A stretch of DNA of 64,000 nucleotides, from the NCBI GenBank assembly GCA_965277405.1, contig OZ255726.1, forward strand, positions 832,001-896,000, read 5' to 3'. Source of the stretch: Gammaproteobacteria bacterium. Its GTDB lineage: Bacteria > Pseudomonadota > Gammaproteobacteria > G965277405. The position numbers and the translations under genes were made by a program. The notes under the pieces are model-generated. The model was not told the DNA's origin. It worked only from the letters and a program-made list of their open reading frames with translations, and did not search any database. Below, piece by piece: positions 1 through 64,000 of the stretch; positions within the stretch are counted from its first letter, which is position 1; each line of letters starts with the position of its first letter.

Positions 1-1777
1 ATTGTGCCACCAGGTAATCACCCATGTGTGCAGGAAGTGGCCCAGCAACTACATCACTGAGCAAAGGCGTAGCAGATGTTGTTGGCTGGTGCGTAGCCAA
101 AACGATGGCTGCAAGCGGGGTATTTGGTAACGACTTAAATTGCTCATTGGTAGTGAGGGCATAGCTTTGCAAAAACATGGCAGCAACTGATTCAAAGGCA
201 ATTTCCCAACCAGCGGTGACTTGAATTATTGTCAGCCAAGCTGGATGCTCCAAGGCAACATGCTTAGTATCGCGCGCGAGCAGTACTTGTATTGAAGCTC
301 GTTTGCCATTGGTAATCTGCAATTCCTCATAAAATGTGCGCTGCTCTTTTTCAAGCGTTGCTACTTTGTGTTCACTTGTGCGCATACGCATATCGTTTTC
401 GCGTATTTGCATTTCAATCGTATTGATTTGCTTGTTGTTATTAGCGTGTTGTTGTTCGTTTTTTTTAACCTGCTGGTGTAATGGTTGGGTATCGACAAAT
501 TGCTTGCTGGTCAATGCAGTATGCTTTTCTGTCAGCTCAGTTTGTGTGTTGATGAGTTGTTCTAATTGAATACGTGCAATTTCTGCTTGGTTTTTTTGTT
601 GATGCACTTGTGCATGCGCTGCATCAAAACGCCTGCGAGTTGTCAAAAATGTTTGTTGCTTTACCTCAGTATCAACCCGTTGTTGTTGCAGTGTTTGTTG
701 TTGTGTATCTCGCTGTTGTTGCAATGTATTTGCATTGTTTTGTAAGTCTAGCAGCTGCGCTTCATCAACTGTAATTGTCTGCTGAACACGTTCATATTCG
801 TTGGAATGTTGTTGCAACTGCTGTTCGAGTTGTTGCTTTTGGGTAACGCTAGCATTGCGCTGTTCTTGCGCACGGGTGAGCTGAATACTTATTTTCTGGC
901 GATTGGCAATCCCACTATCAAGCCGCTGTTGCAATTTTGCATGCGTTTGGTCGTGGGTAATTTTTTTGTTTTCTAATTGACGCAATGCGCTGGTATGTTT
1001 TTCTTTTTCCGCAACGGACTCAGCATGCTTGAGCTGGTTGTTTGTCAAATTGCTCGTGTGCACAGCTAACGCCAGCGCGGCTATTGTTTGCTTAAGTTGA
1101 CGATGCTGGTGTTTGAGCGTTCTATATTGCAAAGCTTCAGCACTTTGCCGTTTGAGTGCGCGCATGCGGGTATCAACTTCGTTACGAATGTCGTTGAGTC
1201 GTTCTAAGTTTTCTTGGGTATGGCGAATACTAATTTCTGTTTCACGGCGGCGCTCTTTATAAATAGATATGCCTGCGGCCTCTTCTAAAAACCCACGCAA
1301 TTCGTCTGGTTTTGCATCAAGCAAACGTGTAATCATCCCTTGCTCAATTATGGCATAACTGCGCGGACCTAACCCCGTCCCCAGAAAAAGACTAATCACG
1401 TCTTTGCGGCGGCAGCGTTGCCCGTTTAGCACGTAGCTATTGTTGCCTTCGCTGTTGATTTCTCGTTTGACTGCAATCTCAGCAAAATTAGCAAACTCGC
1501 CACCTATCCGTCCTTCACTGTTATCAAACAATAATTCAACAGAAGCCATGCTAATTGCTTTGCGGCTGGCAGATCCATGAAAAATAACCGCCGTGCTGTC
1601 TTTGCCGCGTAATTGTCTTGCAGAGCTTTCACCAAGCACCCAACGTACTGCATCAATTATATTAGATTTGCCACAGCCATTTGGCCCAACAATGCCTGAA
1701 AGATCATTGGGTACATCAATCAGGGTTGGCTCAGCAAAGGATTTGAAACCCGCTATTCGAATAGATTGAAGACGCAT
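1..1777 (-). CDS. smc: Chromosome segregation protein SMC (N-terminal part, runs off window start)
   Basis: Manual translation from ATG at 1777: MRLQSIRIAGFKSFAEPT..., Walker A GIVGPNGCGKSNIIDAVRWVLGE, then long coiled-coil sequence; not in the ORF track because it is truncated. Confidence 0.93.
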   Translation of the reverse strand, partial: MRLQSIRIAGFKSFAEPTLIDVPNDLSGIVGPNGCGKSNIIDAVRWVLGESSARQLRGKDSTAVIFHGSASRKAISMASVELLFDNSEGRIGGEFANFAEIAVKREINSEGNNSYVLNGQRCRRKDVISLFLGTGLGPRSYAIIEQGMITRLLDAKPDELRGFLEEAAGISIYKERRRETEISIRHTQENLERLNDIRNEVDTRMRALKRQSAEALQYRTLKHQHRQLKQTIAALALAVHTSNLTNNQLKHAESVAEKEKHTSALRQLENKKITHDQTHAKLQQRLDSGIANRQKISIQLTRAQEQRNASVTQKQQLEQQLQQHSNEYERVQQTITVDEAQLLDLQNNANTLQQQRDTQQQTLQQQRVDTEVKQQTFLTTRRRFDAAHAQVHQQKNQAEIARIQLEQLINTQTELTEKHTALTSKQFVDTQPLHQQVKKNEQQHANNNKQINTIEMQIRENDMRMRTSEHKVATLEKEQRTFYEELQITNGKRASIQVLLARDTKHVALEHPAWLTIIQVTAGWEIAFESVAAMFLQSYALTTNEQFKSLPNTPLAAIVLATHQPTTSATPLLSDVVAGPLPAHMGDYLVAQ

Positions 1778-1823
1778 AGAAATGAATGGAAAAATTAAAA
1801 GGTAAATTTAAACTAAGGAACAT

Positions 1824-2834
1824 ATGCATATCTTACTTATTAAAACATCTTCGCTAGGAGACATAGTTCATACTTTGCCAGCAATCTCTGATATTGCCAA
1901 GCACGTTGAACATGTCTGTATAGATTGGGTAGTAGAGCCAAATTTTTTGCCGCTGGCGCAATTACATCCTGCTGTACGCCATTGCTATGGACTACCCTTG
2001 CGAAAATATCGCCAGACCCCATGGAAATTGTGGCAACACATCCTACCTATTCGCGCCATACACTATGATTTTATAATTGATGCGCAAGGCATTATATGTA
2101 AAAGCGCGGTGCTGGGAACGCTATTGCACGGACCTGTGCATGGATATGACAGGCATAGTATCCGTGAACCGCTCGCAACATTATTGTACCAGCACCGACA
2201 CAGCGTTGATAAGTCCCAACATGCTGTTGAACGTACTAGAGCATTGTGCGCACAAACGTGTATGTATACTGGTGCTGACGATGCAAGTAATTTCTCTTGG
2301 GGAATACCAAACACCCGACAGCGTCAAGCGTATGGAGTTTTTATTCACGCCAGCAGTTGGCCTGAAAAAAGCTGGCAACAGCAAGCATGGGTCGACCTAG
2401 CGCAGCAGCTTAGCCCAACTCCAATTTTCCTCCCTTGGGGTAATGAGAGAGAACAGCAACAAGCGATAAATATTGCCAAGCATGCCAACAATGTTACCGT
2501 GCTTGCTAACATGGATATCGCAGCAATCATCGACTTGCTGGCAACAGCAAAATTCTGCGTTAGCCTCGATACTGGATTAAGCCATATTGCCGCCATGCTC
2601 AACACCCCGCAAGTTAGCCTATATCCTGCAACCAGCCCAAAACTTACTGGGGTGCTGGGGGGACAACAAATAGCTATTTCTCCACGCAAGCCACAATATA
2701 AAAAATCAATCGCCGTGCTTGATGCCAGTGTGAAAACCACACACCGGCAATTGCACATTACTCAAGTAGACGAAATTAGTGTTGCTGCAGTGCTCAACCA
2801 ATTACAGCTACTCCTCAAATACTCAAAGAGTTAA
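1824..2834 (+). CDS. waaC: LPS heptosyltransferase I (GT9)
   Basis: MHILLIKTSSLGDIVHTLPA N-terminus and SLDTGLSHIAA motif. Confidence 0.88.
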   Translation: MHILLIKTSSLGDIVHTLPAISDIAKHVEHVCIDWVVEPNFLPLAQLHPAVRHCYGLPLRKYRQTPWKLWQHILPIRAIHYDFIIDAQGIICKSAVLGTLLHGPVHGYDRHSIREPLATLLYQHRHSVDKSQHAVERTRALCAQTCMYTGADDASNFSWGIPNTRQRQAYGVFIHASSWPEKSWQQQAWVDLAQQLSPTPIFLPWGNEREQQQAINIAKHANNVTVLANMDIAAIIDLLATAKFCVSLDTGLSHIAAMLNTPQVSLYPATSPKLTGVLGGQQIAISPRKPQYKKSIAVLDASVKTTHRQLHITQVDEISVAAVLNQLQLLLKYSKS

Positions 2835-2839
2835 AATAC

Positions 2840-3775
2840 ATGAACCCCCAAGAGTGGCACAGAACCGCAGTCCTTCATGGCAAAGTACGGTCAATTATTG
2901 AGCTACCACACCACTATAAAGCACTCGTTGTTAGCGACCGTATTTCAGCATTCGACCAAGTGTTCGGTGAGATTAAAGGCAAGGGGCAAATACTCAACCA
3001 ATTAGCTGTCTGGTGGTTCAAACGCATGCCAGCAGATATCCCGCATCATTTTGTTGCCAGCCCACACCCGCAGATAACAATTGTCAAAGCGGCAGATGTT
3101 ATTCCGTTAGAAATAATTGTGCGCGGCTATCTTACTGGCACAACGCCGACCTCAGCGTGGCATCATTATCAACATAACCATCGCCAAATATGCGGTCTGA
3201 CGATGCCTGCAGGGATGCAAAAAAACCAACCGTTCGCTACGCCAATCATCACGCCAACGACGAAACCCGCGCTTGGAAGTAATGCCCATGACCTACCAAT
3301 CTCCGCAGCACAAATTGTGGCGCAGGGCATCGTTGCTGCACCACAATGGCAGCGGCTAGCAGAATATGCCATGCAGCTATTCAATTGGGGGCAGCAACTC
3401 GCAGCACGGCGGGGGTTGATTTTGGCGGATACAAAATATGAAATGGGCGTAGACGTCGATGGCAAGCTGATGTTCATCGATGAAATACATACGCCTGATA
3501 GCTCGCGGTATTGGTTAGCGAGTAGTTACTCAGCTTTGTTGACGCAAGGGAAAGACCCAGAAAATTTGGACAAAGACTTTTTCCGCAAGATGGTCATTGC
3601 GCAAGGGGGCAGCCCTGAGCAATTACAACAAAATCTAGCAGCATGGATGACCCCGGAACTGCAACAACAATGTTATCAAAAATACTCAAAGCTATATGAA
3701 ATTATAACAGGAGATAAATTTTTTTATGACCCAGCGCCGCTGGATTTAGCAACAGCACTCGCTGAATATTTGTGA
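2840..3775 (+). CDS. purC: SAICAR synthetase
   Basis: GKVR, SDRISAFD, EIIVRGYLTG, ILADTKYEMG, DEIHTPDSSRYW motifs. Confidence 0.93.
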   Translation: MNPQEWHRTAVLHGKVRSIIELPHHYKALVVSDRISAFDQVFGEIKGKGQILNQLAVWWFKRMPADIPHHFVASPHPQITIVKAADVIPLEIIVRGYLTGTTPTSAWHHYQHNHRQICGLTMPAGMQKNQPFATPIITPTTKPALGSNAHDLPISAAQIVAQGIVAAPQWQRLAEYAMQLFNWGQQLAARRGLILADTKYEMGVDVDGKLMFIDEIHTPDSSRYWLASSYSALLTQGKDPENLDKDFFRKMVIAQGGSPEQLQQNLAAWMTPELQQQCYQKYSKLYEIITGDKFFYDPAPLDLATALAEYL

Positions 3776-3788
3776 TATTGCACACTAA

Positions 3789-4073
3789 GGAAGCTCTGAT
3801 TAAGTCGCTGATGGAGCGAGTTTGCCTGCAATTGCTGATGATTGCAAGGCGCATTCCGCAGGCGCATGCCGTAGCATATACGCCAAGGGATGCAACACAG
3901 CAAGTACCGCTTGTAGGCAAACCATCATATATTCAATAGAAGGCCGGGAAAAAACGCTGCGCTAACGTCGTTGCAGCACTTGATAATACCACCAGTATTA
4001 TCTGCGCACTGCGCCTAGTTATCATCAGCGTTTTTTCTCCGTCTCGCCCATCATGGACTTAATCAGAGCTTCC
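3789..4073 (+). mobile_element. IS5-related MITE, copy 1 (285 bp)
   Basis: Perfect 18-bp terminal IR GGAAGCTCTGATTAAGTC...GACTTAATCAGAGCTTCC with CTAA on both sides (3785-3788, 4074-4077); no transposase. Confidence 0.92.
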
Positions 4074-4154
4074 CTAACAAGCCACGCACTGCGGTTTATT
4101 TACACAGCAGTATACCTTGCTGCAACGCGTCTAAACAAATATCCACAGCCAAAT

Positions 4155-5579
4155 TTATGCTGTTCCGCCAACGACAACCTTGTCGATTTTAATAGTCGGC
4201 AGACCAACGCCAACAGGCACACTTTGGCCGTTCTTGCCACATGTGCCAATGCCAGGGTCGAATGCTAAATCGTTGGCAACCATGCTGACGTGTTGCATCA
4301 CATTTGGGCCATTGCCAGTTAAGGTTGCGCCTTTCACAGGCTTGGTTAATTTGCCGTTCTCTATTAACCACGCTTGGCTTGCTGAAAAAGTGAAGTTGCC
4401 AGAAGTGATATCTACTTGACCGCCGAGAAAATTGACAGCGTATAAACCTTTGTCAATCGAGGCAATAATTTCATCTTTATGGTGGGGGCCACCCAGCATA
4501 TAGGTATTGGTCATTCTTGGCATTGGCAAGTGGGAAAAACTTTCACGTCTGCCATTTCCTGTCGGCGCTTGTTTCATCAGCCGCGCACTCAATTTGTCTT
4601 GCATATAGCCGCGCAGTACGCCATTTTCAATCAATATGGTTTCTTGACTTGGGACACCTTCATCGTCTACTTGCAACGACCCGCGTCGGTTTGCTAGCGT
4701 ACCATTATCAATAACCGTGCATAGCTTAGAGGCAACCTGCTCACCAACGCGGTTACTAAATACCGAAGATTGCTTGCGGTTAAAATCTGCTTCTAGTCCA
4801 TGACCAACAGCCTCGTGCAATAAAATACCCGGCCAGCCGCTGCCGAGGACTACGGGCATCGAGCCTGCTGGTGCTGGATGTGCTTCAAGATTTATCCGTG
4901 CTTCACCTATAGCATCATCAACCATAGCTGTCAGTGACTGTTTCTGTATATGTGAAAATGGTGAGCGGCCGCCAATCCCAGCGTGACCGCTTTCTCTGCG
5001 ACCATGATGTGCTACGATGACATTAATCCCAATACGCAATAGTGGGCGCGCATCCGTAGCAAAATTTCCGTGGGTATCTAGTACACAAATATCTTCGTGA
5101 GAATCAACAATCTGCACGGTGCAATCAATAATCCTTGGCTCACGCGCACGCGCATACGCATCTAACTCATGGAGTAACGCTGCTCGTGCTGCTGCATCAG
5201 CAGGCTCTTGTTGGGCAGGGTATAAATCCAGTCGAGCACTATCTGAATATACAGGCTGGCGCAGGTTATCTGCTTGGATATGTTTGCGTATTTCACCAGC
5301 TTTTTTTGCAGCTTGCAGCATGTTTTTTACATCAAAATTGTGGGTGTAGGCAAACCCAGTTTTATCTTGGCAAACTGCACGAATACCACAGCCGCTCGAT
5401 GATGAATACGCTGAATGTTTGACCGCCTGTTCTTCAAGTGACAAACTCGATGAAGTCGCACGTTGTAAATAAATATCACCAAAGTCAATTTTTTGTGCGC
5501 TCAGCGCGTCGGCTACGTGATCTAAGTCTGTTCGATTGATACCAGCAAAAGAATTGTTCAAATCTATTTGGCTTTGCAT
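4155..5579 (-). CDS. tldD: Metalloprotease TldD
   Basis: GSGWPGILLHEAVGHGLEADFNRK, GNGRRESF, CGKNGQSVPVGVG motifs. Confidence 0.95.
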   Translation of the reverse strand: MQSQIDLNNSFAGINRTDLDHVADALSAQKIDFGDIYLQRATSSSLSLEEQAVKHSAYSSSSGCGIRAVCQDKTGFAYTHNFDVKNMLQAAKKAGEIRKHIQADNLRQPVYSDSARLDLYPAQQEPADAAARAALLHELDAYARAREPRIIDCTVQIVDSHEDICVLDTHGNFATDARPLLRIGINVIVAHHGRRESGHAGIGGRSPFSHIQKQSLTAMVDDAIGEARINLEAHPAPAGSMPVVLGSGWPGILLHEAVGHGLEADFNRKQSSVFSNRVGEQVASKLCTVIDNGTLANRRGSLQVDDEGVPSQETILIENGVLRGYMQDKLSARLMKQAPTGNGRRESFSHLPMPRMTNTYMLGGPHHKDEIIASIDKGLYAVNFLGGQVDITSGNFTFSASQAWLIENGKLTKPVKGATLTGNGPNVMQHVSMVANDLAFDPGIGTCGKNGQSVPVGVGLPTIKIDKVVVGGTA

Positions 5580-5670
5580 AATACAACACTCAATATAATA
5601 AACTATAGGGTTCCTCAGAGCGTCGGATTGCGACGCTCCAAATCCGCAATACTATCGAAACATAATCAAT

Positions 5671-7350
5671 ATGACAGATATACCGCAATGGCTTGCAGAT
5701 ATTCTACGCACGCGCCACATCAGCAGCGCCGATATTGACTATAAATTAGCAAACTTGCTGCCACCGCAAATGCTCGGCATCGATGCTGCCTGCACACTAT
5801 TGATCGACGCGCTGCGCGGCCATAAACGCATAGTCATCGTCGGTGACTACGATGTTGACGGGGCAACGGCTACTGTGGTGTTATTAGAAGCAATGGTCGC
5901 ACTTGGCTTTGAGCATGTAGAATTTTTAGTGCCAAATAGATTTACAGATGGCTATGGTCTCACCCCAAATATTGTCAGCAAAGCCAAGCAGCAATTTCAA
6001 GCAGACATCATTATCACTGTTGACAACGGGATTGCCTCGCACCACGGAGTGGACCATGCGCAATCGCTTGGCTGCAAAGTTATTATTACTGACCATCATT
6101 TACCTGGATTATCGCTGCCAGCAGCTGATGCCATTGTTAATCCAAATCAGCCAAATTGTCCTTTCGCCAGCAAGAATTTAGCTGGCGTAGGCGTCGCATT
6201 TTATCTGATGCTGGCGTTACGCAAAAAACTTCGTGAACAACAATGGTTTATGTTGCAGTCAATCCGTGAACCAAATCTTGCAGAGCAACTTGATTTAGTG
6301 GCATTGGGTACGGTTGCAGATATGGTGCCGCTGGATTATAACAACCGAGTTTTAGTCGCTGCTGGTTTGCGCCGTATCCAAAAGCAGACATCACGACCGG
6401 GTATCCTGCATTTATTGCGCAAATCTCAATGTGTCATTGCAGAAGTAGATGCCGAGACGATTAGTTTTCAAGTCGCCCCAAAAATAAATGCTGTTGGTCG
6501 TATGGCTGATATGACTATCGGCATCCGCTGCCTTGCGAGTAAACGCAGCAGTGAAGCACACTTACTCGCAGACGATTTGGTTAGATGTAACCACGAACGC
6601 CGCGCAACGCAAAAAAAAATGATGGGTGAAGCTCAACAGATTGTGTTGCAACTCAAACTTCCTGCAGACAATAGCCACCCAGCCATGTGTTTGTTTCAAG
6701 CAGATTGGCACCAAGGATTAACAGGATTGGTTGCCGGGCGGATTAAAGATATAGCCAACTGCCCAGTCGTAGTATTCGCCCAAGGAGATGACGGATGTAT
6801 AAAAGGCTCAGCGCGATCAATAAGCAGCGTGCACATTCGTGACACCCTCGAGGATATATTTGTTAATCACGCCAACTTAATCGAGCAATTCGGCGGCCAT
6901 GCCATGGCAGCAGGGTTAACAATTCGTCAACAACATTTTGCTAAGTTCTCTCAATTATTTTGTGACTACGTTGCCAAGCGTCGAGCAACCGCCAACGCCG
7001 TTGCTGTGCAACAACCAGATGCACGCTTGCCAGCACAAGCGTTGACGATTGAAAACGCTAGACTCATCAAACGATTAACCCCATGGGGAGTTGGTTTTGC
7101 GCCACCGTTGTTTGAAGGCGTGTTTATCGTACAATATCAAAACATTTGCGGTGGGCAGCATTTGCAATTGGTATTAACTACAGATACGGGGCCTGTCAGC
7201 GCGATTGCTTTTTTTATCGATGTCGCGCAATGGCACAACCGCGTTGCACAAGTCGCGGTAACCTATCGCTTGGGGATTAACCACTACAACGGTAGCAGCA
7301 AACTGCAGTTAATGTTGCAAACTGTCGAGCCGGTCGCGCCAGCCGAATAA
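5671..7350 (+). CDS. recJ: ssDNA exonuclease RecJ
   Basis: GDYDVDG, TVDNG, TDHH, GTVAD, FGGHAMAAG DHH-family motifs. Confidence 0.95.
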   Translation: MTDIPQWLADILRTRHISSADIDYKLANLLPPQMLGIDAACTLLIDALRGHKRIVIVGDYDVDGATATVVLLEAMVALGFEHVEFLVPNRFTDGYGLTPNIVSKAKQQFQADIIITVDNGIASHHGVDHAQSLGCKVIITDHHLPGLSLPAADAIVNPNQPNCPFASKNLAGVGVAFYLMLALRKKLREQQWFMLQSIREPNLAEQLDLVALGTVADMVPLDYNNRVLVAAGLRRIQKQTSRPGILHLLRKSQCVIAEVDAETISFQVAPKINAVGRMADMTIGIRCLASKRSSEAHLLADDLVRCNHERRATQKKMMGEAQQIVLQLKLPADNSHPAMCLFQADWHQGLTGLVAGRIKDIANCPVVVFAQGDDGCIKGSARSISSVHIRDTLEDIFVNHANLIEQFGGHAMAAGLTIRQQHFAKFSQLFCDYVAKRRATANAVAVQQPDARLPAQALTIENARLIKRLTPWGVGFAPPLFEGVFIVQYQNICGGQHLQLVLTTDTGPVSAIAFFIDVAQWHNRVAQVAVTYRLGINHYNGSSKLQLMLQTVEPVAPAE

Positions 7351-7377
7351 TCCTTACAGTGCTGCGTATACTATAAG

Positions 7378-8172
7378 TTACTCGCCACTATCCCCCATCG
7401 CTGTGGTGCAAAACCCACCATCAACATACACGATTTGTCCAGTAATCCCGCTAGCAAGGTCTGAAGTTAAAAATGCCGCCGTATTCCCGATTTCTTCTGT
7501 AGTCACATTGCGACCAAGCGGCGCCCGTTGGGCGTTGTACCGCAACATCGATTTAAAATTATTAATACCAGCAGCTGCCAGTGTGCGCACCGGCCCCGCC
7601 GATATTCCATTCACACGAATATTTTCACGCCCCAAATCGCGTGCTAAATAACGAACGCTTGCCTCAAGACTGGCTTTGGCAAGCCCCATCACGTTATAAT
7701 TTGGCATCGTCAACACTGCGCCTAAATATGTCAAAGTTAAAATCGAGCCATTGGTGTTAGCCATCATTGGGCGCGCTGCCTGGGTGAGTGCAGTTAAACT
7801 ATACGCGCTAATATCATGGGCGATTTTAAACCCTTCCCGTGTCGTGACATCGGTATAATTACCATTGAGCTGTTCGCGTGGGGCAAAGCCAACCGCGTGC
7901 ACAAGTATGTCCACACCATCCCAATGTTTACCAAGTTGATTAAAAACGCTGGCAATATCTGCATCCTGTCCTACATCGCAGCGGAAACACAGCTGCGTCG
8001 AGCTGTGGCATTGTGCTGCTACTGCTTCAACCCGACTTTGCAGTTTTTCATTTTGATAGGTGAATGCGATTTTTGCGCCTTGCGCTGCCATTGCGTGGGC
8101 AATCCCTGTTGCAATCGATAGTTTGCTAGCAACACCAACGATGAGCGCGCGTTTCCCTGTTAAGAAGGTCAT
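7378..8172 (-). CDS. fabI: Enoyl-ACP reductase
   Basis: [39 protein letters not shown]. Confidence 0.96.
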
Positions 8173-8248
8173 ATATACTCCTGTGAATGATATGATTTGT
8201 GCGCATACTACAATCTTTTTTAATCCGCCATCGTTATTGCGTTATTAG

Positions 8249-9205
8249 ATGTGCGGTACTAAATTATTTTACATACATTGTTTGCATGTGATCAAGTTGC
8301 GTAGCTATATTCTAGCGTATACGCCGCGTAGAATGGTGGCGACCAGCATACTTATTATACCCGTGGTCATTGTCCAAGCTGCTATCCAACAACAGCTATG
8401 GCAGCAAGGCGTATTGCTGGCAATAATTACTACGATTTGTGCTGTGACAGGATGGCTCGCTGAACGTCGCGGCAAATCGCTACAGCAATATTTTGTTGCC
8501 AGCGATAACGGCTGGCTGGTAACCGCGCTCATCCTCGCCGCTTGCCTACCACCGTTTATACCATGGTGGCTTGCAGCGATTGCAGCTGTGATAGCAATGA
8601 CGATTGGTAAACATTTATACCCCCTTGGGCGTAATATTTTTAACCCTGCTTTAGTCGGCTACGCCGCAGTACTGGTGTCGTTTCCTCAACTATTTATAGC
8701 AACCACTGCCGATGCTATTTCTGCACCAACACCATTGGATAGAGGGTTTGCAACCACAGTGACGCTAGCGCACCTGGCAGTAGCTGCCACTGCATTGCTA
8801 TCTGGTTTACTGCTGCTGTGGCTGCGAATTATCACGTGGGTCATCCCGTTTGCCGTGATAGTCAGCTGTGCGGTTGTGCTCGGCATCGAGCAGCAAATAT
8901 CGACAATAATTTTGCAAGATATTTGGCTAGGAGGGTTAATTTTCGCAGCATTTTTTGTTGCTACTGACCCGATAACTGCCCCTATTCACCCATGGGGCAA
9001 GGTAATTTTTGCTGCTGCCATTGGCGCACTCACGGCTATCGTGCGCTTGTATGGGGTATACCCAGAAGGGATAGCGTTTGCGATATTGATAATGAACTTT
9101 ATCGCGCCAGCATTAGACGACGCACTATATAGCGGCAAAGAAAAACGCCTGCGTAAATATTTTGACAACTTTAGCAGGGATAACAATAATCGCCGCAACA
9201 AGTAA
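8249..9205 (+). CDS. rnfD: Rnf complex subunit D (true start uncertain)
   Basis: Hydrophobic; GKHLYPLGRNIFNPALVG, FMN-threonine motif DAISAPTPL, FFVATDPITAP, YPEGIAFAILIMN. Confidence 0.85.
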   Translation: MCGTKLFYIHCLHVIKLRSYILAYTPRRMVATSILIIPVVIVQAAIQQQLWQQGVLLAIITTICAVTGWLAERRGKSLQQYFVASDNGWLVTALILAACLPPFIPWWLAAIAAVIAMTIGKHLYPLGRNIFNPALVGYAAVLVSFPQLFIATTADAISAPTPLDRGFATTVTLAHLAVAATALLSGLLLLWLRIITWVIPFAVIVSCAVVLGIEQQISTIILQDIWLGGLIFAAFFVATDPITAPIHPWGKVIFAAAIGALTAIVRLYGVYPEGIAFAILIMNFIAPALDDALYSGKEKRLRKYFDNFSRDNNNRRNK

Positions 9206-10823
9206 ACAATTTCTACGCATAATAGCTGACATCAGTATAGCTGGCATCAGTCAAGTATCCGCGCTTTACTATAATCAATATATCATAATTAGACGCTATC
9301 ACGTCCATAGCTTGGTGGACATAATTTACTTATGTTTCGCGTTTGGAGGTGATGGTTCTAATACAAATTATGATAGGACAAAGGCGGTTACACATATAAA
9401 AGGTTTTGAAGCTGTTTTCAGTACTTCTATGGCAAACGCATTGAGTAATTCGGAAAAATCTTCACTTAGTGAAATTGCGACTCATACAACAGCTTATAAT
9501 ACAAGTGCGCAAAATTTTTTAAATGAGTATAGTGCACAAGCAAAAACATGGAAGATTGGGGATGGTGGTTCTCATACAGAAGGTACAACTGAAACAGAGC
9601 AATTTGCAAAAACTGTTTCGAGTTTAAAGAGTGATATTAGTAAATATCTGGATTCTAAGGGAATTAGTATAGATCAAAGCGCAATAGCTAAATTAGCAAC
9701 TCAGGTAGCTATTGGTTGGAAATTACCTACAGCAGTCACAGCACTTACAGGTGCGAGTGCTGGTGTAGAAGCGTCTCTGCATGGTGATACTGCATTAGCA
9801 GCTAAACAAAGTGAAATACAATCATTGCTAAGCAGTAAAGAGTTTTCCAATACAGTTGCAGAATCATTAAATAATTCTTTATCTAACTTAACTAGTGATA
9901 ATTTGGTTAAGACTTTTGGAATGACTGAGGAAAATGCTAATTCCTTAGTTGAATCAAATATACAAATGGATAGTGCATCAGAACAACTACTACGCTCAAC
10001 CCAAGCGTTAAGTGCTTTGGAAACAGTAAAAAGCAATACCTTTAAAGACGATGGACAAGTAACAATCGGTCAAACAGATGCGTTCTTAGATTATTTGAAT
10101 AATAGTCAGCAGCATCCAGATATAACATCAAGGGGCGATGCAGCAAGTTACGTTAATAATTTAATAAGAAGTGGACAATCTCAACAATTACAAGCGGATG
10201 CGCAGAGCTTCATTGAAGCGCGAATGAAATTTCAGATGGGAACAAATGTTGAGAAGGCGGCTAGTGAACAAATAACAAAAACACAAGAAGAGTTGAGCGA
10301 TCAGAGTAAATCAGTAGTTAAAATAGTGGGGGATGGTGTGGCAGAGACACAGAAGTCAGTAAGTGGTTTAGATAATCTAGGACAAAGGGTGGCGGCTGAT
10401 AATGCGGATACTAAGGTTCTATTAGAGACAAATCGTGTAACTACAAGTCAGAGTGGTGTAAATATTGTACCTCGTAGTGAAGCAAATCAAGCAGCACTAG
10501 AAGCTGCTAACAGTGATCATGTTACAGGAAACCCAACAGATCTTGTTGAAGAAATAATAGGGGACAATGTAAATGCATTTTTTAATCCACCTAAAGTAGA
10601 CAAAAATACAACACAAACCCCAGCCGTAAACTCTAATAATTTAGAAGGTAAGTATTTACGAGGTTATAAGTCTAAAGGTAATGATGATAGTGCTGCGACG
10701 GTTGTACCTGATAGTGAAGAAAATCTACCAGCACAAACAGCAGTTGACCTAAACACCGATGATTCGCGAAACACAAATTACCATAAAAATGATAAAGACA
10801 ATCCTTTGAATAAACCAAGGTGA
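9162..10823 (+). CDS. AT-rich Ser/Thr/Asn-rich protein resembling the C-terminal region of F-type conjugative TraG; probably 5'-truncated, real coding from ~9350
   Basis: Long ORF with abrupt composition shift to AT-rich; the first ~60 aa look non-coding; family call is by recollection of overall character only. Confidence 0.4.
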   Translation: MTTLAGITIIAATSKQFLRIIADISIAGISQVSALYYNQYIIIRRYHVHSLVDIIYLCFAFGGDGSNTNYDRTKAVTHIKGFEAVFSTSMANALSNSEKSSLSEIATHTTAYNTSAQNFLNEYSAQAKTWKIGDGGSHTEGTTETEQFAKTVSSLKSDISKYLDSKGISIDQSAIAKLATQVAIGWKLPTAVTALTGASAGVEASLHGDTALAAKQSEIQSLLSSKEFSNTVAESLNNSLSNLTSDNLVKTFGMTEENANSLVESNIQMDSASEQLLRSTQALSALETVKSNTFKDDGQVTIGQTDAFLDYLNNSQQHPDITSRGDAASYVNNLIRSGQSQQLQADAQSFIEARMKFQMGTNVEKAASEQITKTQEELSDQSKSVVKIVGDGVAETQKSVSGLDNLGQRVAADNADTKVLLETNRVTTSQSGVNIVPRSEANQAALEAANSDHVTGNPTDLVEEIIGDNVNAFFNPPKVDKNTTQTPAVNSNNLEGKYLRGYKSKGNDDSAATVVPDSEENLPAQTAVDLNTDDSRNTNYHKNDKDNPLNKPR

Positions 10824-10851
10824 TAGGAACATAAATAATGTTATATAATAT

Positions 10852-10879
10852 TTGTCAAGATATTAAAAGGTGTTATACT
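10852..10879 (+). promoter_or_regulatory. Putative sigma70 promoter for ORF 10952
   Basis: TTGTCA-16 bp-TATACT with extended TG; AGGAGG RBS before ATG 10952. Confidence 0.5.
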
Positions 10880-10951
10880 GTTGGGTTAGGTTGCTGTTAG
10901 TGACCCATAGGTTTTAATCCTAGGTATAGGGTTGATTGTTAGGAGGTTATT

Positions 10952-11701
10952 ATGAAAAAATTGAAAATTATAATTATATTGTCTATGTTGTTTCCTTTAA
11001 CTGTTGATGGTCGTGAAACTGTTGCTGAGCTTATAAAAAAACATGAGTTAATGCGTGGAGCAACACCAGCAGAAACATTTAAGAACTATCACGGCTTCAC
11101 TGTGCCAACAAAAGATTTTGTTAATAAAATTGATAAATATTGTGACAGTAAAATACCTGAATGTCTTGTAAATGCTAAAAAAAAATTAGCAAAGTATAAA
11201 TTAGAATTTCACGTTGTTAAAAGAACTGATGATGATTATATAGACTTTTTAAAAAACCGTGAAAAGTTTTGTAAAGTAACGGCAAGGGAAATGTGCGTGG
11301 AATCTAGCAACAAAAGATATAATAGTATATTGAGTTCGCAGCGTGTAAAGGCGTCCTTTAAATCATTGCGTGCGGCGTTTAAGCGTCATAAGGAAGCTAT
11401 TAAGAAATTGGGTAGGGCGTCAATCAAGCGGCATTTAACCAATGCTAACGCACGGATGAAACAAAGAATTTCAGAAAATACACCAGCTATGGTACAACGT
11501 GGTATTGCGTTAAACAATAAACTAAATGCTGATGCTCAAAGCGCAGGTATCAATGGTGCGGATATTAGCCAACCAGAAAAATCACAGCAAATGAATGATC
11601 GTATAACTGCTATGGGGCAAAATTTTGTTACTGAATCACATCAGAGGTTGGATAAAGGTCTTGCTGAAAAATTAGAAGCTGTTGATCGTGCTACAGAGTA
11701 A
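10952..11701 (+). CDS. Hypothetical exported protein (signal peptide)
   Basis: AGGAGG RBS; MKKLKIIIILSMLFPLTVDG signal-like N-terminus. Confidence 0.75.
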   Translation: MKKLKIIIILSMLFPLTVDGRETVAELIKKHELMRGATPAETFKNYHGFTVPTKDFVNKIDKYCDSKIPECLVNAKKKLAKYKLEFHVVKRTDDDYIDFLKNREKFCKVTAREMCVESSNKRYNSILSSQRVKASFKSLRAAFKRHKEAIKKLGRASIKRHLTNANARMKQRISENTPAMVQRGIALNNKLNADAQSAGINGADISQPEKSQQMNDRITAMGQNFVTESHQRLDKGLAEKLEAVDRATE

Positions 11702-11814
11702 TTGTTTTCGCTGTATTGGTTTTTAGAACTATATAGTGAGTTTAAGCTGCTTCATGTGAAAAAACGCTTAAAAACAGGAGCGCAGCGACTGCATTTTAGC
11801 AATGCTGCTTCTTT

Positions 11815-12483
11815 TTGCAAAGATTGGAGTATCTTGAGTTGGATAACAAAAATTCCTGCCAAAGAGGCCATTTAGTTAAGGGCTGGCTGGCAGCAATCCC
11901 TCCCGAACGTAAAGATCACTACGGTAAGCATATTCGTCTTGAACCGTTGCGATCCAAGCATTTAGGTTCGCTGTATGCCGCTTTTAATGAGACCCCTGCA
12001 CACGACTGGTATTATATGCCATTCGGTCCTTTTAGGGAATTTCAGGATTTACAGGAGTGGAATTATCCTTATCTATCCAAAAACGACCCTTTATTTTTTG
12101 TTATTTTAAAACAAGGCACTGATGAAATGTTGGGTTTCCTTAGTTATTTAAATATAAGCCCTATGTGCGGCAGCATCGAAATTGGTTTCATACAGTTGTC
12201 TACAAAAATTCAACGTACAACGGCTGCAACAGAGGCTATTTGGCTTCTTATAAAACAGGCTTTTGCACTTGGTTATAGGCGTGTCGCATGGAAATGTGAT
12301 TCTTTAAACGGGCGCTCACGAAAGGCCGCAGTGCGCCTTGGGTTCACATTTGAAGGTGTTTTCAGGCAAGCTTTGGTGGTTAAAGGTCGAAATAGAGATA
12401 CTGCATGGTACTCAATCATTGATATAGAATGGGAAGAATTAAATAATATATTTAACTATTGGTTTGAAAATTCAACTTGTTAG
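11815..12483 (+). CDS. GNAT acetyltransferase, RimJ/RimL family
   Basis: IEIGFI, GYRRVAWKCDSLNGRSRKAAVRLGFTFEGVFRQ, GRNRDTAWYSII. Confidence 0.9.
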   Translation: MQRLEYLELDNKNSCQRGHLVKGWLAAIPPERKDHYGKHIRLEPLRSKHLGSLYAAFNETPAHDWYYMPFGPFREFQDLQEWNYPYLSKNDPLFFVILKQGTDEMLGFLSYLNISPMCGSIEIGFIQLSTKIQRTTAATEAIWLLIKQAFALGYRRVAWKCDSLNGRSRKAAVRLGFTFEGVFRQALVVKGRNRDTAWYSIIDIEWEELNNIFNYWFENSTC

Positions 12484-12587
12484 GAGAAATATATACCACT
12501 CTCTAAGTTAATAAAAAATAGCAACGAGTTGATCGCATAATAATTAAAACTCTACCAGCACCAGCACCAGCACCAGCATCGTGCGGC

Positions 12588-13054
12588 ATGCATCGTCTGA
12601 TTCATCCATGGAGCAAAAATGGCTGTGTTCGAACTGCGAATAAGGCGCTTTCCACTCTCTCACTCTGGCGGGATATTTTGCATGATATTGGTTCTGATAG
12701 TTTTGCACAAACCGGTGTTTTTGCTCTGGATAATGCGGATGTCAGTTACCAATCTGTCCAAGGTATTGATAACAGATTGTTATCTGCAACAACTGTTGGA
12801 GAATTGATGCCTTTGCTAGCAGGTGTTAATTGCGGTTATGCACACCATTTTCCCCAGTTTGGTGTTTTATTTGCGGATAAAATATTGACTGACCTTGTTC
12901 AATATCTTCGCAACAATGGCGTACAGTTGTACGAAGGGAGTGCTGTAGTGTCGATTGACGCGCAAAGGGCTGAAGTCTACTTTTCTGATGGAAAAATTGT
13001 AGCTGGGGACAACATTATCATTGCAGCGGGATACGGAGCGGATGCTATCGTTAG
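12588..13054 (+). pseudogene. FAD-dependent oxidoreductase (DAO/sarcosine oxidase-like) internal fragment, cut by IS5
   Basis: HRLIHPW, GVLFADKIL, DNIIIAAGYG; lacks the N-terminal GxGxxG; IS IR begins at 13055. Confidence 0.7.
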
Positions 13055-14302
13055 GGGAGATCTGATTAAGTCCCAAACAACAGCAATATCAGCTAGGAAG
13101 ATATACAATGGTGAATCTATTTGAATATTTGAATAAGCGGATAATCTTATGCAACAAACAACTTCTGCCGGTGCTGCATACGACCACAAGAAAGTAACAA
13201 CGAAACGTGAGAAATTCTTGCAGTTGATGGACAAATTAGCTCCATGGCAACAGTTGTTAGAGTTAATAGAACCGCATTATCCCAAGAAAGGGAATGGCCG
13301 CCCACCGATTAATATGCAGACCATGTTACGCATGTATTTTTTAAAGCAATGGTACAACTTATCAAACCCAGGGGTAGCAGAAGCACTATATGACATGGAA
13401 AGCATGCGGCGTTTTGCCCATATAGAGCTGATAGACGATGCCATCCCTGATGAAACTACCATCTTGAACTGGCCCGCAGGATCATACAAAAACATCAACT
13501 CAGCGTCAAGATACTTGCTGTGGTGAATGAGTATTGTATGGAAAATAATATAACAATCTCACCAGGGACGATGGTTGATGCCACGATCATCCATGCACCA
13601 TCATCTACGAAGAATAAAGAGAAAGCCCGTGATCCTGAAATGCAGCAAACAAGGAAAGGCAAGCAGTGGTATTTTGGCATGAAGATTCATATAGGAACTG
13701 ACGCTAATAGCAATATGATTCATAGCGCGGCAATGCCTACCACCACAGCCGCGGCCCACCACCACAGCCGCGAATGAAGCTGACATCAATGAACTCCCCA
13801 AATTGCTGCGTGAAACAGATAAGGTTATCTTTGCCGATGCAGGATATACGAGCGACAGTTATAAACGCGGCTCGCGTCACCTTGGGATAGATTGGCGCAT
13901 GAATGATAAACGTAAACCAAAGCAGCAAATGAGCGGCTCGCAGCGCCAACGCAATACACAGAATTCTAAGGTGCGCGCCCGGATTGAGCACTGTTTTCGG
14001 GTAATCAAATGTCAGTTTGGTTATAAGAAAGCTCGCTACAAAGGACTAGAAAAGAACCGAGTACAAGTATTTTCTTTGCTTGCATTGACGAACTTATACA
14101 TGCTGCGCGGACGACTAACAGGATAGAACCGCCCAAAATTCAAGAAAAACAGTAAAAAACAATAAAAACAGTAAAAAACAGTAAAACAGCAACACGAAGA
14201 TCAGCGAAATGATCAAATATTGACCATTGAAAATTATTGCTATTACTTTTTTGGAGTATATACGAGTTATTGGAGTATATGCGAGTCTTAATCAGAGCTT
14301 CC
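13055..14302 (+). mobile_element. IS5-family element, copy 1; transposase frameshifted (13149-14126)
   Basis: IRs GGGAGATCTGATTAAGTC / GTCTTAATCAGAGCTTCC; motifs [30 protein letters not shown]; flanks TTAG/CTAG. Confidence 0.95.
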
Positions 14303-14324
14303 CTAGGCAATACGACAACATGAT

Positions 14325-15212
14325 TCATGCGCCGTCGAACATCTTGATGATGGCCGAGAAATCCTTGCCGCCATTGCCTCCGCCTGCGTACAGAGCATAC
14401 AGACTTTCGGCCAATGCCCCCATTGGAGTGGCAGCCCCAGCTGCGGCTGCAGCCTGTTGGGCGAGCTTTAGATCCTTCAGCATCATGTCTACGGCAAACC
14501 CTGGTTGATAGTCGTGATTGGCAGGTGACGTCGGTACTGGACCTGGAACTGGGCAATAGCTAGTCAACGACCAGCATTGTCCAGATGCCTGCGACGAGAT
14601 GTCAAACAGCTTCTGCGCATCCAGCCCAAGGCGCTTTGCCAGCATGAAGGACTCAGCAACAGCAATCATGTTAATACCCAGCACCATATTGTTGCAAATC
14701 TTCGCTGCCTGCCCAGCACCATTGTCGCCGGCATGGATGATGTTACTCCCCATTTTCTTAAGGATCGGTTGGGCATGGGCAAAATTAACTGCGCTACCGC
14801 CGACCATAAAGGTCAGCGTAGCAGCTACTGCCCCGGCTACGCCGCCGGAGACAGGAGCATCTACAGCGTCAATACCTTTTGCACGTGCAAGATCGGCGAC
14901 TTTCCGCGCAGTGTCGACCTCAATGGTGGAGCTGTCGATCAAAAGGGTGCCGGCTGCGACATGTTCCAAGACCCCATCTGTGCCATTATACACCGACAGC
15001 ACATGCTTGCCTGCAGGCAATACGGTAACAACGAATTCGACATCCTGTGCCGCATCGCCAACAGATTCTGCAGCCTTTGCACCTGCTTTGACCGCCGTAT
15101 CGACAGCAGTCGTAGACAGATCGAATACTTTCAGCTCATGCTTGGCTTGTAACAGATTGTTAGCCATTGGCCCGCCCATATTCCCAAGACCGATAAAACC
15201 TATTTTTGCCAT
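14325..15212 (-). CDS. mmsB: 3-hydroxyisobutyrate dehydrogenase
   Basis: MAKIGFIGLGNMGGPMA, DAPVSGG, AKICNNM, CWSLTSYCPVPG; AAGGAGG RBS before ATG 15212. Confidence 0.93.
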   Translation of the reverse strand: MAKIGFIGLGNMGGPMANNLLQAKHELKVFDLSTTAVDTAVKAGAKAAESVGDAAQDVEFVVTVLPAGKHVLSVYNGTDGVLEHVAAGTLLIDSSTIEVDTARKVADLARAKGIDAVDAPVSGGVAGAVAATLTFMVGGSAVNFAHAQPILKKMGSNIIHAGDNGAGQAAKICNNMVLGINMIAVAESFMLAKRLGLDAQKLFDISSQASGQCWSLTSYCPVPGPVPTSPANHDYQPGFAVDMMLKDLKLAQQAAAAAGAATPMGALAESLYALYAGGGNGGKDFSAIIKMFDGA

Positions 15213-15341
15213 GGTGACTCCTCCTTTAATTATTTGCTTGCCGAATTTACTGTCTGTAGGTGTTGTTTCCAGCATATTACTGTTTCATTGTAGTCCTGCA
15301 ACGTAAGTTGGCAACATGCTAGCTTTCATGCCCTTGCTGAG

Positions 15342-15636
15342 GGAAGCTCCGATTAAGTCCATGACAGGCGAGACGGAGCAAAAACGCTGATGGCTGATGA
15401 TTGCAAGACGCAGTGCGCAGATAATACTGGTGGTCTTGTGGGTATTGCCAAGTGCTGCAACGACGTAGTACCGCTTTTTTCCCGTCATCTATTGAATATA
15501 TGATGGTTTGCGGCAGCGGTACTTGCTGTGTTGCATCCCTTGGCGTATAGCTGAGCATGCGCTCAGCAGTTTGCGCCTTGCAATCATCAGCAATTACAGG
15601 CAAACTCGCTCCATCAGCGAGTTAATCAGAGTTTCC
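15342..15636 (-). mobile_element. IS5-related MITE, copy 2
   Basis: Reverse-complement homolog of 3789-4073 with both IRs; flanks TGAG/TTAG. Confidence 0.9.
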
Positions 15637-15649
15637 TTAGCATTTACAC

Positions 15650-16099
15650 TTAGCGCTTATTTTTCCCATCATGGATTTTATGATTTTTATCGAGGATCAG
15701 CACGTAAATCATACTTTCATCAAAAAAACCATGAACGCGTAGAGTATCATTAAGTTGAAAGCTATAAAAACCTTCATCCTCTGAGGCAAGCGTTTCGCCA
15801 TCCATGGGTGGTCTTTGCTTTATCAATACACCTGGGACTTTTCCCTGATGCTTATGGCAATTACCAGAGTTTCGATATCCAGTTACTTCTTGGTTAGATG
15901 CTGTTCTTAACCACTTTACAAAGCACTTAGTTGATTTTTTATCCCATGCAGAAAGACACTCATGTTTTTCATCAAAATATCTAAAGGAGAATTCGCATTT
16001 TTTTTGCTTAACTTGAACTTGCTTCGTATCAAGATGATGCGTTGCTATGCTTTGTTCTGGGACACTAAACTGTTTGATTTCTTTGGAGTTCTTTTCCAT
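15650..16099 (-). CDS. Putative toxin (RelE-like / MAG6450-like) downstream of Panacea antitoxin
   Basis: FSFRYFD...YSFQLNDTLRVHGFFDESMIYVLILDKNHKIH pattern; overlaps the antitoxin 3' end. Confidence 0.55.
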   Translation of the reverse strand: MEKNSKEIKQFSVPEQSIATHHLDTKQVQVKQKKCEFSFRYFDEKHECLSAWDKKSTKCFVKWLRTASNQEVTGYRNSGNCHKHQGKVPGVLIKQRPPMDGETLASEDEGFYSFQLNDTLRVHGFFDESMIYVLILDKNHKIHDGKNKR

Positions 16100-16544
16100 A
16101 AAACATTTGCATAGATTCTTTAGAAATAACTTCGTTACACCTATCGTGCGGTAATAAATTTCCGCGAGCTGTTTGCCATGGATGTTCTATATGAGTTTTT
16201 TTTTCAAGGGCTTTAGCAGAAAATTGCCCGTACTCTTTATCAACCAAAGACAAAAAGCCCTTAATCTCTCCAGAGTTTATAGCTGGTGCATTATCAATTT
16301 TGGCAAGATGTTGCGACCAGTTTATACCTTTAAAGTGATGATACGCAGCTGTGCATACTGGACCATGAGCCCACGCCTCAAATTCTTCATCAATGAGCGG
16401 CTCATCAGTATTTGCCAAATGCCATGCTTGCGCATAATACATGAGCTTATGCAGCTTTAAGTGCGTAACGACATCGCCTGAATCTACATCACAACTCTCA
16501 ATAAACCAATTTGCTAAGGATTGCCAAGTTATATATTTGCACAT
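16065..16544 (-). CDS. Panacea-domain (DUF4065, SocA/GepA-like) antitoxin
   Basis: THLKLHKLMYYAQAWHL, FEAWAHGPV, LEKKTHIEHPW signature. Confidence 0.9.
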   Translation of the reverse strand: MCKYITWQSLANWFIESCDVDSGDVVTHLKLHKLMYYAQAWHLANTDEPLIDEEFEAWAHGPVCTAAYHHFKGINWSQHLAKIDNAPAINSGEIKGFLSLVDKEYGQFSAKALEKKTHIEHPWQTARGNLLPHDRCNEVISKESMQMFYGKELQRNQTV

Positions 16545-16639
16545 AATTACTCTCCGATTTTATCCCAATGTGCATAGGGCATGCCTATGCTTTTTTGCAG
16601 AATATCCATAATTTCATACAAAAGCAAAACAAAATGTAA

Positions 16640-16933
16640 GGAACATCCGATTAAGTCGTTGATGAGCGAGACGGAGAAAAAACGCTGATGGCTGATGATT
16701 CCAAGACGCAGTGCGTAGATAATACTGGTGGTCGTGGGTATTGCCAAGTGCTGCAACGACGTAGTATCGCTTTTTCCCAGTCCTCTATTGAAGATATGAT
16801 GGTTTGCTGCAGCTCAGCTTGCTGTGTTGCACCCCTTGGCGTATAGCTAGGTCATGCGCGCAGCGGTTTGCGCCTTGAAATTATCAGCAATTGCCAGCAA
16901 ACTCGCTCCATCAGCGAGTTAATCAGAGCTACC
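16640..16933 (-). mobile_element. IS5-related MITE, copy 3 (degenerate IRs)
   Basis: Homologous to copy 2 along its full length. Confidence 0.88.
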
Positions 16934-17026
16934 CTTTGTGTTGGTTTAACCAAATGCAAAGATATAATTTACTAAAACCGTTTTTTTGTTTACCTTATGC
17001 AAAAGTTTAAATTGACAACCTAAACA

Positions 17027-18253
17027 ATGACCAAAATCGACAAATACATAATGCCCGCAGAATTTGAACAGCAAGCGGCGGTTTGGATGGGGTGGCCAAC
17101 CTTCCAATGGTATTCAGGATCAGATATGGACACAAGAATACCACTGGCCAATATTATTCAAATCCTTGCGGATGCTGGCGTAGTCGTGCGGATCATGTGC
17201 ACAGACAAAGCAGGTGAAGACGCCGTGAGGAACTGGTTCTCCGTGCATGGATACCTGATGTCAGCTCATATTGAGTTCGTTCATATCCCGCAAATTGATA
17301 TTTGGCAAAGGGACTTCGGTCCCATATTCCTGCGCAATGGCAGTGGTGAGTTGGGAATGGCTAGTTTTTTGCAAAACCAATGGGGATACTCGCAGACGAC
17401 TAATCCAACATCAGCAGCTATGGCAAAAGTTCCGCAGCTAGTGGCGCAACATCTCAAGATTAACCTCAATATCAATGCTGCCATCGTCAGTGAGGGAGGC
17501 AACCGTATTATCAATGGACGCGGTGTGCTGCTTGTCGGTCGTGCTGTTGAGTTGCAACGCAATCCCACAGCTACCCACAGCCAAATGGAAACAGCGTACC
17601 AACAAGCGCTGGGAGTAACCAAGATCATATGGTTGGATCATGGCGTTTACGAAGATCTACATTCGGACTGGGGTCCGATACCTTATAGCAGCAAAGATGG
17701 AAACTGTATTTTTCTATATGGCCCGCAAACAACTGGAGGACACTTGGATGAATTTGTGCGTTTCGCTGGACCAAATACAATTATATTAGCTGGTGTCACC
17801 GAGGAGGAAGCAGCAACAAATCCGCTAGCAGCAGTCAATTACGCCAGGCTCGAAGGTGCATACCGCATTCTTGCCACTGCCAAGGACCAAAGTGGCAAGC
17901 CGTTTGAAATTATCCGCCTGCCAGTCCCAGATATCGAATATCAGCAAATCGAGCCAGGCGAACGGATGTATGATTGGCTAGCCGCACTGAGATATCCGCC
18001 AAACGTGCCTCCCTTCCCCAAGGGACATTCGATTTACGTCGTCAAACCCTCCAGTTATGCCAACTATTTTGTTGCCAATACAGTTGTTGTTGCGCCAGCG
18101 TATAATAATCCGCAGAAGGACGAAGAGGCGGCTGGCGTACTCGCTGCGGCCTACAACGGCCGTAAGGTAAGGCAGATAGACCCAACTGCCCTCAACTACG
18201 CTGGAGGCGGGATACATTGCTGCACCCAGCAGCAACCCGCTGGCAATCCATGA
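17027..18253 (+). CDS. aguA: Agmatine deiminase family protein
   Basis: MPAEFE, DIWQRDFGP, SEGGN, GHLD, SYANY, GGGIHCCTQQQP catalytic Cys motif. Confidence 0.9.
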   Translation: MTKIDKYIMPAEFEQQAAVWMGWPTFQWYSGSDMDTRIPLANIIQILADAGVVVRIMCTDKAGEDAVRNWFSVHGYLMSAHIEFVHIPQIDIWQRDFGPIFLRNGSGELGMASFLQNQWGYSQTTNPTSAAMAKVPQLVAQHLKINLNINAAIVSEGGNRIINGRGVLLVGRAVELQRNPTATHSQMETAYQQALGVTKIIWLDHGVYEDLHSDWGPIPYSSKDGNCIFLYGPQTTGGHLDEFVRFAGPNTIILAGVTEEEAATNPLAAVNYARLEGAYRILATAKDQSGKPFEIIRLPVPDIEYQQIEPGERMYDWLAALRYPPNVPPFPKGHSIYVVKPSSYANYFVANTVVVAPAYNNPQKDEEAAGVLAAAYNGRKVRQIDPTALNYAGGGIHCCTQQQPAGNP

Positions 18254-18289
18254 AGATGCCTAGTTATATTTACACTCTTGGAACTCTAA

Positions 18290-18600
18290 GGAAGCTCTGA
18301 TTAAGTCGCTGATGGAGCGAGTTTGCCTGCAATTGCTGATGATTACACGCAGCATTCCTTGGCGCAAGGCATAGCATATGCACCACGGAATGCAACACAG
18401 CGAGTACCGCAGCCGCAGACCATCATATAATATTGAACAGAGGTCGGGGAACAGATGTCGGGCAAAACGCTGCGCTAACGCTGTTGCCGCACTTATAATA
18501 GCCACTATAAATACCCACCAGTGTTATCATCGCACTGCGCATAAGTTATCATCAGCATTATTGCTCCGTCTCGCCCATCATGGAATTATTTAGAAATTCC
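18290..18600 (+). mobile_element. IS5-related MITE, copy 4
   Basis: Left IR perfect after CTAA; right IR degenerate (GGAATTATTTAGAAATTCC). Confidence 0.88.
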
Positions 18601-18644
18601 TTGACAATTGATTTACCATTTTTATTTAAGCATAGGATGATACA

Positions 18645-19376
18645 ATGACAAACGAAAACATTAAGGTTCAAACTAACGCTGGTGTTATCGACACAGGTGT
18701 TGTCGGCACTCGTTATCCCGTAACTGGATTTTTTACGTCTGGCGCCGGAGCAAGTGATAAAGGATGGGCGCCACAGCCTTACGAAACATTTTCCTACGAT
18801 CTGGCCTTAAAAGCCGCGATGATTGAAAACTTCAACATCGTGCCGTATACGTCTGTGCTTCCTCCAGAGTTGGAGATAATACCTGTCGCAGCGGCGAAGA
18901 AATATTTTCACCACGGGGCGGTGCTTGAGATCATCTATGCGATGATCGGTATCACCTATTCAACCAGTCCCAAAAAAAGCAATATTGGCATCCATACCCA
19001 TGGTCACAACTATGATTTAGATTCCAACGAAACCGTTATGGCCGCAGCGACCTGCATAGGTATATTGCAAAATGTCCTCGATCCAGCTGGTCAGAATGTT
19101 GGCGGCTACGTTGCGGAATATACAGGAGTCTTCGACAAGCACGTTGGACTTGCTGCAGCCCAGCAGCAAGCAGACGATCAGTTGAATCAGTCACTGGACC
19201 ACATCCTGCAAATTCGCGGATTTCAAGGTGGAATTCGCAGCATTCGACCAGTCAGCTACGTTGAAGTCTCAGAACAGCAACGTTTTGGCTCGACATTGAA
19301 CGGAATGGGTTTTATCAATTTTAAGCACGCGACACCATATCCGTCTATAGCTACCGCCAGCAGCAGCCTTAGCTAA
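18645..19376 (+). CDS. Pyruvoyl-dependent arginine decarboxylase (PdaD/AaxB-like)
   Basis: SYDLALKAAMIENFNIVPYTSVLPPE self-cleavage motif, HGAVLE, GGYVAEY. Confidence 0.82.
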   Translation: MTNENIKVQTNAGVIDTGVVGTRYPVTGFFTSGAGASDKGWAPQPYETFSYDLALKAAMIENFNIVPYTSVLPPELEIIPVAAAKKYFHHGAVLEIIYAMIGITYSTSPKKSNIGIHTHGHNYDLDSNETVMAAATCIGILQNVLDPAGQNVGGYVAEYTGVFDKHVGLAAAQQQADDQLNQSLDHILQIRGFQGGIRSIRPVSYVEVSEQQRFGSTLNGMGFINFKHATPYPSIATASSSLS

Positions 19377-19544
19377 CGCGGTATTGCAGCAGGGTATGGC
19401 GCAGTCTGCTCCATACCCTCACTGGCTTTTTTTCAATCGGTCTAGATAGCGCCGTCCCCGCCCTGTCCATCTTGAGTGCACACCTGTGCAACTTACCAAC
19501 TTGATCTTGCTGGCGGATTAGCTGCAACAATGCTCTTGCGCTAA

Positions 19545-20805
19545 GGAAGTTCTGATTAAGTCGCTCATATACTCCAATAACTCTCATATACTCTAAGAAA
19601 GTAATAGCAATAATTTTCAATGGTCAATATTTGATCATTTCGCTGATCTTCGTGTTGCTGTTTTACTGTTTTTTACTGTTTTTATTGTTTTTTACTGTTT
19701 TTCTTGAATTTTGGGCGGTTCTATCCTGTTAGTCGTCCTCGCAGCATGTATAAGTTCGTCAATGCCAGCAAAGAAAATACTTGTACTCGGTTCTTTTCTA
19801 GTCCTTTGTAGCGAGCTTTCTTATAACCAAACTGACATTTGATTACCCGAAAACAGTGCTCAATCCGGGCGCGCACCTTAGAGTTCTGTCTATTGCGTTT
19901 GCGCTGCGAGGTGCTCATTTGCTGCTTTGGTTTACGTTTATCGTTCACGCGCCAATGTATCCCAAGGTGACGCGAGCCGCGTTTATAACTGTCGCTCGTA
20001 TATCCTGCATCGGCAAAGATAACCTTATCTGTTTCACGCAGCAATTTGGGGAGTTCATTGATGTCCGCTTCATTCGCGGCTATCGTGGTGGTGGGCCGCG
20101 GCTGTGGTGGTAGGCATTGCCGCGCTATGAATCATATTGCTATTAGCGTCAGTTCCTATATGAATCTTCATGCCAAAATACCACTGATTGCCTTTGCGGG
20201 TTTGATGCATTTCAGGATCCCGTTTTTTCTCTTTATTCTTCGTAGATGATGGTGCATGGGTGATCGTGGCAGCAACCATTGTCCCTGGTGAGATTATTAT
20301 ATTATTTTCCATACAATACTCATTCACCACAGCAAGTATCTTGACGCTGAGTTGATGCTTTTCTATGATCCTGCGGGACCAGTTCAAGATGGTGGTTGCA
20401 GCAGGGATGGCATCGTCTATCAGCTCTATATGGGCAAAACGCCGCATGCTTTCCATGTCATATAGTGCTTCTGCTACGCCTGGGTCTGATAAGTTGTACC
20501 ATTGCTGTAAAAAATAAATGCGTAACATGGTCTGCATATTAATCGGTGGGCGGCCATTCCCTTTCTTGGGATAATGCGGTTCTATTAACTCTAACAACTG
20601 TTGCCATGGAGCTAATTTGTCCATTAACTGCAAGAATTTTTTTTGGTTTCGTTGTTACTTTCTTGTGGTCGTATGCAGCACTGGCAAAAGTTGTTTGTTT
20701 CATAAGATTATCCGCTTATTCAAATATTCAAATATTCAAATAGATTCACCATTGTATATCTTTGTAGCTGATATTGCTGTTGTTTGGGACTTAATCAGAG
20801 ATTCC
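19545..20805 (-). mobile_element. IS5-family element, copy 2; transposase frameshifted
   Basis: Same IRs as copy 1; CTAA duplicated at 19541-19544 and 20806-20809. Confidence 0.95.
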
Positions 20806-20834
20806 CTAAACAACCTCCGTAGCATTTACACCTA

Positions 20835-21038
20835 GTGATCTGCCATAAATGCGGTTCTTCCGCAATCCGCATTTATGGAACTCGACCAAATGAAGCATTT
20901 GTGGAGCGGTGGCGCAAATGCTTAAGCTGTGATCATCGCTGGAAAACAGCGGAAGAAACCCATGGTGATGTAAAACGTTATACGTGTAAATCTCAATCCA
21001 CGCGGCCAACGCAGCAAGGATTATTTGATGCCAAGTGA
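20835..21038 (+). CDS. Small zinc-ribbon protein (NrdR N-terminal / Ogr-Delta-like), phage-associated
   Basis: CHKC...RWRKCLSC...WKTAE; duplicated at 40373-40576. Confidence 0.65.
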   Translation: MICHKCGSSAIRIYGTRPNEAFVERWRKCLSCDHRWKTAEETHGDVKRYTCKSQSTRPTQQGLFDAK

Positions 21039-22771
21039 AAGTGTTAATCTGTATATAGAAAAAACCATCCGTAGGGCGATAGTACGTCGTAGTGTCACCA
21101 TTTTCTTGTTAAAATACGATGCTGCTTTTGAGCGATTAACGACTGACTTAAAAGATATGTATACGCGGGCGTGGAGTGATACTGCCAAGAGTGGGATTGC
21201 CAGAGCTCTTGATGTAAGTCGTGATTTGGGGACGACAATCGCCAAGGAGGATATTGATGTTATCTATAAGGTATTGGCCAATGATTTAGGTGGCGATGCA
21301 ATGGTTGCGGCATTGCGCAAACCAATTATCAATCTGGGTGGTGCGTTGTATAAAAATAGGCGCCAAAGAAGTAGCGGTTGATATTGGTTTTCAAACTGTC
21401 GATTTTGATGCGCTAGAGCAAATCCATACTAGCAATCTGTTTTGGGTTGGGCAGCATTGGGACAGTCATACCAGCAAAATTATTAACAGCAAGTTAGATG
21501 CTTTATTTACCGACGGCATGACTCAACCGCAATTGGCCAAGGCTCTAGCGCACGGCTTAGCTGATGTCGTTGATAAAAGCAGTGCGTATTGGCATATGCT
21601 GGCAGATCATACTGCGACAAAAACCCGTGAGATGGGTCGAGTGACAGGCTATTAACGCGCTGGGATTCAATATGTAAAAGTACAGGCGTATCTAGACGAT
21701 AAAACGTCTGCGGTGTGCCGTGAATTGCACGGTACCATTATCCCAGTCACCCAATTAACACAACAACGCCATAGATATTTAGCTGCTACTAATAACAAAG
21801 ATGCCGATGCTGCAAAATCAGCTTGGAAAATGTTTAGTACCACAACTCCTGTCGATCACAGCGCAGGTTCACCACCGTATCATTTTAATTGCCGCACCAT
21901 CACGGTTGCGTATCAGCCAACAGGTGGTGGGCATTGGCAGCCAGAACAGACGACAACAGCGGCTACAAACCCTGTTGCGAGCTTTACAAACAGCAGTGAT
22001 CCAAAGCTCTACGAGCGTGAAGGTACAAAGGTGCGCGAGGGCATTTTCAACAGCAAAATGCGCAACGGTAAAACGTTCCTTGATGGGCTTGTCGATGTGC
22101 AAAACTCACAGGATTTTGCTAAATCAGGACAGCTATATATCGGCGAATTTCAAGAGCAGTTGTTGGCGCGATTAGCGGCAGTGCGTGGCATTAACAACGT
22201 GGCACTGGTGAAAGGTAACGGCAAAGGCGCGAAATTGGTGCGAGAAGCCTCGCAACGTTATCCAGATGACTGGACGGATAAGACCAATGAGCTGGGGGAG
22301 TTGAGTGCGAAAGCACTTAGTACTAGAGGGTACTATAGTAGATATCAGAATCTGATCGTAGCTAATAATCATCATACCGCAACGCACGAATATGCACATC
22401 ACCTGCAACGCGGTGTTCCAGAACTCGATAAAGTATTTCAATCAGTACATAAGCAACGCACGCGAGGAGATAAATTGGAAGCATTACGTACTGTGACTAG
22501 CATTACAAAATACGCGTGGTCTGAGGTTGCTCGCAAAGATGGATATTATGACCCGTATGTTGGACGAGAATATAGTAATGATCCTGATGCGCCTGCTCAA
22601 GAAGTGCTTACAATGTCTTTTGATAAACTTCTTGGTAAAGTCGACAAAGGTTCTACGCGGCAATCTGTACGACGCGCAGAGCATGATACTAAACTTTTTT
22701 TTGATTTTATCCGCATCGACCAGCCACTATTCGACACCGCACTCGGACTACTGTTTACATACAAACCATGA
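21025..22771 (+). pseudogene. MuF (SPP1 gp7-like head morphogenesis) protein with C-terminal HExxH domain, allele A; frameshift at A5 21352-21356 and in-frame TAA at 21653
   Basis: DDKTSAVCRELHG...PPYHFNCRT MuF signature; THEYAHHLQ; the TAA corresponds to CAA in the other copy. Confidence 0.8.
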
Positions 22772-23070
22772 AGAAATTATATAAGCTCAAGTCTATAGAC
22801 AAAGTCTATTTAGACGTTGAATTCACCTTTGATTATAAAATCCAACTCTTTTCTGGCAAAGATGCGTCCATGTTGCAAGATATGCTTGATGAGTCCAAAA
22901 AAAAAGGCTGGTACGAAGTACCACCGCCCACCTCTTTCATTAGATTGCCAGCTAAAGTAAATGAAGAAGACCTAGGGTATTTTTTAAGTTACCATTGGGA
23001 TGTTTTTGGTCAACTCTTACCAGACGATGAACACGCAGCTGCGGTACGCAGCAATGACATTGTCTACTAA
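22768..23070 (+). CDS. Small protein coupled to MuF allele A, putative immunity protein
   Basis: ATGA overlap with the MuF stop; 100 aa; divergent paralog at 38353-38652. Confidence 0.65.
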   Translation: MKKLYKLKSIDKVYLDVEFTFDYKIQLFSGKDASMLQDMLDESKKKGWYEVPPPTSFIRLPAKVNEEDLGYFLSYHWDVFGQLLPDDEHAAAVRSNDIVY

Positions 23071-23400
23071 ATCACAATCACATCATGGTTGCAAATCACA
23101 CCTAAAAAATACCATTTTTAAACAAGCTTTATCGTGCTGCAATAGCACGTTAAAATATCGCCTTTTCATCACGTTTTTTAACGTAAAAATATCGTTTTTT
23201 AAACACGCTTTTTTACGTTAAATTTTACGTTTTTGCAAAGCAGTAATCCCCGTAAAACCTCGATAAACGCTACAATTATTGCCGAAGAGTGCACAAAACG
23301 GAAGCAAACGGTAATAATTCCCCTACCATCCTACAACCTAAGCGCCATAAGGGATTCACGCTACAACCCGCATAAAATCAACAAATTTGCTCAACTGTAG

Positions 23401-23449
23401 AGTCTCATTTATTGACAACTTACAGTCTCATTTATTCCCATCCCCCCTA
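23401..23449. repeat. Two AGTCTCATTTATT direct repeats ending in CCCCCCTA; possible transposable-phage end
   Basis: Repeats at 23401-23413 and 23424-23436; also present in the right arm. Confidence 0.45.
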
Positions 23450-24152
23450 TTAGTGCGTCCAAAACATAGAAAATTCAGCAAAAATGCATGAAAGACAATA
23501 AAAAATGAATAAAAACAGCTTCTCAATCCTGGTCAAGAGCAAAAACAGGATGAAGAGCTGCAGCTACAAATGTGGTGTTTGTGTGATGTTACGACAGAAA
23601 CCGCGACTGTGTATCCATCTCTTCTATACAGTATTAATGTCCCGTATAAAAAAAACAGGGAATACAGGGGCACAACGTTCAGAGCAAAGACGCAAATTAA
23701 ATGCGGCACTGATGAAGCGCTAAAGAGCGTATGATGAATACTAAATGTCTCAATTTGCAAGCAAAACTACATAACAGTCAGTCAAATTTCCTGCCATTGC
23801 GGGCTGCAAACGGGTTGCTATTAACTACAAGGAGTTGAAAACACTCAGAAAATAGCGGTACCTATACGTAGTGTTTGCTCTAAATCGCAACAAGTATACC
23901 AGACCAGCAGGCAGGTATGGCACCCTTGGCGACGATATAACACAACACCGATTGTATATACAAAATAGTTTTGTTGTATATAATATACGGATAGTGTGTA
24001 ACAACAATACAAACTCACTATGTGATGTGTTGTAGTTATTCATTTATTCAAATACTGGGTATTCCTAGTAATTATAGCAACAAGAATGTGACTATCATTG
24101 ATATTGTTGCTTTACAAACTTCGCTGTATATGCGAGGAGAATGGAGTAAATC

Positions 24153-24650
24153 ATGAGTAATAAATTAGTATTAGATCGCTATGATCGTAGAATTCTCGCC
24201 CACCTTAAAGACAACGCCAGAATCCCTATTGCGCATATTTCACGCAGCATTGGGCTTTCAAGAAGTGCTGTCAATCAACGGTTAAGTAAGCTAGAAGATT
24301 TAAGGGTTATCCGTGGCTATCACACAATTTTTGGCAATACCAATGTTGCTCGTACCATCGATGCCTTCATTACCATTAAGCTCGGTGGATTAGAGTTTGA
24401 TACATTTAAGCGCAAATTGCTTGATATAAGCGAAGTGTATGCAATTTATCATGTCAGTGGATTTTTTGATGTGTTGTTGCATGTCCAAGTTGATGAAATC
24501 GAACAGATTAACCGTGTTCGTGACTTTCTTGTCAAAAACCTTATCCACCATGAAAATCACATAGATATTCATGCGGTTATCAGCACCACGATGGTCAAGC
24601 ATTTGGCACAGCATCAAGACAAAAATTTTGATGATTTGTTTCTTGACTGA
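24153..24650 (+). CDS. Lrp/AsnC-family transcriptional regulator, copy 1
   Basis: LDRYDRRILAHLKDNARIP, IGLSRSAVNQRLSKLE, VSGFFD. Confidence 0.92.
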   Translation: MSNKLVLDRYDRRILAHLKDNARIPIAHISRSIGLSRSAVNQRLSKLEDLRVIRGYHTIFGNTNVARTIDAFITIKLGGLEFDTFKRKLLDISEVYAIYHVSGFFDVLLHVQVDEIEQINRVRDFLVKNLIHHENHIDIHAVISTTMVKHLAQHQDKNFDDLFLD

Positions 24651-24665
24651 TAACTCAATTGTAGC

Positions 24666-24714
24666 TCTGCATCGGCAAGTTCAGATTACGTTGCTGATGC
24701 AGATGCGTTTTGTT
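24666..24714 (+). terminator. Putative terminator hairpin after lrp
   Basis: TCTGCATCGGCAA/TTGCTGATGCAGA stem followed by a T-rich tract. Confidence 0.4.
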
Positions 24715-24738
24715 GGCTTGCAAGCGCTGCATGAATGA

Positions 24739-25129
24739 AGACAACTGCAATACCCTCTCATTTTTTGCTTTGAAGCGTGGGAAATCGTAAATTGGGTGTT
24801 TCTACTAAAAAAACACAGAATGCGCCGAAAATGGTGCATATATGCCCATTTATCCGGTCTTTTTTGGTCCTATTTCCCACCATTTAAGAGCAATACTGCT
24901 GCTGTTGTTGATATAAGTTGCGATCCCTTTTCAAGTTATACGCCATTGCCTTCAACCTCAGCATCGACTTTGGCTATGCCAAGATATCGTGCGCTGGAGA
25001 CCATACACCCTTGTCATTGTGGCGAAAGTTCGCTCGACTACAAATTTGATGATGTCAGCCTTTTGCCAGTGTGGCATTTGTTTACCGCGTGGCTTTTTCC
25101 GCATAATTCCATCATCAATGTGCTTATCA
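24739..25129 (-). mobile_element. IS1106-like (IS5 family) 3' remnant
   Basis: Homologous to 33720-34121 and 36317-36718; end AAGACAACTGCAATACCC. Confidence 0.75.
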
Positions 25130-25180
25130 TGTAGCAGCGCATTTGGTTTACGAACTTTCTGTACTGGTTTGCGGAAACGG
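25130..25180. mobile_element. Putative Mu-like prophage terminus
   Basis: IS homology stops exactly at 25129 and TGTAG begins; repeated TGGTTT(A/G)CG; next to Dam and tail genes. Confidence 0.5.
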
Positions 25181-25225
25181 TTTTAACGTGTCCGACGCAC
25201 CATGGCGACGTTTTTTCCGTTTTTA

Positions 25226-25995
25226 CTACCAATTCCAGATCAGTAGCCCTTTGGCTTGGCTGCCCTTGCGCCCACCCATTGTGTATCTAATGCCAAGAGA
25301 ACGCATGGACAGACCCTCGCAAGCAGCTCTCATCTCTGGAATATCGTTGACCGATATAATCATTCTGCCTTGAACAATTCGGGCCAGCTCTGCCATCAGT
25401 TTGTATTGTTCCAGCCCAAAGTCCATGCCATAACTGGCTGTGCCCCAGTAAGGGGGATCAAGGTGAAACAGTGTACCCTCCCGATCATATTTCTTCACAC
25501 AATCGGGCCAGTCAAGATGCTCGATATAGACTCTGTCCACCCGCAGGTGCGCGGTGAACAGATCTTCCTCAATCCGCAGCAGGTTGAGCTTGGGAGGACT
25601 GACTGCCGAGGTGCCGAAAGTCTGACTGGATACTTTACCACCAAACGCCATCTTCTGGTGGTAGTAGAAGCGGCTAGCGCGTTGGATATCGGTCAGGGTT
25701 TCCAGGGTTGGATGTCTTCTGCCAGAGGTACTCCCAACGGCTGACCAGAGCCCATTTGCAAGGCCTTAAAAACTCCTCTAAATGGTGTTTAACGACCCTA
25801 TAAAGGTTCACCAGTCCGCCGTTGCAGTCGTTCAGAACCGCGACGGATGATTCCAGTTTGTAAAAGAATATGGCAGCTCCGCCACAGAACGGTTCCACAT
25901 TGGTTTTGTGCACCTTAAATAGAGGTAGTATTTCCTTGGCTAGGCGTCTTTTGCCGCCCATCAAGGGGATAATTGGTTGTGGTCTCAACGTGAAC
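25226..25995 (-). pseudogene. Phage-type DNA adenine methylase (D12 class), frameshifted near 25700
   Basis: MGGKRRLA, VEPFCGGAA, NDCNGGLVNLY in one frame; FHLDPPY in another. Confidence 0.85.
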
Positions 25996-26137
25996 ATCCT
26001 TAATATTTTTGATAAGCTCACCCATGCCGTGTTCACGGTGGGGAATACTTGGTTGGTTCACGGTACTTTTGCTACCGTGGCTTGACGACCACTTTAGGTG
26101 CTGCTGTACCTTTGGTGGTCGCTTTCTTTTTTTTCTC

Positions 26138-26808
26138 TTAGCGTTTCGGTGTTTCTGCCTCCACGCTGGTGCTGTACCCGCTGTCGCTGAATTCGTGATT
26201 GACTTGAGTCACTACCCAGTCACCCGCCACGCCGGTTCTGAATCCTGATAATGTCACCTTGGCTTCTGCTGCTAAGAGTGGGTTTCCCTGTTTCAATGTC
26301 ACACTGGCGGTGGCCAGACCACGGTTGAGAGCATCCAGCTTGCCTTGCGCGGCAGCTCTGGCAGTTTCAGCATCCTAGTAGTTATGGCGCAGGGTATAAA
26401 CTGGTTTGCTGTCTCCCACTCGCACTGGTGTACGGGTACCTGTTGCTGTGTTGTGCCAGTGAGCCAGCACGGTTGCATATTTACCTCGATCAGCCATGGT
26501 TATTCGATGGTCGCTGGTTTGGTTGCGGCTGATGACCACTGCTGGAATTGTCTTGCCAGTAGCGCTTTTAGCTTCACCTTTCTGGACAAACAGCAAAAAG
26601 CCTCCGACAGGCTTAGCTACGGCGTCATATTGCTTGGCTAGCCGTGTCAACAGATGCAGATCGGACTCTTCGGTTTGATCCAGATGGGGAAGGTTGGTCG
26701 CACTATCAATTTTCCGACACTTGATTCCAGTTGATGTTCAGCCGCGATGGTACTGACCAGATTGTTAATGGTGATGTCATCCCAGGAGCGGGTTTTGTGC
26801 TCCTTTAA
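26138..26808 (-). pseudogene. Phage late-control D / tail hub protein fragment
   Basis: KTRSWDDITI, HLDQTEESDLHLLTRLAKQYDAVAK, LSGFRTGVAGDW...GYSTSVE; internal stop; 5' end removed at the IS boundary. Confidence 0.8.
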
Positions 26809-26839
26809 CAGGCTGTTGAAAAACACACCCCTTCCTTAA

Positions 26840-28068
26840 GGAAGCTCTGATTAAGACTCGCATATATTCCAATAACTCGCATATACTCCAAAAAAGTAAT
26901 AGCAATAATTTTCAATGGTCAATATTTGATCATTTCGCTGATCTTCGTGTTGCTGTTTTACTGTTTTTTACTGTTTTTATTGTTTTTTACTGTTTTTCTT
27001 GAATTTTGGGCGGTTCTATCCTGTTAGTCGTCCTCGCAGCATGTATAAGTTCGTCAATGCCAGCAAAGAAAATACTTGTACTCGATTCTTTTCTAGTCCT
27101 TTGTAGCGAGCTTTCTTATAACCAAACTGACATTTGATTACCCGAAAACAGTGCTCAATCCGGGCGCGCACCTTAGAGTTCTGTGTATTGCGTTGGCGCT
27201 GCGAGGTGCTCATTTGCTGCTTTGGCTTGCGTTTATCATTCACACGCCAATCTATCCCAAGATGACGCGAGCCGCGTTTATAACTGTCGCTCGTATATCC
27301 TGCATCGGCAAAGATAACCTTATCTGTTTCACGCAGCAATTTGGGGAGTTCATTGATGTCAGCTTCATTCGCGGCTGTGGTGGTAGGCATTGCCGCGCTA
27401 TGAATCATATTGCTATTAGCGTCAGTTCCTATATGAATCTTCATGCCAAAATACCACTGATTGCCTTTCCTTGTTTGATGCATTTCAGGATCACGGGCTT
27501 TCTCTTTATTCTTCGTAGATGATGGTGCGTGGATGATCGTGGCATCAACCATCGACCCTTGTGAGATTGTTATATTATTTTCCATACAATACTCATTCAC
27601 CACAGCAAGTATCTTGACGCTGAGTTGATGTTTTTCTATGATCCTGCGGGCAAGTTCAAGATGGTAGTTTCAGCAGGGATGGCATCGTCTATCAGCTCTA
27701 TCTGGGCAAAACGCCTCATGCTTTCCATGTCATATAGTGCTTCTTCTACCCCTGGGTCTGTTAAGTTGTACCATAGCTGTAAAAAATAAATGCGTAACAT
27801 GGTCTGCATATTAATCGGTGGGCGGCCATTCCCTTTCTTGGGATAATGCGGTTCTATTAACTCTAACAACTGTTGCCATGGAGCTAATTTGTCCATTAAC
27901 TGCAAGAATTTTTCACGTTTTGTTGTTACTTTCTTGTGGTCGTATGCAGCACTGGCAAAAGTTGTTTGTTTCATAAGATTATCCGCTTATTCAAATATTC
28001 AAATAGATTCACCATTGTATATCTTTGTAGCTGATATTGCTGTTGTTTGGGACTTAATCAGAGATTCC
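26840..28068 (-). mobile_element. IS5-family element, copy 3; transposase frameshifted
   Basis: Both IRs; ORFs 27636-27974 and 27016-27603. Confidence 0.95.
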
Positions 28069-28072
28069 CTAA

Positions 28073-29292
28073 GGAAGCTCTGATTAAGACTCGCATATAC
28101 TCCAAGAACTCGCATATACTCCAAAAAAGTAATAGCAATAATTTTCAATGGTCAATATTTGACGATTTCGCTGATCTTCTGTTGCTGTTTTACTGTTTTT
28201 TACTGTTTTTTACTGTTTTTCTTGAATTTTTGGCGGTTCTATCCTGTTAGCCGTCCTCGAAGCATGTACAAGTTCGTCAATGCAAGCAAAGAAAATACTT
28301 GTACTCGGTTCTTTTCTAGTCCTTTGTAGCGAGCTTTCTTATAACCAAACTGACATTTGATTACCCGAAAACAGTGCTCAATCCGTGCGCGCACCTTAGA
28401 GTTCTGTGTATTGCGTTGGCGCTGCGAGCCGCTCATTTGCTGCTGTGGCTTGCGTTTATCATTCACACGCCAATCTATCCCAAGGTGACGCGAGCCGCGT
28501 TTATAACTGTCGCTCGTATATCCTGCATCGGCAAAGATAACCTTGTCTGTTTTACGCAGCAATTTGTGGAGTTCATTGATGTCCGCTTCATTCGCGGCTG
28601 TGGTGGTAGGCATTGCCGCGCTATGAATCATATTGCTATTAGCGTCAGTTCCTATATGAATCTTCATGCCAAAATACCACTGATTGCCTTTGCGGGTTTG
28701 ATGCATTTCAGGATCCCGTTTTTTCTCTTTATTCTTCGTAGATGATGGCGCATTGATGGTCGTGGCATCAACCATTGTCCCTTGTGAGATTATTATATTA
28801 TTTTCCATACAATACTCATTCACCACAGCAAGTATCTTTACGCTGAGTTGATGTTTTTCTATGATCCTGCGGGCCAGTTCAAGATGGTGGTTTCATCAGG
28901 GATGGCATCGTCTATCAGCTCTATCTGGGCAAAACGCCGCATGCTTCCCATGTCTACAGTGCTTCTGCTACGCCTGGGTCTGATAAGTTGTACCATTGCT
29001 GTAAAAAATAAATGCGTAACATGGTCTGCATATTAATCGGTGGGCGGCCATTCCCTTTCTTGGGATAATGCGGTTCTATTAACTCTAACAACTGTTGCCA
29101 TGGAGCTAATTTGTCCATTAACTGCAAGAATTTTTTTTTGTTTCATTGTTACTTTCTTGTGGAAAGTATGCAGCACTGGCAAAAGTTGTTTGTTTCATAA
29201 GATTATCCGCTTATTCAAATATTCAAATAGATTCACCATTGTATATCTTTGTAGCTGATATTGCTGTTGTTTGGGACTTAATCAGAGATTCC
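28073..29292 (-). mobile_element. IS5-family element, copy 4; multiple frameshifts
   Basis: Both IRs; separated from copy 3 by only CTAA. Confidence 0.95.
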
Positions 29293-30662
29293 TTAATAAG
29301 GTATAATGTTTCTTTTCCTGAGATAATTCGATACGAGGAACTGATTTCACCCAAGCTAGAATGTTCAGCACCCTATCGCTGCAAGCGCAGTACCCCAAAA
29401 TCACCCAATTCTCCATATCAAGAAAATGGTCGATGTGGCGTTGTAGGAGATGAAGGGCCACTTCAATACTTTGTATGCCCCAAGCTGACGAGCAGGCATA
29501 CCACTAGAAAAATTATTGCGTGCCCAGTTGTTGATAGTGCTTATCACGATCCGCAGCGAACGTGCGTTGATGGAGCAAATTGGCTATAACCTGATGTTCC
29601 GTTGGTTTGTCGGTTTTTGTATGGATGATGGTATTTGGAATCACTCAACCGTCACCAAAAACCGCGATCGTCTTCTTGCGGGAAATACTGCTGTTAAGTT
29701 TTTCATTCGCATCAAACAACAGGCTGAAACAGCAGGTCTTCTTGCAGACGAACATTTCAGTGTGGATGGAACATTGCTTCATGCGCTGGCATCAGTGAAA
29801 AGCTTCCACAAGCAAGACGACGATGACCACAATTATGGCAGCAGCAACAAACGGATTGATTTCAAAGGCAAGAAACGCCACCGCGCTACCCACCAATCTA
29901 CCACAGATCCCGAAGCGCGCTTTGGCAAGAAAAGCCAAGCCCAAGCGGCAATACCATGTTAGGTGGGCAATATTATGATTGAGAACCGCAATGGTTTGGT
30001 GGTAGACGCACATAGCAAACAGTTCAGCGGCACCGCTGCAACCGATGCTGCGATACCGATGCTGCGATAAAAATGCTTGCCAATATTCCAAGAAATCCCC
30101 AAGTGACATTGGCAGCGGACAAGAAATACGACACCAAAGGCCTTGTCAAGCAATGCCAAGCAATGGCAAGCAATGCCGTGAATTGAGCGTAACGCCCCAC
30201 GTTGCGCAAAACACAGCAAAACGAAGTTCATCAATAGATCAACGAACGACGAGACACCGCGGGTAGCAAACCAGCCAAAAAGTACGCAAACGCATACAAG
30301 AAGTCTTTGGCTGGGCTAAGACTATTGGTGGACTTTGCAAAGGAAAGTATGCGGCTAATAGCAAAGTGAACCATCAATTTGTATTCACCATGGCCGCGTA
30401 TCACTTGCTACGCATGCGCAATCTTGGTGCTGTATCATGCTGATTTGCAACGTCGGCGGACAGCCCACGCCCAACAATTGGAAACGTGGTAGTTTCACAC
30501 GGAATACCACCAAAATCCGCCCTAATAACAGCTGCTGTGCGCTAAAAAATCAATTTTGGCAGTCTTGAGGCTTATATTATACGATAAATTTTCAACAGCC
30601 TGTTAATACGCGTAGCGCATGCATAAAAATGGCGGGATTAAACAAATACTATGGCGATAATC

Positions 30663-31490
30663 TTATGTCCTTATCGTAAAGGCAACTGGGACGACAAACT
30701 GTATCGTCTCACCTTTTAATTCAGCTGGTGGAGCGGGTAGCGGGTCTGCCCTTTTAATCAATGCTAATGTTTCTTGATTTAAGGTCTGATATTTACTAGG
30801 GCGATTTAAACTATAATTAAGCACTGCACCACTGCGGTTAATCACTACCAGAACATACACAATGCCTTGTTGTTTTCTCCGCCTAGCTTTACGTGGGTAG
30901 CGCTTATAATGTTCAAGGTGTCCTAATACATCCGAGCGCCAATTAGCTGGTGCGGGTGAAGCGGTTAAAGAAACCGCCGCGTCTCTTGGCGCAGCAATTT
31001 TTGCTGCTGGAGGCGCCTTAACCGTAGGCGGAGCCATTTCTTGTTGTGCCTGCTCTTGTTGGCGTTCACGTACCACAGGTTTTGGCTGCGGTTTAGCCGT
31101 TGCTGGTAACACGGCAACCGCTGTTTTAATTTCTGGTAATTCTTCTATTTTTTCCTCAGGCTCAGGCTTGGGCTTGGGCTTGGGCTTGGGTTTGGGTTTG
31201 GGTTTGGGCTGTATTTTAGGTTCTGGTTCAATTGGCTCTGGTGGGGTTTGTTGTTGCCGCGGCCCTGGTAACACTGCAATAGGAGGTTGGGGGGGTGCTG
31301 TGGGCGTCGGTGCGAGTTCCAGCATAAACGCAGCCATTGGTTGAGCTGCAATCGCTGTGTTACTAAATGGGTTGTAGCAAAGATATAATACCAGCGCGAC
31401 ATGCACCCCGATGACCGCCGCGAATGAACCAGTCCACCGCGATGGGGAGGAATTGTAAAATGACCTTGTTAGCTTGCCTGTATTGATCAT
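30663..31490 (-). CDS. tonB: Energy transducer TonB
   Basis: N-terminal TM with His, (PK)n spacer, KRYPRKARRRKQQGIV C-domain. Confidence 0.92.
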   Translation of the reverse strand: MINTGKLTRSFYNSSPSRWTGSFAAVIGVHVALVLYLCYNPFSNTAIAAQPMAAFMLELAPTPTAPPQPPIAVLPGPRQQQTPPEPIEPEPKIQPKPKPKPKPKPKPKPEPEEKIEELPEIKTAVAVLPATAKPQPKPVVRERQQEQAQQEMAPPTVKAPPAAKIAAPRDAAVSLTASPAPANWRSDVLGHLEHYKRYPRKARRRKQQGIVYVLVVINRSGAVLNYSLNRPSKYQTLNQETLALIKRADPLPAPPAELKGETIQFVVPVAFTIRT

Positions 31491-31927
31491 GGGGTAACGG
31501 CACCAGCTACTCGCGCAGATTCTAAGGCTACGAGGGCTATTTTTAAGTAGCCTGCGTCGCGCAAGTCATTCATGATTAACATTAGGTCACCGTAGGCAAC
31601 GGTTTTATCAGCTCGTAAAAACAGGCGTTTATCTGTGTTATTTTTGGTGGCTTGATCTAATTCCTGCCTAAGGTTCTCATGTAAAATAATTTTGTTTTTT
31701 AATGCAATAGTAAGGTTTTTTTTAACCGTTAAGTAAACTGGTGTATCAGGGGTTTGGTGTTTTTCGCTATTCGAAGCAGGTAGGTCAACTTTGATATCAA
31801 CAGTTGCAAGTGGCGCCGCTATCATAAAAATAATCAGTAACACCAACATTACATCGATAAAAGGCGTAACATTTATTTCATGGCTTTCAGCCAGTTCCTC
31901 ATCGTGATTTTGGGAATGCATTACCAT
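31487..31927 (-). CDS. exbD: ExbD
   Basis: EINVTPFIDVMLVLLIIFMIAAPL, LRADKTVAYG. Confidence 0.95.
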   Translation of the reverse strand: MVMHSQNHDEELAESHEINVTPFIDVMLVLLIIFMIAAPLATVDIKVDLPASNSEKHQTPDTPVYLTVKKNLTIALKNKIILHENLRQELDQATKNNTDKRLFLRADKTVAYGDLMLIMNDLRDAGYLKIALVALESARVAGAVTP

Positions 31928-32751
31928 CTATTTACTCCGTTTCTGCGCGGTGATTAGCCAACGTACACGGTCTAAGCCACGCGAGATAATGCGGATGATA
32001 GCTGCACTAATAGCTGACACTAACGCTTTAGTTGCAGTGATTTTACCGCTGAAATGTTTATAAATAATTACTGCAGGAATAGCGAAGCCAACCCCCATTG
32101 TGGCTAGCAAGGCTTCAGCAATACTTAGTGTGACCACCGCAAGATTAGTGGTCTTAGATTGAGCAATACCAATACAGCTATTCATAATTTCCAAACGCTA
32201 CCGAACAAGCCGACGCCCTACCAGTAGTTGCGTCAATCAACGTAGTCGCTGCGTCACTGCGACTAATCATTCGCCACATGGCTGAGATATTGCCGAGCAT
32301 ATTCTTGTTGGTATCTTGTTACTAGTTAGCTTCTTTAGGGAAGCTCTGATTAAGTCCATGATGGGCGAGACGCAAAAAAAACGATGATGAAACTTAAGCG
32401 CAGCACTTGATAATACTGGTGGTATTATCAAGTGCTGCAACGACGTTAGCGCTGCGTTTTTTCCCGTCCTTCTATTGAATATACTTTGGGTTTGCGGCAG
32501 CGGCACTTGCTGTGTTGCATCCCTTGGCGTATATGCTACGGCATGCGGCTTGCATTCATCAGCAATTGGCATCAAACTCGCTCCATCAGCGACTTAATCA
32601 GAGCTTCCTTGGATAGGTGTGCTGTACTAGCTAGGGGGGATAGTTGCCAACAGTTCATGGGTTTATGCAGCAAGTTAAATAAACAATTTTGCAGTTGTTG
32701 ATCAAGTTGTGCTGCATCGGTATGGATACGGTGCGTGTTTTGATTCTTCAT
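31928..32751 (-). pseudogene. exbB: Degenerate exbB interrupted by a MITE
   Basis: C-terminal IMNSCIGIAQSKTTNLAVV..IAEALLAT matches the intact exbB at 34237; ATG 32751 with GAGGAG upstream; internal deletions and stops. Confidence 0.7.
32339..32608 (-). mobile_element. IS5-related MITE, copy 5 (270 bp)
   Basis: Perfect IRs; flanks TTAG/TTGG. Confidence 0.92.
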
Positions 32752-32788
32752 CCTTCTTGCTTCTCCTCTACTCGTTATTATGATTGTT

Positions 32789-32807
32789 AATAGGAATTAT
32801 TCTTATT
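32789..32807. promoter_or_regulatory. Putative Fur box upstream of exbB'-exbD-tonB
   Basis: Near-palindrome AATAGGAATTATTCTTATT ~40 bp upstream of ATG 32751. Confidence 0.55.
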
Positions 32808-32928
32808 CAGTATACTAGCAGATTAAAAAAAAGTGGGTTATTTTTAATACAATTCCCGCGGTGCAATCGTCAGGTTAATCCATAAAATTTTTACACACAG
32901 CGCACGCACTTTCCGCTATACACCAAGT

Positions 32929-34121
32929 AAGACAATTGCATTAACATATATTTGCTTAGAAAACATTTGTATTCCTCATTACTCAGAAAATCATCGTATG
33001 CGGAGGATTAACAGGTCAAAATCTTAGTTTTATGATGCTTTGGGAGGAAATTCCCTGTTGTGAACTTGATTGTTTGGCAGACCACATACATTGGCAAGGC
33101 CTGCGCCAACACCTGCGTATTGTGGCTGGAGACAATAGTCAGTATGTTTACAATACTGTTATTACTAACTCTTATTACCAAAATGGTACAACTTAGCGGA
33201 TGAAGCAGTGAGCCATGCAGTTGCTCACGGTTTAGTTTGAATGCAGTTTGGTAATTTTACTCTTGCAGGCAGCTGACGCGACAATGTGTGTCCGCTTGCG
33301 GAAAAAGGCAAACACATAATCTTTTCAAAGCCCTCCTTGATAGCAGCATGCCATTGAACAGCAAGGCTTACAACTTAGCAATGGTAATATGTATCGGCGG
33401 CTTACGTTGCTACAAAGTGCTAGTCGGCCACGCCAGATGCTAGCGAGTACGCATTAGCGAATGGAATATATGCAACAGGAAAGGTTAAATATACCGATGA
33501 TGTTGCTGCGTCATCGATGAGCAAAGGTGATAAGTTGCCGTATGGTTATAGCACTACTGTTGTCACAGATGAACATGGCGTTATCTGTTGCTACGCATGC
33601 GGCGCATCCCAGCGCGATGGGTAGATTTGCAGATGATATAGCAGGTAGCTCCTAATCAAAGCCGGACAAACGCTTGTGTATGACCAGGGAGCTACCAGCA
33701 AAACCAAGCAAGCAAATCTAGGTGATAAGCAAATTGATGATGGCATTATGCGGAAAAAACCACGCGGTAAAGCAATGCCACACTGGCAACAGGCTGGTAA
33801 CAAGTTGAAATCATCAAAACGCTTTGTGGTCGAGAGAACTTTCGCCACCATGACAAGGGTGTATGGTCTCCACCGCGCGCGCTATCTTGGCATAGCCAAA
33901 CCATGCTGAGGTTGAAGGCAATGGCGTATAACTTGAAAAGGGCTAGCAATTATAGCAACAACAGCAGCAGTATTGCTCTTAAATGCTGGGAAATAGGACT
34001 AAACAAGCCCTGATAAATGGGCATATACGCGCCATTTTCAGCACTTTCTGCGTTTTTTTAGTAAAAATCTCCAATTTTTACTCATCAAAGCAAAAAATAA
34101 TGGGGGGACTGCAGTGGTCTT
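32929..34121 (+). mobile_element. Degenerate IS1106-like element (IS5 family)
   Basis: Ends AAGACAATTGCA / TGCAGTGGTCTT; remnants LLLPKWYNLADE, GIMRKKPRGK, RFVVERTF..RARYLG, LKAMAYNLKRA. Confidence 0.78.
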
Positions 34122-34236
34122 CAAGTGACAACAAATGACCCCGAGTGATCAAAGGACAACGCTACGGGGCTGCCAAGCATGACCAATAAACCCTCATAGC
34201 GTCAAATAGCTGCGCTAATCCGCCATCCCGTATCAA

Positions 34237-35271
34237 TTACTCGGCTGCAGTAACGTTGATAGGTGGTATTTTGTTCAGCGCATGGTGAATTTCACGGTCT
34301 AAGTCACGTGAGATAAGCCTCATAACAGCTGCACTAATATCTGAGACTAAGGCTTTAGTTGTAGATATTTTACGGGTGAAATGATTGTAAATTACTACCG
34401 CTGGAATAGCGGCGACAAGCCCCATTGCTGTGGCGAGCAAGGCTTCAGCAATACCTGGTGCTACCACCGCAAGATTAGTGGTATTAGATTCAGCAATACC
34501 AATAAAGCTATTCATAATTCCCCAAACGGTACCGAACAAGCCGACAAATGGCGAGACAGAACCAATGGTGGCGAGCAGCCCTGTTCCTATGATGATTTTA
34601 CGAGCAGTTGCGACTTCAATTCTTGAGAGACTAGAAGCAACGCGTACTTTGATGCCTTCTGTGCTGACATCTGTATTAGCAAGGTCGGCAGATAGACGAA
34701 GTTCATCATTAGCGGCATCGACTAAACCTCGGGCAATACCATTGATAGCGTGGTTGTTTTCAGCATCAGTTAATGCTCTGGTTTGCAGCAGTTGAGTTAA
34801 ATTATTGCGTAAGTGACGTTGCAAACTGGTGAATTCGATAGATTTAGACAGTAATACCGTCCAAGTTAATAGTGACGCAACAGCTAAGGCAATCATCACC
34901 GTTTTGACAACCCAGTCTGCCGCGAGAAACATCCCCCAAGGAGATAGATTATGCGGGATGGTCGGGTCTAGTTCTGCTGCAAGATGCTCGTCTAATCCAG
35001 TTGTTTCGCTAGGATGTAATTCTGCTCGTTCATTATCGTTAGTCGCATCATCACTTGCATTTTCAGCGGCGCTGTCCGTGGTGTTATCACTGAGTGATGG
35101 TGTAGCTGGCGCAGTCTCTGCTGCAGTATTGACTGGAGCATCAGCATGGCTTGGTTGATCCGATTGGTTGTCAGCATGAATATCTGCGGAAAACAACACG
35201 CTTACAGCCAATATTATTAATAACAAACAATAATTAACTTTAGACAACAAAAGATATGGGTGAAGATTCAT
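34237..35271 (-). CDS. exbB: ExbB with an extended acidic N-terminus
   Basis: LSPWGMFLAADWVVK, LATIGSVSPFVGLFGTVWGIMNSF, VVAPGIAEALLATA. Confidence 0.93.
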   Translation of the reverse strand: MNLHPYLLLSKVNYCLLLIILAVSVLFSADIHADNQSDQPSHADAPVNTAAETAPATPSLSDNTTDSAAENASDDATNDNERAELHPSETTGLDEHLAAELDPTIPHNLSPWGMFLAADWVVKTVMIALAVASLLTWTVLLSKSIEFTSLQRHLRNNLTQLLQTRALTDAENNHAINGIARGLVDAANDELRLSADLANTDVSTEGIKVRVASSLSRIEVATARKIIIGTGLLATIGSVSPFVGLFGTVWGIMNSFIGIAESNTTNLAVVAPGIAEALLATAMGLVAAIPAVVIYNHFTRKISTTKALVSDISAAVMRLISRDLDREIHHALNKIPPINVTAAE

Positions 35272-35339
35272 GATATTTAAGATCCTATAGTTGGGGTGAG
35301 TAGCGGTTGTGGATAAAGTTAGATACGGCAACCAGATAG

Positions 35340-35400
35340 GGAAGATCTGATTAATTCCATGCTGAGCGAGACGGAGAAACAACACTGATGATAACTTAAG
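35340..35400 (-). mobile_element. Truncated MITE end
   Basis: GGAAGATCTGATTAATTCCATGCTGAGCGAGACGGAG matches the MITE right end. Confidence 0.75.
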
Positions 35401-35633
35401 TGATCTCTGAATAATTCTCTACTATTTAATTTTCTACACGCAGCAATGCTCAATAACAATAAACCCAGCGGCTGAGCATCGATGCTTGTTCACGTTTATT
35501 GTTGTTGCTGTGCTGTTGCTGAATTTCCCGTTGTTTGGACGCACTAACCCTGTGGTTGCGGTAAATATTTATGACTGCGCACTAGGTTAGTAAGCCAAGC
35601 TAGCATGTATAGTCGGTTGGTATTCTTCGCTTA

Positions 35634-35930
35634 GGAAGCTCTGCTTAAGTCGCTGATGAAGCGAGTTTGCCTGCAGTTGCTGATGATTGCAAGGAGCAAA
35701 CCGCAGGCGCATGCCATAGCATATTCGCCAAGGGATGCAACACAGCAAACGTAATCAATTGCCGCAAATCATCATATATTCAACACAACGGCGGGAAAAA
35801 AGCGGTGCTAACTTCATTGCAGTACTTGGCAATACACACAAAGTCACACCAATTTTAACTGCGCACTGCGCTTAAGTTTCATCAGCGTTGTTGCTTAGTC
35901 TCGCCCATTAAGGAATTAATCAGAGGCTCT
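35634..35930 (+). mobile_element. IS5-related MITE, copy 6
   Basis: Homologous to copy 1; IRs partly degenerate. Confidence 0.88.
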
Positions 35931-36718
35931 TTAATAGCAGCATTCCATTGAACGTCAAGGCTTCAAACTTAGCAATGCCAATATGTATCAGCGGATTACG
36001 TTGCTACAAAGTGCTCGTCGTCCACGCTAGATGCAATCGAGTATGAATTAGCGAATGGAACATATGCAACAGGAGAAGTTGCATATACCGATGCTGTTGC
36101 TGCGTCATCGTTGAGCAAAGGTGATAAGTTGCCGTATGGTTATAGTGCTACTGTGGTAACAGATGAACATGGTGATATCTGTTGCTACGCATGCGGCGCA
36201 TCCCAGCGCGATGGGCAGGTTTGCAGATGATATAGCAGGTAGCTCCTAATCAAAGTCGGACAAACGCTTCTGTATGACAAGGGATCTGCCAGCAAAGCCA
36301 AGCAAGCAAATCTAGGTGATAAGCACATTGATGATGGAATTATGCGGACAAAGCCACGCGGTAAAGCACACACTGGCAAAAGATTCGTAACAAGCTGATA
36401 TCATCAACACGCTTTGTGGTCGAGAGAACTTTCGCCACAATGAAAAGCGTGTACGGTCTCCAGCGCACGATATCTTGGCATAGCCAAAGTCGATGCTGAG
36501 GTTGAAGGCAATGGCGTATAACTTGAAAAGGGCTCGCAATTATATCAACAACAGCAGCAGTATTGCTCTTAAATGGTGGGAAATATGACCAAAAAAGACC
36601 AGATAAATGGGCATATATGCGCTATTTTCGGAGCATTCTATGTTTTTTTAGTAGAAACACCCAATTTACGATTGCCCACGCTTCAAAGCAAAAAATGAGA
36701 GGGTATTGCAGTTGTCTT
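35931..36718 (+). mobile_element. IS1106-like remnant, 5'-truncated at the MITE
   Basis: Direct repeat of ~33340-34121. Confidence 0.8.
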
Positions 36719-36805
36719 CATTCATGCAGCGCTTGCAAGCCAACAAAACGCATCTGCATCAGCAACGTAATCTGAACTTGCCGATGCAGAGCTACAATTG
36801 AGTTA

Positions 36806-37303
36806 TCAGTCAAGAAACAAATCATCAAAATTTTTGTCTTGATGCTGTGCCAAATGCTTGACCATCGTGGTGCTGATAACCGCATGAATATCTATGTGAT
36901 TTTCATGGTGGATAAGGTTTTTGACAAGAAAGTCACGAACACGGTTAATCTGTTCGATTTCATCAACTTGGACATGCAACAACACATCAAAAAATCCACT
37001 GACATGATAAATCGCATACACTTCGCTTATATCAAGCAATTTGCGCTTAAATGTATCAAACTCTAATCCACCGAGCTTAAAGGTAATGAAGGCATCGATG
37101 GTACGAACAACATTGGTATTGCCAAAAATTGTATGATAGCCACGGATAACCCTTAAATCTTCTAGCTTACTTAACCGTTGATTGACAGCACTTCTTGAAA
37201 GCCCAATGCTGCGTGAAATATGCGCAATAGGGATTCTGGCGTTGTCTTTAAGGTGGGCGAGAATTCTGCGATCATAACGATCTAATACTAATTTATTACT
37301 CAT
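36806..37303 (-). CDS. Lrp/AsnC-family regulator, copy 2
   Basis: Differs from copy 1 at two residues (A>V, I>F). Confidence 0.92.
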   Translation of the reverse strand: MSNKLVLDRYDRRILAHLKDNARIPIAHISRSIGLSRSAVNQRLSKLEDLRVIRGYHTIFGNTNVVRTIDAFITFKLGGLEFDTFKRKLLDISEVYAIYHVSGFFDVLLHVQVDEIEQINRVRDFLVKNLIHHENHIDIHAVISTTMVKHLAQHQDKNFDDLFLD

Positions 37304-38352
37304 GATTTACTCCATTCTCCTCGCATATACAGCGAAGTTTGTAAAGCAACAATATCAATGATAGTCACATTCTTGTTGCTATAATTACTAGGAATACCCA
37401 GTATTTGAATAAATGAATAACTACAACACATCACATAGTGAGTTTTGTATTGTTGTTACACACTATCCGTATATTATATACAACAAAACTATTTTGTATA
37501 TACAATCGGTGTTGTGTTATATCGTCGCCAAGGGTGCCATACCTGCCTGCTGGTCTGGTATACTTGTTGCGATTTAGAGCAACCACTACGTATAGGTACC
37601 GCTATTTTATGAGTGTTTTCAACTCCTTGTAGTTAATAGCAACCCGTTTGCAGCCCGCAATGGCAGGAAATTTGACCGACTGTTATGTAGTTTTGCTTGC
37701 AAATTGAGACATTTAGTATTCATCATACGCTCTTTAGCGCTTCATCAGTGCCGCATTTGATTTGCGTCTTAGCTCTGAACGTTGTGCCCCTGTATTCCCT
37801 GTTTTTTTTATACGGGACATTAATACTGTATAGAGGAGATGGATACAGTCGCGGTTTCTGTCGTAACATCACACAAAACACCACATTTGTAGCTGCAGCT
37901 CTTCATCATGTTTTTGCTCTTGACCAAGATTGAAAAGCTGTTTTTATTCATTTTTTATTGTCTTTCATGCGTTTTTGCTAAATTTCCTATGTTTTGGACG
38001 CACTAATAGGGGGGATGGGAATAAATGAGACTGTAAGTTGTCAATAAATGAGACTCTACAGTTGAGCAAATTTGTTGATTTTATGCGGGTTGTAGCGTAA
38101 ATCCCTTATGACATATAGGATGTAGCGTGTTGCGTGAATTATTGCCGTTTGCTTCCGTTTTGTGCACTCTTCGGCAATAATTGTAGCGTTTATCTAGGTT
38201 TTACGGGGATTGTTGTTTTTCAAAAACGTGAAATTTAACGTAAAAAAGCGTGTTTAAAAAACGATATTTTAACGTTAAAAAACGTGTTTAAAAAGTGATA
38301 TTTTTACGTGCTATTGCAGCACGATATGGAGGGGTAATTGCAGGGTTATGTT

Positions 38353-38652
38353 TTAGTAAACAAGATTTTCAGCATCAAGGTCATTGAAGGTATCTGGTGG
38401 AACCATTATGCCATCTACGAACCAGTGAAAACTTAACAGAAGAGCCAAGTCTTTTCTGCCTATGTTTTTTTTGCCAAGGTATATACAACCACCTGGTGGT
38501 ATACAAATACCACCTTTCTTTTTTAAGTCATCAAGAAGGACTTGAAGTAACTTTGCGTGCTCACCTGAGAATAATTGCGTTTTAAAATCAAAGGTAAACT
38601 CAACGTTTGGATAGCCTTCGTCGATAGACTTTAGTGTGTATGATTTTTTCAT
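38353..38652 (-). CDS. Small protein coupled to MuF allele B, putative immunity protein
   Basis: ATGA overlap; shares LKSID, VEFTFD, QLFSG, KKKG, LSxHW with 22768-23070 but is otherwise divergent. Confidence 0.65.
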   Translation of the reverse strand: MKKSYTLKSIDEGYPNVEFTFDFKTQLFSGEHAKLLQVLLDDLKKKGGICIPPGGCIYLGKKNIGRKDLALLLSFHWFVDGIMVPPDTFNDLDAENLVY

Positions 38653-40386
38653 GGTTTGTATGTAAATAGTAGTCCTAGTGCGGTGTCGAATAGTGGTTGA
38701 TCAATGCGGATAAAATCAAAAAACAATTTTGTGTCATAGCGAGCTACAAATTTTTCTCTTAATGTGCTGCCAGCGCCTATTCTACCAAGAAGTTTATCAA
38801 AAGACATTGTCATAACCTCTTGTGCTCCGCCGTATGGATATACTCGTCCAACATATGGATCATAATAATTGTCTCTGCGAGTTACTTCGTGCAATTTGTA
38901 TTCTAGGTTACCCGTTACACCACGCAATCGCTCTAATGAGTCGCCTTTGGTTCGTTGCCTATGAACGTTTTGAAATACAGCATCAAGTTCTGGAACGCCG
39001 CGTTGTAAATGATGTCCGTATTCATGCACGCCAGAATGATGATTGCGTAATTTTATTCTTTTAAGTCCAGGATTATAACTAGCTCTACGAGAGCTATACA
39101 CCGCACTCAACTCCCCCAGCTTATTCGCCTTATCCGTCCAGTCATCTGGATAGCGTTGCGAGGCTTCTCGCACCAACTTTGCCCCTTTGCCGTTGCCCTT
39201 CATCAGTGCCACGTTGTTAACGCTACGCACTGCCGCTAAGCGCGTCAACAACTGCTCTTGAAACTCCCCTATATATACCTGTCCTGCTGTGGCGAAGTCT
39301 TGCGAATTTTGCACATCGGCAAGCCCATCAAGGAACGTTTTACCGTTGCGCATTTTGCTGTTGAAAATGCCCTCGCGCACCTTTGTACCTTCACGCTCGT
39401 AGAGCTTTGGGTCACTGCTGTTTGTAAAGCTCGCAACAGGGTTTGTAGCCGCTGTTGTCGTCTGTTCTGGCTGCCAATGCCCACCACCTGTTGGCTGATA
39501 CGCAACCGTGATGGTGCGGCAATTAAAATGATACGGTGGTGAACCTGCGCTGTGATCGACAGGAGTTGTGGTACTAAACATTTTCCAAGCTGATTTTGCA
39601 GCATCGGCATCTTTGTTATTAGTAGCAGCTAAATATCTATGGCGTTGTTGTGTTAATTGGGTGACTGGGATAATGGTACCGTGCAATTCACGGCACACCG
39701 CAGACGTTTTATCGTCTAGATACGCCTGTACTTTTACATATTGAATCCCAGCGCGTTGATAGCCTGTCACTCGACCCATCTCACGGGTTTTTGTCGCAGT
39801 ATGATCTGCCAGCATATGCCAATACGCACTGCTTTTATCAACGACATCAGCTAAGCCGTGCGCTAGAGCCTTGGCCAATTGCGGTTGAGTCATGCCGTCG
39901 GTAAATAAAGCATCTAACTTGCTGTTAATAATTTTGCTGATATGACTGTCCCAATGCTGCCCAACCCAAAACAGATTGCTAGTATGGATTTGCTCTAGCG
40001 CATCAAAATCGACAGTTTGAAAACCAATATCAACCGCTACTTCTTTGGCGCCTATTTTTATACAACGCACCACCCAGATTGATAATTGGTTTGCGCAATG
40101 CCGCAACCATTGCATCGCCACCTAAATCATTGGCCAATACCTTATAGATAACATCAATATCCTCCTTGGCGATTGTCGTCCCCAAATCACGACTTACATC
40201 AAGAGCTCTGGCAATCCCACTCTTGGCAGTATCACTCCACGCCCGCGTATACATATCTTTTAAGTCAGTCGTTAATCGCTCAAAAGCAGCATCGTATTTT
40301 AACAAGAAAATGGTGACACTACGACGTACTATCGCCCTACGGATGGTTTTTTCTATATACAGATTAACACTTTCACTTGGCATCAA
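38649..40386 (-). CDS. MuF protein with C-terminal HExxH domain, allele B (single frameshift at 40055-40059)
   Basis: CRELHG...PPYHFNCRT; VHEYGHHLQ; ORFs 40030-40386 and 38649-40121. Confidence 0.8.
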
Positions 40387-40576
40387 ATAATCCTTGCTGC
40401 GTTGGCCGCGTGGATTGAGATTTACACGTATAACGTTTTACATCACCATGGGTTTCTTCCGCTGTTTTCCAGCGATGATCACAGCTTAAGCATTTGCGCC
40501 ACCGCTCCACAAATGCTTCATTTGGTCGAGTTCCATAAATGCGGATTGCGGAAGAACCGCATTTATGGCAGATCAT
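40373..40576 (-). CDS. Zinc-ribbon protein, copy 2
   Basis: Identical to 20835-21038; IS5 inserted immediately upstream of the start. Confidence 0.65.
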   Translation of the reverse strand: MICHKCGSSAIRIYGTRPNEAFVERWRKCLSCDHRWKTAEETHGDVKRYTCKSQSTRPTQQGLFDAK

Positions 40577-40579
40577 TAG

Positions 40580-41994
40580 GGAAGCTCTGATTAAGACGCT
40601 CATATACTCCAATAACTCGCATATACTCCAATACTCCAATACTCCAATACTCCAATACTCCAATACTCCAATACTCCAATACTCCAATACTCCAATACTC
40701 CAATACTCCAATACTCCAATACTCCAATACTCCAATACTCCAATACTCCAATACTCCAATACTCCAATACTCCAATACTCCAATACTCCAATACTCCAAT
40801 ACTCCAATAAAATAATAGCAATAATTTTCAATGGTCAATATTTGACCATTTCGCTGATCTTCTGTTGCTGTTTTACTGTTTTTTATTGTTTCTTATTGTT
40901 TCTTATTGTTTTTCTTGAATTTTGGGCGGTTCTATCCTGTTAGTCGTCCTCGCAGCATGTATAAGTTCGTCAATGCAAGCAAAGAAAATACTTGTACTCG
41001 ATTCTTTTCTAGTCCTTTGTAGCGAGCTTTCTTATAACCAAACTGACATTTGATTACCCGAAAACAGTGCTCAATCCGGGCGCGCATTAGAGTTCTGTGT
41101 ATTGCGTTTGCGCTGCGAGCCGCTCATTTGCTGCTTTGGTTTACGTTTATCATTCACGCGCCAATCTATCCCAAGGTGACGCGAGCCGCGTTTATAACTG
41201 TCGCTCGTATATCCTGCATCGGCAAAGATAACCTTATCTGTTTCACGCAGCAATTTGGGGAGTTCATTGATGTCAGCTTCATTCGCGGCTGTGGTGGTGG
41301 GCATTGCCGCGCTATGCATCATATTGCTATTAGCGTCGAGTTGCTATATGCATTTTCATGCCAAAATACCACTGCTTGCCTTTGCGGGTTTGATGCATTT
41401 CAGGATCCCGTTTTTTCTCTTTATTTCTGCGTAGATGATGGCGCATTGATGGTCGTGGCATCAACCATTGTCCCTGGTGAGATTATTATATTATTTTCCA
41501 TACAATACTCATTCACGACAGCAAGTATCTTGACGCTGAGTTGATGTTTTTCTATGATCCTGCGGAAGTTCAAGATGGTGGTTTCATCAGGGATGGCATC
41601 GTCTATCAGCTCTATATGGGCAAAACGCCGCATGCTTTCCATGTCATATAGTGCTTCTGCTACGCCTGGGTCTGATAAGTTGTGCCATTGCTGTAAAAAA
41701 TAAATGCGTAACATGGTCTGCATATTAATTGGTGGTCCGGGCCATTCCCTTTCTTGGGATAATGCGGTTGTATTAAGCCTAACAACCGTTATTAACGCTA
41801 ACATGGAGCTAATTTGTCCATCAACTGCAAGAATTTCTCACGTTTCGTTGTTACTTTCTTGTGGTCGTATGCAGCACTGGCAAAAGTTGTTTGTTGCATA
41901 AGATTATCCGCTTATTCAAATATTCAAATAGATTATCTCTTTGTATATCTTGCTAGCTGATATTGCTGTTGTTTGGGATTTAATCTGAGCTTCC
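40580..41994 (-). mobile_element. IS5-family element, copy 5; frameshifted, contains an expanded octamer repeat
   Basis: Both IRs; abuts the hom stop codon. Confidence 0.95.
40623..40806. repeat. Perfect tandem repeat (ATACTCCA)x23
   Basis: Counted directly from the sequence. Confidence 0.97.
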
Positions 41995-43284
41995 TTATGC
42001 TTCAATGCGCAAATGGGTGCAAAAAGAAACATCGTCAAGACTAGAGATTGATTGTTTGGCGTTGAGAAAAGCTTGTTCGCTGCACTGCGCAGTCAACACT
42101 AAAATTGGCACAATTTTGTTTTGGCAGGCTTGGTCTTGATGGATGGCCATGGTGTTGATTGCATGCTCAGCGAGCACCTTGGTGATGCTTGCGAGCACGC
42201 CTAATTGATTGCTGGTGTGTAAGCGTAGATAAAACGCAGATTCAGCAGTTTTATCTGGCAATGCTGGGATGTTCTCAATCATCGATGACGGAAACCCCAG
42301 CGGATGGTGCAAATTTGAGTTCATTGCGATGGATAACACATCGTTTATTACTGCTGATGCGGTTGCTGGTCCTCCCGCACCTTGGCCAATGGCTATTGAT
42401 TCGCCCAATGGGTAAGAGTGCAACAGCACGGCGTTGGTCGCACCATCGATGCTAGCTAATGGATTGGTGATGGGAATCAATACTGGCTCAACCCGCATAT
42501 CAATATAATTGGTGTCGTTGATACGGATTTGTTTGGCGATGCCAAGGTGTTTGATGGTATAGCCAAATTTTGTGGCATGAATAAAATCGATTGGCTGAAT
42601 ATTGGTAATGCCTTTGGTATGCACATGCGCAAAGTTTAAGTGTGTGCCAAATGCCATGCTAGCAAGAATAGTCAGTTTATGCGCTGCATCAATCCCTTCA
42701 ATATCAAATGTTGGGTCTGCCTCGGCATAACCTGCTTGTTTGGCAAGCTCAAGCGTATCGTCAAACGGTGCGTGTGTCGCGGCAATTGAAGAAAGAATAT
42801 AATTGCAGGTTCCGTTAATGATAGCGGTGACAGACTCAATTTTATTGCTACGCAAGGCGTCACGGATGTTCTGTAAAATAGGAATGCCGCCGGCAACCGC
42901 TGCTTCAAATAATAGTGCTAGCCCTTTGCTTTGCGCCAGTTCTATCAAGCCATTGCCGTGTTGGGCAATCAATGCTTTGTTGGCAGTCACAACATGTTTG
43001 CCGTGATGTAATGCGGTTTCAATCACTTCTTTGGCAATGGTTGTGCCACCAATTAGTTCGATAACTACATCAACATCATCGCTTGTGGCAACGTGTAAAA
43101 CATCTGTTGCGATCGGGATGTCGCCTGTATCACAATTTGGATTATTGCGGCGTGCGCCAATGAGCTCGATAGCAACAGGTCGTGTTACTTTGCGCGCGAT
43201 AATTTCAGCATTTTGCTGGAATACATTGACGACGGCACTGCCAACAGTGCCGAGCCCACAGATGCCTATTCGTAATTCTTTCAT
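41995..43284 (-). CDS. hom: Homoserine dehydrogenase with ACT domain
   Basis: GICGLGTVG, HVVTANKA, FEAAVAGGIP, GYAEADPTFDIEGIDAAHK. Confidence 0.95.
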   Translation of the reverse strand: MKELRIGICGLGTVGSAVVNVFQQNAEIIARKVTRPVAIELIGARRNNPNCDTGDIPIATDVLHVATSDDVDVVIELIGGTTIAKEVIETALHHGKHVVTANKALIAQHGNGLIELAQSKGLALLFEAAVAGGIPILQNIRDALRSNKIESVTAIINGTCNYILSSIAATHAPFDDTLELAKQAGYAEADPTFDIEGIDAAHKLTILASMAFGTHLNFAHVHTKGITNIQPIDFIHATKFGYTIKHLGIAKQIRINDTNYIDMRVEPVLIPITNPLASIDGATNAVLLHSYPLGESIAIGQGAGGPATASAVINDVLSIAMNSNLHHPLGFPSSMIENIPALPDKTAESAFYLRLHTSNQLGVLASITKVLAEHAINTMAIHQDQACQNKIVPILVLTAQCSEQAFLNAKQSISSLDDVSFCTHLRIEA

Positions 43285-43320
43285 GAATTGATGTGTATGG
43301 TTTATAAAAATATTATTTAG

Positions 43321-43367
43321 GGACTGTCTACTTAACTCGCTGCATCATGGACTTAATCAGAGGTTTC
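43321..43367 (+). mobile_element. Minimal 47-bp MITE derivative
   Basis: Two degenerate IRs nearly abutting; TTAG on both sides. Confidence 0.65.
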
Positions 43368-44079
43368 TTAGTATTTGTTTGGAACGCCACCACGCAAATC
43401 CAATGGATTGATGCTTGCTGGTATCATGCGTGAAGTCAAGCAAATGCTGTTGCGGTTTTGCAGGAATTTTTACGCAAATGTGGTTGCCGCGTTGCTTGGC
43501 GGTGTTGAGTTGCTGCGCTAAAGACGCTGGGGTTTCACCCGCGTTGACGATACGCAGCATTTGGGTGTATTTTTGGACTTGTGCCTTGCCATGGTGGGAA
43601 AACATCGGGTCGATGTAGGCAACATCAATATCTGCTTTACTGGTTTGCCAGTCTTCACAGCGGAAGTGAATCCTTGCACGCACTTGTTGCGGGGCGTTGT
43701 TGAGGGCATCTGTCAACAAAATTGCGCAGATTGGGTTGTGGTCGAAGGCGTGCACTGTATATCCTGCACAGGCGAGTAATCAGCTGTCACGCTCAAAACC
43801 TGCAGTACAATCGGTAATAATGCGGGTGCGGGTGCGCACATGTTGTAATATCGTGGCTAGCAATGGATAACTTTTTAACTGGCGTTGAACAAGTTTTGGC
43901 TGCGGCATGGTTTGTTGGAACACTAGCTTTTTTTCTATATCAACCAAGACAAGTCGTTCGTTGACAACGTCAATGTATATTGGGCATGTGTGGCTGGCAG
44001 GGACACAGGATTGTTGCAATGATTGGGGTAGGTTTTTCCAACACACACAGAGGCAACAGCAGCAGGTGCGACAAAACAA
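43357..44079 (-). pseudogene. rsmJ: 16S rRNA m2G1516 methyltransferase-like gene with an in-frame TGA at 43780
   Basis: DCTAGFERDS*LLACAG and VAYIDPMF in the same frame; 3' end runs into the mini-MITE. Confidence 0.65.
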
Positions 44080-44155
44080 GGTGCAAGACTTTTGGTATTT
44101 TGATTGGTGTTATCTGTTTTATTCATATAATGCGCGACTTTTGAACGAAGACACT

Positions 44156-44374
44156 ATGGCTAAAGACGATGTAATTGAAATGCAGGGCACAGTAGTTGAG
44201 ACCTTGCCAAACACCATCTTTCGGGTGGAATTAGAAAATGGTCACCGTATCCAGGCGACTATTTCTGGCCGATTGCGTAAAAACTATATCCGCATTTTAA
44301 CGGGTGATACCGTGCGTGTAGAGCTCAGTCCTTATGATTTATCAAAAGGAAGAATCTCATACCGTGAACGCTAA
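44156..44374 (+). CDS. infA: Translation initiation factor IF-1
   Basis: [19 protein letters not shown]...[12 protein letters not shown]. Confidence 0.97.
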
Positions 44375-44425
44375 TCGCGGTTTGACATCTTTGCCCGCGC
44401 CAGTTCCACAATTCCGAGTGTAGAT

Positions 44426-46225
44426 GTGACAACAACTGCAAAAATGCGTAATTTTTCGATTATTGCGCATATTGACCATGGCAAATCAACGCTATCTGAC
44501 AGAATTATCCAATATTGCGATGGCTTGAGTGAACGTGAAATGCGCGCCCAGGTACTCGATACTATGGATTTGGAACGCGAGCGTGGTATCACTATTAAAG
44601 CCCAGAGTGTGCGGCTGTATTACACTGCAACAGATGGTGAGGAATATCAATTTAATTTAATCGACACCCCAGGACACGTGGATTTTTCGTATGAAGTTTC
44701 ACGGTCATTAGCCGCGTGTGAAGGGGCGCTGTTGGTAACAGACGCAGGTCAAGGAGTCGAAGCACAAACTGTTGCTAACACCTATACGGCTCTTGAACAA
44801 GACTTGGTTATTATTCCTGTCATCAATAAAATTGACTTGCCGCACGCAGACGTTGATCGGGTAAAAATGGAAATTGAGGAGATTATTGGCATCGACGCGA
44901 GTGACGCAATGCTGTGCAGCGCGAAAGATGGCATTGGTATTGAAGAGTTAATCGAGCGCATTATTGCAGATATTCCTCCACCTCAGCCGCTGCAAGATGC
45001 CCCATTACAAGCATTGATAATCGATTCTTGGTTTGATAATTATCTCGGTGTCGTGTCATTGCTGCGCGTGTTCGCAGGTGGATTGAAGCTTGGTGATCGG
45101 ATTACGATCCATTCGACAAAAAACAAATACATCGTTGATAGCATCCGTGTTGCCCAGCCCAAGCATACGCTTATTGATACGCTTAACGCGGGTGAAGTCG
45201 GCATGCTTACCGCGTCAATAAAAGAAATTCAAGGTGCGCCGATTGGTGATACTGTTGTGCATACTGCGCGCGATAGTAGTGTGGCTGCATTGGCTGATTT
45301 TAAAAAGGTCAAACCACAGGTATACGCCGCGATGTTCCCGATTGATTCGAATGATTTTGAGGGTTTTCGTGAGGCTTTGGCAAAACTTGCATTGAATGAT
45401 GCCGCACTTGAATATCAGCCAGAAAGCTCAGAGGCGCTCGGCTTTGGTTTTCGCATTGGCTTTCTAGGTATGCTGCATATGGAAATCATCCAAGAACGAC
45501 TGGAACGTGAATACGACTTGGATTTAATTACCACAGCGCCAACGGTGAAATATCAACTGACGTTAGCGAATGGTAACACAGTATGCGTTACCAATCCTGC
45601 CGATTTACCGTCATCAAACTTGATTGCTGATTTTGCTGAACCCATCGCCGATGTTGATATTTTAGTGCCACAAGATTATCTCGGTGGTGTGATTGGGCTG
45701 TGTATTGAAAAGCGTGGGGTGCAACAAAACATGCAATTTGTTGGCAAGCAGGTGGCGCTGCAGTTTTCAATACCGATGTCTGAAGTTGTATTGGATTTTT
45801 TCGATAAATTAAAATCTATTAGTCGGGGCTATGCATCGCTTGACTATCAATTTTTAAAGCTTCAAAGTGCTAACTTAACCAAGCTAGATATTCTGATAAA
45901 CGGTGAGCGTGTTGATGCACTATCACTGATCGTCCATACGTTGCATACCGCTAGTAAAGGTCGATCAATGGTCGAAAAAATGAAAACAATCATTCCACGG
46001 CAAATGTTTGATGTTGCGATTCAGGCAGCTATTGGAGGTCATATAATTGCGCGCTCAACGGTGAAGGCATTACGAAAAAATGTGACAGCAAAATGCTATG
46101 GTGGGGATATAACTCGAAAAAAGAAGCTGTTAGAAAAACAAAAGGCAGGGAAAAAACGCATGAAACAAATTGGGAAAGTAACGATTCCTCAAGAAGCGTT
46201 TTTAGCTGTTTTACGTACTGATTAA
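44426..46225 (+). CDS. lepA: Elongation factor 4
   Basis: [34 protein letters not shown]. Confidence 0.98.
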
Positions 46226-46226
46226 T

Positions 46227-47057
46227 ATGGGATTGTATATGGATTATTCGCTAATATTATTGATATTAATCTTGGTAACTGGGGTTATATATTGTATCGA
46301 TAAGCGGCGCTGGGAGCCGCAACGCCAGGCAATGGTGCTGCAAGAATATAAAAAAATGTTGGGGCGCAACGTCGCTAAACAGCAAGTTGCAAAGGAATTG
46401 ACCATACCGTGGTATATCGATTGGTCGCGGTCGTTGTTCCCAGTGTTGCTGGTGGTGTTATTGGTGAGATCGTGTGTGGTTGAGCCGTTTCAAATCCCTT
46501 CTGGGTCGATGCGTCCTGGACTTGTAGAAGGTGATTTTTTGGTGGTCAAGCGTTTTATATATGGGTTGCGGGTGCCAGTATGGAATCAAACAGTGCTGCC
46601 AATTAGTGAACCAAAGCGTGGCGATGTTGTGGTGTTTAAATTCCCGCCGAATCCGTCAATAGATTATATCAAGCGGGTGATTGGGTTGCCTGGCGATCAA
46701 ATTTCTATTCGTAATTCAATCGTGTATGTGAATAATAAACCATTGCCGCAAGGTCAGCTTGAGCGTTCTAAGCAGCCTGCTGATTTCCCTAACACGACTT
46801 TGTATGAAGAATCGATTGGCAGTAAAACGTATGTCATTCAAAAAATACTAACCAATTACGCCCCTCCTGAACGCACATGGAATGTCCCAGCAGGGCATTA
46901 TTTTATGATGGGAGATAACCGCAATAATTCCCGTGATAGCCGTTTTTGGGGGTTTGTTCCCGAACAGAATTTGCTTGGCGAAGCGTCATTTATTTGGCTC
47001 AACTGGCTTGACTGGAGTAGCTTGCCGTCGCTTTCGCGTAATTCTTTTATCGACTAA
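46227..47057 (+). CDS. lepB: Signal peptidase I
   Basis: EPFQIPSGSM, DYIKRVIGLPGD, GDNRNNSRDSRFWG. Confidence 0.96.
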   Translation: MGLYMDYSLILLILILVTGVIYCIDKRRWEPQRQAMVLQEYKKMLGRNVAKQQVAKELTIPWYIDWSRSLFPVLLVVLLVRSCVVEPFQIPSGSMRPGLVEGDFLVVKRFIYGLRVPVWNQTVLPISEPKRGDVVVFKFPPNPSIDYIKRVIGLPGDQISIRNSIVYVNNKPLPQGQLERSKQPADFPNTTLYEESIGSKTYVIQKILTNYAPPERTWNVPAGHYFMMGDNRNNSRDSRFWGFVPEQNLLGEASFIWLNWLDWSSLPSLSRNSFID

Positions 47058-47064
47058 TTGTTGT

Positions 47065-47757
47065 ATGTGCGCGCAGCCATCTTGCAACATTGACACTCTG
47101 CAACGGACGATTGGGTATAGCTTTACCAATACAGCGGTGTTGATGCAAGCACTTACCCATCGAAGTTATGGGAAGAATCACTATGAGCGGCTTGAGTTTC
47201 TTGGTGATTCTTTGGTGAATTGTATTGCTGCTGATATGCTGTACAAAAAATTCAGCAATGTACCAGAAGGTCAGTTAAGCAGATTGCGCTCGAGTATCGT
47301 TAAGGGAACGACATTGGCGCAGGTGGCGCAGGAGCTTAAGCTAGCTGAGTATATTCACATGGGTGTTGGTGAGCAAAAAAGCGGTGGGCGGAGCCGGCAG
47401 TCAATTTTAGCTGATGTTGTCGAGTCTGTTATTGCAGCAATATATATTGATAGCGATTTTCCAACTGTTTACCGAGTTGTGTCGCGATGGATGGAACTGC
47501 GGATTAGCAATATTGATGTCTCTAAAACCATGAAAGATCCAAAGTCGATTTTACAAGAAAAACTGCAGGCTGACGGACGTCAATTGCCGCATTATGAGGT
47601 GATTGACACGGCTGGTGCTGCACATGCAATGCAATTTGTGGTGCGTTGCACAGTGCGGGTTACTGGTACTCCAATGTATGCAGAAGGCACTGGGAGCAGC
47701 AGGAGATTTGCCGAGCAACAAGCTGCTGAGCACATGCTGCAAACGTATAGCTCATGA
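47065..47757 (+). CDS. rnc: Ribonuclease III
   Basis: ALTHRS, ERLEFLGDS, dsRBD; start approximate. Confidence 0.95.
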   Translation: MCAQPSCNIDTLQRTIGYSFTNTAVLMQALTHRSYGKNHYERLEFLGDSLVNCIAADMLYKKFSNVPEGQLSRLRSSIVKGTTLAQVAQELKLAEYIHMGVGEQKSGGRSRQSILADVVESVIAAIYIDSDFPTVYRVVSRWMELRISNIDVSKTMKDPKSILQEKLQADGRQLPHYEVIDTAGAAHAMQFVVRCTVRVTGTPMYAEGTGSSRRFAEQQAAEHMLQTYSS

Positions 47758-48650
47758 ATGCAACACAGAAATGTGGCTATATCGGTATTATTGGCCGCAC
47801 CAATGTTGGTAAGTCAACACTGTTGAACACTCTGGTTGGCGCGAAGGCGAGTATCACCTCTGATAAGCCGCAGACAACGCGGGTGCAAATTCAAGGGATA
47901 CGCACCGATGGTAATAATCAACTGGTATTTATTGATACACCAGGACGGTTTCGCAAAGGCACGAGTCGGCTTGATAAAATGATGCTGCAGGATGCAATTA
48001 ACATTATCCCTTCATGCGACGTGGTTGTGTGGATGGTGCGACCTCGGTGGCATAGAGAAGATGATCTAGTGCTTAAGTCTTTGCTGGAGACGATTGAGAG
48101 TCAACCATTGATTGTGGTGATCAACGCCTGTGAGCGGTTAAAGCCAAAAACAGCAGTATTACACGTGCTTGATGAATATCGGCAACGGCTTGCAGCATTA
48201 ACAGTTGCCCAATGGCTGCCGATTTCTGCATTGCATGGTCATAACTGTGATGCGTTATTACAGACCATCGATCAATATTTGCCAGAAAACACCCATGTGT
48301 TTGCTAAGAATCACCAGTCACAACATCCAACAGAGTTTGCTAGCGAGTTGATTCGTGAAAAAATATACCGCTATACTGGGGATGAAATTCCATATCAAGT
48401 GTTTGTTGATATTGAAAATGATGAGATTAAAAATACAATCCACCACATTGATGCAACGATCAATGTTGGTCATATAAACCACAAAGGAATCGTTATTGGT
48501 ACTGGTGGCGAACGGCTTAAAAAAATAGCTTCGTTGGCGAGGATAGATATTGAAAAAAACAGAAATGCCAAGGTTATGTTGCGGCTGTGGGTGAAGGTGA
48601 ATAGTAACTGGTGGAATGACCCGCGTGTATTACGCCCAGGAAAACCCTGA
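47754..48650 (+). CDS. era: GTPase Era
   Basis: GRTNVGKSTL, PQTTR, DTPG, KH domain. Confidence 0.95.
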   Translation: MNATQKCGYIGIIGRTNVGKSTLLNTLVGAKASITSDKPQTTRVQIQGIRTDGNNQLVFIDTPGRFRKGTSRLDKMMLQDAINIIPSCDVVVWMVRPRWHREDDLVLKSLLETIESQPLIVVINACERLKPKTAVLHVLDEYRQRLAALTVAQWLPISALHGHNCDALLQTIDQYLPENTHVFAKNHQSQHPTEFASELIREKIYRYTGDEIPYQVFVDIENDEIKNTIHHIDATINVGHINHKGIVIGTGGERLKKIASLARIDIEKNRNAKVMLRLWVKVNSNWWNDPRVLRPGKP

Positions 48651-48770
48651 TTAACTCGAATAAAGTAACGACTGATGCTTGCGCCATATAATAACAGCAG
48701 GCAATCCAAGTGTGGCTGCTATCAATCAAGCATGAATCACAACACAACGAACAGTAAATAGAGGGATACC

Positions 48771-51359
48771 ATGAATACAGCGCGTAGTTATTCTCCGCAT
48801 AACGTCGAAGCCGCAGCACAGCAATATTGGCAGACGCATGAATCGTTTACGACTACAGAAGACCCACAGCAGCGCAGCTATTATGCATTAGCAATGTTGC
48901 CATATCCCAGCGGTAAACTGCATATGGGTCATGTACGCAATTATACGATTGTTGATGCGATTGCCAGAATACAGCGGATGCGTGGCTTGAATGTGCTCCA
49001 ACCGATGGGGTGGGATGCGTTTGGACTTCCTGCTGAAAACGCTGCGATCCAAAATGCTACCGCGCCCTCGACGTGGACATACGCCAACATTGACCATATG
49101 CGAGCACAATTACAACGCCTCGGTTTTGCGATTGATTGGCAACGCGAAATTGCTACGTGTCACCCTGAATATTATCGTTGGGAACAATGGTTCTTTTTAA
49201 AAATGTACGAAAAAGGACTGGTGTACCGCAAGAATGCTTGGGTGAATTGGGACCCAGTTGACCAGACAGTTTTGGCAAATGAACAGGTTATTGATGGCAG
49301 GGGTTGGCGCAGTCATGCGTTAGTTGAACGCAAACAATTACCGCATTGGTTCATAAAAATTACCGCTTATGCAGACGAATTGCTCGATGATTTGGCAACG
49401 ATTGACTGGCCAAAGCAAGTGGTTGATATGCAAACTCATTGGATAGGTCGATCCAAGGGGGCAACCATTCGCTTTGCTTGCGGGGATACGCCGATAGAAG
49501 TATTCACAACACGCCCAGATACCTTGATGGGGGCGACATACATTGCGATTGCCGCAGAGCATTGTATTGCCCAGTCGCTGCTTGCTACGCCTGCTATCGC
49601 CGCCTGCATAGCTCGCTGCCAAACTGGTGCAGCTGATAGAGATGAAAGATTTGGAATTGATACGGGCGTGCGTGCTATTCATCCAATCAGCGGGGAGCAA
49701 TTACCAGTGTGGATAGCAAACTTTGTGTTGGCAGAATATGGCAGCGGCGCTGTTATGGCTGTGCCTGCCCATGATGCGCGTGATTGGGATTTTGCCCGCC
49801 AATACGGCTTACCAATGGTGCAAGTGATTGCTCCAGCTAATGGCAGCAGCGTTGATATTAACCAAGCAGCGTATGTGAGCTACGATATTGTTACGATCAA
49901 CTCGGGGCAGTTTGATGGACTAGGGTTTGCTGCTGCATGCGCAGCTATTGTTGCCGTATTAACCGAACATCAGCAAGGTAAAGAAAAAGTAGACTACCGC
50001 TTGCGTGATTGGGGAGTATCGAGACAACGCTATTGGGGCGCACCGATACCGTTTATTCATTGCAAGCAGTGTGGAGTAGTGCCTGTTCCTGAAGCACAAT
50101 TGCCAGTGCTGTTGCCTGAAGGAATACAGCCAGACGGGCGAGGAAACCCATTGGAACAATTAGCAAGTTTTTATCAGTGTGTATGCCCACTATGCAATGG
50201 CTCTGCGCGCCGTGAGACAGATACTTTTGATACGTTTTTTGAATCGAGTTGGTATTATGCGCGCTATACATGCCCACGTGAATCGCAGCGAATGCTTGCT
50301 GGTGCCAATGCGTATTGGAGTCCAGTTGATCAATACGTTGGTGGTATCGAACATGCAATTTTACATTTATTGTATGCGCGATTTTTTTATAAGGCGATGC
50401 GTGATATTTTGAATGATGAATACGACGAAGAGGTTATTCGCGGTAACGAACCATTCAAAAACTTATTGACCCAAGGGATGGTATTGTCGCAAAGCTATTT
50501 TCGTAAAACAGCAGATGGAGCTACTACATGGTATCGCAGCGAAGATATCGAGACTGATTTTGACGATGTAGGCAAGCCTATTCAACCACGACTGAAAGCC
50601 ACACAGGAAGCCGTTGAGGATGGAGGTATTATTAAAATGTCAAAGTCTAAAAATAATGGTATTGATCCAGACACCATGATTCAGCAATATGGTGCCGATA
50701 TTGTGCGCCTGTATGTGTTATTTACCGCTCCGCCAGCATTGTCATTGATTTGGAGCTCTACCGCTATAGCTGGTGCTGAGCGGTTTTTGCATAAAATATG
50801 GCGCATAGCGCATAAATATACGGACACAAGTGCTTTACCGATAGACTTTCAAACACTCACAGCCGCGCAAGCTGACTTATGGCGCAAGGCCAACCAGACA
50901 ATCGTCAAAGTTGATGAGGACATGCGGCTGCGCTTTAAATTTAACACGGCGATTGCTGCGGTGATGGAGCTGTATAATGAATTAGCAAAACACACTGATG
51001 AATCTGTGGTAGCTCACAGTTTGCAAAAGCAAGTCGTGGAAGTTATATTGTTATTGCTTGCGCCCATTGCCCCGCATATTTGTCATGTTCTTTGGCAGAA
51101 ACTCGGGAATTCCACCCCAATAATTGATGAGTTATTACCGCGTGTAGATACCAGCGCGCTACAGGTAAATACCGTGACTATTGCCTTACAGGTAAACGGC
51201 AAGCTCCGTGATACTTGTGATGTTGCAGTAGGAATTGACTCAGGTGAACTAGAAAAAATTGCTCTTGCAAACCATAAAATTCAATTACACGTCAGCGATA
51301 AGAAAATTGTGCGGGTGGTTGTGGTTGCTAAACGGCTGGTGAACGTCGTGGTTCGGTGA
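48771..51359 (+). CDS. leuS: Leucine--tRNA ligase
   Basis: HMGH and KMSKS motifs. Confidence 0.98.
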
Positions 51360-51412
51360 ATAATACGCTGTGACTAACAAGCAAACGTAACAACTAAGAA
51401 TATACCAATTGT

Positions 51413-51928
51413 ATGAATATACCAATTGCAAAATTGCAGCTGCATTGCTTGGTACTACTGTGGCTACTGTTGTTGACTAGTTGTGGCTTTCAGTTGCGCG
51501 GCTATAACCACAGCGCGGTTATCCATCAACCAGTGATACTCAGGAGTTATGATACATTTTCTCCTGCAACGACTACTGTAAAAAAGTATGCTGAGCGGCG
51601 CGGCATCGAACTCACAGCGGATTTACGCAGAGCAAGGGGGTATATATCTATCAAAAGTGAGCGGCTGGAACGTGACGATATGACAATGCGGCAGAACTCT
51701 GGCAGCCCTACAGAGTTGTTGCGTTTGACATGGGAGATTGAGGTGCAAAAGCGCGCAACAATACAGCTTGAATGGGGTAATATGGTGCAGAGGAAAATCA
51801 CTGCCGATGCAATTTTAGCCGCCAATTTAAACCAAATTACAGTGCAAGCCACAGCAGAGCAAGCAGCCATGAATACAATGCGTGCTGATTTAAACCGTCG
51901 TCTATTTATGTATTTAGTCGACCAATAA
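51413..51928 (+). CDS. lptE: LPS assembly lipoprotein LptE
   Basis: Lipobox LTSC-GFQLRG; leuS-lptE-holA synteny. Confidence 0.8.
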   Translation: MNIPIAKLQLHCLVLLWLLLLTSCGFQLRGYNHSAVIHQPVILRSYDTFSPATTTVKKYAERRGIELTADLRRARGYISIKSERLERDDMTMRQNSGSPTELLRLTWEIEVQKRATIQLEWGNMVQRKITADAILAANLNQITVQATAEQAAMNTMRADLNRRLFMYLVDQ

Positions 51929-51929
51929 T

Positions 51930-53000
51930 ATGTATCGTCCACACGATATTACCACAGTATTGCAACGGCAGCCTATCGCCTGGAATTTGCTTGTCGGTGA
52001 TGATGCCTTTCGCATTCAGCAGGTAAAATTGCAACTCCGTCAACAGTTACAAAAGCATGGATATACCGAGCGGGTGGTGTTGTTTCATGGTGAAGAAAAG
52101 TTTATCGAAAAGTTTGTGGCTGCGCTGCAGATGGGGTCATTATTTGCAAGTAAAAAGATTGTTGAAGTGCATTTCAACGGCGATAAGGTAGATCAAAAAT
52201 TTGTAAAAGTGTTCATGAAGCTCAGCCAACGCCAAGCCGCGCTAGCGCACGCTACAGTGGTGATTTTCAGCGCAGCTGCGTTTAGCAAAAAGACGACCCA
52301 GCAAGCGTGGGTTCGCTGGATTGATACCCAAGCAATGTGCATGCAATTTTACCCAATGAAGGGTCCTGAATATTTTCGCTGGGTGCAACAACGCAGCAGT
52401 AGTTACGGGGTAACGTTGCAAAACGCTGCGTTGCAGACGCTCGTTGAATACACCCAAGGTAACCCGTTGTCTGCTGATCAGCAGTTGCATGCGTTATCTC
52501 TGTCGACACAAGGTGTGGTAGATATTCAGCAATTACTTGGCTCAATTGAGGAAAACACGCGGTTTAATCAATTCAGTTTTAGTGATGCAATTTTTGTTGG
52601 CAATGCCAAAGAATGTTTGCGAATATTGCGCTACTTGCAGCAAGCGCATGTATCTGAGGGACAAATACTCTCCAGTGTCCTTAGAATTGTTGCGGTATTG
52701 GCGGTTGCACGCCGCTCAAATAGCACCAATATACGGAAGGTATTGACCAACGAAGGAGTGTTTTCAATGCAAATAGATAAATACCTGCGTCTATTGCAAC
52801 GCTTCTCCCCCAAGCAAATAGACAGTTTGGTGGTTATGATGACCCGCTTAGACCAAACTATGCGCGGTTGGCACGCAAAAACCGTCAGATTGCCATCGCC
52901 ATCGTTTAATAAACCAACAGTAGATTTTTGGCAGAGCCTAGAGGCAATAGTATTAGCATTGTGCCTGCAGCGCTCACCTGCATTGCAAAGTTTATTATAA
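51930..53000 (+). CDS. holA: DNA polymerase III delta subunit
   Basis: LLVGDD, SLFASKK, GN motifs; synteny. Confidence 0.85.
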   Translation: MYRPHDITTVLQRQPIAWNLLVGDDAFRIQQVKLQLRQQLQKHGYTERVVLFHGEEKFIEKFVAALQMGSLFASKKIVEVHFNGDKVDQKFVKVFMKLSQRQAALAHATVVIFSAAAFSKKTTQQAWVRWIDTQAMCMQFYPMKGPEYFRWVQQRSSSYGVTLQNAALQTLVEYTQGNPLSADQQLHALSLSTQGVVDIQQLLGSIEENTRFNQFSFSDAIFVGNAKECLRILRYLQQAHVSEGQILSSVLRIVAVLAVARRSNSTNIRKVLTNEGVFSMQIDKYLRLLQRFSPKQIDSLVVMMTRLDQTMRGWHAKTVRLPSPSFNKPTVDFWQSLEAIVLALCLQRSPALQSLL

Positions 53001-53017
53001 CTGACGCTTCCCTAGAT

Positions 53018-53046
53018 CGGCCATCATGGACTTAATCATAGCTTCC
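53018..53046 (+). mobile_element. Isolated MITE right end
   Basis: CCATCATGGACTTAATCATAGCTTCC. Confidence 0.7.
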
Positions 53047-53063
53047 TAAAGTTATCAGCCAAT

Positions 53064-54067
53064 TTATGTGTTAAATTCAGGGATGATGTGTCGACCATAG
53101 TTAGCGATGATTTTTTCTTCATCGCCGCTGTCTAAGTAGATATTAAACTGGGTTATTCCTGCGGTTTCTAGGTCTTTAATTTTGGCGATATGGTCAGCTA
53201 CGCTACCGAGTACGCAGAAACTGGTAACGATATCATCGGTGATGAAGTCCAAAAAGGGTTGTCACTTTGTCCGTGTTTAGAGTAGTCATACCCTTTACGA
53301 TTGTCGATGTAGTCCGTTAGGCTTTTAGGTACAATTCCTGAATCGCTGCCGTATTTTTCAACGATATCAGCGACGTGATTCCCCACCATCGCCGGGAACC
53401 ATTTGGTGTGTTGTATACAGTAATCCATATCACCAAAATAAGCTGGTGCAGCGGCTAGTACTTTAAAAGCAGACATATCGCGCCCCGCCTCTTCCCCAGC
53501 GCTAATGGCTTGGTTTTTAAACCATGTAATTAGATTTGGGTCGGCAATTTGTAACACCAAGCCATCCCCAACTTGCCCTGCGGTTGCCAGCGCCTTTGGA
53601 CCATACGCAGCAATCCATACTGGCAATTCATACCCCGTCGACCAGGGGAATTGCACACTAGCAGGGCATGCGTCATATTCCACTTGTTCGCCGCGCACCA
53701 TGGCTTTAACCTTAGTGGTAAATTCAGCAAGACGCGCCAAGGTGGCGGGCTTTTTCCCCATAACCCGCATAGAAGAATCGCCGCGACCTAGGGCAATGTC
53801 GAAGCGTCCATTGCTTTGATGCGCCAAACTAGCGTACAAGCTGGCAGCCAATGACCAATCGCGAATATTGGGGTTGGTCACACAGGGACCGAACCTCATA
53901 GTTGTGGTGTGTTCCATACACATTGCCATCGCGACAAACGACTCACGCCATAGAATATGCGAATCATAAAACCAACAGTAATCAAAGCCTGCCACTTCTG
54001 CTTGACGCACCAATTTACGGGCACGATCTGGGCTAACGAACCCTTTAAACGTAATACCAAATTCCAT
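53064..54067 (-). CDS. F420-dependent LLM-class oxidoreductase (CPS_4043/TIGR03842-like), one-base frameshift at T5 53251-53255
   Basis: MEFGITFKG, YDSHILW, GPCVTNP, GRGDS, AAYGPKAL; the C-terminus continues as LDFITDD in the next frame. Confidence 0.82.
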
Positions 54068-54089
54068 AATATTATCCTCTGTGTGTTGT

Positions 54090-54845
54090 TTAAGTCGGTT
54101 TGCAATCACCTTGTTTTGGGGTGAATTCTGCTGGTGGACAGACCCGAATGCCTGCATGGGTGAAGGGTACGTCTTTTGAGATATTCAACCGAATCAAGAT
54201 AGGTGTCAGCGCTTCGATGCAGCGCGCGCTTTCTGCCAAGCCTGCGTTGTAGGCCTTTGTCCCGATTTTTTCGATTAAAGCCATGACTCGTTTTTTCGCC
54301 GCTAGGTTATTGCCGCACACCAAAATGTCGCAATTGATCGAGCGGGTCAGGTCGTTTAAAGTGTCCGCCGCAACATTATGCAACGCGCCTACAACCGCAA
54401 CGCTTTCTCCTAGCAACGCTTGGGCTGATTCCGTAATTGAGCCAGCCGCTGGCATAATTACCGCTTTGGGGTTGCCTGGCACGAGCGGTACCACTATGTC
54501 TACTAAGGTTTTCCCAAGCAGAAAAGGTGCTAATGTTGCAAGTGTGGTATCGTGAGCGCTGTGAGGAACAGCAAGAATGACAATATCATCAGCCGCCTGC
54601 GCAGCCTCCTCCATACTCAAGCCAATGATGTCTGCATTATTATTGTCTGGCTGTTCGGTTAAGATTTTTAGCAATTTTTGCGCGCTGGCTTGGGATCTTT
54701 TTGGATCGCGCGAGCCGAGGACCACGCTGACGCCGGCCATCGCAAAACGCAGTGCCAAACCACTACCTTGTGGCCCCGTGCCACCAATAATAGCGACTTT
54801 TGGCGTTGCTTCTTTCTCCAGTTGTTGTTTCATTGCTGCTTTCAT
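54090..54845 (-). CDS. npdG: NADPH-dependent F420 reductase
   Basis: [41 protein letters not shown]. Confidence 0.88.
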
Positions 54846-55633
54846 CGAAATAAATCCTCAGTCTGGGGACGGATAAGATCGCGACTTGAGTTGTCGGTTG
54901 TTGTCCAAGATAGGCCGCGGAAAATAATCACAGGAGTTTTAGCATTTTTTTTCATCAACAACCCCGACGCGGCAGCCAATTCGTCGCTAAAGGCAGGTGC
55001 GGTAACACTTAAATGCCGTCCAAAAGCATCAACCTCTCCTGCCATGTACATTACAGCTGGCACATTAGCTAGACCAATAGCCACATTTGTTTGTCCCAAG
55101 CGCCACGGCCTGCCAAAGGTATCGCTGATCACTATTCCCAAGCGACAAGCGAAGTGCTCCTCTAATTTTTGGCAGAGATTTCGTGCGCTTTTATCAGGGT
55201 CTTTAGGTAATACAATCAGTTGACCAGGATGATTAGCGTTCGACTCATCGACCGCCGCATTGGCACAAATATAGCCATTTTTATGCTCGGTAATCAGCAC
55301 TCCTTCCTGTTGATCTTGGCGTTTAATTGCGCGAATAATCCGGGTTGATTGAGATAAAATAACGGCAACTTTACGCGGATCTTTGTTAATCGTTTTCGCC
55401 AGCTCAATCGCCTCTTGGCTCGGTGTTACTCGGTCTAAATAAATACATGCCCCTTCGGTTTTAGAGACCACCTTATGGGCGACAACCAAGATATCGCCTG
55501 CCAATAAGCGTTGCTGATTGACCGTCAGCGCTGCGATAATACTGCAGGCTAGGTCGTCACCTTGGTTAAAATCGGGCAGCCCAGCCACCTGAAATATAGA
55601 AATGCAGTTGCTGGTGGACAACGAATCAGCCAT
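54842..55633 (-). CDS. cofE: F420-0:gamma-glutamyl ligase
   Basis: [36 protein letters not shown]. Confidence 0.93.
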
Positions 55634-56333
55634 ACAAAAACTCCGACACTGTATGTTGTTGATTATGTTGTTGATTATGTTGTTGATTTTTCTCTACCAG
55701 TTTTTTTTCACAGTAACAGCGCCATTCTTGAAAGCGTTCTGGTGCTTGTTGTAGCGCTTTGATCAGATCGTCGCTGTGGTCAATGTCCAGCGCAAGGTGG
55801 GTAAAATGCAAATAACTACAAGAAAAGCGATGCGCCAAAGCATTGGCATGATGCGCCAGCGCTGACTGATCCCCGTACTCAAATTCAATGGCGTCTGGCG
55901 GAGAAGTCAGCAAGGCATTTGTCCCGCCGTCTGTTGCCGCCGCAATCACGACTTGGGCATCCTCAGCTGTGTAGATCAGTTCTTCGATTTCCTGATGGTC
56001 GAGTACCGCAATATCCGCTGGAACAATTAGTTGGCGCGCGTAGCCTGCTTGCTTTACCCAATTACAGGCAAAGCCCAATGCGCCATTCAAACCAGTTGAG
56101 CTATCATTGAATAAGGCATTTGCCCCATAATCTCTGGCAAGGCTTAGTATCTGCGGGGATTCAGTCACTACCACAACATCTGCGGTGGGGAAGTGGTGCT
56201 GGAAAAATAATAGCGTGTTTTTAAATAAACTTAATGCCAGGCTTGCGCGCGCGGCATCTGACAAGATAGCGGCTAATCTGCGCTTGGAGCGTTGCGGCGC
56301 TTTCATCGGCACAACTACACAGAGATTATTCAT
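55626..56333 (-). CDS. cofC: F420 guanylyltransferase
   Basis: VVPMK..SKRRL, GLNGAL, PADI, GGTNAL, LDID. Confidence 0.9.
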   Translation of the reverse strand: MNNLCVVVPMKAPQRSKRRLAAILSDAARASLALSLFKNTLLFFQHHFPTADVVVVTESPQILSLARDYGANALFNDSSTGLNGALGFACNWVKQAGYARQLIVPADIAVLDHQEIEELIYTAEDAQVVIAAATDGGTNALLTSPPDAIEFEYGDQSALAHHANALAHRFSCSYLHFTHLALDIDHSDDLIKALQQAPERFQEWRCYCEKKLVEKNQQHNQQHNQQHTVSEFLYG

Positions 56334-57292
56334 TAAGCAGCCCTGTATTGCTGGCGCGACATGGCAAACTCGACCACTTGGGTTAACAGACGACTTTTAT
56401 CTTGTGTGGAATTCATCAAGGTCGGGGTCACCAAGGTATCTAAACCTTGTTGGTTGAGCCAAGTTGCTTCTCCGCTGTCTTCACGGTCAATTACCATGCC
56501 GTCTAACAACGTCGAATAACACTGGTAAATTCCTTTAGAGTCGACGCTTTTCCCTGTATTTTTGAGCATTTTATCCGCCGGACCTTTAACAGTTTTCCCT
56601 CCAATCAAAGGAGATACAGCTATCACATACGCCTTACTTTCTTCAATTGATGTTTGAATATCTGCGATGGCAAGAATGGCGCCAATACTGACAATAGGGT
56701 TACTTGGAGCAATGATAATAATGTCACTTTTTGCTATCTGCTCGATGGCGCTCGATGTGGCTGTTGCGGTTTCGACACCTGCATACTGGATTGCCAGCAC
56801 ATCAGGTCGGCAATGCTCGCGTACAAAATATTGTTGGAAAGATAGCCAGCCAGCAGCAGTTTTTATTCGGGTTTTCACCACATCATCAGTGGGTAATAAG
56901 ATAGTCAACGCGACACCATGGCGTTGGGACAAACGCTGGGTGATATCACTGGCGCTAACCCCCTGCTTTTTTAATTCTGTCCGAAAAATATGCGTGGCAA
57001 AATCTAAATCACCCAAGGTCATCCACGTATCCTGCCCTAAGGCGTTGAGCTCGGTTAGTACGCGGTGGGTTTCATGCGCCCGACCCCACCCTTGCTCGCG
57101 GTCAACCTGATTTCCTAGGGAATAAATCAGCGTGTCTACATCAGGCGACACCCATAGACCATGGAATTCATCATCGTCGCCAATGTTGGCAATGATTTTG
57201 GTCGCGTCGGCGTATTTGCTCGCGGCTAACCCTTCTGCGGCTTTTGCCCCACCAATGCCACCGGCTAATAAGGTAATAGTTACACCTAGCAT
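56333..57292 (-). CDS. cofD: 2-phospho-L-lactate transferase
   Basis: LAGGIGGAK, NIGDD, SPDVDT, LGDLD, APSNPIVSI, KGPADK. Confidence 0.94.
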   Translation of the reverse strand: MLGVTITLLAGGIGGAKAAEGLAASKYADATKIIANIGDDDEFHGLWVSPDVDTLIYSLGNQVDREQGWGRAHETHRVLTELNALGQDTWMTLGDLDFATHIFRTELKKQGVSASDITQRLSQRHGVALTILLPTDDVVKTRIKTAAGWLSFQQYFVREHCRPDVLAIQYAGVETATATSSAIEQIAKSDIIIIAPSNPIVSIGAILAIADIQTSIEESKAYVIAVSPLIGGKTVKGPADKMLKNTGKSVDSKGIYQCYSTLLDGMVIDREDSGEATWLNQQGLDTLVTPTLMNSTQDKSRLLTQVVEFAMSRQQYRAA

Positions 57293-58491
57293 GCGCTAAC
57301 TCCTTGAGTCGTAATTCGATGCGTTACCGGCGTCTTGCCATATGCCTTTACTACTGCGTATAGGGTATTACGCTGGATGGGGTCGAGGCCTGCGGCTTGA
57401 ATATTTGTGACCATGTCTTGAGGAAAGACTTCTTGCCCATGAGTTGCCCCCGCCGCGCGGGATATACTTTCATTCATCAAAGTACCGCCTAAGTCATTCG
57501 CCCCAGAACGCAACATTTTGCTGGCGACATCTGCCCCCATTTTTACCCAAGAGGCTTGAATATTGTCGATATATCCTTGCAACATTAAACGCGCAATGGC
57601 GTGCATTTTAAAATGTTCATCGCGGGTTGGACCAGGGCGAACTTTGTCTGGATTATCCAGATACAGGCGTGTTTTATAATGAATAAACCCCAACGGAACG
57701 AATTCAGTAAAACCGCCTGTTGCACGCTGGATATCACGGAGTAGCTCAAGGTGTTTTGCCCAATGAATCGGCTGATCTACATGGCCGTACATGATGGTTG
57801 ACGTTGTCGGCAAACCAACAGAGTGTGCCGCCTTAATAATGCGCACCCATTGTTGCGCCGTTAGTTTGTTCTTGGTTAATTGCTTGCGTACTTCAGTGTC
57901 TAGAATCTCCGCTGCGGTTCCTGGCATTGACCCCAAACCAAGGGACTGCAATTCGGAGATAAAAACTTCTGGCTCTAGGCGTGCTTTTTTGCAGCCATAC
58001 CAAATTTCAAACGGTGAAAAGGCATGGATGTGAATATCAGCAACCCGCTTTTTTACGGCAATCACTAGGTTACGATAATAGTCTGCATCGATGGCAGGAT
58101 GCAGCCCCCCTTGGATGCAGACTTCAGTGGCGTCTCGATACCACGCCTCTTCGGCACGGTCCGCCACCTGTTCAACGGTTAAAAACTCGGCGTCTTTATC
58201 GCCTTTCTGTTTGGCAAAATTGCAGAAACGGCAACCCATATAGCAGACATTGGTAAAGTTGATATTTCTGGTGATAACGAAGGTTCCCGTATTGCCAACA
58301 CGTTGTTCGCGTATTGTATCCGCCGTGGCTAACACAGCCTGCGCCTCAGCGCCTTGGGTGGCAAATAAAACGCAGGCGTCCTTAACACTCAGTTCTTCCC
58401 CACATAACGTTTTTTCTAAAATATCACGCACACGCGAACTAATCACACGCGCACTAATCAGACGCGAACGAATATTGTCGCCAATTAGCAC
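57286..58491 (-). CDS. cofH: FO synthase subunit CofH
   Basis: NINFTNVCYMGCRFC radical SAM, MPGTAAEILD, GGTLMNESISRAAG. Confidence 0.93.
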   Translation of the reverse strand: MLIGDNIRSRLISARVISSRVRDILEKTLCGEELSVKDACVLFATQGAEAQAVLATADTIREQRVGNTGTFVITRNINFTNVCYMGCRFCNFAKQKGDKDAEFLTVEQVADRAEEAWYRDATEVCIQGGLHPAIDADYYRNLVIAVKKRVADIHIHAFSPFEIWYGCKKARLEPEVFISELQSLGLGSMPGTAAEILDTEVRKQLTKNKLTAQQWVRIIKAAHSVGLPTTSTIMYGHVDQPIHWAKHLELLRDIQRATGGFTEFVPLGFIHYKTRLYLDNPDKVRPGPTRDEHFKMHAIARLMLQGYIDNIQASWVKMGADVASKMLRSGANDLGGTLMNESISRAAGATHGQEVFPQDMVTNIQAAGLDPIQRNTLYAVVKAYGKTPVTHRITTQGVSAC

Positions 58492-59633
58492 AGAGGTTCC
58501 ATAGCTAACGGTAATAGGTTACTCGAGCGAGCCGCGCCACTGAGAAGAGACGCGACCCGTGGTAATAACGCTGGGGTTAAATATTTGTGTTGTTGGCGCT
58601 GGAAACGCGGGTAAATAGTCAGGCGTTCTGCCAGGGAGTAACCCAACCCTGCACAGGTCTGTGCCACGCTGCTAATTTGTGGCCAAGCGCGTTCTGGGTT
58701 AATAAAGTCCTTGGTAAGCGGAGAAATACCACCAAAATCATTGATGCCAGCGCTGATATAACTGCCGTATTCTTCTTCCAAATTAGGTGGTGCCTGTATG
58801 CTGATTTCATCGGGTAGGATTAGACGAGCCACCGCAATGGTGCGTTTCATGTCATCGAGCGTCGGCTCACGGCAGCCTGCCATCGCGGTTCGTGCTTTGG
58901 CGCGAAAATTTTGAATAATAACTTCTTGAATATGTCCGTAGGCCAGATGCCGATCGCGGATCGCTATGAGACTATGGATACGCTCTTCCCAAGATTCGCC
59001 AATACCAATCAGAATTCCCGTAGTAAAAGCAATATCCAAACGCCCAGCTTGTTCGATAGTATTGAGCCTGCGTTTTGGTGTTTTATCTGGACAAGCGTGG
59101 TGAGCTTGTCCTTTTTTGAACAAATTCATCGAGAGATTTTCCACCATCATCCCCATGCTCGCAGCAACTGGCTTTAGCCGTTTAAGTTCGTCATAGGAAA
59201 GCGCGCCAGCGTTGACATGGGGCAATAGACTCGTTGCGGTTAACACGCTGGCGCATTGATCGTGCAGATAATCCAAGGTGTTGCTGTACCCGAGGGACGC
59301 GAGTAAGTCCCTGGCTTTTTGGTGGCGTTGTTCAGGGCGCTCGCCCAAACTAAACAAAGCTTCTTTACACGCTAACGCGGCGCCTTCCCGTGCTGTTTTA
59401 AGCACTTGCTCTGGCGTCATGTAATTGGCGTTTGCTGAATCCGCTGCCTGCACAAAGGTGCAATAACCGCAGCTATCACGGCACATATTGGTTAAGGGAA
59501 TAAATACTTTCTTGGAATAAGTTAGTTGTTTACCCCAATAATTATCTCGGAGCTTAGCTGCCTGCTGACAGAGTGCGTATAAGTCTGGACCAGTGGCAAA
59601 CTGATACGCTGCTGCCTCTGCAAAAGAAACCAT
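58485..59633 (-). CDS. cofG: FO synthase subunit CofG
   Basis: YSKKVFIPLTNMCRDSCGYC, QEVIIQNF, QAPPNL, INPERAWP; GAGGGG RBS before ATG 59633. Confidence 0.93.
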   Translation of the reverse strand: MVSFAEAAAYQFATGPDLYALCQQAAKLRDNYWGKQLTYSKKVFIPLTNMCRDSCGYCTFVQAADSANANYMTPEQVLKTAREGAALACKEALFSLGERPEQRHQKARDLLASLGYSNTLDYLHDQCASVLTATSLLPHVNAGALSYDELKRLKPVAASMGMMVENLSMNLFKKGQAHHACPDKTPKRRLNTIEQAGRLDIAFTTGILIGIGESWEERIHSLIAIRDRHLAYGHIQEVIIQNFRAKARTAMAGCREPTLDDMKRTIAVARLILPDEISIQAPPNLEEEYGSYISAGINDFGGISPLTKDFINPERAWPQISSVAQTCAGLGYSLAERLTIYPRFQRQQHKYLTPALLPRVASLLSGAARSSNLLPLAMEPLC

Positions 59634-59741
59634 ACCCCTCCCCACGCGTGAATATAAATTTGATGCTAATGTGTTTCGCAAGGTTAACATAAACCTGATA
59701 ATGTTGGTCGACTTATTTTTGGCGGCCAACAACCCTACAAT

Positions 59742-59785
59742 ATGTTGCAAGCAAATAATCATGATGTTGCAAGCAAATAATCATG
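59742..59785. repeat. Perfect 22-bp tandem duplication in the divergent promoter region
   Basis: ATGTTGCAAGCAAATAATCATG x2. Confidence 0.9.
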
Positions 59786-59957
59786 GCTTGAATTGCTGAA
59801 AATCGATTATACTGCTAGTGTTTAAGGCAGTAATGACTGGTGTTTTTTTGTATTTTTTAAAAAAACAAAATATTAGGTGCTATACTTTATGTCTTACGTT
59901 ACAACCGATAAATCGATACAGTTGCCATTTAGGCATATTAGGCATAAGGGGGGAATA

Positions 59958-61208
59958 ATGCAAAATCTTCGTATTAACGCACAGCGCCTTTGGGACACTT
60001 TAATGGAAATGGGCGAGATTGGTGGCACACAAAAAGGCGGTTGCAATCGACTGGTTGGCACAGATCTAGATAAACAAGCTCGTGATCTTTTTGTTTCTTG
60101 GTGTAAAGACGCTAATTGTGAAATTGAAGTTGATAAAATCGGTAACATCTTTGCACGTCGCCCTGGTAAATATAATGACCTCCCTGCCGTTGTAACTGGC
60201 AGCCATCTAGATACGCAGCCGACTGGAGGCAAATACGACGGCGTATTTGGCGTTTTATCTGGGGTTGAGGTGTTACGCATTCTCCACGAAAACAGCATAC
60301 AAACGCCAACACCCATGGAGTTCACGGTATGGACCAACGAAGAAGGTTCGCGTTTCCAACCTGCCATGCAAGGCTCTGGTACGTATGTGGGGCGTTTTGA
60401 CCTAGCAGATGAGTTGAACAAAACCGATGTTGACGGCATCCGCCTTGGCGATGAGTTGCAACGCATCGGCTACCTAGGTGAGATGGAGTTAGGCAGCCGC
60501 AATATGGGCGCGTTTTTCGAGGTTCACATTGAACAAGGTCCAATTTTAGAAGATGAAAAAAAATCGATCGGTGTAGTGAGACTCGGACAAGGTATTCGCT
60601 GGTATAACATTGAGGTAACTGGTCGCCCGTCGCATTCTGGTACTACGCCAATGCATTTACGCAAAGATGCGATGCTGACGGCAGCATTGGTAGTATCCGA
60701 AACACAAGCGATTGCCAATCGCCATCCAAGTGGGCTTGGCACAGTCGGTTTTATGCAGGTTTGGCCGAACTCCCGCAATACGATTCCAGGTAGTGTGACA
60801 TTTAGTGTTGATTTGCGTAATCCGCTGCCAGAAGTATTATTAGCAATGCATGAAGAGTTGCTAGCTTTCTGTGACGCAACAGCAAGCAACCAAGGTTTAG
60901 ATATCAAAGTAGACCCCTTTTGGTATTTTGCCCCAGTGGAGTTTAAAGCCTCTGACGATGTAAAAGTTGCCGCTGCGAAACTGGGTTACACCCACATGGA
61001 TATTTTCGCAGGTGCTGGCCACGACGCCTGCTATATGGCGGATATAGTGCCGACAGGGATGATATTTACTCCTTGTTTAAACGGTATTAGTCACAACGAG
61101 GCAGAATATACCTCCCCTGAAGAATGCGCCGCAGGAGCAAACGTACTCCTGCATACCATGTTAGAGGCGAGTGAACGGATTGCCAGAGAACAACAAACTA
61201 AAGTCTAG
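59958..61208 (+). CDS. Zn-dependent N-carbamoyl-beta-alanine amidohydrolase (beta-ureidopropionase, M20 family)
   Basis: GSHLDTQPTGGKYDG, NEEGSRF, EVHIEQGP, GAGHDA, SHNEAE. Confidence 0.88.
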   Translation: MQNLRINAQRLWDTLMEMGEIGGTQKGGCNRLVGTDLDKQARDLFVSWCKDANCEIEVDKIGNIFARRPGKYNDLPAVVTGSHLDTQPTGGKYDGVFGVLSGVEVLRILHENSIQTPTPMEFTVWTNEEGSRFQPAMQGSGTYVGRFDLADELNKTDVDGIRLGDELQRIGYLGEMELGSRNMGAFFEVHIEQGPILEDEKKSIGVVRLGQGIRWYNIEVTGRPSHSGTTPMHLRKDAMLTAALVVSETQAIANRHPSGLGTVGFMQVWPNSRNTIPGSVTFSVDLRNPLPEVLLAMHEELLAFCDATASNQGLDIKVDPFWYFAPVEFKASDDVKVAAAKLGYTHMDIFAGAGHDACYMADIVPTGMIFTPCLNGISHNEAEYTSPEECAAGANVLLHTMLEASERIAREQQTKV

Positions 61209-61250
61209 TTTTGAATGATAATTAAACATTAAACAAAGTGGAGAAGCAAT

Positions 61251-62735
61251 ATGACCAGTAAAGCTGTAAACGTAGGTGATTTTTATGAATTAGAGGTTGG
61301 TAACGATCTTAAGCAAAGTACAGCATACAACGACGACTTGGCGCCGACAAAAATAAAACAACGGACTTGGAATAAATGGAATATCGGCGCGTTATGGGTC
61401 GGGATGTCGATTTGTGTACCTACCTATACATTAGGTGGGGTGTTGACCGCCTATTTTGGGCTATCAGTGATGGAGGCCTTGTTGGCAATCCTTATCGCCA
61501 ACATCGTAGTGCTCGTTCCACTCACGTTAAATGCTTACCCAGGCACTAAGTTTGGCATTCCTTTTCCTGTGTTATTGCGGTCGTCATTCGGCGTGGTTGG
61601 CTCTAACATTCCTTGTTTAATCCGCGCTCTCGTCGCTTGTGGCTGGTTTGGCATTCAAACCATGTTCGGCGGTTTAGCGATCCATTTATTCTTATCTGCG
61701 CTTTCAGATGGCTGGGCAAGTCTCGGCGGTTTTGGTGAGGTAATCGGTTTCTTCATTTTTTGGCTACTCAACTTGTACGTGGTCATCCGCGGTGCAGAGT
61801 CGATCAAGTGGATGGAAACCTTGTCCGCGCCGCTGTTGTTAATCGTCGCGATTGGTTTAATGTTCTGGGCAAGCGGGAAAGTATCTTTAATCGAAGTCAT
61901 AACATCACCTGCTAATCGCCCTGCTGACGCTGGCTTTTGGGGTTACTTTTTTAGTGGTATAACGGCTATGGTAGGGTTCTGGGCAACATTATCATTGAAT
62001 ATTCCTGATTTCAGTCGTTACGCAAAATCACAAAAAGATCAGGTTATTGGTCAAATTATCGGGCTACCGCTGACGATGTTCTTTTTCTCAGCTTTAGGCG
62101 TGGTACTAACCGCCGCTTCAATGAGTTTAGTCGGCGAAACAATTGCTGATCCAATTACTTTGATTGGTAAAATAGACAGCCCTTTTTGGGTCGCAACGGC
62201 GATGGTGTTGATCGTTATCGCAACACTTTCAACCAATACGGCAGCCAACATCGTCTCTCCCACCAACGACTTCCAAAACATTGCCCCTAAACACATCAAT
62301 CACTTTCGTGGCGCTGTATTGACAGGCTTAGTCGGTATCGTGCTAATGGGCTGGGAACTGCTGAAAAAAATAGGTTGGTTGACGACTGAGGTAAGTTTAG
62401 AAAGTATGTACTCAAACTGGCTGTTAGGGTATTCCAGTCTACTAGGTCCTATCGCTGGGATCATGATTGTCGACTACTTCCTAATCAAACGTCAGCAATT
62501 GGATTTGGTCGGGTTGTATACCCCAAATAGCGTATACCCTGCTTTTAATAGCTCTGGATTGATCGCTTTTGCCGTACCGGTGGTAATGACATTGATCGCT
62601 TTAAGTTATCCTGCCGTTAATTGGTTCTACAGCTATGGTTGGTTCACGGGAGCATTCACAGGCGCTATCGTGTACTACGTGCTTGCTAAAATGCAAACGT
62701 CTACCTTGAGCCAAGCCACTGCGTTGCCATCTTAA
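61251..62735 (+). CDS. NCS1 nucleobase:cation symporter
   Basis: YNDDLAP, GIPFPVLLRSSFG, WATLSLNIPDFSRY, NTAANIVSP. Confidence 0.93.
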   Translation: MTSKAVNVGDFYELEVGNDLKQSTAYNDDLAPTKIKQRTWNKWNIGALWVGMSICVPTYTLGGVLTAYFGLSVMEALLAILIANIVVLVPLTLNAYPGTKFGIPFPVLLRSSFGVVGSNIPCLIRALVACGWFGIQTMFGGLAIHLFLSALSDGWASLGGFGEVIGFFIFWLLNLYVVIRGAESIKWMETLSAPLLLIVAIGLMFWASGKVSLIEVITSPANRPADAGFWGYFFSGITAMVGFWATLSLNIPDFSRYAKSQKDQVIGQIIGLPLTMFFFSALGVVLTAASMSLVGETIADPITLIGKIDSPFWVATAMVLIVIATLSTNTAANIVSPTNDFQNIAPKHINHFRGAVLTGLVGIVLMGWELLKKIGWLTTEVSLESMYSNWLLGYSSLLGPIAGIMIVDYFLIKRQQLDLVGLYTPNSVYPAFNSSGLIAFAVPVVMTLIALSYPAVNWFYSYGWFTGAFTGAIVYYVLAKMQTSTLSQATALPS

Positions 62736-62837
62736 TTAATTTTACTTGTTAGCGTTCTTTTGATAGCTAATGTTTGTATCAAATCATCGCTGATGCAGAT
62801 GTTGTTGCGAAGTGGTTCACTGTTGATTTTAATTTAA

Positions 62838-64000
<1,163 letters not shown>

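Follow-up and report, generated by a model that had tools for sequence, protein, structure and literature searches.

Inverted copies of a decayed-prophage unit carry a broken MuF-zincin gene and a coupled partner gene, a candidate toxin-like cassette

The window, the whole 64,000-nt stretch of DNA analyzed here, contains inverted copies of a decayed-prophage unit of ~4.3 kb (Table 1). Each copy carries a broken gene for a MuF-type protein with a zincin-like C-terminal tip, followed by a coupled partner gene for ~100 aa. On balance, we lean toward the reading that the two genes are an old MuF toxin-like cassette and that the partner is an immunity-like inhibitor. The protease genes of the window are dead, and the partners may or may not still be in use.

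Table 1. Coordinates of the two arms and of the features within them
Feature	Coordinates	Strand	Remarks
Arm A	20831..25130	+	Zn-ribbon gene, broken MuF-zincin gene, partner, ~1 kb without notable ORFs, Lrp/AsnC regulator
Arm B	36317..40580	-	Inverted counterpart of the arm A unit, ~4.3 kb
NrdR-type zinc-ribbon protein, 67 aa, allele A	20835..21038	+	5' of MuF; PF22811 E 3.7e-8
MuF allele A fragment 1, 118 aa	21025..21381	+	Ended by frame shift at A-run 21352-21356
MuF allele A fragment 2	21290..21655	+	Ended by TAA at 21653-21655
MuF allele A fragment 3, 352 aa	21713..22771	+	MuF-domain end, linker, zincin-like tip A
Zincin-like tip, allele A	22199..22768	+	HEYAH 22385-22399; predicted third zinc ligand Glu 22601-22603 (from alignment)
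Diverged block	22310..23123	+ (arm A)	Counterpart ~38330-39101 in arm B
Partner allele A, 100 aa	22768..23070	+	ATGA overlap with MuF (4 nt)
Lrp/AsnC-type regulator	24153..24650	+	Inside arm A; copy 36806-37303, minus strand
Partner allele B, 99 aa	38353..38652	-	4-nt overlap with MuF
MuF allele B fragment 2, 490 aa	38649..40121	-	MuF domain, linker, zincin-like tip B
MuF allele B fragment 1, 118 aa	40030..40386	-	Ended by the same frame shift, A-run 40055-40059

The inverted duplication was confirmed. Positions 20831 to 22309 match 39102 to 40580 over 1,479 nt at 98% identity, and more collinear pieces extend the pairing of the arms to ~25044/36413. Overall, the arms are 98 to 99.8% identical outside the diverged block and 57 to 68% identical inside it. 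Identity was computed by segment with gaps excluded. It was 99.8% (1197/1200) in 20870-22069, 88.8% in 22070-22309 (a shoulder of intermediate divergence), 67.5% in 22310-22714, 84.2% in 22715-22834, 57.1% in 22835-23123, 93.0% in 23124-23600, and 98.3% in 23601-25040. The divergence of the arms is therefore far from uniform (Fisher test of flank versus core identity, p = 9e-80).

The diverged block contains the 3' part of the MuF gene, with the HExxH domain, and the entire ~100-aa gene that overlaps it by 4 nt. It starts directly 3' of the LGE(L)SA codons and ends ~55 nt beyond the partner stop. The better-conserved junction at 22715-22834 spans the final 19 codons of MuF and the initial 22 of the partner, and it divides two highly diverged cores. 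A preliminary description of this DNA had reported arms that are near-identical save for a block after LGELSA, with identity returning near 23130. The segment-by-segment comparison agrees with it on the block and its position. The description left out the shoulder, the conserved junction, and a frame shift that both copies share.

The window gene is predicted by sequence to encode a MuF-type protein, borderline by curated thresholds. It matches PF04233 with an E value of 2.2e-6 and 28.8 bits, just below the cut-off of 29.6, and TIGR01641 with 36.7 bits (cut-off 39.65). Matches to the PHROG minor head and head morphogenesis families have E values of 1.7e-10 to 1e-7. The close relatives P0019 and P0048 exceed the Pfam MuF cut-off. 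The earlier assignment to MuF is consistent with these matches.

Both window MuF genes are pseudogenes. A one-base frame shift, common to both copies, splits off a 118-aa N-terminal ORF. The relatives P0070 and P0071, intact here, read through this position in one frame. Allele A has an extra stop, TAA, which is CAA in allele B. The preliminary description had allele A broken and both partner genes intact. The extra stop and the two open partners held up, and because the frame shift is present in both copies, both MuF alleles are broken, not A alone. In an annotation of this genome, both MuF genes should accordingly be treated as pseudogenes. The public record already shows the gene split by gene callers (P0001, P0072).

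It had also been suggested that immunity was kept after loss of the toxin. The numbers give this no statistical support, with both MuF copies broken and a 300-nt partner ORF that offers roughly one-sixth of the target presented by the 1.74-kb MuF gene. By simple arithmetic, 1 to 2 disruptions per MuF gene correspond to ~0.2 to 0.35 expected per 0.3-kb partner, so the intact partners are unremarkable.

The tip comprises the last ~190 MuF residues and contains HExxH with a Glu ~65 residues downstream. It is a predicted zincin-like HExxH metallopeptidase domain, as judged from alignment and a structural model. Tip B contains VHEYGHH at 39009-39029, with HEYGH at 39012-39026 (minus strand), opposite HEYAH of tip A; the HExxH domain thus lies in the diverged block, as first described. 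H66, E67, H70, and E135 are invariant in an 18-sequence tip alignment, and one tip homologue (P0057) does not have the catalytic Glu. The AF2 model of the tip has a pLDDT of 92.1. It places HExxH on helix 61-75 and E135 on helix 134-145, a predicted arrangement that has the zincin features of an HExxH helix and, on a helix further along, a third zinc ligand.

In a Foldseek search with this model, all named top matches were zincins, namely, the anthrax lethal factor catalytic domain, Pro-Pro endopeptidases, BACCAC_01431, and ArdC. The matches were weak (best E 0.037, probability 0.72, TM 0.33 to 0.47), with 0/250 at an E value of ≤0.001. A PDB sequence search with the tip profile gave a chance-level match alone (E 1.2). 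No family in Pfam (E ≤ 0.1, including Tox-MPTase, ATLF, and M34), NCBIfam, or PADLOC covers the tip. Weak ATLF matches were confined to other tips, on relatives of the window N-terminal part (P0004, P0033). In searches bounded by length windows, homologues of the tip were MuF-type proteins alone, with dissimilar N-terminal sequences.

The partner gene forms a family with its counterparts at related loci. All 19 of the 19 related loci have a homologous 103- to 119-aa ORF at the partner position; its start lies between -29 and +19 nt relative to the MuF ORF end. Among the 1,480 window frames, a profile made solely from these 19 partners picked out exactly the two window partners (E 8.5e-9 and 4.7e-8) and nothing else at an E value of ≤10. 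No orphan tips or partners were found elsewhere in the window by tblastn and profile search. The divergence of tip and partner is correlated (Mantel r 0.885; 0/5000 permutations as high), as linkage alone would lead one to expect for adjacent genes. Mean identity among the family is 30% for the partner and 49% for the tip. Tip and partner are a conserved, co-inherited two-gene cassette, in keeping with the early proposal that they co-diversified.

The surroundings of the cassette were compared among loci. In 4/4 annotated related loci, the order is terminase, portal, MuF-zincin, partner, and then a G-like or Mu-like protease, as in Mu-like head modules. This packaging and head-module location is present in these four loci and in two isolated phages and is absent in the window, where no portal or terminase adjoins either unit. 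The neighbors of arm A are prophage debris, comprising a split DNA methyltransferase and tail-protein fragments. Compared with phage sequences, the arm had no match; an IS copy likewise had none among plasmids. Protein clusters of this genome occur on 1 to 4 contigs, a hint that its source is seldom sequenced. By tblastn (E ≤ 1e-3), the N-terminal part of the window MuF protein is without a match in the 19 related and 2 phage loci, so the cassette rides on dissimilar MuF scaffolds, in Mu-like and other phages. The Zn-ribbon gene, the Lrp gene, and the MuF N-terminal part of the window are absent from the related loci; what is shared is therefore the cassette alone, not the whole unit. The phages vary in what follows the tip. 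Flavobacterium phage pippi8-1 has a 70-aa ORF overlapping the MuF end, and Streptococcus pyogenes phage 315.3 has a 77-aa ORF overlapping the MuF stop by 4 nt. Neither is detectably related to the partner family (E 0.18 for 315.3; no match for pippi8-1). In Planktothrix phage PaV-LD, the tip is followed by a gene for a virion structural protein of 384 aa and not by a small ORF.

A third tip allele, C, is present in the same genome. It breaks at the same point as A and B, after LGE. The pre-tip parts of A, B, and C are identical at 185 to 195 of 196 positions (94 to 99.5%), and the tips at 72/125, 74/127, and 77/124 (58 to 62%). The delivery part of these proteins is conserved up to a sharp break, beyond which the C-terminal tips vary, and all three tips belong to one family, as had been proposed for A and B. 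A and B differ mainly in loops and in the beta-sheet that precedes the HExxH helix (8/23 identical), and the catalytic helices are kept (11/15, 11/12, and 13/13 identical). The colicin E DNase/Im and CdiA-CT/CdiI systems have the same layout, with homologous enzyme tips that are ~60% identical, a co-diverged small protein for each, a conserved delivery part, and a sharp break. They are not known to have any sequence or fold relation to the window proteins, and they use a different delivery route.

The divergence of the block is old and accrued under purifying selection. The tip core of A versus B has a pS of 0.71 and a dN/dS of 0.19, and the partner has a pS of 0.79 and a pN of 0.37. Over the block, pS is 0.71 to 0.79 and dN/dS is ~0.19 to 0.22. 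Saturated synonymous sites and a dN/dS of ~0.2 led us to reject a burst of positive selection on the two genes. Exchange of the tip by recombination, as put forward in the preliminary description, is not singled out by these data, since gene conversion of the flanks fits the pattern equally.

MuF toxins with peptidase tips have been catalogued. Jamet 2017 (PMC5576092) found a metallopeptidase domain in 20% of 191 MuF toxins and an ORF under 150 aa after 89.4% of them. Its Table S4 lists protein NP_795514.1 of phage 315.3 as MuF3, "zinc metallohydrolase," toxin = yes. The window cassette is a further case of this known kind of toxin-like phage cassette, because a distant relative of its tip is already listed as a MuF toxin. 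The 315.3 protein has an N-terminal MuF domain and a C-terminal HExxH domain homologous to the window tip (tblastn E 4e-7, 25% identity, 90% of query), and its small ORF overlaps the MuF stop as in the window. It differs in its MuF subtype and in a small ORF that is not detectably related to the window partner family. Its phage is also complete and temperate, while the copies in the window are disrupted and duplicated and do not lie in a head module. The window proteins have a borderline N-terminal MuF domain, a putative C-terminal toxin-type domain by homology to the 315.3 protein (~190 aa, with HExxH), and downstream ORFs of 100 and 99 aa, below the 150-aa limit.

Apk2, a (p)ppApp synthetase, and Bxa, an ADP-ribosyltransferase, are MuF toxins described in PMC11699363 as neutralized by adjacent immunity proteins (see also PMC10083569). 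The portion of PMC11699363 drawn on here gives these two activities alone as characterized MuF tips. No published study of a MuF metallopeptidase tip or its immunity was found in the literature searched. Apk2 and Bxa resemble the window cassette as MuF head-module proteins with an enzymatic C-terminal domain, neutralized by small adjacent proteins, and the mechanism proposed below is borrowed from them by analogy. Their enzymatic domains are unrelated to the zincin-like tip. In the section of PMC12323379 used here, gp44 of phage 80alpha is an ejection protein.

In an intact phage, the MuF part would lodge the protein in the capsid, and the protein would enter the infected cell with the DNA. 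The zincin protease would then cut a cytoplasmic target of that cell. Translational coupling would join the tip gene and the ~100-aa partner gene, so that the partner would be made together with the protease and would bind and block it in the producing or lysogenic cell. The arm pattern most likely reflects old tip/partner alleles residing in copies that duplication or gene conversion has made similar in their flanks.

The zincin tip may instead be a counter-defense or self-processing virion protease, as proposed for the MPTases of polyvalent proteins, with a partner that serves as a chaperone or packaging adaptor and not as immunity. We consider this unlikely. In the part of Iyer 2017 (PMC5512222) relevant here, MuF serves as a hub to which effector domains are fused, and the commonest domain is the zincin-like MPTase. 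These MPTases fall into 12 clades, are linked to lethal factor by profile search, and are predicted to autoprocess or to act after injection. The window tip is likewise a predicted HExxH-plus-Glu zincin linked to MuF and expected to travel with the DNA, with lethal-factor kinship at the profile or fold level. Its best structural matches are M34 peptidases (the lethal factor catalytic domain and PPEP-1/2/3), which share the HExxH...E arrangement in the model; the similarity is weak (E 0.037 to 1, TM 0.3 to 0.47), and the window proteins have no Pfam ATLF match at an E value of ≤0.1. Jamet 2017 (PMC5576092) also suggested that peptidase tips are perhaps only "moderately toxic" and could help against cellular defenses, and the partner always lies inside the late head operon (4/4 annotated loci). 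An assembly helper, however, is unlikely to diverge faster than its client, as the partner does, and would not be expected to be absent, yet PaV-LD has no small ORF. The window protein has one effector domain versus the 2 to 15 domains of polyvalent proteins, and the conserved small partner is absent from that part of the Iyer 2017 description.

A passive relic is a real possibility, though short of probable. Two paralogous dead gene pairs would decay neutrally, with gene conversion keeping their similar parts alike and stalling at the diverged block, and the partners would be intact by chance. The frame shift shared by both copies fits this account, as do the unremarkable intact partners and the shoulders flanking the block (88.8% and 93.0%), which resemble old conversion-tract ends. 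Allele C (P0073) starts where the allele A post-stop fragment starts, so inactivating changes were apparently copied between units. Decayed IS copies and split genes are abundant in the genome. Against a passive relic, the allele divergence accrued under purifying selection on both genes, and a related genome encodes an intact 579-aa allele C protein (P0070). Intact partner ORFs (P0061, P0089) also occur in related genomes on contigs with truncated MuF genes (P0074, P0071), which they may adjoin. It is very improbable that allele B is still expressed, its one-base shift being a homopolymer sequencing error or bypassed by frameshifting. The shift does lie in a run of five A, and allele B is otherwise open along its full length. 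The same shift is present in both copies, however, the gene is split in the public record, and allele A also carries a clear nonsense codon. A programmed frame shift was judged unlikely, since the A-run is short and the codon that follows the slip site in the zero frame is neither a stop nor obviously rare.

The toxin-like reading, which we still favor, gives the partner the role of inhibitor. Nothing in its predicted structure marks it as one, because no fold relative was found in the PDB (best E 1.4) or BFVD (best E 0.3). The ESM Atlas held no usable match to the partner, and no family in Pfam, NCBIfam, or PADLOC covers it. The partner has a conserved acidic tail and ends in a hydrophobic residue followed by [Y/N/F/H]-COOH in 31/39 distinct family members. 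The small ORFs of pippi8-1 and 315.3, though unrelated, likewise end in IY. A bolder version, which we regard as quite unlikely, is that the partners constitute a novel inhibitor family dedicated to a virion-delivered zincin. The acidic tail would enter the active-site cleft, and allele specificity would come from the variable beta-sheet rim of the protease. At least three tip/partner alleles, none cross-reacting, would persist in the host as an immunity repertoire against related phages, long after prophage decay.

MuF toxins are a described class that, by the sources cited above in part, has barely been tested. The locus and its 19 relatives offer a testable pair, with a compact zincin domain that has a confident model and a strictly syntenic partner. 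The three natural alleles allow cognate and non-cognate combinations to be compared. An inhibitory partner would represent a novel type of protease inhibitor and would reveal the purpose of such phage-delivered proteases.

The units contain other features. No Rfam families were found in 19000-42500, which includes the ~1-kb ORF-poor stretch of each arm. The zinc-ribbon gene has an identical copy at 40373-40576 on the minus strand. In the relative P0042, a zinc ribbon of the window's kind is fused to a MuF domain. The arm repeat can invert the ~11 kb lying between the arms.

Arms A and B, the inverted copies of one ~4.3-kb unit, were near-identical outside a single diverged block, as had been claimed in the preliminary description, and the block began and ended where that description placed it. 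A repeat finder retrieved one long inverted pair and four collinear pieces. Identity was then taken in 60-nt windows and by segment from a MAFFT alignment of both arms. Flank and core identity differed with a Fisher p of 9e-80. Divergence of the arms is therefore strongly non-uniform, and uniform divergence was ruled out. The better-conserved junction in the block runs from the last 19 codons of MuF through the first 22 of the partner, and it separates the tip core (the C-terminal HExxH domain of MuF) from the partner core.

Positions of the arms, their features and the surrounding elements (window coordinates; segment identities are given on arm A)
Feature	Positions	Strand	Detail
Inverted pair	20831-22309 / 39102-40580	+ / -	1,479 nt, 98% (window, repeat finder)
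Collinear pieces	23130-23580, 23610-24013, 24011-24916, 24918-25044		match 36413-38326 (repeat finder)
Segment	20870-22069	+	99.8% (1197/1200)
Segment, shoulder ahead of block	22070-22309	+	88.8%
Segment	22310-22714	+	67.5%
Segment, better-conserved junction	22715-22834	+	84.2%
Segment	22835-23123	+	57.1%
Segment	23124-23600	+	93.0%
Segment	23601-25040	+	98.3%
HExxH motif, allele A	22385-22399	+	HEYAH
HExxH motif, allele B	39009-39029	-	VHEYGHH
Extra stop, allele A	21653-21655	+	TAA; CAA in allele B
Frame shift, both MuF copies	21352-21356 / 40055-40059	+ / -	run of five A
Partner C-terminal sites	23056-23067, 38356-38367	+, -	hydrophobic-[Y/F/N/H] end
NrdR-type zinc-ribbon gene	20835-21038, 40373-40576	+, -	67 aa; directly upstream of MuF
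Lrp/AsnC regulator			each arm, after a ~1-kb stretch
Prophage debris adjoining arm A	25226-26650		D12/phrog_56 phage-type DNA methyltransferase (two ORFs); two tail-protein fragments
IS5-family copies (n = 5)	13048-14310, 19537-20809, 26832-28075, 28065-29296, 40890-41997		DUF772 + DDE_Tnp_1; 63-100% identity
Octamer array	40623-40806; weaker copies 20671-20809		~24 perfect tandem copies of ATACTCCA
Direct repeats	33333-34077 / 35927-36667; 32099-32195 / 34429-34525		87-90%
exbB-like gene	34237-35385
Dispersed repeats	3773-4080, 15333-15636, 16631-16933, 18274-18607, 32330-32608, 35331-35390, 35618-35937, 52990-53053		families D9-D14, D17, I25
Overlapping gene pair	15650-16544	-	SocA/Panacea-domain protein (PF13274, E 1.4e-19; phrog_1281) + 149-aa protein (phrog_8366)

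In arm B, the 490-aa long ORF matched Phage_Mu_F with E 2.2e-6 and 28.8 bits, just missing the curated cut-off of 29.6. It also matched the SPP1 gp7 model TIGR01641 below cut-off and several PHROG minor-head and head-morphogenesis families. Among 7,999 proteins scored, 50 matched the window MuF at E <= 0.001, most over 30-44% of the query. The similarity of the closest relatives in the database is confined to the N-terminal MuF part, and in the two of these examined (P0004 and P0033) the C-terminal HExxH region is different, with a weak ATLF-like signal. The HExxH motifs, the 4-nt MuF/partner overlaps in both arms and the extra stop in allele A were found as first described. Both MuF copies contain the same one-base frame shift, which severs a 118-aa N-terminal ORF. 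Both MuF genes are therefore broken. The idea that immunity was kept after toxin loss has no statistical support: MuF B is broken as well as MuF A, and an intact partner next to a broken MuF tells little, the partner being six times smaller as a target.

The tip (the last ~190 residues) forms a family of its own, to which a region search added 10 proteins and the genome scan 19 loci. Across 18 aligned sequences, residues H66, E67, H70 and E135 never vary. AF2 modelled the tip with high confidence (pLDDT 92.1, pTM 0.88). Every named top match in the fold search was a zincin (anthrax lethal factor catalytic domain, Pro-Pro endopeptidases, a Bacteroides putative metallopeptidase and ArdC), but the matches were weak (best E 0.037, TM 0.33-0.47), with none at E <= 0.001. 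Pfam, NCBIfam and PADLOC have no model for the tip, and it had no meaningful match to PDB by sequence. We class the tip, a putative metallopeptidase, as a zincin-like domain of gluzincin type in a family without a name. Tips A and B are identical at 8/23 positions in the three strands ahead of the HExxH helix, and they vary in loops 104-112 and 146-153. Three helices are conserved: the one with HExxH (11/15), the one with the Glu (11/12) and the last (13/13). On the model, these uneven differences would fit altered specificity at the rim of the cleft, but also ordinary faster surface drift.

Identity between the two partner alleles is 49% (43/87). When 1.84 billion representatives were searched with a single sequence, three matches were retrieved: an allele-A-like protein, a real 103-aa relative and a repeat artefact. 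All 19 related loci, including two (L018 and L019) in which just the MuF 3' end is present, have a same-strand ORF of 103-119 aa whose start lies -29 to +19 nt relative to the MuF-zincin ORF end. These ORFs can be aligned with the window partners. Of 1480 window frames, a profile built from them alone recovered both partner frames (E 8.5e-9 and 4.7e-8) and no other at E <= 10. Against a large protein set, the partner profile retrieved 18 clusters, none with a name or a Pfam domain; protein-cluster and literature searches yielded neither a name nor an experimental test for this conserved family. AF2 gave a high-confidence model of the partner (pLDDT 90.9), and no fold relative was found in PDB or BFVD. 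The partner unexpectedly ends in hydrophobic-[Y/F/N/H] in 31 of 39 distinct family members, and the tail ahead of this end is acid-rich (D+E 25% versus 13% elsewhere).

Over 18 taxa, the pairwise identities of the tip correlated tightly with those of the partner (Mantel r 0.885, with 0/5000 permutations as high). The partner is the faster-diverging of the two (mean identity 30% versus 49%). This shows that tip and partner are co-inherited as a cassette. Since the two genes are adjacent, the correlation alone is no proof of physical interaction.

The four annotated related loci each have a phage head module. They encode a small terminase (Mu gp27-like or other), large terminase, portal, MuF-zincin and partner, followed by a G-like morphogenesis protein or Mu-like protease. 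The tip was present in 17 of 50,697 phage records, in three groups. In Flavobacterium phage pippi8-1, the MuF "structural protein" gp028 is followed by the overlapping 70-aa gp029. In S. pyogenes 315.3-type prophages (13 records), SpyM3_1120 is followed by an overlapping 77-aa ORF. The exception is Planktothrix phage PaV-LD, in which a gene for a 384-aa virion structural protein follows the tip. The 315.3 and pippi8-1 ORFs have no detectable kinship with the partner family, though each ends in IY. The N-terminal part of the window MuF had no tblastn match in the 19 loci or two phage loci. The same cassette therefore rides dissimilar MuF scaffolds, as for a mobile tip.

A third tip, allele C, is encoded by P0073 (351 aa) on the same 2.17-Mb contig as the window, which also encodes P0072. 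The P0073 protein starts at the same residue as the last fragment of allele A. P0070, from a related genome, is an intact 579-aa protein with tip C, and two related contigs encode 413-aa forms (P0071 and P0074) that end just ahead of the PDDWT motif. The tips are pairwise identical at 72/125, 74/127 and 77/124 positions, the pre-tip parts at 185-195 of 196, and all three alleles part right after LGE. The contigs with these shortened MuF genes apparently also carry partner variants: P0061 differs from A by one residue, and P0089 is 80% identical to B. The Lrp-like protein of the arms has several near-identical variants (a cluster of six). Given the third tip and these variants, the 4.3-kb unit is probably in three or more copies.

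The tip cores of A and B have a saturated pS of 0.71 and a dN/dS of 0.19. The partners have a pS of 0.79 and a pN of 0.37, and the last 27 MuF codons encode identical protein with seven synonymous differences. The saturated pS and low dN/dS mark the block as an old divergence kept under purifying selection; its flanks differ by 0.2-2%. Exchange of the tip by recombination, as originally proposed, agrees with the data, but homogenisation of the flanks agrees as well. A foreign tip and partner may have been imported by recombination at the conserved LGE region, or duplication or gene conversion may have homogenised all but an already diverged block; the two histories fit equally well. Ongoing flank conversion is favoured by the frame shift common to both copies and by allele C, which apparently has the truncation point of allele A. 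The intermediate-identity shoulders look like old tract ends.

The mechanism is inferred from the literature, by analogy with MuF ejection and characterised MuF toxins. MuF proteins are capsid-internal, 80alpha gp44 at least is an ejection protein (PMC12323379), and for each of two characterised MuF toxin types a small immunity protein encoded next to the toxin neutralises it (PMC11699363). If the analogy holds, infected cells would receive the zincin together with the DNA, and it would cut a cytoplasmic target there; in cells that produce the phage or are lysogenic, the partner would block it. This kind of system is already known: Jamet 2017 (PMC5576092) lists the 315.3 protein as MuF3, a toxin with a "zinc metallohydrolase" C-terminus, and reports, for 191 putative MuF toxins, a metallopeptidase domain in 20% and a following ORF under 150 aa in 89.4%. 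The chief rival reading comes from polyvalent proteins (Iyer 2017, PMC5512222): the protease would process itself or act against host defences, and the partner would not have to be an inhibitor. Everything in the window may also be a neutral relic, a reading that concerns the window only. That this decayed, multi-allelic locus belongs to the known class of MuF-metallopeptidase toxins is a partly supported hypothesis.

In P0042, a protein of another organism, the same zinc ribbon as in the arms is fused to the MuF domain. This suggests a functional link peculiar to the window's MuF subtype. The ~1 kb between MuF/partner and the regulator in each arm contained no credible ORFs and no Rfam match. 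The tail-protein fragments by arm A (phrog_52) cover profile positions 344-436 and 463-514 of 677, and the debris is cut off by an IS copy, followed by decayed IS5-like copies. Transposase ORFs are mostly split or truncated, and two IS copies flank the outer arm ends. The ATACTCCA array between arm B and an IS5-like copy gives rise to long spurious ORFs in more than one frame; the array may be a junction prone to slippage or may belong to the IS end.

TonB/ExbB/ExbD genes sit between the arms, and recombination between the arms could invert the ~11 kb that holds them. Direct repeats around the exbB-like gene overlap the inner end of arm B, with a second exbB fragment upstream; they are a local duplication of the TonB/ExbB/ExbD region. 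Dispersed intergenic repeats (60-130 nt, 62-90% identity, both orientations) resemble REP/MITE-type elements. The SocA/Panacea gene and its overlapping neighbour may be a toxin-antitoxin pair, because Panacea is annotated as an antitoxin domain.
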